Shown here: positions 1-39,069 of the stretch, piece after piece
How positions within the stretch are numbered: the first letter of the stretch is position 1
Layout: each line of letters begins with the position of its first letter
Assembly (NCBI GenBank): GCA_964501035.1
Contig: CAZCRK010000010.1
Coordinates: 1 to 39,069, forward strand
DNA length: 39,069 nucleotides
Direction: 5' to 3'
Translations under genes and position numbers: made by a program
The notes under the pieces: generated by a model
Database searches by the model: none
What the model saw: only the letters and a program-made list of their open reading frames with translations
Told to the model about the DNA's origin: nothing

Positions 1-954
1 AAGAACGTTGATTAATCCATCTGAGTTTAAATCTGCTTGATTATCATTTTCATCATTTAAAATTAGATTAACAATCAGAATTACATCTTGCACATTTACA
101 GAACCATCGTGGTTTACGTCACCTAATATCTCATTCTCACATTCAACATTTGTCAAATATTTTGAAGATGAAATTGGAGTCTCTAGTAATAAAGAACAGT
201 TTGATAAATCTCCAAGTAAATAATTCTCTAACCATAAAAGGGCAGTTTCACCAACCTCGCCTTGACCTTCTAAGGGATTATTTGCAACAGAATGGTTTCC
301 ATTATCTATTTCAAACAATAACTTATGTGTATTTTCAGGTGTATAATCATAATGAACATCTGCATGAATTGAAGGAGGGGCTATGATATCTAACTCTCCA
401 CTAAAAATTAAAACTGGAACTTGATGATTTAAATCTTGAGACTGCAAATTTAAATTATCTAGCCAAGGGCAAAGTGCTATTACTGCCTTTAATGAAGGGT
501 CAATTACAGCTGCTAATTGTGCTCCACCTCCACCCATTGACCAACCACCAACAGCAAATTTATTAACATCAATGTTTGCATACAAAGGAGAACCTAATCT
601 AGTATTTTCTTGCCTTATTGTTTCTATGCCATCTAACAACGCATCTGCCCTAACATCAGGAGAATCCCATAATAAATTAGTACCAATAATCATTGAAATA
701 ATTCCATATGATGCTAAATATGGCCCCCATGATTCTACACTTGAAGGTAAAGTCATATAACCTGGAACAATTACTATACTGGCAAATGGACCTTCTGCAT
801 CTACCGGATAATAAAGTGATGCACCGGAATAATGTGGACCATTTCGTAACCCATCTGATTCATCAATAGAACTAACAGTATAAGGACCATTAGAAAACAA
901 CAAACCTGTTAAAACAAAACACAGTATAAACATTTTGTTAATCAATGTGTACAT
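1..954 (-). CDS. Secreted PETase/cutinase-like alpha/beta hydrolase with C-terminal dockerin-like domain (3' end outside window)
   Basis: Translated by hand; not in the ORF track. Open frame from ATG 954 (alternative ATG 933) to the edge. Hydrophobic N-terminus, VIVPGY, GGWSMGGGGA (Ser 538-540), LCPW, GELDIIAP (Asp 388-390), GNHSVAN (His 292-294), then GDVNHDGSVNVQDVILIVNLIL...ADLNSDGLINVL. Confidence 0.88.
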   Translation of the reverse strand, partial: MYTLINKMFILCFVLTGLLFSNGPYTVSSIDESDGLRNGPHYSGASLYYPVDAEGPFASIVIVPGYMTLPSSVESWGPYLASYGIISMIIGTNLLWDSPDVRADALLDGIETIRQENTRLGSPLYANIDVNKFAVGGWSMGGGGAQLAAVIDPSLKAVIALCPWLDNLNLQSQDLNHQVPVLIFSGELDIIAPPSIHADVHYDYTPENTHKLLFEIDNGNHSVANNPLEGQGEVGETALLWLENYLLGDLSNCSLLLETPISSSKYLTNVECENEILGDVNHDGSVNVQDVILIVNLILNDENDNQADLNSDGLINVL

Positions 955-1153
955 TTTTTATGCATAAATAGTGTTTCCAAAATTTATTTTAATATTTTTA
1001 ATCTTCATGTGCTAATCCTATTTCTTGTTTCTCTTAAAATCTACTCAAATTACAAATTAATTATTAAGTCTTTTTTGACTCATAACACTTGACTAGTTAC
1101 AAATTTAATACATTTCTAGAAAGAAATTTAACAAGTTAAATATATTAAATAAG

Positions 1154-1795
1154 TTACTTTTTCAGTGGGCTCGTCACTTCTACAGATTTAAATGTTTGAC
1201 TAAAAGAGGATTGAAGCAATGCTGCAATCTCAAATTGAGTTCCAAGCCAATGTTTTCTATTTTCATTACTAATTACTACAGGTTGACGTTTTTTGATATT
1301 ATGTATTTTTTCCATAAATGTATTTGCTGGTTGCGTTAATATTGAAACTGTATTTAAACTAATGTCATTTGTTTCATTTATCCATTCGGACCAAATTGCT
1401 CCAAATGTCATAATTTCATCGTTAGGAAGTGTAATATAGTGGCACTGTTTTCCAGTTGATGTAGATTCCCATTCATAAAATCCATCTGCAATGACTAAAC
1501 ATCGTTTATCTTTGATTGAATATTTAAATGATGGTTTTTCATACACCGTTTCACTTTTAGCATTGTACGTCATTTTTCGAATTTGCTCTGCTTTTTCCGT
1601 ACTTGTAACCCAATGTGGAATTAATCCCCAATTATATTGTTTGATTAAACCTGCTTCTGATGAAGTAATGACGGGAATTTTTGGATTGGTAAATGCTGAG
1701 AGATGTGTTTTGGGTTCAAAGTACGTTTCAAATACACCACCAATTTCCTTTTCAATTTGTTGTTGTTTTCGTGCAATCGCAATATTAAAACACAT
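1154..1795 (-). CDS. SOS response-associated peptidase (SRAP/YedK/HMCES family, abasic-site protein)
   Basis: True start is probably ATG 1795 (MCFN..., giving the family's Cys2), overlapping the umuC stop as TAATG. Motifs WGLIPHW, YNAKSET, RCLVIADGFYEW, IHN..RQPV. Confidence 0.92.
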   Translation of the reverse strand: MCFNIAIARKQQQIEKEIGGVFETYFEPKTHLSAFTNPKIPVITSSEAGLIKQYNWGLIPHWVTSTEKAEQIRKMTYNAKSETVYEKPSFKYSIKDKRCLVIADGFYEWESTSTGKQCHYITLPNDEIMTFGAIWSEWINETNDISLNTVSILTQPANTFMEKIHNIKKRQPVVISNENRKHWLGTQFEIAALLQSSFSQTFKSVEVTSPLKK

Positions 1796-3054
1796 TATGA
1801 TTTCACCCGTAATAAGTCTGTCATTCGTGTGGTATAGCATGGCGAAAGTCTTTCTTGTCGCAACTTCCATTTTCTTGCAAATCCATTAACACATAACCGT
1901 ATTTTCATTCGACCATATTCTTCATTAATATTATCTATTGCTTTCATTAGATGGTGTCGTTTTTCCACATCTTCAATATTATCAAAAAAAGTTAGTTGCA
2001 CCTTTGATTGAGGAATAATATCTGACATAATCACCCCCGCTCGTTTATAAATACAATCATTTCGATAAATCCCCCGCAAACCTTCAATTGCTTTGGTAAC
2101 AATTTCAAGTGAATCATTGGTCGGGGTGCTAAAATGTATTTTCCTTACACCGCTGTAATTTACTCTATATTCTTGTTTAAATGGGTTAGTTAGAATAAAA
2201 ACTGTCATTGTTTTTGCACAGCTTTTTTGTTTCCGTAACTTTGAAGCACACATAGACGCATATGTACTTAATGCTTGCGCCAACTGTCGGATATTATCTA
2301 CCTCTTGTCCAAATGTACGAGAGGTACAAATAGATTTTTTGGATTGTGAATTTATTTCCAAATTAAAACACGGTATTGCACGCAACTCTTTAACCATTTT
2401 CAACCCAACAATAGACATATGGTGCTGTATCCACTTGTCTGACCGTATTGTGAGGTCATATGCGGTGCGTATTCCATAAAATGATAACTTTTTAGCATAC
2501 TGCCGTCCCACTCCCCATAATTTTGCTAAAGGAAACTCCTTTAAAGAGTCACTAATTTGATTCATATCATCAAGTATAAATACTCCAGATTTCGTGGTAT
2601 GCTTGGCAAGATGATTTGCAACTTTTGACAATGTTTTAGTGGGAGCTATACCAATAGAAATTGGAATACCTGTATATTGAGTTACTTTTTTTCGAAGGTT
2701 CATTCCAAATAAGTGTATATTATCAATACCATTGCAATCTAAAAATGCCTCATCAATAGAGTATATCTCAATTTGCGGAACTTCTTTCGATAATATCGAC
2801 ATAACTCGTTGAGATAAATCACCATATAATGCAAAATTCGTAGAAAATACAAATACACCATTTTTATCAAATATATGTTTATTTTTGAATGCAGGTGCTC
2901 CCATTTCTATTCCCAATGCTTTTGCTTCATTAGATCGTGCAATGACACAGCCATCATTATTGGATAATACTACCACAGGTTTTTCTCGAATTGAAGGATT
3001 GAACACGCGCTCACAAGATGCATAGAAATTATTACAATCAGCAAGGGCAATCAT
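1795..3054 (-). CDS. umuC: Y-family DNA polymerase V subunit UmuC
   Basis: [32 protein letters not shown]-terminal [13 protein letters not shown]; directly downstream of umuD. Confidence 0.95.
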
Positions 3055-3446
3055 CGATACTTACGAATAGAATATGGTACAACACCCCAAATTTCAAAGT
3101 CCATTTCTGCCGTTACTTTTATTGGGTGATATTGGGAATTGTATGGAATTAATACGGGTTCATTATGGGCATGAGATAATTGCTTTACCGTAAACTCTCC
3201 GCAAATTAATGCAACCACGATATCCCCATCTTTAGCTGTAAGCGATCTATCAACAATAAGAATATCACCATCGTGAATTCCAATTTGCACCATTGAGTCT
3301 CCATTAGCATATGCCATAAATGTAGCAGATGGATTTCTGATAAGATATTTATCCAAGCTTATTGACAGGTCTGTAAAATCCTCTGCTGGAGAGGGAAACC
3401 CTGCTGGAATAAATGATATTTCTAATTGTTTTTCTATGATTTGCAT
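3051..3446 (-). CDS. umuD: DNA polymerase V subunit UmuD (S24 autopeptidase)
   Basis: AGFPSPA cleavage motif, GDSM catalytic Ser, FTVK catalytic Lys, IWGVV. ATG 3446 preferred over the track start 3497; ATGA overlap with umuC. Confidence 0.93.
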
Positions 3447-3452
3447 TATAAA

Positions 3453-3502
3453 TACTCGTATGTTACTCGTATATTTTACCAACCTTGTTAAATACAATGC
3501 AA
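3453..3502 (-). promoter_or_regulatory. Putative umuDC promoter with adjacent direct-repeat operator
   Basis: Minus strand TTGCAT (3502-3497), 18 nt spacer, TGGTAAAAT extended -10 (TAAAAT 3478-3473). Immediately followed by ATACGAGTA twice (3472-3464, 3461-3453). Confidence 0.5.
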
Positions 3503-3582
3503 GATATCCATTCTAAAGCTATACTTACAAATTGTTACGCTTTTCGATTTGGTAAATTCACAAATAATTCCGAACTTTGAGT

Positions 3583-4482
3583 ATGTTCAAAATCATAATT
3601 TATATATTAAATATTACAACTATATTTGGAATATCCTTACAAGATGCCTATAATTCTGCAGAACCTGCAGATGGGTATGACAAGTATGTAATGCTTGATG
3701 CAAATATTGTATATACTGGCGGATTGGGGTTATTTGAAGGCAATATTAAAATCGATGGCAATGGTGCCGTTATTGATTTGCAATCAGGTGGTGGAATTTG
3801 GGTATATGGTGAAGCAGCATATCCTTGTCATGTTGATATTCAGGAATGTTCAGTAAAAAATAGTGATTATTTTGGTATTAGTTATGCGGGAACGTCAACA
3901 GGCTCTATTATAAATTGTAATCTTATTGAAAATGACTTTGGGGTTAAATTGTTTGACTCAACACATGTTGTAATCAAAAATTGCAATTTTATATCGAATA
4001 CAACCTATGGTTTAGGTATCTACAGTGAAATCCCAATTGCTGAAATTTCGTACTGCAATGCATGGAATAACGGTGATGCGGATTATATAGAAAACTGCCC
4101 CAACTGAGGTAGCATTTGGACTCCGTTGGAGCCCCAACCTGGTGATGGTCTCATTTTTGAAGATCCACTTTTTATTAATGAGCATTTTTCTAATTATAAT
4201 TATTTAGCAAATTCTCCCTGTATTGACACAGGTGATCCGCTCAAATTAGATGCTGATAGTACACGTAGTGATATTGGCGCATTATATTTTGTTCAAACCA
4301 ATTATCAAGTTGGAGATTGCAACAATGATAATGCACTCAATGTAATAGATGTTATAACTATTGTTAACGATTGTATTTTGTCTGAACCCGGTGCAAATTG
4401 CGACTGTAGCGATGTTAACTTTGATGGTAATATAAATGTGATTGATGTCATCACCTTGGTTTCTATTATTTTAGAAAATTAA
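3583..4482 (+). CDS. Secreted right-handed beta-helix + dockerin protein with in-frame TGA (candidate CxxU selenoprotein; alternative: nonsense pseudogene)
   Basis: Track ORFs 3577-4107 and 4126-4482 are in the same frame, separated only by TGA 4105-4107 and six sense codons (ENCPN*GSIWTPLEPQPG). Beta-helix-like repeats (IINCNLIENDFGV, IKNCNFISNTTYGL) continue into DPLF...SPCIDTGDP...RSDIGAL, then a dockerin duplication. Confidence 0.75.
4108..4140 (+). promoter_or_regulatory. Candidate bacterial SECIS element
   Basis: TTGG(4116-19)-A-CTCC(4121-24)-loop GTT-GGAG(4128-31)-CC-CCAA(4134-37). 17 nt lie between the TGA and the apical loop, whose first base is G; locally GC-rich in an AT-rich gene. 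Confidence 0.55.
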
Positions 4483-4632
4483 CCATACCTATATTTTGGG
4501 AATATTTACCTGATAATCGTTCCTTCTTAACGCCCTATTTCACACTTGAATTATTATTTTTATTTGTATTAATTTACTCCATGATTTTTTCATAAATCTT
4601 AGATGTCATTCATTCAAACTTGAGGAGACTGA

Positions 4633-5136
4633 TTGAACAAAATTTTAATATTAGGACCATGTGGCGCAGGGAAATCAACTTTTTCTCAAAAATTAAGCCA
4701 TATTCTAAATATTCCAGTACTTCACCTTGACAAATTATTTTGGAAACCAGGTTGGGTTATGACAGATCCCTCACAATGGAATTCCCTACTAAAAAAGAAA
4801 TTGAAAAAAAATACATGGATTATGGATGGAAACTATGGAGATACCTTAGACATTCGTCTTCCTGAAGCTGATACCGTAATTTTCTTAAATTTTTCTAGAT
4901 ATCTATGTGTTTGGAGAGTAATAAAACGCATCATAACATCGTACGGCAGAACCCGGCCAGATATGGGGGAAGGATGTACCGAGCGATGGGATTGGGGGTT
5001 CATAAAGTACGTTTGGAACTTTCCTAAGCATGAAAAACCCCGCGTATTTACCAAATTAAAAAAACATCAAGATGATATAAATATATTAACCTTTAATTCC
5101 CCGTCTGCCTTGAATAAGTTTTTACTAAGCCTATAA
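4633..5136 (+). CDS. P-loop adenylate-kinase-like protein (topology modulation protein/FlaR-like)
   Basis: GPCGAGKST Walker A, LHLDKLFWKPGW, WIMDGNY, RPDMGEGCTER; TTG start. Confidence 0.85.
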   Translation: MNKILILGPCGAGKSTFSQKLSHILNIPVLHLDKLFWKPGWVMTDPSQWNSLLKKKLKKNTWIMDGNYGDTLDIRLPEADTVIFLNFSRYLCVWRVIKRIITSYGRTRPDMGEGCTERWDWGFIKYVWNFPKHEKPRVFTKLKKHQDDINILTFNSPSALNKFLLSL

Positions 5137-5169
5137 AAAACAACCCCAGTACGGGGGTTGTTTTTTATA
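5132..5169. terminator. Bidirectional intrinsic terminator
   Basis: Perfect 16-bp inverted repeat TATAAAAAACAACCCC-agtacg-GGGGTTGTTTTTTATA between convergent genes, giving a U-tract on either strand. Confidence 0.9.
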
Positions 5170-5192
5170 CTTAATATTTTGAAATATTAAAT

Positions 5193-5792
5193 CTATAACT
5201 TAAAGTTTAGAGATAATTTTGTAAATGAAGTAGCTAGAGATGTTGTTAATTTAGTATTAATCTCTTGATAGGAATCATACCAATAATCTTCTGAGGATGA
5301 TTCCGTGCTAAAACTGTTAATAATCCAAGTTAGACCAACATCAGCACTAATGGAAAATTGTTCATTAAACATATACTCTACTCCATAACTAGCGTTGAAT
5401 CCTATCATATCTAACATATCTTCAATAGGTTCTTCAATTGATCCACTCCCTTCACCACTTAAAGCAACAAATGGAATGACGATAAACCCTTCACCTTTTA
5501 TATAAGTATTTATTTTATTTGAATTGACTAAGTTTTGCCTCCAACCCACTCTTGGCATAAATACATTTATTGAAAATTCTCCACTGTCCTGATAATATTG
5601 GGTTTCACCCCAATCATGTTCAGTAACATCCATTTTAAAATCAACACCAAAATGGAAAAAATCTAATCCATAAAGCAAGTGATTACTATAAAATGTAGCT
5701 GATTGGTATTTTTCTTGTCCAATTCCTACACTAAATGTATCCCATGCAAATACTGTTGAAATTAAAGTTATTAATAGCACTATTTTTTTCAT
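5193..5792 (-). CDS. Small outer-membrane beta-barrel-like protein, unknown function
   Basis: Signal peptide (MKKIVLL...VFA), amphipathic strands such as FNASYGVEYMFNEQFSISADVG, C-terminal LSLNFKL; AAAGGA upstream. Confidence 0.6.
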   Translation of the reverse strand: MKKIVLLITLISTVFAWDTFSVGIGQEKYQSATFYSNHLLYGLDFFHFGVDFKMDVTEHDWGETQYYQDSGEFSINVFMPRVGWRQNLVNSNKINTYIKGEGFIVIPFVALSGEGSGSIEEPIEDMLDMIGFNASYGVEYMFNEQFSISADVGLTWIINSFSTESSSEDYWYDSYQEINTKLTTSLATSFTKLSLNFKL

Positions 5793-5976
5793 CTTTTTTG
5801 TCCTTTTTTATATTATTCAATTTGCAGAGTTTTCTTGATTGATTTAAGACTTTGATTTATACTCTGCGATTTAATTTATAACTTTTATATCTTTAACTAC
5901 TAATAAATTTTGTAAAGTATATTTCTTTGATTATCACCCTGCATAGTGCTAACATTTGCTTGGAATATTTGCAAAA

Positions 5977-7110
5977 ATGACAACACATCAACTAAAAAAT
6001 AAAGTTTTATCTCTTACACAATCATTGATATTTAAAGTGATTTCCGGCATTTTGCTTATTTGGATTATAGGCGCTGGAATCATAATGGTAATTGAAGGTG
6101 ACAGTTTTAGCCAGTTTGGTAATTCGTTATGGTGGACCATTGTTACTATGACAACCGTCGGTTATGGTGATATGGCTCCTGTAACACCTTATGGACGTAT
6201 TCTAGCAATCATGATTATGTTTTCAGGAATCACACTTATTGCTATAGTAACAGGTACAATTTCTTCAATTTTTACAACAAAAAGGATTATGGAGGGTCGA
6301 GGTTTGGAAGCATTAAAATTATCGGATCATATAGTAATATGTGGATGGAATCATAATATAGAAAAAATTATCCAATCCTTAAATCATATAACAAAAAATG
6401 ATAAATCATTACGCATTGCACTTGTAAATGATTTACCCGAAGATGAAATGAATAGTATTATGGCTCGTTTTTCATCTATACATGTAAAATATGTACGAGG
6501 AGATTATGCCTTAGAGTCAATACTCAAAAAAGCTAATATCAATAAAGCAAGTTCAGCGATTATAATTTCAGATGATACCGTTTCTACCGACGACGATAAA
6601 ACTATTCTTGCAACATTGACTATAAAAAATATGGCTCCTGATTTAAAAGTAATTGCGCATGTTGCAAAGAATGATAAAATCCCATATCTTCGTAGAGCAA
6701 ATGCAGATGCAATCATTACCAATGATAATTTTGAATCATTTATGGTTGCTAATCATGTACTCCAACCTGGAATTCCACAAGCAGTTGAACAATTATTAGA
6801 TGTTAATTCTGTTCATCATTTTAAATCTGAAATTATACCCGCTAAATTTATTGGAAAACCCTTTGCAGAATTGTTTCAACATTTTCGCGAAAAAGATGGA
6901 TGGAATTGCATCGGGTTATATAATGAAGAAGAAAAAATTGGGGTATCAGATTTTTTATCTGCAGACTCAAATGCATTGGATAGGTTTATAGAACAAAAAA
7001 TCAAGGAAGCAGGACATTCATTAGCAGAAGAAAGTAAAGTAAGGGTTATGATGAACCCAGCAGATGATAGAATAGTGAAAAAAGGTGAAGGAGCAATTAT
7101 TATCCCATGA
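5977..7110 (+). CDS. Two-TM potassium channel with RCK/TrkA-N domain
   Basis: WWTIVTMTTVGYGD selectivity filter between TM helices; HIVICGWN, YVRGD, LKKANINKASSAII, LRRANAD of the RCK domain. ATG 5977 (track start TTG 5956). Confidence 0.92.
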   Translation: MTTHQLKNKVLSLTQSLIFKVISGILLIWIIGAGIIMVIEGDSFSQFGNSLWWTIVTMTTVGYGDMAPVTPYGRILAIMIMFSGITLIAIVTGTISSIFTTKRIMEGRGLEALKLSDHIVICGWNHNIEKIIQSLNHITKNDKSLRIALVNDLPEDEMNSIMARFSSIHVKYVRGDYALESILKKANINKASSAIIISDDTVSTDDDKTILATLTIKNMAPDLKVIAHVAKNDKIPYLRRANADAIITNDNFESFMVANHVLQPGIPQAVEQLLDVNSVHHFKSEIIPAKFIGKPFAELFQHFREKDGWNCIGLYNEEEKIGVSDFLSADSNALDRFIEQKIKEAGHSLAEESKVRVMMNPADDRIVKKGEGAIIIP

Positions 7111-7619
7111 AGAAGAAATATGCTGATATATTCAATAAATATGCTATTTTTCACCATTTGACTGGTGATGAGATTGCAGAATTCTCTAAGAAAATAAAAG
7201 TTAAATCCATTAAAGAAGGGCAAATAATCATCAAGGAAGGTGATGTTGGCGATTCGTTAATATTTTTACTTTCTGGTGAGGTAAGCATTACTAAAGCTCT
7301 CACACTTAATACCAGTAGCATGGAAGATGATGCACGTGAAAAAGAATTAATTCGCATAAAAAGTGAGTACTATAGCGTGTTTGGAGAAATATCTCTTTTT
7401 AGTGAAAATGATTCCAGAACTGCAACTATTACTGCTTTAACAAATTGTGATATTGGTATATTAATGAAACATGACTTTTTTGAGATTTCGGATAAAAAGC
7501 CTGAGGTAGGTTACAAAATAACAACCAATATTGCTAAAATATTATCCAAAAATTTGATAGATACAAATCACCAAGTACTAAAACTAACCACAGCCTTTAG
7601 CCTAGTTTTAGATAAGTAG
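7107..7619 (+). CDS. Stand-alone cyclic-nucleotide-binding domain protein
   Basis: GQIIIKEGDVGDSLIFLLSGEV, FGEISLF...RTATITA; no HTH; ATGA overlap with the channel gene. Confidence 0.88.
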   Translation: MKKKYADIFNKYAIFHHLTGDEIAEFSKKIKVKSIKEGQIIIKEGDVGDSLIFLLSGEVSITKALTLNTSSMEDDAREKELIRIKSEYYSVFGEISLFSENDSRTATITALTNCDIGILMKHDFFEISDKKPEVGYKITTNIAKILSKNLIDTNHQVLKLTTAFSLVLDK

Positions 7620-7620
7620 G

Positions 7621-8685
7621 TTAGAACAACCTTAGTATATCATTCACAAAGATATACACAAATAAGAGTAATAAAAATAACACCCCAATTTGTTGAATAC
7701 CCATTTTAACATTTAGTGGGAGTTTTCGTCGAGAGATACCTTCAACCAATGCCAGTAAAGCATGTCCGCCATCTAATCCTGGAATAGGTAAAATATTGAT
7801 AAGTCCTAGGTTTACACTTAATAATGCCATTAAACCTAGCAATGAGACTAAGCCATTTTGCGCAGTTTCACCAGCAACTTTTGCAAAAAATATGGGACCA
7901 ACAAAATCTTTAAATGATGCCCCTCCTGTAACCAGTGCCTTCAAGCTATCAAGCATCATTTTAAGCCAATAATACGTACGTTTTACACCTGCAGATAACG
8001 ATTCAGATAACGATGCTTCTTTCATATTTATTGTTGCACCTATACCCAACATTCCAACTAATTTTACATTTCCATCAATTAACTGACGGGTTGAATCTGT
8101 GAGCACAGTTCCAAACAATTCTTGCCCTTCATGTTCCCAAAGAATACTTATTTCTTCAATTGGATGTTGTTGGATAATATCTGTCATTTCTGTCCAAGTT
8201 GAAACAGATTGTTGATTGATTTCTAAAATCATGTCTCCTTCAACTAAACCAATTTGATCTGCTGGAGATTCTGGCATCACCTGTCCAAGTAAAGGTCTGT
8301 TATCTAACTCACCAATTCCATTTATTAATGTTAAACTGGCAACTATAAAGATAGTTAGAAGAAAATTCATCATAACACCTGCTGATAAAAAGAACAATTT
8401 CTGAAAAGTATTTTTGGATTGGAATTCATATTCAGCTCCAGTACTTGTTGGGTCTAAACTTTCATCAACCATCCCAGAAATTTTTACATATCCACCTAAT
8501 GGGAAAATTCCAAGCCCATACTCGGTCCCATTTATTTTTTTCTTAATCCCGAGTCCAAACAAATTAAATCCAACATAAAATTTTTCTACACGCATCCCTG
8601 TTAAGCGTGCAGCAGTATAATGACCAAGTTCATGTAAAAAAATGGGGATTCCAATTACAAATAAAAAGGCAAGAATGGTTGTCAT
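7621..8685 (-). CDS. rseP: RIP metalloprotease RseP
   Basis: HELGH, PLGGYVKISGM, PDZ region, NILPIPGLDGGH. Confidence 0.95.
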   Translation of the reverse strand: MTTILAFLFVIGIPIFLHELGHYTAARLTGMRVEKFYVGFNLFGLGIKKKINGTEYGLGIFPLGGYVKISGMVDESLDPTSTGAEYEFQSKNTFQKLFFLSAGVMMNFLLTIFIVASLTLINGIGELDNRPLLGQVMPESPADQIGLVEGDMILEINQQSVSTWTEMTDIIQQHPIEEISILWEHEGQELFGTVLTDSTRQLIDGNVKLVGMLGIGATINMKEASLSESLSAGVKRTYYWLKMMLDSLKALVTGGASFKDFVGPIFFAKVAGETAQNGLVSLLGLMALLSVNLGLINILPIPGLDGGHALLALVEGISRRKLPLNVKMGIQQIGVLFLLLLFVYIFVNDILRLF

Positions 8686-9830
8686 GATTTAATCCTTTGA
8701 TGTAAAAATGATTGTGTCCAATTTGAGAGTTCCATAATATCATGGAGGTTTGGTGAGTTAATGGTATCGTGAGAAGAGATTGCATCCTCAATATAATGCG
8801 GAATATCCATAAATGTAATGTGCTCTTTTAAAAATGCTTCCACAACGGTATCATTTGCAACATTTAACACGATAGAAGATGAATCATTACTGAGTAAAGC
8901 CTGATATGCCAAACGAATACATGGAAATTTTTCTACGTTAGGTGCTTCAAAACTGAGTGATTTAATTTTGATTAAATCTAGGTGTTCCCAGCACATATCA
9001 ACATGAATAGGGTATGTTAAAGCATATTGGATTGGAATTTTCATATCAGGTAGCCCAAGCTGTGCCTTAACCGATCCATCTTTGAACTCAACCATTGAGT
9101 GAATAATAGATTCTGGATGCACCACAATATCAATTTTATCAGCATCAATATCAAACAACCACCGAGCTTCAATCACTTCCAACCCTTTATTCATCATAGT
9201 TGCTGAATCAATGGTAATTTTTGCCCCCATATCCCAATTGGGATGATTCAATGCTTCTTTTAGTGTGATATTTGGGAATTCATCTAATTTTCGCGCCCGA
9301 AAAGGACCACCCGAACCTGTTAAAATTAGTCGTTTAATCTCTTCATGTTTTTCACCAACTAGACATTGCCAAATAGCACTATGTTCACTATCAACAGGAA
9401 ATATGGAAACATTTTTTTGTTTAGCAAGCTCCATAATATGATGCCCTGCCATCACCATACTTTCTTTATTTGAGAGAGCAACATCAACCCCAGCATTTAT
9501 TGCATTGATTGTAGGCTCCATTCCCGAAGCCCCGACTAAACTGTTTAACATTATATCAACATCATCTCTTGATGCCATTTCCAGTAATGCTTCTCGTCCC
9601 GTTTCAATGGTAATATTTGTGTATTTTAATAAATTTTCCAACTCAGCAAGGTTTTCTGAATTCACCAAACAAACTGTATTTGGATTAAATTCCATTGCTT
9701 GTTTGGCGAGTAATTGCACATTATTATGGGCGGATAAATAAGTAATGTCAAAATCTTCCAACTTACGTATCACATCGAGAGCTTGTACACCGATTGAACC
9801 TGTTGACCCTAAAATTCCTATTTTTTTCAT
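8682..9830 (-). CDS. dxr: 1-deoxy-D-xylulose-5-phosphate reductoisomerase
   Basis: LGSTGSIG, PVDSEHSAI, TGSGGPFR, HPNWDMGAKITIDSATMMNKGLE. Confidence 0.98.
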   Translation of the reverse strand: MKKIGILGSTGSIGVQALDVIRKLEDFDITYLSAHNNVQLLAKQAMEFNPNTVCLVNSENLAELENLLKYTNITIETGREALLEMASRDDVDIMLNSLVGASGMEPTINAINAGVDVALSNKESMVMAGHHIMELAKQKNVSIFPVDSEHSAIWQCLVGEKHEEIKRLILTGSGGPFRARKLDEFPNITLKEALNHPNWDMGAKITIDSATMMNKGLEVIEARWLFDIDADKIDIVVHPESIIHSMVEFKDGSVKAQLGLPDMKIPIQYALTYPIHVDMCWEHLDLIKIKSLSFEAPNVEKFPCIRLAYQALLSNDSSSIVLNVANDTVVEAFLKEHITFMDIPHYIEDAISSHDTINSPNLHDIMELSNWTQSFLHQRIKS

Positions 9831-10399
9831 AATGATACTCTTATTCCAATAAATGGATTAACATTTAAATTTTGAATTTTATCGATAGAAATTCCAGCAT
9901 TTAGGCTTAACTGTTGGCTTATTGATTTTAGGATGTTTACCTTGCCCATATCATGATTGAAATTCTCATTTTGCAATCGATTAAACGATGCTTCGATTTG
10001 ATAATTCGTTATCAAAATACTTCCTGTTAACCCAAGATGAATCCATCGATAATCCTCATTTTCATGAAAACGAAGCCTATGCATTCCTGCATGAAAAATT
10101 GTTGACATATTATCAGCTATTTCCCATTTTGGTGAAAATCCAAAATCAATATGGTAATATATTTCTGTATCATCTTGATTTCCCAATGAAATTCCACTAT
10201 TAAATGATAGGTTTTCTGATGGCCACCATAGAACATTTACATGGTTAAACCATTGATTATTGTTAATTCCTATGAATTCAAAAGACAAAGGAATTTCATT
10301 CAGTGAATGATGGGATGAAAAAGTATATGTTGAAGCTATCTCTTTTTCAGTGGAGGAAAAACCTAAACTAAATACTAAAAATACAAATAGTAATCGCAA
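9827..10399 (-). CDS. Hypothetical exported, probably beta-stranded outer-membrane protein
   Basis: 190 aa ORF with signal peptide, coupled to lpxA and dxr; alternating pattern, ends PFIGIRVSL. Confidence 0.55.
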   Translation of the reverse strand: MRLLFVFLVFSLGFSSTEKEIASTYTFSSHHSLNEIPLSFEFIGINNNQWFNHVNVLWWPSENLSFNSGISLGNQDDTEIYYHIDFGFSPKWEIADNMSTIFHAGMHRLRFHENEDYRWIHLGLTGSILITNYQIEASFNRLQNENFNHDMGKVNILKSISQQLSLNAGISIDKIQNLNVNPFIGIRVSL

Positions 10400-10402
10400 T
10401 GA

Positions 10403-11170
10403 CTAAATGAGTCCTCTGCTACTATTTTCAACAAATGAAACAATATTTTGAATTTCTGGTGTTAATTCAATATCATGTTTAATTGCTTCAATCGCTTGGG
10501 TTACATTTAACTTTGATTGATAAATATGTTTGTATGCACGTTTTATCAGTTTTCTAGATTCTGCTGAAAATCCTCTACGTCGTAATCCTACACTATTGAC
10601 ACCAGCATATCTAAGCGGTTCACCTGTAGCTAAAATATAAGGGGGTAAATCTTGGACTACTCTGTATCCACCACCCACAAATGCATGGTCACCAATAGAG
10701 CAAAATTGATGAACTGGAGTCATACCCCCAATTGTAACATGGTAGCCCACGGTTACATGCCCCGCAAGCTGAACTCCATTTGCTAAAATAGTTTTATCAC
10801 CTACAAAACAATCATGAGCTACATGGACGTATGCCATCAGTAAACAATCACTCCCAATGGATGTTTTTCCTCGATCATTTGTACCTCGGTTTAATGTGCA
10901 AAACTCTCGAATCGTTGTATTATCACCAATTTCAATTAATGAGTCTTCACCTCCAAATTTCAAATCTTGAGGCACTTCACCGATTACTGCACCTTGAAAA
11001 ATACTACAATCTTTTCCAATTCGTGTAAATTCTTTGATTGAAACAGATGCTTGTATTGTAGTGTTGTCACCAATTTCAACATTTTTATCGATTACACAAA
11101 AAGGACCAATGGAAACATTTTTCCCAATTTTGGCTGAATCATGAATGATGGATGATGGATGGATTGCCAT
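10403..11170 (-). CDS. lpxA: UDP-N-acetylglucosamine O-acyltransferase
   Basis: Hexapeptide repeats, PQDLKF, HVAHDC, VHQF, NSVGLRRRGF. Confidence 0.97.
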   Translation of the reverse strand: MAIHPSSIIHDSAKIGKNVSIGPFCVIDKNVEIGDNTTIQASVSIKEFTRIGKDCSIFQGAVIGEVPQDLKFGGEDSLIEIGDNTTIREFCTLNRGTNDRGKTSIGSDCLLMAYVHVAHDCFVGDKTILANGVQLAGHVTVGYHVTIGGMTPVHQFCSIGDHAFVGGGYRVVQDLPPYILATGEPLRYAGVNSVGLRRRGFSAESRKLIKRAYKHIYQSKLNVTQAIEAIKHDIELTPEIQNIVSFVENSSRGLI

Positions 11171-11172
11171 GT

Positions 11173-12588
11173 TTAATTCCTATCAACAACTGAAGCCATG
11201 AATTCTGCTTCTGCCACTACTTCGTTATCGACTTTTGCCACTGCTTTGATTCTACACGAACCCATTCTAAAACGAAGCAACGAAACTTCAAATAATATTT
11301 GATCTCCAGGTATAACTGGTTTTCTGAATTTTGCACTACTAACAGCACTAAAATACATTAATTTTGTTTCTGGATTTGAAATTGAATTCAAAATTAAAAA
11401 ACCACCTGCTTGTGCCATAGCTTCTAAAATTAACACCCCAGGCATTACAGGTTGTCTAGGAAAATGTCCTTGAAAAAACTGCTCATTAATTGTAACATTT
11501 TTAATAGCAGTAACTTTATCTCCGGGAACCACATCTAGAACTCTATCAATTAACAGCAAAGGATATCTGTGAGGTAAAATTTGTTGAATCCCTTGAATAT
11601 CATATGCAATATCTTGTTTTTCTTTTTGAAGCTTATTGAGCGCGAGCTTTTTAGAATATGTTTTTTTAATTTTTTTCACTAATTCAACATTTGCAGCATG
11701 CCCACTTCGAGCTGCGATAAAATGACCCTTAATAGGTATACCTAAAAGCGCTAAATCACCAATCAAATCAAGTACTTTATGTCGAACAGATTCATTAGGA
11801 TATCTAAGTTCCATGCCATTTAAAATGCCGTTATCACCACAAAATACCTCAGATTTTATATTAAACAATGTTCGTAAATCTTCAATTTCATGATCTTGCA
11901 CTTCTCTATCAAGAAAAACCATCGCATTATCTACAGTTCCACCTTTGATTAACCCTTGTTCCTTCATTTGTTTGATTTCTGAGAAAAAACAAAACGTTCG
12001 AGCTGGAGCAACTTCTTCCACAAATTCATCTTCCAGAGAATAAATAGCTGTATATTGAGTGCCTAATGATGGGAATTGATAATCTGTCATAAATGTGACA
12101 CGAAACTTGTCAGATGGAAGAACATGAATATCTACACCTCTTTCAGGTTCAGAGTACGTGATTGTTTGATCAATGATTAATTCATCACGTCTTGCTTTTT
12201 GTTCAACTAATCCAGACTCAAGTAATATATCTACAAATGGTTTACAGCTTCCATCCATCACAGGTGGCTCTTTTTCAGTTAACTCGATTAAAACATTGTC
12301 AATTTGAATACCAGTAATAGCAGCTAAGATATGCTCCACTGTATGAACCCTGACATCATTTTGTTCAATTGTTGTTCCTCGAGAAATATCCACAACATGA
12401 TCAATATCAGCTGGGATTTCTGGGCAATTTTCTAAATCAAGCCGTTTAAATCTAATTCCAAAATTTTCAGGAGCGGGTTTAAATGTTGCTGTAGTTTCCA
12501 CACCAGTATGCAAACCAATTCCACTTATGCTTACAACATTATTAATTGTTCGTTGATAGTTTGATTTTTTTACATTTTCAGCCATCAC
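11173..12588 (-). CDS. lpxC-fabZ: Bifunctional LpxC deacetylase / FabZ dehydratase
   Basis: GIGLHTG, TVEH, PVMDGS, RHKVLDLIGDL (LpxC), then LPHRYPLLLIDRV, FFQGHFP..PVMPGVLILEAMAQ (FabZ). Confidence 0.96.
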   Translation of the reverse strand: MMAENVKKSNYQRTINNVVSISGIGLHTGVETTATFKPAPENFGIRFKRLDLENCPEIPADIDHVVDISRGTTIEQNDVRVHTVEHILAAITGIQIDNVLIELTEKEPPVMDGSCKPFVDILLESGLVEQKARRDELIIDQTITYSEPERGVDIHVLPSDKFRVTFMTDYQFPSLGTQYTAIYSLEDEFVEEVAPARTFCFFSEIKQMKEQGLIKGGTVDNAMVFLDREVQDHEIEDLRTLFNIKSEVFCGDNGILNGMELRYPNESVRHKVLDLIGDLALLGIPIKGHFIAARSGHAANVELVKKIKKTYSKKLALNKLQKEKQDIAYDIQGIQQILPHRYPLLLIDRVLDVVPGDKVTAIKNVTINEQFFQGHFPRQPVMPGVLILEAMAQAGGFLILNSISNPETKLMYFSAVSSAKFRKPVIPGDQILFEVSLLRFRMGSCRIKAVAKVDNEVVAEAEFMASVVDRN

Positions 12589-12593
12589 AACCC

Positions 12594-13607
12594 CTATAAT
12601 TTTGTTTTGTTCTCAAGATGTCTTACTCGTTTAAGTAATTCTGGTAATTGATTAATTACTACATCTTGTCGTTTCATTTTTGAATGAGGTCTAGCAGGAT
12701 TCCCTGATACATGTGAGTCTGGTTCTAAAGATTGCATAACCATTGATTTTGCTACAATTTTACACCTATCTCCAACCGTTATATGTCCCACAATTCCCAC
12801 GTGTCCAGACATAAAAACATAATTGCCAATTATAGCACTACCAGCAATTCCTGTTTGTCCCGCAATTAAACATCCTTTTCCAATTTTTACATTATGAGCA
12901 ATATGTACTTGGTTATCAATCTTTGTAGATTCTCCAATAATTGTATCTCCAATTGTACCTCTATCGATTGTACAATTAGCTCCAATCCAAACATCGTTTT
13001 GACACACTACTTTCCCCAAATGAGGTATTTTATGATGTTCTGTCCCCTCTGTCACAATGCCAAATCCATCTGAACCAACTACTGTGCCAGAATCAATAAT
13101 TACGTTTTCTCCAACAATTGTATTATGATAGATTGTAACATTCGCATGAATGACTGAATTAGCACCAATCTTAGCATCTCTTCCGATTACAACACCGGGA
13201 CCAAGGAAGACATTTTCTGCAATTGATACACCTTCTTGAATTGTTACATTTGGAGAAATACCACAACTCTGAGGGATAAATACATTAGAGTCAATAACAG
13301 CTGAAGAGTGAATCTCAGGAGTGAACGGTTTTTCGGGATGAAACAACCGTAGGGATTTTATATATCCCAGAAAGGCATTTTGAACACGAATAAGAGTTTT
13401 ATCCCCACGCTCTTCTGAGAATTTATCATCTACTATCACAACTGACGATTTGCAATCTTGAATAAAATGAAAATATTTTGGATCAGCTAGAAAGGTCAAC
13501 GAATGTTTATTCCCATCTTTAATATCACATACGTCTAATAATTCAATGGTACTATCGCCTTCAATAGTACCCTGAATAAATTTTGCTATATTTTCAACTG
13601 TGAACAA
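12594..13607 (-). CDS. lpxD: UDP-3-O-acylglucosamine N-acyltransferase
   Basis: Hexapeptide repeats, [25 protein letters not shown] start. Confidence 0.96.
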
Positions 13608-14141
13608 TTATTCGTTACTATCAGTCCCTGGTTTTCTTAGAATTTCTAAAATATCTTCCGTTAAATCATGAGAATCGATAGCATATACAATTGAACCAGA
13701 AACTGCATCCATGATGTAATCATAACCACGTTCTTTTCCAACAATTTGAATTGCATTATCAATCACAGATAATACTGGAGCTAAAAGTTGGTTTTGAATC
13801 TGATAAATTTCACCTTCTGGACCAAACTTCTCCATTTGAAATTGTTGAATTGATTTGTCTAATTGAATCATTTCGTTTTCTTTTTGTTGACGACGGTCAT
13901 CACTCATTAACAATCGTTGACGATCATAGTCTTGTTTTAGACTATCAAGTTGCTTTGCTTTTATCTCTAACTCAGATTGTAATCGTCGTTGCTCTTTTTC
14001 AAGTTCAATTTGCACCTGTCTTACATCTTCATATTCAGACATTATTTTATTGGAATCAATGTATCCAATTTTCATTTCTGCAAATGAAATTGAGAGCATT
14101 AAAACTGAAACAATCAATCCGTTAATCCATAGTTTTTTCAC
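13608..14141 (-). CDS. skp: Periplasmic chaperone Skp/OmpH
   Basis: Signal peptide, KIGYIDS, coiled coil, GYDYIMD, DLTEDIL; lies between bamA and lpxD; GTG start with AGGAG. Confidence 0.93.
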   Translation of the reverse strand: MKKLWINGLIVSVLMLSISFAEMKIGYIDSNKIMSEYEDVRQVQIELEKEQRRLQSELEIKAKQLDSLKQDYDRQRLLMSDDRRQQKENEMIQLDKSIQQFQMEKFGPEGEIYQIQNQLLAPVLSVIDNAIQIVGKERGYDYIMDAVSGSIVYAIDSHDLTEDILEILRKPGTDSNE

Positions 14142-14159
14142 ACTATCTCCTTTTGTTTT

Positions 14160-16592
14160 TTAAAATGGCATACCAAAAATTAAATGATGTTCCCAACCAT
14201 GTGGGTCATTTTCATTTGGTAAATTATCAAACCCATACCCCATATCATATCCTAAAACTCCCAACATTGGCATAAACAACCTAATACCAACACCTGCTGA
14301 CCTCATAAGTTTAAATGGATCTGTTTTATCAAAATCATCATATACATTACCAGCTTCGGCAAATGCTAACGCAAAAATTGTTGGATTTTCAGATAACGAT
14401 AATCTAAACTCCATAGAATACTTCATTAGAATTTTTCCGCCTCCAGGGCGTAAAGACCCATACGAACTTACAGAAAGAGGTCCAATCATGTTATCAGGAT
14501 AACCCCGTAACATTTCACCATAAGGAATACCCGTTCCCCCCATAATAAATCGTGCATTATAAGGGATAAATGTTTGAGTTTCATTTTTAGATGGCAATAC
14601 TTTTAATGCTCCAAATTTTAGCACTTGATGCATAACAAATTTCTTAGCTATTGGTGTGAACCATTTAAAATCAAAATCATGTTTATGATAATTTTCATTC
14701 CCACCTAAAAATGAGCCAGCAAATGTAAATGTCCATACAAATTTTGACCCCGAAGTAGGAAACTCAGGGTGATTTCTGCTATCCCTTGTAATAATTTGAG
14801 TGAATGATATTCCACTTCGAGATGCATACCATCTATCACCATCTTGATGTATATCTTCACCAAAATCATCTTCTAAATCATCTTTACTTTCAGTATAATA
14901 TTTTGTATTTGTTGCCCTCAACATCCAAGAACCTCTAAAGAAAGGATCAGGCCATTTGAATCTGCGTCCCCATCGAATTGAACCACCATTTTGAGTTATA
15001 TCGTACGACTGAAAATTGTTTTGACTTCGTCCTCTTTCAGTATATGAATACGAAATACCTACAAGATTTGGAGTATCAAACAACCATGGATTGGTATAGC
15101 TTAATGAAAATGATTGATAATCTGATACTGAACTTGTGGGTTGGTATTGTTGTTGGTTTTGAACACCTCGTTGGTATGAAATTGAAAGTGTTTGACCTCT
15201 GCCTTGGAAATTTGGGAATTCAAATCCCCCCCCACCAGTTAATCCATGAACTTCGTTATAGCCCATTGAAAAATTTGCCATGCCCGTACTTTTTTCAAGA
15301 ACATCTAATGTAATATCTATTTGTTTTTCATTTACAGGTATTACATCTGGAAGGACATTTTCAAAAAAATTGAGCATGAAAATATCACGATAACTATCCA
15401 TTAATTTTTTACGATTAAAAATATCTCCTGGATAAACTCGTAGTTCTCGTCTAATAACATTTTCATGGGTTTTTTCATTTCCTGTGATTAATATTTTTCG
15501 AACTTTTACAATTTCATTTTCGGTTATCAAAAAGTGAACGTTTATTGAGTCTTCATCAACTGGAGTAATTTGAGGAATTGCTTGAAAATAAAAATATCCA
15601 TCATTTTGGTATAGGGCATTTACACCTTCAGCCAACGCCATTTGAAATTTCTCTTCATTATATGCATCGCCTTTTTCGAATCCAAAATGGGCTGACAATG
15701 TTGCATCATCATGAATTGTATTACCTTCCCAAGTAATATCTTTATAATAATACTTCGGACCTTCATAGATTGAAAATGTAATCACCATACCATTACCGCC
15801 CTGATTAAGTTCAATAGTTTCATCTTCAATTTGAAAGTCAATATACCCATTGTTTCGGTAAAACATTGCCAATTTTTCTTTATCTAATCTTAGAATATTC
15901 TCATCATATTTGCCTCTCCAAAACATCAGAAATGATTTTGATTTTGTATCAAATTGTTTGAGAAGTTTTCTATCTGAAAATGCATCATTGCCTTTGATAA
16001 CTATCTTTTTAACTTTAACTTTTTTATTTTCAATAATTTTAAATGATAAATGTTTTGAGAAATCCAATTCACCATCCTCAGTTGAAGTTTCAATCTCAAC
16101 ATTGTGAAAATGTTTTTCCTGGTATGCCTTTTTAATGGATTGTGCTGCCTCAAATATTGCATAATCTGATAAAATATGACCCGGTTGCAATTCAATTGAT
16201 TCAATTAGTGTTTCGTCTTTGATTTTTTTATTTCCAACAAAAGTTAACTTACTTAAAATGGGGAGTTCTTCTAAAACAATTTTTAAATACACACCTTCTG
16301 ATGTTTCGTCAATAAGTAAAATTTGAATATTCCCAAATCGATTGAGTTTCCAAAGCCTTTTTATACTTCGTTGGATTTCATCGGATTTAATGACTAGACC
16401 ACTATTTAACCTAGAAATTCGCAACACATCTGATGTTGACATACGAATGTTTCCTTCAACTTCTACGCCTAATACTTCTATCCCATCATTTTGAGATAAC
16501 AAGACTGACGCTAAAATTAGAATAGTGGTTAAATATTTATTTAATTTGTTCACTTGTTTGACCAAATCGCCTTTCACGACATTGATAATCAT
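14160..16592 (-). CDS. bamA: Outer membrane protein assembly factor BamA
   Basis: POTRA repeats (GNEKTHENVIRREL), NFQGRGQTL, LRGY loop motif, SAGVGIRLFMPMLG, C-terminal F. Real start may be GTG 16553. Confidence 0.95.
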   Translation of the reverse strand: MIINVVKGDLVKQVNKLNKYLTTILILASVLLSQNDGIEVLGVEVEGNIRMSTSDVLRISRLNSGLVIKSDEIQRSIKRLWKLNRFGNIQILLIDETSEGVYLKIVLEELPILSKLTFVGNKKIKDETLIESIELQPGHILSDYAIFEAAQSIKKAYQEKHFHNVEIETSTEDGELDFSKHLSFKIIENKKVKVKKIVIKGNDAFSDRKLLKQFDTKSKSFLMFWRGKYDENILRLDKEKLAMFYRNNGYIDFQIEDETIELNQGGNGMVITFSIYEGPKYYYKDITWEGNTIHDDATLSAHFGFEKGDAYNEEKFQMALAEGVNALYQNDGYFYFQAIPQITPVDEDSINVHFLITENEIVKVRKILITGNEKTHENVIRRELRVYPGDIFNRKKLMDSYRDIFMLNFFENVLPDVIPVNEKQIDITLDVLEKSTGMANFSMGYNEVHGLTGGGGFEFPNFQGRGQTLSISYQRGVQNQQQYQPTSSVSDYQSFSLSYTNPWLFDTPNLVGISYSYTERGRSQNNFQSYDITQNGGSIRWGRRFKWPDPFFRGSWMLRATNTKYYTESKDDLEDDFGEDIHQDGDRWYASRSGISFTQIITRDSRNHPEFPTSGSKFVWTFTFAGSFLGGNENYHKHDFDFKWFTPIAKKFVMHQVLKFGALKVLPSKNETQTFIPYNARFIMGGTGIPYGEMLRGYPDNMIGPLSVSSYGSLRPGGGKILMKYSMEFRLSLSENPTIFALAFAEAGNVYDDFDKTDPFKLMRSAGVGIRLFMPMLGVLGYDMGYGFDNLPNENDPHGWEHHLIFGMPF

Positions 16593-17280
16593 GAATGATT
16601 GTTAATAAATCATTCTTGGAAAATGAGGGCCAAAACACATCACTTAAAAACAATTCTGAATATGCAATCTGCCATAAGAGAAAATTACTAACACGAGCTT
16701 CTGCACCTGTTCTTATTAATACATCAAGATCAGGGCAATTTTTGGAATACAGGTTTTGTTCTATTGTTGCTTCATCAATATTATTGATATCAATCAATCC
16801 TTCTTTTACGGATTTACTGACTTTTTTAACAACATCAACTATCTCTTGGCGCCCCCCATAGTTTAATGCCAAATTTAGATTAAGGCCTGTATTGTTTTGG
16901 GTTAATTTTTCTGTATGGGATATTTCTTTTTGTACTTTATTACTTAATTCGCTAATTCTCCCAATAGTCGAAAAACGAACATTGTTTTTGTTTAAAGCAT
17001 CTACTTCTTTTTTTAACGAATTTACCAATAATGTCATTAAAGCATCCACTTCTGACTTTGGGCGATTCCAGTTTTCAGAAGAAAATGTAAATAGTGTGAG
17101 AGTTTTTACACCAATTTCACCGCAAAACTGAGTTATTTTCCTAACGGTTTTTACACCTTCTCTATGACCAGCAATTCTAGGAAGTTTTTTAGATTTTGCC
17201 CAACGTCCATTCCCATCCATTATGATTGCAATATGTTTAGGAATATTTTTCATATCTTTTTGATGATTATTTGAGTTCAA
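16537..17280 (-). CDS. uppS: Undecaprenyl diphosphate synthase (cis-prenyltransferase)
   Basis: HIAIIMDGNGRWA, FSSENWNRP, NYGGR, RVSNFLLWQIAYSE, RERRFG. Confidence 0.97.
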   Translation of the reverse strand: MNSNNHQKDMKNIPKHIAIIMDGNGRWAKSKKLPRIAGHREGVKTVRKITQFCGEIGVKTLTLFTFSSENWNRPKSEVDALMTLLVNSLKKEVDALNKNNVRFSTIGRISELSNKVQKEISHTEKLTQNNTGLNLNLALNYGGRQEIVDVVKKVSKSVKEGLIDINNIDEATIEQNLYSKNCPDLDVLIRTGAEARVSNFLLWQIAYSELFLSDVFWPSFSKNDLLTIIHDYQCRERRFGQTSEQIK

Positions 17281-17336
17281 TTTATTTTTTTCTAATGAAT
17301 AAGTAATAAACGTATTTCCAACACTAAAACTAACTA

Positions 17337-18392
17337 TCAGTTCCCGATATTTTCATTATTGCTTAAATCTACTACTTTTGATGCAATATTTTGATAAATT
17401 TTAGTAATTGGTGAATCTTCATATTGAATTACATATGGTGTTCCTTTATCGGCAGATAACGCTATTTCAGGACTGATGTAAACTTGCCCCAATAAAGGTA
17501 CATTGAGCCGTTCACTTTCCTTTTCACCACCTTTTCCTTTAAATATTTCAATTTTTTCATTACAGTTTGGGCATAAAAAGTGAGTCATATTTTCTATAAC
17601 ACCCAACACAGTTGTGTTTACTTTATTAAACATATCAGCACCTTTAGCTACATCGAGTACTGCTAAATCTTGCGGTGTTGTTACAATAATTGCACCTGAC
17701 AATTCATATTTTTGCACTAATGTTAATTGAATATCTCCAGTTCCCGGAGGTAAATCTAAAATTAAATAGTCTAATTCACCCCATGCAACATTATCAAAAA
17801 ATTGCTGTGTCATACGAGCAACCATAGGTCCTCGCCAAATTGCTGGTGAATTTTCTGAATTTAGAAATCCAAACGACATGAATTTCATTCCAAATTTTTC
17901 AACCGGAACAATTGTATTTTCATCGGCTACTAGTGGTGTTTCATTGGTATCAATAAGCATAGGTAAACTTGGTCCATAAATATCTAAATCAAGTAATCCC
18001 ACTTTATAATTTTTACTTAAAGAAGACGCAAGATTGATAGAAACTGTAGATTTGCCAACACCACCTTTACCACTTGCTACTGCTATAATATGCTTTACAC
18101 CGGAGATCTTTTTAGGAGATATCTCATTTTGTTGATGTATGTTTTTCACCTTATCTTGTTCTTTAAATTGAACAGATATGTTTTGAATACTATCAACTGA
18201 AGATAAAACATCAACTACTTGCTTGTGGATATGTTGCTTGTGATCATCATTTTGTGAATTAACAGAAAGGATTACTTCAACATTTTCCTGGTTAACTATT
18301 ATGTCATTAACCATTCCAAATGAAATAATGTCCCGATCAAAACCAGGATATTTTACTGTCTGTAATAATTTTTTTATTTTATCAACTGTCAT
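17337..18392 (-). CDS. mrp: Fe-S cluster carrier ATPase Mrp/ApbC/NBP35
   Basis: N-terminal DUF59-like region, ASGKGGVGKST, DIYGPS, DLPPGTGD, CPNC. ATG 18392 preferred because ATG 18407 abuts a hairpin stem. Confidence 0.94.
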   Translation of the reverse strand: MTVDKIKKLLQTVKYPGFDRDIISFGMVNDIIVNQENVEVILSVNSQNDDHKQHIHKQVVDVLSSVDSIQNISVQFKEQDKVKNIHQQNEISPKKISGVKHIIAVASGKGGVGKSTVSINLASSLSKNYKVGLLDLDIYGPSLPMLIDTNETPLVADENTIVPVEKFGMKFMSFGFLNSENSPAIWRGPMVARMTQQFFDNVAWGELDYLILDLPPGTGDIQLTLVQKYELSGAIIVTTPQDLAVLDVAKGADMFNKVNTTVLGVIENMTHFLCPNCNEKIEIFKGKGGEKESERLNVPLLGQVYISPEIALSADKGTPYVIQYEDSPITKIYQNIASKVVDLSNNENIGN

Positions 18393-18399
18393 TTGCTTT

Positions 18400-18440
18400 A
18401 AAAACATGCGAACGGCTACTCAAAAAAGCAGCCGTTCGCA
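18400..18440 (-). terminator. Intrinsic terminator-like hairpin after ferredoxin
   Basis: Minus strand TGCGAACGGCTGCT-tttttg-AGTAGCCGTTCGCA (14 bp, one G-U pair), followed by TGTTTTT. Confidence 0.75.
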
Positions 18441-18465
18441 CTATTTCTTGTTTTAGTTTTTACAA

Positions 18466-18804
18466 TTATCCGTTATATTCTCTTCCAAAGTAGTCGTAGT
18501 TCAATTTAATAAACTTTTCCCATTCTGCAGGTACTTCATCTTCTTCAAAAATTGCTTCAACTGGACATTCTGGTTCACATGCACCACAATCAATACATTC
18601 TTCAGGATCTATATACAACGTTTTATCTGTTGCATCAAATCCAGATTCTTTTGCCTCTGCACCAGCATCATCCTTGGGTGTAAATTGACCACCCGATTCA
18701 ACAAGGCTCACTAATTCAGGTCCATGAATACAATCAACAGGACAAACTTCTACGCATGCTGTATCACAAGTACCAACACATGGTTCTGCAATGATATATG
18801 CCAT
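18466..18804 (-). CDS. Dicluster 4Fe-4S ferredoxin with inter-cluster insertion
   Basis: CVGTCDTACVEVCPVDCI and YIDPEECIDCGACEPECPVEAIF; AGGGAG RBS. Confidence 0.93.
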   Translation of the reverse strand: MAYIIAEPCVGTCDTACVEVCPVDCIHGPELVSLVESGGQFTPKDDAGAEAKESGFDATDKTLYIDPEECIDCGACEPECPVEAIFEEDEVPAEWEKFIKLNYDYFGREYNG

Positions 18805-19283
18805 TTATTATACTCCCTAAATAATAATAATTAATATTTCAAAAATTGTGATCATTCGATCGCGCAAATTTACAGCTACGATTGAAAGTAGAGCAATTAT
18901 TAATCTATTAATTTAAATTGACCATATTTCTATGTTTTTCCTCAAAAATATAAATTTCAATCTTTGTTTAGGTAAATAATAATAGCTATTATTAAGTTAA
19001 CGAAAGGATTTTGTGTGAATTTAAACATTTAGAAGGTGTTGGCGACAAACTCCATAAATTAGGTTTTTTAAAATATATTTTATTTTTCTGTCAGGAATCA
19101 TTCTATAAATATGAGATGAACAGTTTACTGAATTTACAATCTTGACTCACTTGGCTTTTACCTAAAGAATATAGTTAGCCAAACTATGCAATCTGCCATC
19201 CTTCTAATAAATAACATCTATTTAACCGGATTTTCCGGATAAATGTGTTATAACTAATATAAACCAGTAACAGGTCTACAAAT

Positions 19284-20825
19284 ATGAAAACCGGAAAAGA
19301 GATATTTATAAATGTTTCTGCAGGTAGCACTCGTATTGCAATTACTGATAGTGGGGTGCTCTCAGAATTATTTATTGAACAACCAGATCATCAACGAATG
19401 GTCGGAAACATTTACAAAGGCAAGGTGCAAAATGTTATTCCTGGAATGCAAGCTGCGTTTGTGGATATAGGATATAGTATTAATGCATTTTTACCATTTT
19501 CTGAAATTGGAAATATGGAAAATAATCTGGCATTTTCAATTGATGACGATGATGAAGAGTCAGTACAAACTAATAAAAAAAATAGTGCAAAAAAAGAAAA
19601 TCCTGCAGTTGATTTAAAAGTAAATGATGAAATATTAATTCAAGTTATTAAAGAACCATTTAGTGGCAAGGGACCACGAATAACAACAGATGTTTCTATC
19701 CCAGGCAATATGATGGTTTTAGTTCCTAATGCAAATTATATTGGCATATCTAGGAAAATTTCAGATAAATATGAGAAAAGACGGCTCCGTAGAATTGTCA
19801 AAAACTTTAAACCTGAAAATTTTGGAATCATAGTGAGAACTATTGCTCAAGGAAAAGATCAAAAATTGTTAGAAGGTGATTTCAAACGACTTTGGGATAT
19901 TTGGGAGCAAACAAATGAAACTGTTGTACAGAAAAATGCACCCGTTCTTGCCTATCAAGATTTTGCTACATCAGATAGAGTTATTCGAGATTTATTTACA
20001 TCAGAAACCAACCGGTTGGTCATTGATAACAAACCACTGTTTCGTCGCGTTTCAAGTTATGTAAAAGAAACCAACCCCACACAAATAAACAAAATTGAGT
20101 ATAAGCATAAACGCGGGTCTATTTTTGATCAGTATAAAATCGAAGATCAGATTGATAAAAGTTTACGTCGTAAAGTATGGCTTAAGAGTGGAGCATATTT
20201 AATTATAGAACACACAGAAGCTATGGTGGTTGTAGATGTAAATAGTGGGCGGTTTATTGGGAAGAAGAACCATGAAGAGAATTCTTTAAAAATCAATTTA
20301 GAAGCTGCACGAGAAACTGCAAGACAGTTAAGACTTCGTGATATCGGGGGGCTAATTGTAATTGATTTTATTGATTTACAAGAACCCGCTAATAGAAAAA
20401 AAGTGTATGAAGAATTGAAAAATACTTTAAAACAAGATAGAGCTAAAGTATCTCTATCAGAATTTTCTAGTTTTGGTCTTCTTGAAATGACTAGACAAAG
20501 AATTCGTTTGAGTTTACTTCATACGGTAAGTGAAGAGTGCCCAACATGTAACGGTTTAGGGAGAATATCTTCAAAAGACACTATCATTACCAAAATTGAA
20601 AATTGGTTAAAACGTTTTAGAGCAAAAGCTAAAGATAGACGGTTAGTGATTTATCTGCATCAAAACATGGTTGATTATATCAATGAGACAAAATCAAAGG
20701 TGATAAGTGGGTTTATGTGGGATAATTGGATGTTGATAGATATTCAAGCAGACCCTCAACTCTCGTTAGATGAATTTAAAGTTTATTCGAAAAAACGAAA
20801 AAAGGATGTTACTTCAGAAGTTTAA
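19284..20825 (+). CDS. rng: Ribonuclease E/G family (RNase G-sized)
   Basis: S1 motif GNIYKGKVQNVIPGMQAAFVDIG, VDVNSG, RLRDIGGLIVIDFID, CPTCNGLG; 513 aa with no long scaffold tail. Confidence 0.93.
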   Translation: MKTGKEIFINVSAGSTRIAITDSGVLSELFIEQPDHQRMVGNIYKGKVQNVIPGMQAAFVDIGYSINAFLPFSEIGNMENNLAFSIDDDDEESVQTNKKNSAKKENPAVDLKVNDEILIQVIKEPFSGKGPRITTDVSIPGNMMVLVPNANYIGISRKISDKYEKRRLRRIVKNFKPENFGIIVRTIAQGKDQKLLEGDFKRLWDIWEQTNETVVQKNAPVLAYQDFATSDRVIRDLFTSETNRLVIDNKPLFRRVSSYVKETNPTQINKIEYKHKRGSIFDQYKIEDQIDKSLRRKVWLKSGAYLIIEHTEAMVVVDVNSGRFIGKKNHEENSLKINLEAARETARQLRLRDIGGLIVIDFIDLQEPANRKKVYEELKNTLKQDRAKVSLSEFSSFGLLEMTRQRIRLSLLHTVSEECPTCNGLGRISSKDTIITKIENWLKRFRAKAKDRRLVIYLHQNMVDYINETKSKVISGFMWDNWMLIDIQADPQLSLDEFKVYSKKRKKDVTSEV

Positions 20826-20880
20826 CTTGCTATGTAAAATTGTTTTAGAATAAATTTATAAGCTAATTTAGGATGTAATT

Positions 20881-21321
20881 ATGTACGCATTAATAGAATA
20901 CGCTGGTAAACAGTATAAAGTTGAAGAAGGAATGGAATTAAAAGTACCTCATGTTACTGCAAAAGAGGGCTCAAAAGTTTCCATTGATAAGATTTTGTAT
21001 TTTGATGATGGATCCAAACAAAATGTTGGAAGTCCATACATTAAGAATATGTCAATTGACGCTAAAGTGCTTTCTCATGGCAGAGAAAGGAAGTTGATTG
21101 TTTTTAAATTTAAAAGACGAAAAGGGTATCAACGAAAAAATGGCCATCGTCAAGAATTTAGTACAATTAAAATTGGTAAATTAGGTTCAGCAAAGAAAGC
21201 TACTCCAAAAACGAAAGCTAAAACAGCAAAACCTAAAGCTACAAAAAAACCTGCTGCAAAGAAGTCATCAGCAAAGAAGTCAACAGCAAAGAAGTCAACA
21301 GCAAAGAAAGAGAGTAAATAA
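20881..21321 (+). CDS. rplU: 50S ribosomal protein bL21 with Lys/Ala-rich C-terminal tail
   Basis: [31 protein letters not shown]; directly upstream of rpmA. Confidence 0.97.
21256..21308 (+). repeat. 15-bp coding tandem repeat GCAAAGAAGTCA(T/A)CA, about 3.5 copies
   Basis: Units start at 21256, 21271, 21286, with a partial unit at 21301; encodes [18 protein letters not shown]. Confidence 0.9.
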
Positions 21322-21578
21322 TGGCACATAAGAAAGGTGTTGGAAGCTCCAAGAACGGTAGAGATAGTAATGCTAATAGGTTAGGTGTTAAGCGAACTGA
21401 TGGGCAAACTGTCTCAGCAGGTTCAATAATTGTTAGACAACGAGGTACTCAAATTCACCCTGGACTAAATGTGGGCAAAGGAAAAGATGACACTCTATTT
21501 GCGATGACAGATGGTAAAGTAAAGTTTCATCGAAAAGGTAGAGATAAAAAACAAGTAAGTATAATAGCAGAAAGTTAG
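21321..21578 (+). CDS. rpmA: 50S ribosomal protein bL27
   Basis: [34 protein letters not shown]. Confidence 0.98.
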
Positions 21579-21601
21579 TGATACTGTAATATATTATTTA
21601 G

Positions 21602-21637
21602 AAGCCCCATCAATATTTTGATTGGGGCTTTTATTTT
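21602..21637 (+). terminator. Intrinsic terminator after rpmA
   Basis: AAGCCCCA-TCAA-tatt-TTGA-t-TGGGGCTT followed by TTATTTT. Confidence 0.8.
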
Positions 21638-24004
21638 ATGAAATTATTTAAAACTAAACAGACATTTATCATAACCACTTTATTGATGGGTAGTTTTTTG
21701 TTTTCATCCAACATATCTGGCACAATAAGAGATGCTCAATCTGGAGAGCCGCTTCCGTACACCAGCATTGTGTTAACCCAAACTGGCAAAGGCACTGCAG
21801 CTGATGTAAATGGATATTACATTTTACCCGATATTTTACCCGGGCAATATACTATTAAAATTATGATGATTGGATACGTTACGTTTGAAGAAACTATTAA
21901 AGTTCTAGAAAGTGGTAAAAAGTTTAACTTTGAACTCCACCCAGAGCCAATCAAAGGCAAGGAAGTAAAAGTTTCTGCGGAGCGGATGAGGTTTGAAAAA
22001 AGGGTTGATATTAGTAGAGTTAACTTGACCAATAAAGATATTCGAAAAACCACTGCATTTATTGAATCTGATTTATTTCGAACTATTCAACTGCTCCCAA
22101 GTGTGAGTTCAAGCAACGATTTTAATGCTGCATTAATTGTTAGAGGTGGTAGTCCTGATGAAAATTTAATATTGCTAGATGGAACTGAAATTTATAATCC
22201 CTATCACATTGGAGGAATATTTTCAACTTTTAATGCAGATATGATTTCTGATTCAGAATTTCTTGCTGGTGGGTTTCCATCTAACTATGGAGGACGTTTA
22301 TCGTCTGTGTTAAGTATTACAACACGCGAAGGTGATTCTAAAAATGGAAGACTTTCAGAATCAAATCCATTGAAGAAATATTGGGATTTTAGTAAAGGAG
22401 CAGGTAATATTAGTTTGTTATCTTCAAAAATTATGGTTGAAGGGCCATTATATAATGGGTCCTGGATGTTATCAGGTAGACGAACTTACTTTGATCAATT
22501 TGTAAAACTCTATTATACATTGCAAGATGGAGAGTCACCTTTTGATTACTATTTTGGTGATGTTCACTTTAAAGCTAAAACTTCATTAAATGCAAATAAT
22601 CAGTTAATTTATAGCCAGTTTTCTGGAAGTGATGATTTATACATGTCTATTGGAGGAGATGATTTTCCTGGAATTAGATTTAACTGGGATTGGGGTAATG
22701 CGACTAAAAACCTTACATGGAAATATATTCCAAATTCAACTTACTTTGTTAATACAAGCATCTCACAAACTAAATATATTTTTGATGTAGATTTTTCTGT
22801 TTCGTTTATAAGTAATGATGATGATTCAACAAACTCAGAAGATTTATCTGTGAAAATTGATAATCTTGTTGAAGATTTTACGTTTAAACAAGATTTGAAA
22901 TATATATTTACAGATAAAATTAAATTCAGCTTAGGTTGGGAGTTAAAATCTCTTAACATGGATTATAGTGAATACTTTGCAGGGACAGAAACAGCTCATT
23001 TATATTCTAATCCATCCATTTTATCTGGATATATACACACTGTTTTAAATCCAATTCCATTAATTCATTTTAGTTCAGGTATTCGAGTTTCAAATTATAG
23101 CAAATATGATGAGACCATTGTAAATCCAAGTGTTGGCATCAAATACACACCCCATTCTGATTTAGCATTAAAGGCAAGTTGGGGAAAATATTCTCAGTTT
23201 TTATATACAATAAATCAAGAGGAAGAATTACTTAGAATAGTCGATTTCTGGCAACCCATCCCAGATGGTAAAAAGCCACAAGAATCTACTCACTATATTA
23301 TTGGAGGTGAGTTATGGATTTCTGAAGGAAATATTTTTTCGATTGAATCTTATTTTAAGACTTACAATCATATTTATGATTTAAATCCAATGGTTTCAGG
23401 TACAGATATTGAAGGAACTCTTGCCATACCTGGGACAGGAGAAGCATATGGTTTAGAACTACTTTATCGTCTTAAAAAAGATAAACTATCTGGTTGGGTC
23501 AGTTATGCTTATTCGCATATTGAACGAGAAGTTGACTTTAATTCCGATGGTAAAATTTGGCCTGAACAAGAAAATTATTCAGCTAAGTATGATAAACCTC
23601 ATTCATTTAGTGCTGTTCTCAATTATGAGTTTAATCAAAAGTATGCTATGGGTTCTAGTTTGATTTTTGGAAGCGGTCAAACCTATACACCCGTTGTAGG
23701 AAAAGTGCATCAGTCAGGTATAAATGATTTTACTGGACTTGATAATCCATATTATAACTTTGGTAATATTTATGGTGCAAAAAACAGTGCACGGTATCCA
23801 AACTATTTCAGAATTGATGTGAGTTTATCAAAGAAAACAAACACATTTGGTTTAAATGGCACTTGGAAATTCCAAATTATAAATGTGACCAATCATTTCA
23901 ACGTGCTACTATATAACTGGGATCATGAATCTTCTCCATCCAAAGTTCAAGCTTACAGCATGTTTCCAACAATATTGTCATTTGGATGGGAGTTTGAGTT
24001 TTAA
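21638..24004 (+). CDS. TonB-dependent receptor with N-terminal carboxypeptidase-regulatory-like domain
   Basis: Signal peptide, ISGTIRDAQSGEPLP, plug motifs VRGGSPDENLILLDG and GGFPSNYGGRLSSVL, RYPNYFRIDV, C-terminal WEFEF. Confidence 0.92.
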   Translation: MKLFKTKQTFIITTLLMGSFLFSSNISGTIRDAQSGEPLPYTSIVLTQTGKGTAADVNGYYILPDILPGQYTIKIMMIGYVTFEETIKVLESGKKFNFELHPEPIKGKEVKVSAERMRFEKRVDISRVNLTNKDIRKTTAFIESDLFRTIQLLPSVSSSNDFNAALIVRGGSPDENLILLDGTEIYNPYHIGGIFSTFNADMISDSEFLAGGFPSNYGGRLSSVLSITTREGDSKNGRLSESNPLKKYWDFSKGAGNISLLSSKIMVEGPLYNGSWMLSGRRTYFDQFVKLYYTLQDGESPFDYYFGDVHFKAKTSLNANNQLIYSQFSGSDDLYMSIGGDDFPGIRFNWDWGNATKNLTWKYIPNSTYFVNTSISQTKYIFDVDFSVSFISNDDDSTNSEDLSVKIDNLVEDFTFKQDLKYIFTDKIKFSLGWELKSLNMDYSEYFAGTETAHLYSNPSILSGYIHTVLNPIPLIHFSSGIRVSNYSKYDETIVNPSVGIKYTPHSDLALKASWGKYSQFLYTINQEEELLRIVDFWQPIPDGKKPQESTHYIIGGELWISEGNIFSIESYFKTYNHIYDLNPMVSGTDIEGTLAIPGTGEAYGLELLYRLKKDKLSGWVSYAYSHIEREVDFNSDGKIWPEQENYSAKYDKPHSFSAVLNYEFNQKYAMGSSLIFGSGQTYTPVVGKVHQSGINDFTGLDNPYYNFGNIYGAKNSARYPNYFRIDVSLSKKTNTFGLNGTWKFQIINVTNHFNVLLYNWDHESSPSKVQAYSMFPTILSFGWEFEF

Positions 24005-25397
24005 TGAAAATGTTTTACATTCTAGCTACAAGTTTGTTTATTTTTTCGTGCTCAAAAACTTTGGATATTAATGATTTCTCAAGTGATTTCTATGGATATG
24101 AATCCGAAATTAAAATTGAAGCCGTAATTTTACCCACTGAAAATACCGCAATTGTTCGCATCGATAGATCATACACCTTAAATGACACTACACTGTTTGA
24201 TTGTTTAGATAATGATGGTGATTGGGATATTCTTTTTGATGATTTAGGAACAGATGGAGTGGATAGTGCTTCAAATGCATGGCTCTCGCCTGATGAAGAT
24301 GGAACCGAGGGAAATGGAATTCCTGATTGTGGTGAACCTCATGTTGATGAATATGACGAAGTATTACCAAAAATTCATATAACGGATTGTACTGTAGCTA
24401 TTAAACACAATAATGAAACATGTGAAATGGTTTTTGATTCTACCGCCGGTTCATTTTTTTATAATGAATACAAAGGGTATCACTCAATGAAAGGAACAGA
24501 AATTGCTTCCTATGGTGCGTATGTTCCAAATTCTTGTAGTAATGTTAACTGGCAAGATTTTGAAGGTGAATATTCTTTTACTGCTGAATGTCCTGAATTT
24601 GAAGAAAATGGACTAATTATATCTAATACACCTATTCAAATTTCTCAACCAGTTGTATTTTTTGATTATTTAGACTTTGAGAGTATGTCTAATTGCCAAA
24701 CACAAGACTGTCTTGCATCGAGTACTTCAATTACAGACAATGATACATTGTTTTTTGCTAAACATTCTGATGACCAATTCCTTTTTTATGCATCGTTGTT
24801 AGATTTTCCATATTTCCAGTTAATGCAGTTTCATCAATCCAAGGAAGATGATGCATATTATTTAACGCATGAACATCCACTCCAAGCGACTGATGTAGAA
24901 CATATAATTGGCAATGTATGTTTAATACCTGAACCGATTGTAACAGATTTTGTAGATTTTGATGAAGATGAAATTGGTGAATTAGATGTTTCAAAATATG
25001 TAGTTTATACTTTCTCGGAAAGTTTTACAAACTACTACTTTTTTGACCTTTTGGATATTCAAGACCCAGAAAGAAGCAATTTAAGAGATGCATCTGGAAA
25101 CACAATTATGGGTACATTTGGTTCCATGACATCCAATTCTATAAATTTACGAATTGTCGATTGTNNNNNNNNNNNNNNNNNNNNNNNNNNNNNNNNNNNN
25201 NNNNNNNNNNNNNNNNNNNNNNNNNNNNNNNNNNNNNNNNNNNNNNNNNNNNNNNNNNNNNNNNGGGTACATTTGGTTCCATGACATCCAATTCTATAAA
25301 TTTACGAATTGTCGATTGTAACCAATTTACTAATGGAAATGACTGTTTAGAAAATTCAAAGGGAGTTTGTGATTGTTATCAATACAAAGTTAAATAA
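24004..25397 (+). CDS. Acidic lipoprotein partner of the TonB receptor (DUF4249-like), interrupted by an assembly gap
   Basis: Lipobox-like FIFSC (Cys16), TAATG coupling to the receptor, late motif SNL......MGTFGS. Collapsing the duplicated 55 bp around the Ns gives a 412 aa ORF ending ...RIVDCNQFTNGNDCLENSKGVCDCYQYKVK. Confidence 0.72.
25110..25319. other. Scaffold gap (100 N) flanked by an identical 55-bp overlap
   Basis: 25110-25164 is identical to 25265-25319; Ns at 25165-25264. Confidence 0.95.
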
Positions 25398-25398
25398 T

Positions 25399-26331
25399 TT
25401 AGCTTCTAATAAACTTAATATTGCGTTTTAATCCAGAGTACTTTGTTCTTTTTACTGCACTTTTTTTAAATAATTTTTTATACTCAATTTCAGATAAAGT
25501 AAACCATTCTTCCAAGGTGCGATGTTGTAAATTGCTTCTGGGTTTAAAATGAGTATCTTCTGTATGAGTTTCATCTTTGTGGTTCCATGGGCATACTTCC
25601 TGGCAAATATCACAACCATAAATCCATCCATCAAATTTACTACCAAGTTCTGATGGAATTTCGTCCCTGTTTTCTATCGTGAGGTATGAAATACATTTGT
25701 TTGAATTGATCACATAGGGATTTTTAATTGCGTGGGTTGGACATGCATCCAAACACGCTGTGCAGGTTCCACAATAATCTTCTAAAAATGGATTATCATA
25801 ATCAAGTTCTGTGTTTACAATTAACTCACTTAAAAACACCCATGAACCCATTTCTGGACTAATTAAGTTGCTATGTTTACCAATCCATCCCAAACCTGCC
25901 CGTTGTGCCCACATTCTTTCCAAAACGGGTGTTGTATCCACACTAACAATTCCTTCTATCTTTGAGTTTAAACTTTGAATAAAAGAAAGTAAGTCAAACA
26001 GTCGTTTTTTGATAATATCATGATAGTCATCTCCCCAAGCATAGTTAGATATTTTTCCTACACCTTCAGAGGAATCCGCATTACCTGTAAAATAATTGGT
26101 TGCTAAACTAATGATAGATTTGGCTTCAGGATAGTAATTGAAAATATTACTTCGTTCATCTTTTCGCTTTTCCATCCAATGCATTTTTGCATGAAAATTT
26201 TTGTTAAACCATGTATCTAAACGGATTTTATCTTGAGGATATTCTTTTGCGGGTGTTACTCCAACCAAACTAAACCCTAAATCAATTGCTTTTTGTTTGA
26301 TTAACTGAGTTACATCACCGATGTTTTTCAT
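25399..26331 (-). CDS. queG: Epoxyqueuosine reductase
   Basis: YAWGDDYH, VDTTPVLER, AGLGWIGK, CGTCTACLDACPT, CISYLTIE, GCDICQEVCPWN. Confidence 0.96.
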   Translation of the reverse strand: MKNIGDVTQLIKQKAIDLGFSLVGVTPAKEYPQDKIRLDTWFNKNFHAKMHWMEKRKDERSNIFNYYPEAKSIISLATNYFTGNADSSEGVGKISNYAWGDDYHDIIKKRLFDLLSFIQSLNSKIEGIVSVDTTPVLERMWAQRAGLGWIGKHSNLISPEMGSWVFLSELIVNTELDYDNPFLEDYCGTCTACLDACPTHAIKNPYVINSNKCISYLTIENRDEIPSELGSKFDGWIYGCDICQEVCPWNHKDETHTEDTHFKPRSNLQHRTLEEWFTLSEIEYKKLFKKSAVKRTKYSGLKRNIKFIRS

Positions 26332-26335
26332 GGGG

Positions 26336-27064
26336 TTAAAGGGTGTCTAATAAATTTGTAGCTTCATCTATTAATAAGACATCACCTTCATCTTTAGCGG
26401 GCAAAGAGATAGCAATTTCAAATTCCTGTTTAGCACTATCTTCTTGGTCTAGCTCAATATATGTTTTACCTAGCCACACATGATGCCGAACATCGTCAGG
26501 TGCTACAGAAATCGCCTTAATAAAAAATTCAACTGCTTTTTCATAACTACCTTCTGGCGGTGCTTCATATACCCAGCTTGCAATTTTGCGTTCAAACCAA
26601 CTTAAGTTTGAAATTTCATAATGCCATCTACCCATTACATGATAGGTTCCATCATAGTTTGGGTCTAACTCAATTGCTTTTAAAGCAAATTTTTCAACAT
26701 CATATGAGTTAATTATTTTTTGTTCAGTTCCTTCTAACATTCCAATTTTACCAATTAACACAGCATACCAATGGTGTGCTCTTGCCGAATTTGGATTTAG
26801 CTCAACAGCTTCTTTAGCAGATTCAAACCCAGGATAAAAATGAGTTTTATGAATTGAAATATCACTCGTTTGGTCTGCAATTTCAAAATGAGCACTCGCT
26901 TTTCTCCATAGCAACTCAGCATCTTGAGGATATGCCGTCATTAAACTATTTATTTCTTCTAAGGCAAGTTCATATCGACTATGATCAATATGTTCATCGA
27001 TTATTGTAAACCTATCGTCGGAAAATAAAACCCCAATACAGAGTATTAACCAAACAATTCTCAT
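26336..27064 (-). CDS. Exported TPR protein resembling the RMDN (regulator of microtubule dynamics) TPR domain
   Basis: Signal peptide; ELLWRKA, AHHWYAVLIG, KAIELDP, MGRWHYEISNLSWFERKIA, PPEGSYEKA, LGKTY. Confidence 0.75.
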   Translation of the reverse strand: MRIVWLILCIGVLFSDDRFTIIDEHIDHSRYELALEEINSLMTAYPQDAELLWRKASAHFEIADQTSDISIHKTHFYPGFESAKEAVELNPNSARAHHWYAVLIGKIGMLEGTEQKIINSYDVEKFALKAIELDPNYDGTYHVMGRWHYEISNLSWFERKIASWVYEAPPEGSYEKAVEFFIKAISVAPDDVRHHVWLGKTYIELDQEDSAKQEFEIAISLPAKDEGDVLLIDEATNLLDTL

Positions 27065-27066
27065 AT

Positions 27067-27867
27067 TTAAAACCTTTCAGAATACATAATTTTCACTTCA
27101 CGATTTGTATAATCAGCACCTACTTTTTTATTAATATCATTAAAGTTTACTTCGAGCATTAAATTAGATGCAACAGACCAACGAATACCTGCATTTAATA
27201 GACCAACCTTCCCACCGAATGTAATATCGTCTAAATTATTTATTTCATAATCATTTTCATTAAGAGCTGCATTATATTCAATTAAGAACGAAAAACTCCG
27301 ATTAAGTTCTTTATCTATTCCAAAAAAGAAATTTACATCTTCATCACCGTCATCATTTTCGGTTATCGATTTATTCAACCCAATATGAACACCCAAATTC
27401 CCCATCACATTCCAATTTTTGGAAGATATTACATACATTCCCCAAGATTTTACTTCATATTTATTTACTTCTGTTGAGTCAGTTTCACTTTCATAAATAT
27501 AATTATGGTATGCACCTTTACCTTGAGTATCTAACCCAAACACAATAGCTGGTCTTGATTGGGTTTCTTCAAATGCTCTATATTTTACTTGAACTTCTGG
27601 CGATGCTTTGTTTATACTTGGTTCATTATTGCCTATAAAATTTTGAACACCATATGACATTCCAAAACTAAAATTGTCGGTTAGTCCAACAAATAATCGT
27701 GGTAAAATTCCACCATTTTTCATTAAGATAGTTTCAAATGTAAACGATCCTTTTGGTAAAGTTCCAGCAGTTGGAATCGTCACTAAATCTAAAGGTGGAA
27801 ATGGTTGCTCACTTTGTGCAAAAATGGCTGAACCAGTTAACAATATTAGTAATATTTTTTTCATCAT
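27067..27867 (-). CDS. Outer-membrane beta-barrel protein (YjbH-like)
   Basis: Signal peptide, LVTIPTAGTLPKG, KYRAFEE...PAIVFG, YVISSK, FFGIDK, LNAGIRW, C-terminal F. Confidence 0.65.
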   Translation of the reverse strand: MMKKILLILLTGSAIFAQSEQPFPPLDLVTIPTAGTLPKGSFTFETILMKNGGILPRLFVGLTDNFSFGMSYGVQNFIGNNEPSINKASPEVQVKYRAFEETQSRPAIVFGLDTQGKGAYHNYIYESETDSTEVNKYEVKSWGMYVISSKNWNVMGNLGVHIGLNKSITENDDGDEDVNFFFGIDKELNRSFSFLIEYNAALNENDYEINNLDDITFGGKVGLLNAGIRWSVASNLMLEVNFNDINKKVGADYTNREVKIMYSERF

Positions 27868-29018
27868 TTAGAATTTCCTATTTTACTTGATACAATTTCT
27901 TGGGTAACAATATTCCCAAATTTATCCTTTTCAATCACTTCGTACTGAGCAGTTTTTGGATCAAAAATACTTTCAAACTCTCTAATTTTAGTATCTGAGT
28001 TACCTAAATACCATGATTCATTAATCAAATGGTTTTTCTCATCATAATCCATTAAAATGTTTCCAATAGAATACCCATTCATAGATTCAAATTGGTATGA
28101 TTCAATGAGACCATCTTCTGTGTAGAATATTTTTAATAAGTGATCATAATAATGAGGAACAAAACCGGGTGAAAATATATAATCAAAAAACCGATTTGAA
28201 ATTGAATTTTCTCCAAACCATGCTTTAAATTTTGGTATGCCGTTTACTGAATCTTGGAAGTAATCTAACAACCCATTTTGCTTGTACACATAAACACGCT
28301 TTAATACTGTAGAATCTAATTCACTTCCCCAATAAATACTGGAAACTCGACCATTATTATTGCGTAACACTCGCATACTATGATCAGGATCAATTTGATT
28401 TTTAAATAACTGCAAACCTTTCACTAAAGCGTTCATATCTTTATAATATTCGAAATCGACCTGAGGAGTCATATCAACCACTATATCTTCATTCTGTGTA
28501 ATAAACTCTTCAATTTCTTCTGAGAGTTCAGGACGTAAGTCACGTAAATAATATAAATAGTCTTTGTAGCTTTTTAATTTTAACCTATAATATTCATAGG
28601 TTTCAATATATTGCCGTTTGATTATATTTGCTTGAGTTTGAAATACATTTTTTTCTTTAGCTTTCTCTGACCAAGTTAAAGGTTTGTATGTATATTTTAA
28701 TTCCGGTTTATCACCAGCAATAATATAAGGTTCTTCTCCGAGTTCTTCTTCAAATTTTCTAATGTATTGAATAAACTTAACATCAATTTCATTAAACCGA
28801 GAATCTAGATATTTATGCTCTTCATAGATTGCATGTGCTACGGATTGGTAGAATTGATGTTTATCATTTTCAACATCAATTATATCTGCAATTTTTTCAA
28901 AATCTAAGAGATCATTAATAGATTCTTTTACTTCATCAACAAGATATGGGCTATCAACATTAACCGAAAACAATACAGTCAAAAAAACAAACCAAACTAA
29001 GTTGAATATCTTATTCAT
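27864..29018 (-). CDS. Hypothetical exported protein
   Basis: 384 aa, hydrophobic N-terminus, helical first half and Tyr/Gly-turn beta-hairpin-like second half; ATGA overlaps on both sides. Confidence 0.65.
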   Translation of the reverse strand: MNKIFNLVWFVFLTVLFSVNVDSPYLVDEVKESINDLLDFEKIADIIDVENDKHQFYQSVAHAIYEEHKYLDSRFNEIDVKFIQYIRKFEEELGEEPYIIAGDKPELKYTYKPLTWSEKAKEKNVFQTQANIIKRQYIETYEYYRLKLKSYKDYLYYLRDLRPELSEEIEEFITQNEDIVVDMTPQVDFEYYKDMNALVKGLQLFKNQIDPDHSMRVLRNNNGRVSSIYWGSELDSTVLKRVYVYKQNGLLDYFQDSVNGIPKFKAWFGENSISNRFFDYIFSPGFVPHYYDHLLKIFYTEDGLIESYQFESMNGYSIGNILMDYDEKNHLINESWYLGNSDTKIREFESIFDPKTAQYEVIEKDKFGNIVTQEIVSSKIGNSK

Positions 29019-30613
29019 CGAAGAATTTCATTTACAATTAATACTATATCAATTACATTTATAATCATATCACTATTTCCATCAGCGATGCAATACTGGG
29101 TATCGGTAAAATTTACTTCATCTAAAATATAATTGACAACCATTACAATATCTATTACGTTTAAAACTAAATCTTGATTTACATCACCATTTGGTGTGCA
29201 TTCATTTTCAACAAAATTCGTTGAACCTGGCGTACCATAATCGCCATTTGACATTAACTGTATCGATGTAGACCAGTTTTCACCATTATCATTTTCAGTG
29301 GCAATATCTATCAATTGTATGCTTGCGCCCGTTGGGTCGGGAAACGTTGAACCATTATCGTATGCAACACAATCAATCATTTCTCCAGAAGGAATTCCAA
29401 TGCATACTTCATCCCAAGAATTACTCAAGAAAAAATTTGAATACTTATAATCTACAGAAATATTTCCGTTTAAAGCAGTGTTGTCTTCAATACCCAATAC
29501 AATAAACTCATTTGGGGCTAAATTTAAACTTCCACCATTCTGAATTTGATGGTAATCTTCACCTGTATCGTATATCGTAAGTCCATTAAGATCAATAATA
29601 TCACTCCCAATATTAGTTAACTCAAACCACTCTCCATATGAGTCCGATACAGCTTGGGGGTTTTGCATAATTTCATTAATGATAAGCCCTGTTGGAGCTT
29701 CAATTTGTTGAAGTACAATCGACCAATTAACTGGACGATGGTCTGAAATATTGGTTTGATATGATGAACTACCAATATAATTATCTAATCGAATAGTTTG
29801 AATATCACTATCGTCAACATATTCCATAAGTGAAGATGAAATCAAAATATGGTCTATAAATGAATTAGTCCCCCACGGATGACTATTATAGTAATTATTA
29901 TTTGCAATTGGGGTAGTTGTAAAATACATTTCATTCGAGTCAACCAATGGCCAAAGTGAGTTATTTGATTGAGAGTTTGTTATCTCATCATTAAAATCAC
30001 CTGCAACTATCACATGATTTGGACTTTGATTTTCAATGTAATTTGCTAAAATTTCTGAAGCAAGTAACCTACGTTCAAATCCATCATTACAACATTTAAA
30101 ATGCACATTTATTATTTGTGTGCTTAATGAAGAGGTTCCACATCCCCACTGTATATTCACCATTAGGGGATTACGATACGCAAACTCCCAACCGTCATAA
30201 GGGAATAATGTTTGGGTATTTGTAATAGTTACACAATCTGAACGCACAGCGATAGCTAAATCATATCCAGAATATCCACCATCAGCTTCGTAGTCAGTAT
30301 GAACAAATTCATAGGCAGGCAAATTGTTTGCTAAATTGTTCAAACTACTTAACTGGCTAACTTCTTGAATTGCAATAACATCAGGTAGCATATCAGTTAT
30401 AATTTCTTGCACATAACTAATTGTATTGGATGTTGCAGGAAATTCTCGAATGTTCCATGTCATAACTTCTAGCCCATTCCAGTTATTTACTACAGGAATA
30501 TTCCAATTATTTTGCATGGGATTTATAGACAGTGTATCAGTTGGTGGGCATTCCTGTGCTATAACTACACTTGCTAAAAGGAAATAAATAATATGGTTAC
30601 ATAATTTTCGCAT
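29015..30613 (-). CDS. Secreted EEP (DNase I-like) nuclease/phosphatase + lamin-tail domain + dockerin
   Basis: TWNI, IAIQEV, AGDFND, IDHILIS, SDHRPV; LTD motifs LIINEIMQNP, GEWFELTN, GTPGSTN; dockerin GDVNQDLVLNVIDIV...ADGNSDMIINVIDIV. Confidence 0.88.
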   Translation of the reverse strand: MRKLCNHIIYFLLASVVIAQECPPTDTLSINPMQNNWNIPVVNNWNGLEVMTWNIREFPATSNTISYVQEIITDMLPDVIAIQEVSQLSSLNNLANNLPAYEFVHTDYEADGGYSGYDLAIAVRSDCVTITNTQTLFPYDGWEFAYRNPLMVNIQWGCGTSSLSTQIINVHFKCCNDGFERRLLASEILANYIENQSPNHVIVAGDFNDEITNSQSNNSLWPLVDSNEMYFTTTPIANNNYYNSHPWGTNSFIDHILISSSLMEYVDDSDIQTIRLDNYIGSSSYQTNISDHRPVNWSIVLQQIEAPTGLIINEIMQNPQAVSDSYGEWFELTNIGSDIIDLNGLTIYDTGEDYHQIQNGGSLNLAPNEFIVLGIEDNTALNGNISVDYKYSNFFLSNSWDEVCIGIPSGEMIDCVAYDNGSTFPDPTGASIQLIDIATENDNGENWSTSIQLMSNGDYGTPGSTNFVENECTPNGDVNQDLVLNVIDIVMVVNYILDEVNFTDTQYCIADGNSDMIINVIDIVLIVNEILR

Positions 30614-30655
30614 ACTATAATTTACGACAACAAGGATAAGATGTTACTATGACAA

Positions 30656-32578
30656 TTACTTAATGGGAAATGATAACATTACAGGCAAATGGTCTGAAAT
30701 ATATGTCTCATAGATTTCAAAGCTACCCATGTAATCTGCCATTGGAAGTGTTTGTACAAAATAATCTGAATTTGGCTCAACCAGTGAATTTGACACTAAA
30801 ATATGATCCAAAAAACTCACATAGGGTTCTTTGGGGTAAGATGCTTGACTTATATCAAACGTTATATCCCATGTTGGGAAAAAATATGCATTATCATCTA
30901 AAAATGGTTGAAAACAATGTTCAGTTGGGTCATCTTTCAAATCATCATTCCAATCACCCAATACAATAAAATGAGTCCCATCCTTTTCTGCTTCATCTGA
31001 TACATACTCATGTAGTGATTTCACTGCTTTTTGACGTCTAGATAATCCAGAATTACAACATTTCATGTGTAGATTAATGACAGAAAATGGAAGTTGATTG
31101 TCCCCATCATTATAAATAAAATCTGTTCGCATAGGTGGTCTTCCAGCAAAATTATAATCACTTTCAGAAAATGGTTCTACAATCCGTTCGAGTGTAAACA
31201 AATTTTTCTTGAATATTATCGCTTGGTCCATAAATGAGGATTGTTTGGACACTTCAAAGCTATATTCAGGTAGTAATTTTATTAATTTACTAAACCACCC
31301 GGTACGTTTAATTTCCTGAAATGCAATAATATCTGCTGAAAAATCATGAACAGCCTCAGCTAGTGCAAGAATTGTAGAATCATTGGCATGTGGGAAAAAT
31401 TCACAATTCCAAGTTAATATCTCAATATTTTGCTCAGAATCAAGATTGGGGAAATCCCAATTATCAAATTGAAATTCACTGAATTCATTCTTTAAAACTT
31501 CAGTAGAATTAATTTCATTCTTCGAATGATAATAGGTTTCTAATGCAGTTTCCTGTTTTTCCCGTATCCATTTCAAATCCTGAAAGTTGGGCTGGAAATT
31601 ATCTGCTAATAATGATTGGCTTACGTCACCATCAATTTCAGTTTCAACACCTAATAACATATGAGATTCAGCATCAATTGTTAATTTCAGATGGGTAAAT
31701 GAATTCCCATAATTTTGCATTGTATAAACATGGGAAAATGGATCATACCAAAGTGACCTATACCCTTTGGAGTTTCCACCAGTAACAATTAAATCAGCCC
31801 CCTGGGCAAAATACCCCATTTCGATTGCATTTAATGATGTATTATTGACATCTTTAGTATCTAGATCACTCAAAAACTCTTCATAAACCTTTTCTCTTTC
31901 CCATGGGATACCAGCGCTGGTAAGCACAACTATCACTTCAGCTCCTTTTTTGCGCAAAATGGGTATCCATTTTTCAAGAGTTGGTTTTTCGTAATCTAAT
32001 GTAATATTTCGTAGATTTTCATTAAGAACTAATTCTGGAATTTCAGAATGGACAACTCCTAATATTCCTACTTTAACACCTTTTATATCCTTAATTATAT
32101 AGGGTTTAAAATTTTGAGATGTTAATGGGCAATTATTACACTCTACATTTGCACCAACAAAAGGGAAATTGGCAGTGTTTATGAGTGTATTTAAATTATT
32201 AACTCCCGATATAAAATCGTATCGAGCTGGAACCACTGCATCATATTGAATTCTATTGAACCATTCAATCATACTTTGTCCATTATCAGCCATTCCAAAG
32301 GGAGTACCTTGAAAAAAATTACCACCATCAAGTAATAAAACACCTTCATTATGATTGATTGCTTCTTCCCGAATATCATCAACATATTTTGAAAAACCTG
32401 CTCCACCCACCATATCAGGTGGATACTCTGGATTCATCCAGTAAGCCTTATCCTCAGTAATGGCACCATGAATATCATTTGTAGTAATAAGGTGAATATT
32501 AATTGTTTGCTCGGAGTTGGACAAACAAAATGAACTCATTAATATTGAAAGAAATAGATTTGAAAATTTGAATTGCAT
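30656..32578 (-). CDS. Fusion of a degenerate 5'-nucleotidase-type metallophosphoesterase domain and an EEP nuclease domain
   Basis: N-terminal TTNDIHG, LLDGGNFFQGT, ANFPFVGAN, PYIIKDIKGVKVGILG; C-terminal TWNCEFF, AFQEI, LGDWND, LDHILVS, SDHLPV. Start ATG 32578 or 32587. Confidence 0.85.
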   Translation of the reverse strand: MQFKFSNLFLSILMSSFCLSNSEQTINIHLITTNDIHGAITEDKAYWMNPEYPPDMVGGAGFSKYVDDIREEAINHNEGVLLLDGGNFFQGTPFGMADNGQSMIEWFNRIQYDAVVPARYDFISGVNNLNTLINTANFPFVGANVECNNCPLTSQNFKPYIIKDIKGVKVGILGVVHSEIPELVLNENLRNITLDYEKPTLEKWIPILRKKGAEVIVVLTSAGIPWEREKVYEEFLSDLDTKDVNNTSLNAIEMGYFAQGADLIVTGGNSKGYRSLWYDPFSHVYTMQNYGNSFTHLKLTIDAESHMLLGVETEIDGDVSQSLLADNFQPNFQDLKWIREKQETALETYYHSKNEINSTEVLKNEFSEFQFDNWDFPNLDSEQNIEILTWNCEFFPHANDSTILALAEAVHDFSADIIAFQEIKRTGWFSKLIKLLPEYSFEVSKQSSFMDQAIIFKKNLFTLERIVEPFSESDYNFAGRPPMRTDFIYNDGDNQLPFSVINLHMKCCNSGLSRRQKAVKSLHEYVSDEAEKDGTHFIVLGDWNDDLKDDPTEHCFQPFLDDNAYFFPTWDITFDISQASYPKEPYVSFLDHILVSNSLVEPNSDYFVQTLPMADYMGSFEIYETYISDHLPVMLSFPIK

Positions 32579-32580
32579 TT

Positions 32581-33240
32581 TTACCATTTACCGTACATTG
32601 GATTAGGAAAAATAAATTTATTTAATCCCCAAACATAGTTATCATTTTCTGGAAAATCACCCATTGCATCCCCAAAATATGCTAACACTTGATAACTACC
32701 ATATTCACTCATTCGATTTGTACCATCTAACACTTCTTGACGTCTAATATATTTTTTATCTGATTTGTTTTGACGTAGTAGATAGATGTCTGATTTATGA
32801 CCAACCTTCAAATTTAACATGTTTACACGTGTTGCATCCGTTCTATCAGCCATTCTATTGCTTATAAACACAAATCTGCAATCAGGAATGGTCCTCATGC
32901 TATCAATAAATGCTTTTGCACCTGGGACTAAACTTGCTTCAGCTCTATTCACCCAATCTGCCCAACTTTCCATATTGAAGGATTCCCCTTTTTCAACAAG
33001 TTCAACTTGGTATTGAGAATTATCCAATACTGTTTCATCAAGATCCATGACAATCACCCAATCACTGTTCTGATGTTGAGCTTTTGATTTCAAAGATTTC
33101 CAAGCAGTTTGATACGTCTGCTCACAAATTGAAGAATATTCAGTTGAATTTCTCACCCACCGTATATCATTGGGAAGCTTATCTTCGGTAAAGAGTAATG
33201 TAGTTGAAAAAATGAAAATTGAAACTATAAACCTTATCAT
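32581..33240 (-). CDS. Class C acid phosphatase / 5'-nucleotidase, e(P4) family (HAD)
   Basis: DLDETVLDNS, VPGA, FISNR, FGDAMGDF, FPNPMYGKW. Confidence 0.92.
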   Translation of the reverse strand: MIRFIVSIFIFSTTLLFTEDKLPNDIRWVRNSTEYSSICEQTYQTAWKSLKSKAQHQNSDWVIVMDLDETVLDNSQYQVELVEKGESFNMESWADWVNRAEASLVPGAKAFIDSMRTIPDCRFVFISNRMADRTDATRVNMLNLKVGHKSDIYLLRQNKSDKKYIRRQEVLDGTNRMSEYGSYQVLAYFGDAMGDFPENDNYVWGLNKFIFPNPMYGKW

Positions 33241-34520
33241 AATAGATAACCTACTGAAAGAAGTATTGATAAATTTGATTCTCTAACCATATCTAAATCT
33301 TGTCTTAAGTCACCCTCAACCTTAAACACATCAGGATAATTATAGGTTTGCAGAGAATATGTTCCTGCAATTTCTAATGTTAACTTACCAATGTTTCTAC
33401 CAAATCCAGCTGTAAAGGTACTTTCCGGAGACAGTGCTTTAAACGGGTTTGTTTTATATGTTAAACCCGATCGAATTGCAAGGGAATTTGGGAGTCTATA
33501 TTCAAATCCAATTCCAATTTTTTGAGTATTTTGTATCCACGGGGACAGATTTGAGTAAATTGCTTTTGAATATTGGAATGTTAACTCAATTGGATAACTG
33601 CCTTTGGGTAAAAATGAAACTCCTAGGGAAAATATTTCGGGTTTATAAAATACTGGTGCAATACTATCCAGTAAATGTATTTGATAGTTGGTATCAGGTT
33701 CCCAGTATAATGGTAAGTAAGAAAGTGTATCTAACACAATATTTACATCAGTATCAATCCCAGATTCATATATTACATTCATTTTAACTTCATTAAATAT
33801 GACTTGAGTGCTTACTGTATTAAAATTATAGGAAGGAACTGTCCAACTAGTATCCAGTGGAGCAATATCAGCAATATTCATCGTATCAGAGTCAATTACA
33901 TCATATCCCATTGTTTCATATACAATAGTTTTGTCAGTGATGTGTTGACTTAATCCAACTTGTAATGAAAATTCATTTGTTTTTAAGACTTCAAGCCCAA
34001 CACCAGCAGAAAGAACATTAATCGTTCCATTTCTGTTATAAATATGATAACCAATTAATGGATCTTTGATACCAATCTCCCCATCCTCTAAACTCTTACT
34101 ACCCCGAACTTCTTCTTCATAATAATAATCATATGAAGTTAATGGGTTATACCCAATTGACACAGTACCTAAATTCAAGATATGATACATAAAACCAAAA
34201 GAAAAATCACTAAATTTATTTCGATTTGAGACATAATCTGCTTCAGTCAAATAATCATCAAAACTATCTTTAACTATTAAACTTCTCCGTTCTAGATAGG
34301 AATTTGAATGTAAATTAAAATCAAACGATATTCCCTTTATTTGCGATAATGATGCTGGATTGGTTAATACAAGTTGTGACGATAGCGAATTAAAATGTGT
34401 ATTTCCCATTGACACGGATTTAGCTGAGCCAGTTTCTGCTAATTCTCCAATTGTACGATTAAAAAAACTCTGTGCTGATAACATTGAGCACATGAATAAA
34501 ATTATTAATTTATAATGCAT
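33237..34520 (-). CDS. FadL/PorV-like outer-membrane beta-barrel
   Basis: Signal peptide, SAKSVSMG...NPASL hatch-like motif, IGIGFEY...AIRSG, FTAGFG, ends LSVGYLL. Confidence 0.7.
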   Translation of the reverse strand: MHYKLIILFMCSMLSAQSFFNRTIGELAETGSAKSVSMGNTHFNSLSSQLVLTNPASLSQIKGISFDFNLHSNSYLERRSLIVKDSFDDYLTEADYVSNRNKFSDFSFGFMYHILNLGTVSIGYNPLTSYDYYYEEEVRGSKSLEDGEIGIKDPLIGYHIYNRNGTINVLSAGVGLEVLKTNEFSLQVGLSQHITDKTIVYETMGYDVIDSDTMNIADIAPLDTSWTVPSYNFNTVSTQVIFNEVKMNVIYESGIDTDVNIVLDTLSYLPLYWEPDTNYQIHLLDSIAPVFYKPEIFSLGVSFLPKGSYPIELTFQYSKAIYSNLSPWIQNTQKIGIGFEYRLPNSLAIRSGLTYKTNPFKALSPESTFTAGFGRNIGKLTLEIAGTYSLQTYNYPDVFKVEGDLRQDLDMVRESNLSILLSVGYLL

Positions 34521-37158
34521 AATCTACCTGTATTCTAAAATCTGTATTTTCTCCACTGACATAAGGATTATGTAGCCAATTTCCAGCATCCGTTTGCCCC
34601 TCTGTAACACGCGTTGAAGGTGCATCTATTGAATGACTAAACTTAAACCTGACTGTCATGAATTCAACGGGTTTAACATTAAAGGAAATCCAATTATGAA
34701 ATGACCCTGATTCACTATTAAAAATTCTAAAATCTGTATCCTCAAAATACCATAAAAATCCACTTATAAACACTGAACCTGCTTTTAATGTAAAACGACT
34801 ATCAAAGTGATGCTCAAAACTCACACCAATTGATTCATCTGGTGCACCAATATCGCCCACCATCATTTCACTTCCATAAGGGTTATCTGTTAAACGTGGT
34901 CTCGGTGAAAAAGTAGTATAACCATTTGAGTAAAGTAATTCAATTTTATTGTATTTTGACATTCTCATTTGTATTCTTAATCGTGTTTCACGAGAGTAAA
35001 ATGGACTCGGATGCTGGATATCATTTTCACCTCTTGCTTGCCATTTTTGTCTAAGATTTATACGATAATTAAAAACTGGTCTCCAAGTGAGTGATACAAC
35101 ATTTCTGAAATATTTTGCATTATCTGCTTTTCTATTCCAAACGTCAATATTAAATGTTGCTGTCAATGATCGATAAAATTGATACCTGCCAGAAAAAAAG
35201 ACTCCTTCCTCAGCTTGTGGTTGAGGATTTCCTGAGTATAAATATGAATAAACTGGATCTTCAAGCCAATAACTATCTTCAAAAATAGACGTTTTATATC
35301 TTTGATAATTTGAAAATGATCGTTGATAGGGGTTGTCATAACCAATATCATAATCTCTATAAAGTAGAAGAAAATTTAAATTACTAAACTGAAAGAATGA
35401 GCTAACTACAACGGCTTTTGGATTAACTTCATTGTCTTTCGTGAGTTCTCCATATTCACCCTGAAAAGAAACATTTCCTATTACTGTTGAAAAATCAAAA
35501 CCTGTAACCCGCCTAAAAGATTGCGCTTTATCCCATAAAGGAGATTGACCGTTAGATTCATACATTGCAGCAATTTCCGGGTCAGCTGAATTTGTCATAT
35601 ATGAGTTATAATATGCATCACCCGAATAATTATCATAATCAGAAGCATCAAGTTCTGGGTTGTTATCATCCGCCCCACCTGTAATAGTTTCTATCACCTG
35701 TGGAATAAGCCGCCTGTCGTACAGACTTTCATAAAAAGTAAATCCAATTCTTGTGTTTATTGTTGGAGTAAATCTTATGTTACCACCCCATGTTACTTCT
35801 TCCACAGATTCTGTTAACTTATGAAATATTTTTGTTGTATCTCCATTTACACCAAAGGGTAGCCTTGGCTGCATGGTAATCAAAGTCGTAAAACTTGGAA
35901 TGGTGTCTAATATACCATTATTGTCAAAATCTTCAAAAAATTCTGAATCATCCCATTGATTATTATTATCGGTATCAATGAATGGTTCAGTTTCATCCCA
36001 TTGACCGTTTTCATTTAAGTCCGTGTAGAATTCTGCTGAATCCCACTTCCCATTTTCATTTGCATCAATGTAAGGCTCCACATCATCATTAATTATTGCA
36101 TCTCGATAATGTTTTGAAACAAACATTGACACGCGTAAAAATGAATTTGAAAATTGTGAGGCAATTCCATCCATTACAAATTGGCTTGAGCGAGTTAAAT
36201 CCGAATAAATGCCATCCTGTCGTTTTGAAAAACCAAAACCTGTACGACGAGGACTAAAGTAATCACTACTTTCAAAAATTACACCTTGACCAAATGAAGC
36301 TGTAAAATTTCCAATAACCAATTTATCTAACTTTGCTCCTAATAAATCTACATTTTCAATTGATAATGATCTTTTTTCAGTAGAAATATTGGATGGATTT
36401 CCAAGGTGTTTATATTGCAATAATCCCGCACTTAAATTCTGACCATAATTCATTGATAGTCTATGAAACAGTTCAGGGTGAGAAGGGTCTAAAAATTGAG
36501 ATGTTGCTCCTTCTTCATCTGGGCTTGTTGTTGTGGGAACAGTTCTAACTAAGTTTGTAAATCGCCAATGGAACTCAGAGTTTGATACGCCTTCATCACT
36601 TGGAAAACGTATAAAATCAATTAAGTTTTTATACCCCCAGCGACTTAATCCTGGTGCATTTTTCAACTGAAAATCACCCTCTATTTTTCCCATTTTTTGT
36701 TGTTTTAGAACAGCTACAACATCAATCGGACTCAAATTTGGAAGTGCACTTAACTCATCAAAAGACATTTTATTAATATCACGTGGATCATAAAACCTAT
36801 CTAACCAAAAATCAGATAATCCTTCAGTATTACCTTCATCTGAAAGCCACTGATCTACTTTGTAAGAAGACCTTTTTAAGTTTGCAATAAACTCCGAATA
36901 CTCTTTATGACCTATTACAATATATGGTTTTATATTATAAACATCCTCTGCAGAAATCCCATGTGCATCTAGCAACTCATAAATATTAGATATGCTCCCA
37001 ACTTTTAACAGATAATTTTCAATTTGGGTGATTTTTGATTCACTAAGTGGTAATTGCATCAATTCGCTATGAGAGGCAAAATTAATATCAATTAAAATTT
37101 GATTTTCATTTGCAATTAAAAAGCAAAATGTAAAAAACCATAGATATATTTTACTCAT
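34510..37158 (-). CDS. ComEA-like helix-hairpin-helix outer-membrane beta-barrel protein with acidic Ca-binding-like repeats
   Basis: IDINFASHSELMQLP and DINKMSFDELSALPNLS (HhH_3-like), VIGNFTASFGQGVIF, long amphipathic C-terminal strands ending RIQVDYAL. Confidence 0.75.
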   Translation of the reverse strand: MSKIYLWFFTFCFLIANENQILIDINFASHSELMQLPLSESKITQIENYLLKVGSISNIYELLDAHGISAEDVYNIKPYIVIGHKEYSEFIANLKRSSYKVDQWLSDEGNTEGLSDFWLDRFYDPRDINKMSFDELSALPNLSPIDVVAVLKQQKMGKIEGDFQLKNAPGLSRWGYKNLIDFIRFPSDEGVSNSEFHWRFTNLVRTVPTTTSPDEEGATSQFLDPSHPELFHRLSMNYGQNLSAGLLQYKHLGNPSNISTEKRSLSIENVDLLGAKLDKLVIGNFTASFGQGVIFESSDYFSPRRTGFGFSKRQDGIYSDLTRSSQFVMDGIASQFSNSFLRVSMFVSKHYRDAIINDDVEPYIDANENGKWDSAEFYTDLNENGQWDETEPFIDTDNNNQWDDSEFFEDFDNNGILDTIPSFTTLITMQPRLPFGVNGDTTKIFHKLTESVEEVTWGGNIRFTPTINTRIGFTFYESLYDRRLIPQVIETITGGADDNNPELDASDYDNYSGDAYYNSYMTNSADPEIAAMYESNGQSPLWDKAQSFRRVTGFDFSTVIGNVSFQGEYGELTKDNEVNPKAVVVSSFFQFSNLNFLLLYRDYDIGYDNPYQRSFSNYQRYKTSIFEDSYWLEDPVYSYLYSGNPQPQAEEGVFFSGRYQFYRSLTATFNIDVWNRKADNAKYFRNVVSLTWRPVFNYRINLRQKWQARGENDIQHPSPFYSRETRLRIQMRMSKYNKIELLYSNGYTTFSPRPRLTDNPYGSEMMVGDIGAPDESIGVSFEHHFDSRFTLKAGSVFISGFLWYFEDTDFRIFNSESGSFHNWISFNVKPVEFMTVRFKFSHSIDAPSTRVTEGQTDAGNWLHNPYVSGENTDFRIQVDYAL
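35905..36078 (-). repeat. Four 15-aa acidic repeats E-[PF]-[YF]-x-D-x-[ND]-x-N-[GN]-x-W-D
   Basis: EPYIDANENGKWDSA / EFYTDLNENGQWDET / EPFIDTDNNNQWDDS / EFFEDFDNNGILD. Confidence 0.85.
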
Positions 37159-38039
37159 TAAAAGCGATATCCAATATTATATTGATGTGTTATTGGAAGA
37201 GTTGGGTGGGATAATATTCCATACGAAAAGTTTACACCAACCATATGCAATTCTAAACCTACTCCAATTCGATTTGGGTTGGACTGGGTTCCTACACGAA
37301 ATAATACAAATTGGTTTAATGTGTATTCAACGCCAGCTTTTATCTGCTTATCTTTTTGACCAAGCGTTCGTTCTAAGGCTAATGACGTTACAACATTCTG
37401 GTACGGTATGAGCGAAATACCAGCATTTATTTTACGAGGTAAAGGTTGAGATGACATACCTCTTCCAATTTCAGGGGAATTAACATTTGTCATACATACA
37501 CCAACCCTGTATTTATCTCGTAATACAGCTAGTAAACCAATATCAACACCTATAGCCGATAAACTTCCAGATGTTAATCCATCACTTCCGTCACCACTCT
37601 GTCCAGCGGATTTACCTAAATTCCAATCAAGGAAATGTAAGGTGTAACCAAATGAAAGTTTTGAATTTCTATCCTTTTGTATATAGATTCCGTGACTCAA
37701 TCCAATATTCTGCTCGGATGATAAAGTATTGTCTCCATAGTTCACACTCATTTCTTGAACTGAAAACCCAAACGTCCCAACTTGGGAAACATTTAATGAA
37801 ATAGCAAAATGAGAAAAGGGTAAAAATGATAAATTAAATATATTTGTAAACCCAACTGACAACTCGTTTGATTCAATTTCTGTTAGTCCAGCAGGGTTAT
37901 GAAAAACACTATTGACATCCCCTTTGTTTGCTACCATAGAGCCAGATAATGCAGTTGCTTTTGCTCCAATATATGAATAATCACTCACAACTTGTGAAAA
38001 TGAAATATTTACAATTATGATTAAAATTAGTTTTTTCAT
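37158..38039 (-). CDS. PorV/PorQ-like outer-membrane beta-barrel
   Basis: GAKATALSG...SVFHNPAGL, GVDIG, NVNSP, AGVEY....FRVG, YGILSHPTLPITHQYNIGYRF. Confidence 0.75.
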   Translation of the reverse strand: MKKLILIIIVNISFSQVVSDYSYIGAKATALSGSMVANKGDVNSVFHNPAGLTEIESNELSVGFTNIFNLSFLPFSHFAISLNVSQVGTFGFSVQEMSVNYGDNTLSSEQNIGLSHGIYIQKDRNSKLSFGYTLHFLDWNLGKSAGQSGDGSDGLTSGSLSAIGVDIGLLAVLRDKYRVGVCMTNVNSPEIGRGMSSQPLPRKINAGISLIPYQNVVTSLALERTLGQKDKQIKAGVEYTLNQFVLFRVGTQSNPNRIGVGLELHMVGVNFSYGILSHPTLPITHQYNIGYRF

Positions 38040-39069
38040 TAGTGAGATACCCCCACAACAATTGGCGCTGAATCTGTTGCAGTTTCACCAGTCGTAAAAT
38101 TCATGGTTTCAATATGCATAATATAGGTTCCTGGGGATACAATTTGTCCTAAGTGGTCACGTCCATCCCATGAGGATGAATTTTCATTATTTGTGACTAC
38201 ACCACCATCTGAATAATATTGATCAATCAATGATGTTATAAATTGTCCATTTAAATTATAAATTCTAACAATTACTCTCGAGTTTGATGAAAAAGAATAT
38301 GTAAAATCTAATCGTTCATCTAATGTTGGAATAATTATAAATGGAGCTGGAGAAATAGTTGTATCAACAGATTCATCGTTTTCAAATTCTCCTTCACCAT
38401 CAATCACTTCTAAAATTGAAATATCTTCTTCATATTCAACGACTACTTGCCAGTCACTGAAAATATCCAATTCATTGCCATTTCGACAATATACATCTAA
38501 TGTGCCCGATATTTGAATTATATACCTTCCAAAAGGACCTTCTGTGATGTCACTTAAACTAGTTTGTAAAATATCAAATCCATCTTGGTAAGAACTGCTC
38601 TCAGGCCAAACAACAAATGCAATCCTGTACCCATTGTCATCTTCTAATGTGAAGCTGTAAGGTCCGTTACTTCCTGTAATATCATAGAAATCTACAACAG
38701 TTCCAGTAATTGAAACTTGAGTATTAACCAAGGGACAATCTGCAGGGTTAGCTAAATCATAATTTCCATCACACGTAATTACATCAACCTCACAATTATT
38801 GATTATTGAAAGAAACGAAAGTGTACAACTCCCATCATCAATTTCAGCACTGGGGTCATAATTCGGAGCATAAGGGTCAGTACAACCCATTGATACTAGT
38901 GAAATAACCTCCCATGACTCCCTAAAGTTTTCACTGGTTTCGTCATGTCCAGATAATCCATTTCCGTCTGACAAGATTTCGTCTATTTCCTCTAAACTAG
39001 ATACTCTTGAAAAAGCATAATAGTCTTCATGAGATGTTTCAAAATACAATTGGTCTTCAGCTGGAGTAT
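38039..39069 (-). CDS. Large secreted protein, C-terminal part: Cys/Asp linker motif, OB-fold-like domain, FlgD-Ig/T9SS-CTD-like domain (5' end outside window)
   Basis: Frame stays open to the right edge (..TPAEDQLYFETS..). GCTDPYAPNYDPSAEIDDGSC; VSITGTVV...FTLEDDNG...IQISGTLDVY; VRIYNLNGQFITSL...WDGRDHLGQIVSPGTY. Confidence 0.72.
   Translation of the reverse strand, partial: TPAEDQLYFETSHEDYYAFSRVSSLEEIDEILSDGNGLSGHDETSENFRESWEVISLVSMGCTDPYAPNYDPSAEIDDGSCTLSFLSIINNCEVDVITCDGNYDLANPADCPLVNTQVSITGTVVDFYDITGSNGPYSFTLEDDNGYRIAFVVWPESSSYQDGFDILQTSLSDITEGPFGRYIIQISGTLDVYCRNGNELDIFSDWQVVVEYEEDISILEVIDGEGEFENDESVDTTISPAPFIIIPTLDERLDFTYSFSSNSRVIVRIYNLNGQFITSLIDQYYSDGGVVTNNENSSSWDGRDHLGQIVSPGTYIMHIETMNFTTGETATDSAPIVVGVSH

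Follow-up and report, generated by a model that had tools for sequence, protein, structure and literature searches.

The closest described relatives of the enzyme reported here are PET27 from Aequorivita sp. CIP111184 and PET30 from Kaistella jeonii, both from Bacteroidota. They are promiscuous esterases that act on pNP C6-C8 esters, PCL, BHET and Impranil and, slowly, on PET, with PET activities 4.7- and about 253-fold below that of IsPETase (PMC8767016). In 2022, the same work counted 47 Marinimicrobia among 98 FCB homologs of the two enzymes. Both the clade and the fact that Marinimicrobia have members of it were thus already published, and the novelty that a first-pass annotation of our locus had implied for the enzyme is not supported. 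The text and supplement of that paper, as far as they could be searched, mention neither dockerins nor cohesins.

The clostridial cellulosomes have type I dockerins with duplicated calcium-loop repeats, as does the system described here, and carry cellulases as their cargo. They are anchored to the cell by SLH domains or by sortase. In the present case, in contrast, the host is Gram-negative, the anchoring is predicted to depend on type IX secretion (T9SS), and the cargo is rich in peptidases and esterase. Ca. Stygibacter (Cloacimonadota) is also a Gram-negative member of the FCB group, and PMC8542988 describes for it, from genomes only, proteins composed of a signal peptide, an enzyme and a C-terminal dockerin, S8 and C25 peptidases included, as well as cohesin scaffolds with a T9SS-type C-terminal domain. 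It differs in having few enzymes and one scaffoldin of 3,755 aa with CBMs, and in its origin from an anoxic lake, whereas the host here has a 1.9-Mb marine genome with 60 dockerin proteins, an esterase among the cargo and a conserved adaptor with a single cohesin. For Marinisomatota (Marinimicrobia, SAR406, Fidelibacterota), no dockerin system is found among the publications listed, whose coverage ends at subscription journals. The string “Marini” is absent from the accessible main text of the cellulosome survey PMC11557425, the accessible text of PMC13188925 does not mention dockerins, and the publications that join dockerin, PETase and metagenomics are, among the matches listed and in the parts available, engineering studies or reviews. 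The cohesin-dockerin system of Marinisomatota is apparently undescribed.

The window that we analyzed (the whole stretch of DNA, 39,069 nucleotides) is the start of contig C10 in a Marinisomatota genome (Marinimicrobia, Fidelibacterota) of 1.87 Mb, 33.8% GC and 95.7% completeness. The first-pass annotation had placed an unlisted open reading frame at 954..1. This frame is real, translates from the reverse strand into 318 aa without a stop, and is still open where the contig ends; this probably explains its absence from the ORF track.

1..954, reverse strand: esterase of the PET27/PET30 clade, ending in a dockerin; the contig holds 318 of its 330 codons and lacks the 3' end
892..954, reverse strand: predicted Sec signal peptide, residues 1-21 (by eye: Lys7, a hydrophobic core, a small residue before the mature start)
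139..891, reverse strand: PETase-family alpha/beta hydrolase domain, residues 22-272 (PF12740; model matches 7PZJ)
757..759, reverse strand: Tyr66, oxyanion hole and aromatic clamp, Phe80 in PET27 and PET30 (PMC8767016, Table 3)
538..540, reverse strand: nucleophile Ser139 in G-W-S-M-G-G-G-G, aligned to S153 of PET30
463..465, reverse strand: Trp164, aromatic clamp, Tyr178 in PET30 and Trp178 in PET27
388..390, reverse strand: catalytic Asp189, aligned to D198 of PET30
292..294, reverse strand: catalytic His221, aligned to H230 of PET30
139..198, reverse strand: Cys253 and Cys272, predicted C-terminal disulfide, aligned to C262-C285 of PET30 (PMC8767016)
1..126, reverse strand: type I dockerin, residues 277-318, two repeats of calcium-binding type (Pfam), the last 12 residues lying beyond the contig and present in P0002

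The database protein P0002 is 100% identical to the esterase over their overlap and has 12 extra C-terminal residues, which complete the second dockerin repeat, so that the full protein has 330 aa with nothing after the dockerin. Contigs from two of the four runs examined, from two other studies, cover bases 1-3600 without a break, with 9 and 11 differences and with the esterase frame intact. As these independent contigs span the region without a frame break, the fusion of esterase and dockerin is not a mis-assembly. According to the alignment, homologs have N-termini similar to that of the esterase. A 16-codon ORF at 958-1008 on the reverse strand, with AGGA upstream, shares the reading frame of the esterase, and a single codon separates its stop from the esterase ATG; it may be a chance occurrence.

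The catalytic domain matches the PETase profile PF12740 (E 1.7e-48, residues 21-260, 165.8 bits against a curated cut-off of 28), and its model has the alpha/beta hydrolase fold of 7PZJ and IsPETase. The earlier reading of the protein as a PETase-fold serine hydrolase with a dockerin, predicted to be secreted, is supported. The residues then singled out (Y66, W138, S139, M140, W164, D189, H221, S222 and the late cysteines C253 and C272) are all in place, and the offset of 21 to IsPETase numbering holds for the Tyr, the Trp-Ser-Met and the Trp; it is 17 for the Asp (D206 in IsPETase) and 16 for the His (H237). Alignment to PET30 shows the Ser-Asp-His triad with its G-x-S-x-G to be intact. C253 and C272 are both invariant in the homolog alignment A1; the other cysteines of the esterase are C12 and C162.

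The choice of IsPETase as the reference is not supported. Over the catalytic domain, the esterase is identical to PET27 at 152 of 246 positions (62%) and to PET30 at 143 of 246 (58%), and the best solved match by sequence is 7PZJ, the structure of PET30 (E 5e-91, the next match 8e-46), whereas IsPETase structures reach 33-35% identity in the fold search; the esterase therefore belongs with PET27 and PET30 and not with IsPETase. When the esterase is aligned to the proteins of K. jeonii and Aequorivita CIP111184, the residue numbers given in PMC8767016 are recovered. The AlphaFold model (mean pLDDT 86, alignment of 23 rows), whose dockerin region is of low confidence (pLDDT 53-71), likewise has 7PZJ as its best fold match (TM 0.89 by target length, rmsd 2.0, 55% identity). 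The model also shares its fold with IsPETase (6EQE, 5XG0 and others), at a TM of 0.88 by target length and an rmsd of 2.4-2.5. A PDB search with alignment A3 gave hydrolases only, among the 60 matches listed, and was thus uninformative for the dockerin.

The identity to PET27 and PET30 exceeds the 50% taken as the limit for their clade, and the esterase shares with them the triad, the GWSMGGGG motif, an H-x3-H segment, a single C-terminal disulfide, and Gly and Val at the positions of the missing active-site disulfide. It also shares their layout of an N-terminal signal and a C-terminal targeting module. The module itself differs: the T9SS (PorC) sorting domain of the clade is absent from the esterase, and a dockerin takes its place, as the complete C-terminus of P0002 shows. 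By sequence, the esterase is a PET27/PET30-type enzyme in which the T9SS tail is replaced by the standard dockerin tag of the host. From IsPETase, it differs further in lacking the active-site disulfide and the M5 element discussed below, in its dockerin tail and in an acidic catalytic domain (30 D+E against 8 K+R).

The binding sites of PET30 and PET27 read Phe-Met-Tyr or Phe-Met-Trp, and that of the esterase reads Tyr-Met-Trp; it also has Ile191 instead of their Thr200, and a 5-residue insertion after W164. All six ligand contacts listed in PMC8767016 (Y66, W138, M140, W164, I191 and H221) are as in IsPETase, a combination found in only 4 of 101 homolog rows. The Tyr-Met-Trp site, with W138 just before the nucleophile and I191, a loop after the catalytic His that aligns without gaps to the type II enzyme 7CWQ, and the origin of the DNA (the runs holding most of the stretch are, where labelled, seawater or brine metagenomes) would all suit an efficient marine PETase adapted to plastic, with a dockerin that helps it to attack the polymer. 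We consider this reading highly improbable. Residue 197 is a His, as in PET27, PET30 and 7CWQ, at what we take to be the position of IsPETase S214. The active-site disulfide of the IsPETase type (type IIb) is missing, as had been noticed before: its positions are G186 and V223 in the esterase and Cys at both in 7CWQ, and they correspond to G195 and V232, the positions without a disulfide in PET30 (PMC8767016).

The M5 motif of PMC12224614, which marks functional PETases there, requires DxDxR(Y)xxFxC downstream of the final helix in addition to the elements of M4. In the esterase, judged by residues rather than by exact spacing, this element is absent, with no DxDxR and no FxC; the M4 elements PGY, GWSMGGGG and the triad are present. 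It is thus M4 at best, and none of the M1-M4 enzymes degraded PET, according to that paper. The filter is not absolute, since PET27 and PET30 also fail M5 and nevertheless show some PET activity (PMC8767016). Conversion of PET30 to Tyr-Met-Trp (F80Y and Y178W) abolished its activity on BHET and PET (PMC8767016), which makes the IsPETase-like contact set weak evidence of activity. An adaptation to plastic is further opposed by the age and divergence of the family, with paralogs at 35-53% identity across several families, and by the genome, in which no ring-hydroxylating dioxygenase alpha subunit (an aromatic dioxygenase, for terephthalate use) was found in a search with 4 of 14 controls positive. 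MHETase/tannase (PF07519) gave 0 matches in a search whose controls were blank too. Because the active-site disulfide and the M5 motif are absent, strong PET activity of the esterase is unlikely. Measurable but low PET activity is conceivable, although we lean slightly against it, and given the six IsPETase-like contacts, the activity may be better than that of PET27. The original caution that motifs alone do not show PET activity is well taken.

Homologs of the esterase occur in 29 of the 61 genomes of the order, with 25 of 36 genomes in the family (one of these marginal), and in 14 of 251 genomes sampled across the phylum at E <= 1e-30; they are often diverged paralogs. The host of the esterase belongs to Marinisomatota, unlike those of PET27 and PET30. 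After thinning of rows more than 80% identical (from 220 to 103), unrooted trees place the esterase, with moderate support, among the Marinisomatota rows that have dockerin tails and outside the flavobacterial cluster of PET27 and PET30 (SH-aLRT 97 in the quick tree; 91/86 in a careful second tree of 65 rows, from which unnamed non-dockerin proteins were left out). The split between the phyla has a support of only 67/78, in an unrooted tree. A recent transfer of the esterase from Bacteroidota may have occurred, but is not supported by these sequences. In the same-genus genome G001, in which the neighboring SRAP gene lies at a contig end, the esterase was not found.

Some Marinisomatota paralogs (L090, L091, L092, L094, L167, L168 and L172-L177) keep the triad, but have the Met after the nucleophile replaced by Ile, Gln, Tyr, Leu or Thr, and their clamp residues are replaced as well, which suggests a diversification of substrates within the family. 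Two rows titled Paceibacteria and Latescibacterota (L037 and L068) are flavobacterial-looking homologs with T9SS tails and possibly represent mis-binned contigs.

The dockerin of the esterase matches Dockerin_1 (PF00404; E 1.1e-5, 26 bits against a cut-off of 22.9, residues 277-316) and consists, complete in P0002, of two calcium-loop repeats (DxNxDxxxNxxD), each followed by a helix, as in type I dockerins. Its Asp and Asn positions are invariant or nearly so across 51 rows. The first-pass annotation took this tail to be unusual. In its lineage, it is commonplace: the host genome has 62 dockerin matches in 60 ORFs, and among the homologs of the esterase itself, 22 of 23 Marinisomatota rows carry a dockerin, the 23rd being cut by its contig end. 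The dockerin is therefore not special to the esterase. Among the 77 other homolog rows, nearly all titled Bacteroidota, no dockerin tail is found and 69 have the T9SS-tail motif; of 11 further rows from the same class as the host, 8 have the dockerin at their C-terminus, and the remaining 3 have a T9SS tail there.

Within the host genome, the dockerin is at the end of the frame in 45 of the 60 ORFs; 10 go on to a domain of about 100 residues and then a T9SS tail, and 5 have other tails. Most of these ORFs begin, by eye, with a signal-peptide-like stretch. Peptidases are the largest named group, with 16 of the 56 proteins scanned (six C25, four S8, two M14, and C10, M1, M6 and trypsin types), next to nucleases, a phosphatase, two arylsulfotransferases and a deiminase. 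No glycoside hydrolase was matched by Pfam at E <= 1e-5 among these 56, and the dockerin-bearing cellulases and hemicellulases of a canonical cellulosome are not found among them. The esterase is likely to be one ordinary enzyme of a cellulosome-like surface kit rather than a specialized plastic eater.

Candidate partners of the dockerins are encoded in the same genome, in which three ORFs contain, between them, four cohesin domains that pass the Pfam cut-off. One of the three is a cohesin-LRR-dockerin protein; the other two are as follows.

C9:2-6577: protein of at least 2192 aa with two Pfam cohesins, six by iterated profile, its C-terminus beyond the contig
C29:10171-10932 (L137:3181-3933): adaptor of 248 aa with signal peptide, Cohesin and Por_Secre_tail, located between murA and trkA

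The genome thus has at least three cohesin proteins, and one of them, the adaptor, is conserved: near-full-length orthologs, at 40-81% identity, are present in 48 of the 61 genomes of the order. It is absent from all 8 genomes of family f5, and the 5 misses outside f5 are in genomes that are 61-81% complete. The f5 genomes have 0-2 dockerin matches each, against 7-87 in the other 53, a co-occurrence that amounts to one family-level contrast, hence one event, and not to a statistical test. The top five Foldseek matches of the adaptor model (mean pLDDT 73) are cohesin modules, with non-cohesin beta-sandwich proteins next at similar E-values; its N-terminal domain is best matched by cohesins from the non-cellulosomal cohesin-dockerin pairs of C. 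perfringens glycoside hydrolases (2W1N, 2JH2, 2VO8; TM 0.69-0.76 by target length). The domain of about 100 residues that links the dockerin to the T9SS tail is similar to the cohesin-like profile, with an hhalign probability of 85%, so that, judging by the profiles, the adaptor looks like a free-standing form of the cohesin-like domain and T9SS tail of these dockerin proteins.

An iterated profile found 34 cohesin-like domains in 17 ORFs and 0 matches on reversed ORFs, a count to be read as an upper bound only: Pfam confirmed none of the extra cohesin-like ORFs tested (7 of 7), and an independent profile found only 8 such domains besides the adaptor, which leaves the scaffold capacity uncertain. 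Four secreted proteins that are large, acidic and rich in Cys, each of them truncated at a contig end (C9:2-6577, C55:3304-10923, C87:3-3026 and C130:410-2212), have 4-6 cohesin-like repeats each by the iterated profile, of which Pfam passes only the two C9 domains.

The imbalance between 60 dockerin proteins and only 4 Pfam-confirmed cohesins would be explained if the dockerin were a stand-alone calcium-binding or self-associating tail of non-cellulosomal nature, without a cohesin partner. Its recognition positions also speak for this: in both repeats across the 51 rows they are mostly VL, IL or VQ, and the hydrophobic VL and IL are unlike the ST pair of C. thermocellum. So do P0034 and P0105, unnamed proteins that fall among the Bacteroidota rows, which are examples of a few with a dockerin-like tail. 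We nevertheless think a partnerless dockerin very unlikely, in view of the cohesin folds present in the genome and of the adaptor, whose conservation follows that of the dockerins across families. The uniformity of the recognition residues, moreover, fits one shared partner.

If the dockerins bind cohesins, the question arises where they do so. The genome has parts of a T9SS, namely SprA, 4 PorV-family genes over the cut-off and 36 ORFs with a T9SS tail. The SprA match (C12:25206-31834) falls into two open frames, of 1487 and 857 aa, either because the gene itself may be split or through a possible error of assembly. The genome also encodes two secretins, PilM-Q-like genes, two secretion ATPases and six pilin-like ORFs, and the esterase has no T9SS tail of its own. 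The dockerin enzymes could accordingly stay in the periplasm or leave it through a secretin of the type IV pilus or type II kind, with partners that are periplasmic or otherwise outside the T9SS, while the adaptor has another job; a cohesin-like protein with a lipoprotein-like N-terminus, as judged by eye (C55:2684-3241), would fit such an arrangement. We regard it as unlikely, since the T9SS tails on orthologs of the esterase, in Bacteroidota as well as in 3 rows from Marinisomatota, suggest that the enzyme works outside the cell, and since ten proteins join a dockerin, the cohesin-like domain and a T9SS tail in a single chain. A further possibility, which we think distinctly unlikely, is that this abundant marine phylum forms a natural surface complex of many enzymes, in which dozens of hydrolases without a T9SS signal, the polyesterase with its IsPETase-like binding site included, bind the small adaptor in the periplasm and ride with it through the type IX pore. 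It would amount to piggy-back export and to the first natural cohesin-docked PET-active enzyme, mirroring the engineered cohesin-dockerin displays of PETase.

The window contains further genes of note.

1154-3497, reverse strand: umuD-umuC-SRAP mutagenesis cassette, immediately upstream of the esterase and in the same orientation
3577-4482, forward strand: beta-helix and dockerin frame, listed as two ORFs that form one frame split by the TGA at 4105-4107
29015-39067, reverse strand: cluster of a T9SS-tailed protein, a PorV-family gene, an 882-aa helix-hairpin-helix protein, an e(P4) acid phosphatase, a 5'-nucleotidase and a dockerin-tagged nuclease

The umuD-umuC-SRAP stretch is found as 82% identical DNA in a same-genus genome, and the SRAP gene is present in 2 of 5 genomes tested, with no link to the esterase shown. 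SOS co-regulation with this cassette was considered and rejected: promoter-like sites occur at the level of chance (3 against 2.7), and no terminator was found. The cluster at 29015-39067 looks, from its gene content, like a locus for scavenging extracellular DNA and nucleotides.

In the split frame at 3577-4482, the TGA is part of the motif C-P-N-(TGA)-G. One TGA is likewise found in each of the 32 full-length matches, which come from 31 of the 41 genomes searched, and in 12 of 12 loci examined it is at the same CxxU position and followed by a similar short hairpin. The host genome has tRNA-Sec and SelB. Apart from the dockerin, the frame matches no NCBIfam family. It is likely to represent an unnamed family of secreted selenoproteins with beta-helix, CxxU and dockerin.

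Together, the data suggest to us that the esterase is probably a promiscuous enzyme, exported by Sec, bound to a cohesin through its dockerin and acting at the cell surface on natural esters and polyesters. In this model, Sec would export the esterase, and its calcium-loaded dockerin would bind a cohesin protein. Type IX secretion would hold the cohesin proteins at the cell surface, and the esterase would be displayed there beside peptidases, nucleases and phosphatases with the same tag, which would break down organic particles. With a substrate range that we take from PET27 and PET30, it would cleave natural esters and aliphatic polyesters, and PET would be at most a side activity.

As a PETase lead, the esterase is modest, but it can be tested at low cost and adds to a clade of which only two members are active on PET. 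It has by nature the Tyr-Met-Trp site that inactivated engineered PET30, and so offers a test of motif-based prediction of activity. Its main value is as an entry point to the cohesin-dockerin system of Marinisomatota, in which dozens of secreted hydrolases appear to be marked by a dockerin and a conserved adaptor composed of a cohesin and a T9SS tail appears to be maintained. If the binding is true, enzyme display would gain a new cohesin-dockerin pair that is orthogonal to others, and a phylum of the oceans that is largely uncultured would use a cellulosome-like apparatus to digest protein, nucleic acid and ester polymers in particulate form.

Follow-up and report, generated by a model that had tools for sequence, protein, structure and literature searches.

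The great majority of bacterial selenoproteins are either thioredoxin-like oxidoreductases or subunits of metalloenzymes, and their discovery usually relies on Cys homologues. Among the described systems that come closest to the one reported here, the outer-membrane beta-barrel transporter selenoprotein also has a C-x-x-U motif, lies outside the cytoplasm and has a fold that is not that of a classical oxidoreductase; it is reported to have many Cys homologues, and its sequence is unrelated to that of our beta-helix protein. The TUGYCR-motif thioredoxin-fold (seleno)protein NF053656 has a member in the same genome (contig C8, 36669-37907; 135 bits against a cut-off of 100) that is secreted, bears a Dockerin_1 domain and, like our gene, carries its GUU loop 20-22 nt downstream of the UGA, but its fold is that of thioredoxin, its motif is U-x-x-C, and it has no sequence kinship to the beta-helix module. 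Likewise marine and exported is the Omp28-related selenoprotein (NF045500), a relative of which, with W-U-G-P-C, is encoded in the same genome (contig C27). Positions 313-376 of its profile align with the dockerin tail of the beta-helix protein, yet the match is confined to this tail (22.7 bits against a cut-off of 200) and does not extend over the full length. In a 2026 review the family appears in Table 1 as 'Hypothetical protein GOS_C', UxxC. The fold described for GOS_C is thioredoxin-like with UxxC, as opposed to C-x-x-U on a beta-helix in our case.

The window, by which we mean the whole stretch of 39,069 nucleotides that was analysed, comes from a genome of Candidatus Neomarinimicrobiota (Marinimicrobia/SAR406). 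Positions 3583-4482 very probably constitute a single gene encoding an exported selenoprotein of ~280 residues, a degree of confidence that refers to its identity as a selenoprotein. The features of the locus are as follows.

3583..4482, plus strand: complete candidate selenoprotein gene, 299 codons and a TAA stop, with a single in-frame TGA
3577, plus strand: TTG, an alternative start of the gene
3583..3636, plus strand: probable Sec-type signal peptide MFKIIIYILNITTIFGIS, with a hydrophobic run after a single Lys; cleavage site approximate
3748..4083, plus strand: right-handed parallel beta-helix core, residues 56-167 (Pfam PF13229, 46.4 bits against a cut-off of 25.9)
4096..4098, plus strand: TGC codon of Cys172, the putative Sec partner in C-x-x-U; a Cys codon in 44/44 loci
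4105..4107, plus strand: putative Sec codon UGA (U175), conserved column-wise in homologues
4118..4133, plus strand: SECIS-like hairpin GG-A-CUCC-GUU-GGAG-CC, with a bulged A (4120) and loop G4125 U4126 U4127
4162..4281, plus strand: beta-helix C-terminal cap DPLF...SPCIDTGDP...DIGA, residues 194-233, including the invariant Cys213
4312..4479, plus strand: type I dockerin with Ca-loop repeats DCNNDNALNVID and DVNFDGNINVID (Pfam PF00404, 24.3 bits against a cut-off of 22.9)

An ORF that begins at 3577 or 3583 and ends at 4107 shares one frame with a second at 4126..4482, the TGA lying between them, and read-through translation yields 299 residues with U175 within ...YIENCPN-U-GSIWTP. The sequence confirms what the initial annotation had described here: one frame split by a single TGA in the context C-P-N-[TGA]-G, a downstream piece that can start only at a TTG (4126-4128, which is the Leu codon of TPLEP and falls within the hairpin), and, after the TGA, the cap motif followed by a dockerin (Dockerin_1 at residues 244-292). 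The codon itself holds up in other public assemblies, since contigs from four public runs of four studies, one of which may be the source sample, cover 4105-4107 with 0 differences, and their agreement indicates that the TGA is not an assembly error. A search for RNA runs containing the gene returned none.

That this UGA is read as Sec in a 299-aa protein, as originally proposed, is strongly supported at the level of sequence, by conservation of the TGA, purifying selection, the hairpin and the presence of sel machinery. When 61 relatives were searched, 44 matches in 43 genomes spanned the Sec column, each with exactly one TGA, and the full-length homologues (44-80% identity) have exactly one apiece. 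A sample of 401 genomes from the phylum contained 61 with a match at E<=1e-40, with one TGA in every row that reached the column. The TGA occupies the identical column in 30/30 aligned loci and recurs in 14 loci from other orders or families (motif NC[PFIVL]GUG); one paralogue (ENC-U-G) and a single locus from another class (L104; CLTU) have it too. A metagenome scan with a pattern that allowed any TGN gave, among the matches listed, at least 120 loci with at least 101 distinct downstream 48-mers, and TGA was present in 120/120 of the loci listed. Neither in the 401-genome sample nor in the 120 metagenome loci among the matches listed was TGC, TGT or TGG found at the Sec codon, or a Cys aligned exactly to the Sec column; Trp, Gly or Arg, named at the outset as residues that would speak against Sec, do not appear there in the genomes and metagenome loci examined. 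Cys172, by comparison, is invariant in the family alignment and is encoded by TGC in 26 and TGT in 18 of the 44 loci. Within the lineage the family appears to be Sec-only, which would explain why it was missed by Cys-guided searches and by standard annotation.

The predicted protein begins with a lone helix (residues 2-14) in the AF2 model, which has a mean pLDDT of 88.1, and its homologues have N-termini of the same kind followed by a conserved SLQ..Y..A.P..GYDKY. Both the profile, which scores above its gathering threshold, and the modelled fold indicate a beta-helix: VIA-align gives a Z of 14.5 to the PL6 alginate lyase 7dmk_A (191 residues aligned, rmsd 4.0) and 14.4 to the pectate lyase 7xks_A. 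Foldseek against the PDB returned no match below E 1e-3, and a wide VIA-align search gave generic beta-helix matches only. The invariant columns of the cap in the family alignment are P195, F197, S211, P212, C213, I214, G217, P219, D230, I231 and G232, and the cap motif is also present in distant homologues without a stop. In the dockerin, two D.N.D..N..D repeats of type I are visible in the sequence, and the match scores 26.5 bits with the C-terminal piece alone. Dockerin and cohesin are a textbook pair, and cohesin-domain proteins are encoded in the same genome, on C9, C29 and C52; one homologue (L077) has a T9SS-type tail, as read by eye.

Beyond the Sec family, the same module, from the N-terminus to the cap, is found in small, stop-free secreted beta-helix proteins from metagenomes (P0149, P0163, P0170, P0172, P0178, P0187, P0224, P0268 and others). 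The hhalign comparison spans 219 columns with a probability of 100% and an E of 3.7e-47, and the shared elements are the LQ..Y..A...GYDK start, the beta-helix and the SPCI.AG cap. These homologues differ, however, in being only 31-38% identical, in having neither Sec nor dockerin, and in carrying C-x-C where the Sec family has C-x-x-U, with an invariant Cys that hhalign places one residue before U175. Those with a recognised tail domain have T9SS sorting domains, so they are exported too. L103 and P0182 have no Cys at all at the Sec site. NosD, a periplasmic protein of N2O-reductase maturation, is also a right-handed beta-helix (PF05048, 24.9 bits against a cut-off of 23.6; VIA-align Z of 13.5 to 7o0y over 156 residues). 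We do not assign our protein to NosD: there was no TIGR04247 match at E<=1, nosFY and nosZ are absent nearby, and polysaccharide lyases score equal to or above NosD in the fold search. The likeness to the beta-helix families of polysaccharide lyases and glycoside hydrolases (PL1, PL6, PL9, GH28) is at the level of fold only. Assignment to the thioredoxin-fold CxxU/UxxC oxidoreductases was also rejected: the protein has the C-x-x-U motif, but on a beta-helix instead of a thioredoxin fold.

The initial annotation knew of no Sec family that combines a beta-helix with a dockerin. This stands for the combination, for which there is no model in NCBIfam or Pfam and no description in the literature searched (the BSepDB family list lay outside this scope), but Sec with a dockerin-like tail does have precedent, in the NF045500 tail match and in dockerin-bearing redoxin-type candidates of the same genome. 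The gene defines a family of selenoproteins, in marine Marinimicrobia, that is halved by current public annotation: the records contain either truncated "hypothetical proteins" or versions in which W stands at the Sec position. As predicted, the family would have a fold (pectate-lyase-like) different from those that predominate among bacterial selenoproteins and would be exported and docked at the surface. Its phylum is widespread in the ocean, and the family is common among marine metagenomes; it therefore matters for marine annotation, for any estimate of microbial selenium demand and for the extracellular selenium chemistry of such bacteria.

In the mechanism that we propose, SelB with Sec-tRNA(Sec) would bind the hairpin as a mini-SECIS, and selenocysteine would be inserted at position 175. 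The mature protein would be a short right-handed beta-helix with a flexible loop at its C-terminal end bearing Cys172-x-x-Sec175, followed by the cap motif and then the type I dockerin, and, once secreted, it would dock to surface proteins that bear cohesins. The Cys/Sec pair may either form a reversible selenenylsulfide and serve as a redox centre, or bind soft metals or chalcogens, and the protein may work beside the other redoxin-type selenoprotein candidates of the genome that have dockerin or T9SS tags. Judging from the motif, the fold class and this genomic company, we give a redox or metal-binding function of the site slightly less than an even chance. A broader proposal, which we offer tentatively and consider rather doubtful, is that marine Neomarinimicrobiota build a surface 'selenoproteome' through cohesin-dockerin (and T9SS) anchoring, in which peroxiredoxin-/thioredoxin-like Sec proteins and the beta-helix C-x-x-U protein would serve extracellular redox or chalcogen/metal chemistry; Sec is called obligatory in the latter because no Cys orthologue was found. 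Possible extracellular substrates would be polysulfides, organosulfur or organoselenium compounds and soft metals, and, were the proposal true, selenium would be a determinant of how an abundant ocean lineage processes its surroundings.

The alternative that survives best accepts a true selenoprotein in which Sec is involved in neither redox chemistry nor metal binding. The protein would then act on polysaccharides as a lyase, hydrolase or binder, with a structural cross-link as the sole contribution of the Cys/Sec pair, or of Sec together with Cys213. This would fit the best fold matches, which are pectate/alginate lyases and glycoside hydrolases (Z 13-14.5), the presence of a dockerin, classically borne by glycan-degrading enzymes, and the joint conservation of Cys213 (SPC) and the Sec-site cysteine, which is seen not only in the Sec family but also in the stop-free distant homologues. 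The costly Sec is strictly kept, however, with a Cys replacement in none of the genomes or the 120 metagenome loci among the matches listed, and this favours a chemical need over a structural one. Furthermore, the spacing varies (C-U, C-x-C, C-x-x-U), unlike that of a fixed structural bridge, the other dockerin-/T9SS-tagged Sec candidates of the genome are redoxins, and no lyase or hydrolase family model in Pfam or NCBIfam matched at E<=1. On balance we consider a purely structural role unlikely.

In bacterial SECIS elements a stem-loop closely follows the UGA; the distance to its apical loop is short and fixed, and this loop contains a conserved G. The hairpin at 4118..4133, which occupies +13 to +28 relative to the UGA, has the position, the loop distance and the loop G of such an element. 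Over 30 sequences, 98.9% of the cells of the whole hairpin are paired; over 45 sequences, the inner 4 bp are 96% paired, with compensatory changes in all four pairs and 48 double-change cells; 0/500 shuffles scored as high, and slid controls gave 24-58%. The stem differs among orders (CUCC/GGAG, CACC/GGUG, CAGA/UCUG, AAGA/UCUU, UUCA/UGAA) around a constant loop GU: G21 and U22 are invariant, and a GUG or GUU loop is kept in 97/101 distinct metagenome variants among the matches listed. Part of this conservation arises because the hairpin overlaps conserved coding sequence. The hairpin of the window gene is short, at 4 + 2 bp. A hairpin is also present at five other candidate Sec sites of the genome, selD included, with its apical loop 19-24 nt downstream of the U of UGA; at two of these sites GUU occupies 20-22 nt, and the other three are without G-U, the selD loop being AUC. 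An invariant loop G-U at a fixed distance would amount to a compact SECIS rule, specific to the lineage, with which further genes of this kind might be found.

We also considered SECIS-independent read-through of the UGA, its decoding by a suppressor or near-cognate tRNA (Trp, Cys, Gly), and a main role of the codon as a regulated stop, with a 174-residue main product lacking cap and dockerin and a hairpin that does no more than stimulate read-through. The small size of the hairpin is compatible with this, as are an Rfam scan of 3900-4400 at E<=10, which returned no SECIS family and only chance snoRNA and lncRNA rows, and the W that gene callers put at the site. Yet the W forms are confined to short contigs (<=3.2 kb) and members of the same 90% identity clusters are truncated on long ones (up to 117 kb), which is the pattern expected of table-4 calls on low-GC fragments. 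Were Trp inserted, some lineage should have TGG, a codon never seen at the site in the genome loci or in the metagenome loci among the matches listed. Also at odds with these readings are the Cys three residues upstream (or directly adjacent, as C-U, in the paralogue), the loop G-U at its fixed distance, which recurs at two of the other five candidate Sec sites, and the full Sec machinery of the genome. The latter comprises profile matches to selA (523.1 bits), selB (375.2 bits) and selD (378.8 bits), this selD being itself of Sec type and reading STGAG-U-ACK, and a tRNA-Sec with anticodon tca on contig C2; selA was found in each family of the phylum that holds the beta-helix Sec protein. We regard such read-through or a regulated stop as highly improbable, and decoding as Sec as the preferred reading.

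The coding sequences before and after the TGA are both under purifying selection. In eight close pairs dN/dS was 0.02-0.12 upstream and 0.08-0.28 over the 65 codons that follow, and in the tail it was 0.06-0.37 in seven pairs, dS being saturated in the eighth. The residues G-x-I-W directly after the TGA are conserved despite synonymous variation, with the flanking Gly codon being GGT in 7, GGA in 20, GGC in 7 and GGG in 11 cases. Past the TGA, the next possible in-frame start comes at +7 in 11/45 loci and 13-190 codons downstream in 34/45, leaving the latter with none within 12 codons, which rules out a separate downstream gene; judged by start-codon positions in these 45 loci, the halves never occur as independent genes. 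A recent nonsense mutation, which the initial annotation had to leave possible from a single sequence, and the chance sharing of a frame by two adjacent genes, the second starting at TTG 4126, are both refuted by these comparative data, by the presence of the TGA in one column throughout several orders of the phylum and in a further class, and by the position 3' of it of a cap that normally follows such beta-helix repeats. Equally refuted is a sense reading of TGA throughout the genome (table 4 or table 25), as the low GC (~32-35%) and the W in public gene calls might suggest, for TGA is an ordinary stop elsewhere, ending 229/1129 long ORFs genome-wide and 7/26 in the window, which is densely coded under table 11, and each homologue has exactly one internal TGA.

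Among the neighbours of the Sec gene, no conserved functional partner was found in 12 loci (34 flanking ORFs scanned). Synteny is of housekeeping genes only, in the order pyrF, a 187-aa ORF of unknown function, the Sec gene and an amidohydrolase. Other T9SS proteins flank the gene in other orders, and in the window its neighbours are umuD/umuC, a P-loop kinase and a K+ channel.

The two open reading frames at 3577/3583..4107 and 4126..4482 share a single frame whose sole break is the TGA at 4105-4107, and reading through this codon gives a protein of 299 residues in which U175 lies in the context ...YIENCPN-U-GSIWTPLEP.... The initial annotation had proposed one frame split in this way, with UGA read as selenocysteine (Sec). 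ORF calls and translation bear out the split frame, and we regard the Sec identity of U175 as highly probable, given a TGA in every homologue that reaches the column, a covarying hairpin, Sec machinery and selection on both sides. The window itself (31-35% GC) is densely coding under table 11. Positions 4105-4107 are identical in contigs from four public seawater runs from four studies, one of which may be the window's source, and no variant was seen there. Other assemblies of the gene differ from the window only at 4089, where A>G in run X2 replaces Ile169 by the Met of most homologues, and at 4272 (T>C, run X4).

In a six-frame search, 43 of 61 related genomes gave 44 matches spanning the Sec column at 44-80% identity, each with exactly one internal TGA. 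When 30 of these loci were aligned, the TGA of all 30 fell in a single column, within the invariant motif ENCPG-U-G[NS]IWTP. In a profile search of a 401-genome sample of the phylum, which the titles of full-length hits give as Candidatus Neomarinimicrobiota, 61 genomes carry the family; the window's order contributes four families, and other orders of the same class contribute three. Every row reaching the column again has one TGA, and in the two rows without a stop the contig ends before the column. The motif in the other orders is NC[PFIVL]G-U-G, and that of a locus from one further class (L104) is QNCLT-U-GGG. A metagenome scan whose pattern left the codon free as TGN gave at least 120 loci; all those listed have TGA, with 101 distinct downstream 48-mers among them. 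No Cys orthologue was found in the 401-genome phylum sample or among the metagenome loci listed. The family is a genuine and new one among selenoproteins, confined within our sampling to part of one phylum. A paralogous subfamily (locus L038 on contig C70 of a relative's genome, G010, and database proteins P0027, P0041, P0056, P0058 and P0059) is marked by a GCGG insertion and reads NENC-U-G at the Sec site, with Pro-Gly deleted and the Cys next to the Sec; for L038 the TGA was confirmed at the DNA level. G010 carries both the C-x-x-U and the C-U forms.

The window's genome, which is 95.7% complete, contains each component of the Sec machinery for which a check had been proposed: selA and selB are neighbours on contig C6, a tRNA-Sec with anticodon tca is on C2, and selD carries a Sec of its own (STGAG-U-ACK). 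Across the phylum sample, 304 of the 401 genomes have selA, and each family with the beta-helix selenoprotein is represented among them. Downstream of the TGA there is a hairpin:

4118-4133, + strand, hairpin GG-A-CUCC-GUU-GGAG-CC, onset 13 nt after the U of UGA

The 6-bp structure is paired in 98.9% of its cells across 30 sequences. For the inner four pairs, pairing reaches 96% in 45 sequences of all lineages, compared with 59% for shuffles and 24-58% for slid controls. Compensatory changes occur at all four inner pairs (48 cells), and the covariation score was equalled in none of 500 shuffles. The stems vary between lineages with the encoded residues (CUCC/GGAG for WTPWEP, CACC/GGUG for WTPLVP, CAGA/UCUG for WAECLP, AAGA/UCUU for WEEFLP and UUCA/UGAA for WVQFEP), and loop positions G21 and U22 (U of UGA = 1) are invariant. 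SelB binds the E. coli fdhF mini-SECIS by way of a G-U in the loop and a bulged base, at much the same distance. Rfam SECIS models gave no match to the hairpin region. Five other candidate Sec sites in the genome also have a hairpin with its apical loop 19-24 nt past the UGA, two of them with GUU at the identical loop position; the selD hairpin loop is AUC. Sec insertion would be by the standard bacterial mechanism, SelB-dependent at position 175; it is the fold and location that are unusual.

Pfam identifies a right-handed beta-helix (PF13229, residues 56-167, 46.4 bits), a type I dockerin (residues 244-292) and, marginally, NosD. An AlphaFold2 model built on 37 aligned sequences (mean pLDDT 88.1) has an N-terminal helix at residues 2-14, taken to be a signal peptide, in agreement with the secreted beta-helix and dockerin protein originally described. 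In the model the beta-helix extends to about residue 172, C172-x-x-U175 is on a less confident loop (residues 171-190, pLDDT 67-69), and the loop is followed by the cap motif and a two-helix dockerin. Among the loci compared (L065-L078 and L104), an N-terminal module of ~240 residues is constant across lineages and the C-terminal anchor is exchanged:

window's order, dockerin
three other families, repeat domain of ~150 residues (GWNLISG...GYWLR), no Pfam or NCBIfam match
locus L077, T9SS-type sorting tail, read by eye
locus L104, long extension, then dockerin

A constant module with changing anchors fits a secreted, surface-anchored protein; the signal peptide would direct export, and the dockerin would attach the protein to cohesin scaffolds.

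More distant small homologues that lack a stop (31-38% identity) came out of an exhaustive search without profiles; several have T9SS sorting domains. hhalign matched them to the Sec family over 219 columns (probability 100%, E 3.7e-47). Instead of C-x-x-U these have C-[GDS]-C, and its second Cys, which is invariant, falls one residue short of U175 in the alignment; a few homologues, among them P0182 and L103, lack any Cys at the Sec site. The site is thus a pair, either Cys/Cys or Cys/Sec, whose spacing varies (C-U, C-x-C, C-x-x-U). Cys172 and Sec175, at the end of the helix, might form a selenenylsulfide redox site or a binding site for a soft metal or chalcogen, and we put such a redox or metal-binding function forward tentatively, its chances being even at best. 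Metal binding is kept level with redox chemistry since the paralogue's C-U spacing resembles motifs of metal-binding and organometallic-lyase selenoproteins in Table 1 of a 2026 review. The main functional rival takes the protein for a glycan-active enzyme in which the bridge is only structural; structure searches gave only a general pectate/alginate-lyase-like fold, with 7dmk_A (Z 14.5, 191 residues aligned), 7xks_A (Z 14.4) and NosD 7o0y_A (Z 13.5) as the top matches.

Purifying selection acts on both sides of the TGA, as had been anticipated for a Sec codon: dN/dS values from eight close pairs are 0.02-0.12 over 150 codons upstream and 0.08-0.28 over 65 codons downstream, and for the tail they are 0.06-0.37 in seven pairs, dS being saturated in the eighth. 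Beside the TGA, Gly+1 uses all four codons and Cys-3 is TGC in 26 cases and TGT in 18; Trp+4 is TGG in 45/45 loci. The two halves are not independent genes, since in 34 of 45 loci the first in-frame ATG, GTG or TTG lies 13-190 codons past the TGA; in the other 11 it is at +7, the Leu of TPLEP/TPLVP. Genetic codes 4 and 25 are excluded because TGA is an ordinary stop, the one used by 229 of the genome's 1129 long ORFs and by 7 of the window's 26.

Public annotation has W at the Sec position in all 52 full-length database proteins (comparison of P0003-P0061 and the clusters of P0054 and P0015). In any one 90% identity cluster, short contigs (<=3.2 kb) are the only source of W forms, and where the contig is long (up to 117 kb) the same gene is called as a truncation of 158-180 aa, one of them titled "hypothetical protein [Candidatus Marinimicrobia bacterium]" by NCBI. 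The W forms are therefore best explained as systematic gene-caller artefacts, such as table-4 calls on short low-GC contigs would yield.

The initial annotation knew of no beta-helix and dockerin Sec family, and this still holds for the available portions of the full-text literature on Marinimicrobia/SAR406, dockerin and beta-helix selenoproteins, BSepDB being covered through its main text. In the portions available, the 2026 prokaryotic selenoproteome review does not mention helix, dockerin, PF13229, PF05048 or PF00404, a 2022 review and the BSepDB main text do not mention helix or dockerin, and the deep-Sep paper does not mention helix, dockerin or NosD; as far as those portions extend, none of the nine new families of the deep-Sep paper is of the beta-helix kind and none of the seven of the GOS paper is a beta-helix. 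No NCBIfam model covers the protein, and the matches there are confined to the dockerin-like tails of a cellobiosidase and of the Omp28-related selenoprotein NF045500 (22.7 bits vs a cut-off of 200).

The genome has four matches to cohesin domains above cut-off, and two cohesins occur in one 2192-residue frame:

C9:623-1375, - strand, cohesin PF00963, above cut-off
C29:10273-10602, + strand, cohesin PF00963, above cut-off
C52:3232-3525, + strand, cohesin PF00963, above cut-off

Together with at least 37 regions that match the cap-plus-dockerin part of the query, these cohesins suggest a cohesin-dockerin display system in this Neomarinimicrobiota genome. It encodes at least four more candidates for exported selenoproteins:

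C8:36669-37907, + strand, L182, 413-residue read-through ORF, NF053656 TUGYCR redoxin (135 bits vs cut-off 100)
C73:364-2265, - strand, L185, 634-residue read-through ORF, AhpC-TSA/Redoxin with U-P-V-C
C27:1897-3447, + strand, L184, AhpC/ResA-like, W-U-G-P-C, T9SS sorting domain
C18:4468-5508, - strand, L183, thioredoxin-like T-U-P-W-C, TPR repeats, lipoprotein-like N-terminus

L182 combines choice-of-anchor R, Dockerin_1 (residues 186-237) and NF053656, with Sec in KAG-U-STCR, and the GUU of its hairpin loop falls 20-22 nt past the UGA, just as in the beta-helix gene. L185 is a second candidate selenoprotein with a dockerin, here a Dockerin_1 at the C-terminus (residues 578-632); LVIVD repeats and choice-of-anchor D are also present in it. 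A dockerin-like segment of L184 matches the NF045500 tail. The genes flanking the beta-helix gene gave no functional clue. Directly upstream (1795-3497, - strand) is a pair of umuD-like (Peptidase_S24, 148 aa) and umuC/dinB-like (IMS, 419 aa) genes; in a same-genus relative the neighbours are instead an ABC-F ATPase and an amidohydrolase, and so the locus has been rearranged in the window's genome.

Follow-up and report, generated by a model that had tools for sequence, protein, structure and literature searches.

A conserved Marinimicrobia gene cluster for lamin-tail surface proteins, three outer-membrane barrels and EEP enzymes, proposed to scavenge extracellular DNA

The window, i.e. the whole stretch of 39,069 nucleotides that was analysed, is an entire contig of a marine Marinimicrobia genome (GCA_964501035.1; CAZCRK010000010.1:1-39069). 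Its ORF listing contains seven successive open reading frames on the minus strand (F to L), all in one orientation; five of the six junctions are overlaps of 1-11 bases and one is a gap of 42 bases, which bears out the consecutive, co-oriented and overlapping or abutting genes described in an earlier note on this DNA. Further close-packed frames follow 3' of L (27864-29018, 27067-27867, 26336-27064 and 25399-26331). Close packing alone carries little weight because the genome is compact, and promoter-like or terminator-like sites were no more frequent in the window than in shuffled sequence. The end of the window falls within the first gene, F. Beyond position 39069, where the earlier note had advised a look, contig C64 starts with the last 55 bases of the window, supplies the rest of F, and adds two LTD-rich surface proteins, D and E; the two halves of F are one ORF in 19 related loci. 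With D, E and three more exported genes downstream, the cluster exceeds its first description, and the window contains roughly the 3' two-thirds of an operon of about 20 kb that is conserved through much of Marinimicrobia. An N-terminal hydrophobic segment was found by crude hydropathy in every cluster protein (for F, on C64), in line with the claim that all seven are exported. HMM, profile or predicted-fold evidence upheld six of the seven domain calls made in the earlier note; only one half of K (below) departs from its call.

Gene F (38039..39069, minus strand, 5' end open) is represented in the window by the C-terminal 342 amino acids of an LTD-OB-CTD surface protein, assigned by an AF2 model (pLDDT 76) and fold matches; the N-terminal 202 amino acids, with a signal-like segment and the LTD, lie on C64, and the joined protein comprises about 527 amino acids. 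Residues ~80-222 form an OB fold (MCM, AsnRS/LysRS, RPA and PolC matches; Z 9-10.8, rmsd 2-3 Å), and residues 232-342 resemble the C-terminal domain of PorU (Z 10.1, predicted fold). An F homologue exceeds the Pfam threshold for the tRNA_anti-codon OB domain (29.8 bits; GA 27). The type IX secretion (T9SS) tail model TIGR04183 scored 19.0 bits with F, below its cut-off of 23, and 36.2 bits with D, above it. D also matches the LTD part of the ExeM model (4e-52; 177.4 bits against a cut-off of 1300), and the OB part of the ExeM/NucH model has two matches in E (4e-25; 88.6 bits against a cut-off of 300).

The next three genes are predicted to encode outer-membrane barrels. G (37158..38039, minus strand; 293 amino acids) belongs to the PorV/PorQ superfamily by NF033709 (PorV_fam; 4.4e-18, 65.9 bits, short of the cut-off of 90) and hhalign. 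An assignment as a PorV/PorQ equivalog was rejected since the cut-offs of NF033710 and NF033711 were missed as well (15.4 against 250 and 27.2 against 220 bits), and G is classed as a superfamily relative; its comparison with the I family gave 97.9% in hhalign.

H (34510..37158, minus strand; 882 amino acids) carries two ComEA-type helix-hairpin-helix (HhH) modules (about residues 19-185), and the remainder of the chain (residues 194-882, ~690 residues) forms a large beta-barrel of about 24-27 strands. HHH_3 was matched in Pfam with 29.6 bits (GA 27), and the H profile matched EEPD1 (1e-13, in two stretches) and ComEA (2e-7) in the PDB. In the AF2 model (pLDDT 75.5, pTM 0.73), the first HhH module superposes on ComEA 8dss (Z 11.3, rmsd 1.4 Å, 65 amino acids, 31% identity), such that the HhH assignment of H, like the OB assignment of F, holds in structure comparison of predicted folds. 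The barrel resembles generic large barrels only, with the PapC/FimD ushers and MtrB giving the best coverage. A small stand-alone ComEA is encoded elsewhere in the same genome, and H is therefore not simply the ComEA of competence.

I (33237..34520, minus strand; 427 amino acids) is a probable FadL/TbuX-like barrel. Its single sequence had no Pfam match, and weakly matched BamG and PorV_fam in NCBIfam; the family profile matched TbuX (1.2e-12) and FadL (5e-10) in the PDB over ~170 C-terminal profile positions only, short of the full 14-strand barrel, as well as TodX and PorV (4.5e-8). We know of no nucleotide transport by FadL or PorV relatives, and import through barrels of these types would be at odds with the known cargo of those families.

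The genome provides a type IX context: it encodes SprA (over cut-off), a PorU-like protein (309 bits) and eight PorV-family matches; four other loci pass NF033709, and C64 carries two more PorV/PorQ-like genes at its opposite end. CTD and dockerin tails occur frequently in this genome, and cohesins are present (one cohesin protein has a T9SS tail). D, with its TIGR04183 score over the cut-off, counts as type A cargo of the T9SS, as defined by a TIGR04183 or PF18962 tail in a genome with this system. In the T9SS, a PorV-family barrel is the fixed partner of a larger barrel or of a CTD-bearing surface protein, and the placement of G beside H resembles these pairs (SprA-PorV, PorQ-PorZ, PorV-PorU); however, G scores below the PorV family cut-off, and H is far smaller than SprA, to which its likeness is generic only (Z 10.1, rmsd 9.8 Å). 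G, H and I could accordingly be accessory parts of type IX secretion or attachment for the CTD and dockerin proteins, with the nuclease-like genes as mere cargo. The PorV/FadL superfamily membership of G and I, the abundance of sorting tails and PorV/PorQ-like genes, and the 13 genomes in which sprA and H share a contig, 10-34 kb apart, would fit this explanation, but sprA was detected in 198 of the 201 genomes and a strong H-barrel match in only about half of them. To our knowledge, no T9SS part carries HhH modules, and WOR-3 and Elusimicrobiota, where H relatives occur, are not known for T9SS. We regard an accessory role of this kind as very improbable.

The barrel genes are followed by genes for candidate enzymes. 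J (32581..33240, minus strand) encodes a 219-amino-acid HAD-IIIB (class C-like) acid phosphatase, a family to which it is assigned by Pfam (PF03767; 103.9 bits against 27), and both Asp-pair motifs are readable in the translation. It is not a lipoprotein; the e(P4) class C equivalog was rejected for J because TIGR01533 gave 110.6 bits, short of the cut-off of 216, and because the N-terminal segment has no lipoprotein Cys.

K (30656..32587, minus strand; 643 amino acids) combines a 5'-nucleotidase-type metallophosphoesterase domain (about residues 25-250) with an intact EEP domain (residues 391-633). The N-terminal half alone matched CpdB/UshA in NCBIfam (1e-21 to 1e-18) and 5'-nucleotidases in the PDB (1e-12, phmmer). 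The metal and catalytic motifs of metallophosphatases are DxH, GD, GNH[DE], H and GHxH; in the alignment of K, GD is changed to GN, GNHE to ARYD, and GHxH to GGNS, and no Metallophos or 5_nucleotid_C domain was matched in Pfam. The metallophosphoesterase half reported in the earlier note is thus degenerate and predicted to be inactive by motif, and K was rejected as an UshA/CpdB 5'-nucleotidase. Within the K family, the phosphoesterase motifs are lost in all 14 long forms and intact in all six short forms; a short orthologue (locus L043) consists of Metallophos and 5_nucleotid_C domains (Pfam), and the short orthologues are predicted from their motifs to be true UshA-type 5'-nucleotidases.

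L (29015..30613, minus strand; 532 amino acids) comprises, by Pfam, an EEP domain (residues 51-292), an LTD (306-418) and a dockerin (476-531). L and K both belong to the EEP superfamily PF03372 (54.6 and 51.4 bits; GA 24.5), and the six EEP catalytic motifs (N, E, H, GDxN, DH and SDH) are intact in all 21 domains examined from K- and L-type genes. No EEP domain of the cluster passes a nuclease-family cut-off; against the ExeM/NucH models, K scored 17.4 bits (cut-off 300) and L gave no match at E<=0.01. In the PDB, the K/L EEP profile matched mannosyl-6-phosphatase best (4c1r, 8e-9), followed by DNase gamma (3e-4), TDP2 and ExoIII, and nine EEP sequences matched named NCBIfam families weakly (xth, 5; MnuA nuclease, 4; ExeM/NucH, 2; sphingomyelinase, 1). 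The enzymes might therefore serve general scavenging of organophosphates, with EEP activity on sugar phosphates, phosphoglycans or lipids, for which mannosyl-6-phosphatase as the best solved relative, the single weak sphingomyelinase match, and the occurrence of LTDs with several hydrolase classes (Mans et al., cited in PMC6085458) could be put forward. The named matches lean weakly towards nucleases, HhH and OB modules of the nucleic-acid type share the operon, and a canonical 5'-nucleotidase is present in six loci; a role that is not specific for nucleic acids is thus considered improbable.

Downstream of L, gene M (27864..29018, minus strand; overlapping L by 4 bases) encodes a 384-amino-acid exported or anchored protein that matched nothing in Pfam or NCBIfam; homologues lie 3' of L in four of the 20 loci compared below. 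N (27067..27867, minus strand) encodes a probable small outer-membrane protein of 266 amino acids with an aromatic last residue and no match in Pfam or to PDB profiles, and is found downstream of the cluster in eight loci; its look-alike clusters in the Atlas are labelled surface antigen D15 fragment or DUF5723, which is a lead only. O (26336..27064, minus strand) encodes a 242-amino-acid TPR protein (TPR and RMD1-3 matches in Pfam) with an N-terminal hydrophobic segment; it follows N in two loci, and its membership of the cluster is uncertain. TPR repeats are also fused to one distant H-like protein. No inner-membrane transporter and no pst or pho gene was found within the window. The absence of SusC/D from the visible part, as stated in the earlier note, was confirmed: neither a SusC/SusD pair nor a TonB-dependent transporter lies in the conserved block, and a TonB-type receptor on the opposite strand (21638-24004) matched no SusC model, nor did its 426-amino-acid neighbour match any SusC or SusD model.

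Gene order was compared across 20 loci, which represent 12 Marinimicrobia families. The core of the cluster is retained throughout: the PorV-like barrel G, the HhH-barrel H and the FadL-like barrel I are contiguous in 20/20 loci, with G directly upstream and I directly 3' of H, and the synteny proposed in the earlier note as a check is hence found in all 12 families. F precedes G-H-I in 19 loci, the remaining locus being cut by a contig end, and LTD/PKD/CTD proteins lie upstream of the core in 19/20. A 5'-nucleotidase-type gene occupies the K position after I (or J) in 18 loci, canonical and intact in six of them, and a second EEP gene or domain lies 3' of K in 12. The e(P4)-like phosphatase J, by contrast, is lineage-specific (3/20 loci); given also the degenerate half of K, the cluster provides for the dephosphorylation step unevenly.

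The H family extends beyond the phylum, to WOR-3, Gemmatimonadota and Elusimicrobiota, and its distant relatives are labelled 'ComE-like DNA-binding protein' by their sources. In three distant metagenome loci that were fetched and read (two of one lineage), H has housekeeping neighbours and no EEP, LTD or nuclease genes; one locus has a G-like, PorV-like barrel upstream of H (hhalign 98.5%). The H barrel family is therefore older than its link to nucleases, and has a role for which the EEP and LTD proteins are not required. These loci, together with the ComEA-type modules and the source labels, could also point to natural transformation, in which DNA would cross the outer membrane by way of G-H-I and be passed on to ComEC, with the nucleases trimming it or limiting its entry; 169 of the 201 genomes in the phylum contain a ComEC domain, among them all six of the same family. 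ComEC is, however, common where H was not found or HhH matches were only weak (ComEC versus H: 19/20 versus 8/20 genomes in family f10, 6/6 versus 2/6 in f5, and 7/9 versus 0/9 in f28), and two genomes (G167 and G183) have H while ComEC was not found there. The genome also has its separate small ComEA and two secretins, and a 5'-nucleotidase and two EEP enzymes in one operon suit the degradation of DNA better than its preservation, such that transformation appears an unlikely role.

Several known systems resemble parts of the cluster. ComEA, the periplasmic DNA receptor in competence, is small, either free or anchored, and acts together with a secretin and a pilus, whereas in H two such modules are fused to a barrel of ~690 residues paired with a PorV-like barrel. 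In Vibrio cholerae and Shewanella, the genes for use of extracellular DNA as phosphate source are scattered and Pho-regulated; the cluster is unlike this pathway in that its genes form a single conserved operon, which includes three dedicated outer-membrane barrels, and in that the UshA-type domain in the window is inactive by motif. The logic is the same, with a nuclease outside, a periplasmic nucleotidase, and phosphate freed (PMC4714964, PMC8289736), and UshA and CpdB are periplasmic there; the short K orthologues of the cluster are of UshA type. In Ca. Izemoplasmataceae, several extracellular nuclease genes are grouped with phosphate-acquisition functions including a phosphate ABC transporter, in organisms that have no outer membrane; according to the available part of the source, these loci are without barrels, HhH-barrel or T9SS parts, and the terms 'helix-hairpin-helix' and 'T9SS' have no occurrence in its main text (PMC8289736). 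Polysaccharide utilisation loci likewise co-localise surface binders, surface or periplasmic hydrolases and outer-membrane proteins for one polymer, but depend on the SusC/SusD pair that is absent here. Closest in modules are ExeM, Xds and NucH of Shewanella, Vibrio and Aeromonas, which contain lamin-tail, OB-type and EEP modules, are exported and cell-associated, and exploit extracellular DNA; ExeM (LTD, OB and EEP) has proven DNase activity that depends on both its OB and its EEP part (PMC6085458). These enzymes carry all modules in one polypeptide; the cluster distributes them among five proteins (D, E, F, K and L) with T9SS tails or dockerins, and membership in the ExeM/NucH families (NF033681, NF033680) was rejected since no cluster protein reaches the cut-off.

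The same modules could serve to attach the cells to DNA-rich particles or a biofilm matrix and to release them again, with LTD/OB/HhH adhesins and nucleases for detachment: ExeM affects biofilm formation and detachment in Shewanella (PMC6085458). D, E, F and L carry many display modules (CTD, dockerin, PKD), and the sequence occurs in seawater and brine metagenomes. Attachment would leave the conserved 5'-nucleotidase or phosphatase and the three barrels in fixed order unexplained. The HhH modules, being N-terminal to the barrel, are more likely on the periplasmic side, by analogy with other outer-membrane proteins, and there is little reason to expect attachment as the main role.

The genes with their folds, which catalytic motifs are intact and which degenerate, and the conservation of gene order are established here, and on balance they somewhat favour a scavenging operon for extracellular DNA and nucleotides, with phosphate and probably nucleosides as nutrients. 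The machine for capture and digestion of DNA that the earlier note had envisaged is supported in part: the core gene order and the HhH and OB folds agree with it, and LTD, OB and EEP are the modules of the ExeM DNase; the degenerate phosphoesterase of K and the rare J do not bear it out. Its substrates, the protein locations, the direction of transport and the regulation are as we infer them. DNA would be bound at the surface through lamin-tail and OB modules by D and E (both on C64) and by F, which would be displayed by type IX secretion tails or dockerins, and would be cut by the EEP enzymes K and L; L is probably at the surface because of its dockerin, and K probably periplasmic because it has no sorting tail. 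Fragments may then pass into the periplasm via the large barrel H or alongside it; the two HhH modules fused to H would hold DNA in the manner of free ComEA in competent cells, with the PorV-like G and the FadL-like I as fixed outer-membrane partners. Phosphate would be freed by a phosphatase, in this locus the class C-like J, and in other lineages by the canonical 5'-nucleotidase at the K position. Modules that ExeM/Xds combine in one chain are here divided among several proteins of one operon.

A bolder proposal, which we consider rather unlikely, is that H is a pilus-independent DNA translocon of the outer membrane, with its barrel of about 24-26 strands and a ComEA-type ratchet at the periplasmic end, and that Marinimicrobia built a DNA-feeding operon around it. 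If this is true, the H translocon would be older than the divergence of Marinimicrobia, WOR-3, Gemmatimonadota and Elusimicrobiota; G would partner H as PorV partners SprA, in Marinimicrobia and at least one distant lineage; and the DNA-feeding operon of Marinimicrobia would display ExeM-like modules in trans at the cell surface, through type IX tails and dockerin-cohesin pairs.

The window spans the full length of contig C10; the genome to which it belongs comprises 1.87 Mb at 95.7% completeness, and close homologues of the window's genes are named as Candidatus Marinimicrobia, Neomarinimicrobiota or Fidelibacterota. On the minus strand, the ORF listing gives a run of eleven consecutive ORFs from position 39069 down to 25399, in which neighbours either overlap by 1-11 bases or are separated by 2-42. 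The genes of the cluster are lettered D to O in the order of transcription; those in the window are F (38039-39069, open at its 5' end), G (37158-38039), H (34510-37158), I (33237-34520), J (32581-33240), K (30656-32587), L (29015-30613), M (27864-29018), N (27067-27867) and O (26336-27064), followed next by QueG. F to L are the seven genes that the earlier note had proposed as a locus for DNA capture and digestion, and the listing shows all seven where the note had placed them. M, N and O are exported-looking; M belongs to no known family, a profile search with N gave no match to PDB, and O is a TPR protein at the operon end. In one related locus (L040:623-3619), gene M occurs as four tandem copies, partial or diverged. 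Judged by a crude hydropathy measure rather than a signal-peptide predictor, the proteins D to O all carry a hydrophobic segment at the N-terminus. The promoter and terminator scan of the sequence yielded no more than shuffled sequences did (91 versus 75.8 +/- 8.5 and 7 versus 6.3 +/- 2.2, respectively).

The remainder of the window is represented by housekeeping genes (BamA, Skp, LpxD, LpxC-FabZ, LpxA, Dxr, RseP, UppS, RNase G, L21), and neither pst/pho genes nor a nucleoside transporter were found in it. Convergent with the cluster end, a TonB-type receptor (CarboxypepD_reg and Plug) and a 426-aa protein of no known family are encoded on the plus strand (21638-25284), and neither matched the SusC/SusD models; only one of 20 related loci, from the same family, reaches this region, where it shows the C-terminus of the 426-aa neighbour. 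Genes in positions 1-3497 code for a PETase-like hydrolase that the contig end truncates, for an SRAP peptidase and for a translesion polymerase pair of the UmuD/UmuC type.

The cluster goes on beyond position 39069, where the earlier note had suggested looking for further genes. Contig C64 (9277 bases) starts with the last 55 bases of the window and carries on the reading frame of F, contributing a signal-like segment and a lamin-tail domain. The two pieces of F were considered unjoined; matches to both halves lie within one ORF (387-958 aa) in 19 related loci, and the join of the window to C64 is therefore sound. Upstream of F, C64 encodes E (832 aa; LTD, two PKD-type domains and dockerin), in which the N-terminal, OB-like region of the ExeM/NucH model is present in two copies (4e-25), and, further upstream, D (1057 aa), whose three LTDs match ExeM (4e-52) and which also carries a dockerin and a tail of T9SS type A (36 bits; cut-off 23). 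Past D, a YibQ-type deacetylase and then two PorV/PorQ-like barrels are encoded.

At E<=1e-5, H was matched in 121 of the 201 genomes sampled from the phylum; roughly 100 of these matches are strong and extend to the barrel, the rest weak and seemingly to the HhH part only. Families f7 (0/13, with genomes near 1 Mb in size), f20 (0/6) and f28 (0/9) gave no match. About 20 kb around H was fetched from 20 genomes of 12 families, chosen for long contigs, and searched with 17 proteins of the window and C64; since these loci were picked by the presence of H, the counts tell what accompanies H and not the reverse. G, H and I are adjacent on one strand in all 20 loci; F lies directly upstream in 19, the twentieth being cut by a contig end, and D- or E-like LTD/PKD/CTD proteins lie further upstream in 19. 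K directly follows I or J in 18 loci (in L037, K and L are on the other strand upstream; in L038, no K lies in the stretch), and a second EEP gene or domain comes after K in 12. The synteny that the earlier note had expected thus extends to G-H-I, F and K, but not to J, which is present in three loci only, all of family f3; M, N, O and QueG are present in four, eight, two and three loci, respectively. In a sequence scan for H, the best 80 of 278 records were all Marinimicrobia-type. Three of these loci (L078, L079, L093) are nevertheless labelled as Winogradskyella or Flavobacteriales MAGs; their H proteins are 50-60% identical to that of the window, as high as in Marinimicrobia records, and these contigs are therefore probably mislabelled or mis-binned.

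The window part of F was modelled (pLDDT 76). In the predicted structure, residues ~80-222 match OB folds that bind nucleic acid (MCM, anticodon domains of AsnRS/LysRS, RPA, PolC, HIN; Z 9-10.8) and residues 232-342 match the PorU C-terminal domain (Z 10.1), which fits the first reading of this gene as an OB-fold/CTD protein; one F homologue reaches a Pfam OB family on sequence alone. An N-terminal extension of the F homologue in L035 appeared cohesin-like by eye, and was rejected as a cohesin, having no Pfam cohesin match.

The model of H was built from 37 sequences (pLDDT 75.5, pTM 0.73). Residues 1-185 are predicted as helical, with residues 19-83 superposing on ComEA (Z 11.3, rmsd 1.4 A, 31% identity), and residues 194-882 as a large barrel, so that the original description of H as a HhH-barrel is borne out. 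The family profile matches EEPD1 in two stretches as well as ComEA, which fits two HhH modules in H. Neither Foldseek nor VIA-align found a specific relative of the barrel part, which resembled generic barrels only; coverage was best with the 24-strand ushers PapC/FimD, at 363-368 aligned residues and an rmsd of 4.5 A, and with MtrB, at 397 aligned residues. The N-terminal domains of outer-membrane barrels are usually periplasmic, and, by analogy, the HhH modules of H would be a fused ComEA-like receptor on the inner face. In the window's H, one loop contains an inserted Asp/Asn-rich repeat (DxNxNGxWD-like; window 35905-36078, H residues 361-418) of a kind resembling calcium-binding repeats. 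This insert differs between homologues and is modelled with low confidence, and a similar stretch is found in another gene of the genome (C13:20011-20148).

G matches the PorV/PorQ family model at 4e-18 but under the family's cut-off, and is related to I (hhalign 97.9%). The family profile of I matches TbuX, FadL and TodX (1e-12 to 1e-8) and PorV (4.5e-8), compatible with its putative assignment as a FadL-like barrel. Nucleotide import is not known for FadL- or PorV-type barrels. By analogy with PorV-PorU and PorQ-PorZ, G and I may anchor CTD proteins or partner H instead of importing nucleotides.

For the enzymes, the domains EEP, LTD and dockerin were found in L as previously named. The C-terminal half of K is an EEP domain, and its N-terminal half resembles the 5'-nucleotidase metallophosphatase domain (NCBIfam 1e-21 to 1e-18; PDB 1e-12), with GN for GD and ARYD for GNHE when aligned to a solved 5'-nucleotidase. 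Window K was aligned with 19 homologues. The 14 long forms (13 homologues and the window; 626-680 aa, one 1002 aa) all carry the C-terminal EEP domain, and have lost GNH[DE] and GHxH in 14/14 and GD in 13/14; the six short forms without EEP (544-549 aa; L043, L044, L046, L047, L049, L052) keep every motif in 6/6, and one of them scores as Metallophos plus 5_nucleotid_C. The term metallophosphoesterase is therefore right for the fold of this half and wrong for its activity in the window. As judged from sequence, the alternative or ancestral gene at the K position is a true 5'-nucleotidase.

Each of the 21 K- and L-type EEP domains examined retains the full set of six motifs. By sequence comparison, these domains are only remotely like any characterised enzyme: among solved structures, mannosyl-6-phosphatase matches the EEP profile best (8e-9), ahead of DNase gamma (3e-4), TDP2 and ExoIII, and nine EEP members gave weak NCBIfam matches (xth five, MnuA membrane nuclease four, ExeM/NucH two, sphingomyelinase one). 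With relatives this remote and weak matches that lean to nucleases, nuclease activity is likely from context, short of established. J is a HAD-IIIB acid phosphatase with both Asp-pair motifs readable in the translation, lacks the lipoprotein cysteine and falls under the e(P4) equivalog cut-off; the class C assignment thus holds for the HAD-IIIB family and the Asp pairs but not at the e(P4) level. Only a few lineages, that of the window and the three loci of family f3, have J as a separate class C-like phosphatase in addition.

The soluble proteins of the cluster are built of the three modules of ExeM (LTD, OB, EEP), here distributed among D, E, F, K and L and accompanied by T9SS tails or dockerins. 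ExeM is a cell-associated Shewanella DNase for which OB and EEP are described as essential and LTD as dispensable in the accessible part of the report (PMC6085458). For display, the 1.9-Mb genome encodes SprA (over its cut-off) and a PorU-like protein; in addition, eight matches to the PorV/PorQ family lie on contigs C93, C103, C18, C58, C6, C1 and C64, several of them near genes for CTD-bearing proteins. Cohesin domains are encoded at C29:10273-10890, C9:623-1375 and C52:3232-3525, one of them within an ORF of 254 aa with a T9SS-type tail at its end, and dockerin or dockerin plus CTD tails are found on >25 contigs; this combination suggests surface display by cohesin-dockerin pairs, linked with type IX secretion. 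The ExeM-type modules, together with this machinery, lead to the reading as a cluster for surface binding, cutting and uptake, and on balance we hold it to be an operon for scavenging of extracellular DNA and nucleotides. DNA would be bound at the surface by D, E and F and cut there by L; K would also cut DNA and, having no sorting tail, may be periplasmic; H, with G and I as partners, would hold the DNA at the outer membrane or draw it through; and J, or in other lineages the intact 5'-nucleotidase, would dephosphorylate the products. The same logic underlies the Vibrio/Shewanella pathway, in which nucleases are secreted and UshA/CpdB are periplasmic, as far as outlined in the parts of the sources available (PMC4714964, PMC8289736).

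Alternatively, the cluster might serve natural transformation with DNA being fed to ComEC, which is encoded in 169/201 genomes of the phylum; however, ComEC is frequent also in the absence of a match to H, H is present in two genomes without a ComEC match, and the genome of the window encodes a separate small ComEA and two secretins, which makes this role unlikely. ComEC itself had no match in this genome, which is taken as an assembly gap since all six genomes of the same family have it. G-H-I as an accessory to T9SS is given low odds: sprA is 10-34 kb from H on the same contig in 13 genomes (e.g. G164:C30, G029:C1, G011:C22, G178:C1, G197:C6) and 190-260 kb away in G017 and G130, and, SprA being near-universal (198/201 genomes), a correlation with H is impossible. 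Returning to the scavenging operon, seven contigs (151-268 bases, >=99% identity) of a library labelled metatranscriptomic match the genes F, G, H, I and L once each and K twice, and the interval 25000-29220 has none; the library is probably DNA, no RNA was among the 14 runs, and these contigs were therefore not counted as evidence of expression.

The H family extends beyond the phylum. A profile search of the full library (clustered at 50% identity) gave 166 clusters at E<=1e-30 and 1602 at E<=1e-10, where the family is annotated only as 'helix-hairpin-helix domain-containing'. Of ten of the more distant full-length matches, those with a source name belong to Gemmatimonadota, candidate division WOR-3, Elusimicrobiota and Ca. 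Caldipriscus, and their annotation goes no further than HhH-domain or 'ComE-like' protein; look-alikes are also listed in Cloacimonadota and Bacteroidota. One distant H-like protein (P0194, 1251 aa) has TPR repeats N-terminal to its HhH module. Three distant metagenome loci were fetched, two of them of one lineage; no EEP or LTD genes were found in the three, where the neighbours are of housekeeping type (SHMT, PdxS/T, AcpS, FtsH), and in one a 271-aa G-related barrel (hhalign 98.5%) directly precedes the H-like gene. A 409-aa neighbour of the distant H in L150, considered as a relative of I, proved unrelated. The H family, and the G-H pair in at least one distant lineage, hence predates the association with nucleases, and the family must have a role independent of them.

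In the literature searched, no description was found of the cluster, of a HhH-fused outer-membrane barrel or of DNA use by Marinimicrobia via such genes, which supplementary tables might list. A Marinisomatota MAG is reported from DNA-amended enrichments, with extracellular nucleases named for other taxa only in the part of that source available (PMC8630151). The nearest printed parallel, the nuclease loci of Ca. Izemoplasmataceae, is without outer-membrane parts in the available sections of its report (PMC8289736). The proposed function, extracellular DNA scavenging, is already known, and the conserved, outer-membrane-centred arrangement is new; the HhH-barrel family could be an element new in kind.

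In the dark and oxygen-poor parts of the ocean, where Marinimicrobia (SAR406) are abundant, dissolved DNA forms a large reservoir of organic phosphorus. The cluster records a swap from an intact 5'-nucleotidase in some lineages to a dead phosphoesterase fused to an EEP enzyme in others, and the HhH-barrel family provides a candidate explanation of how an outer membrane could be crossed by DNA or oligonucleotides without secretin and pilus. If the proposed function is true, a phylum-wide DNA-harvesting operon would give the uncultured Marinimicrobia a defined role in the phosphorus cycle, and the operon would be a marker gene set to follow in metatranscriptomes.
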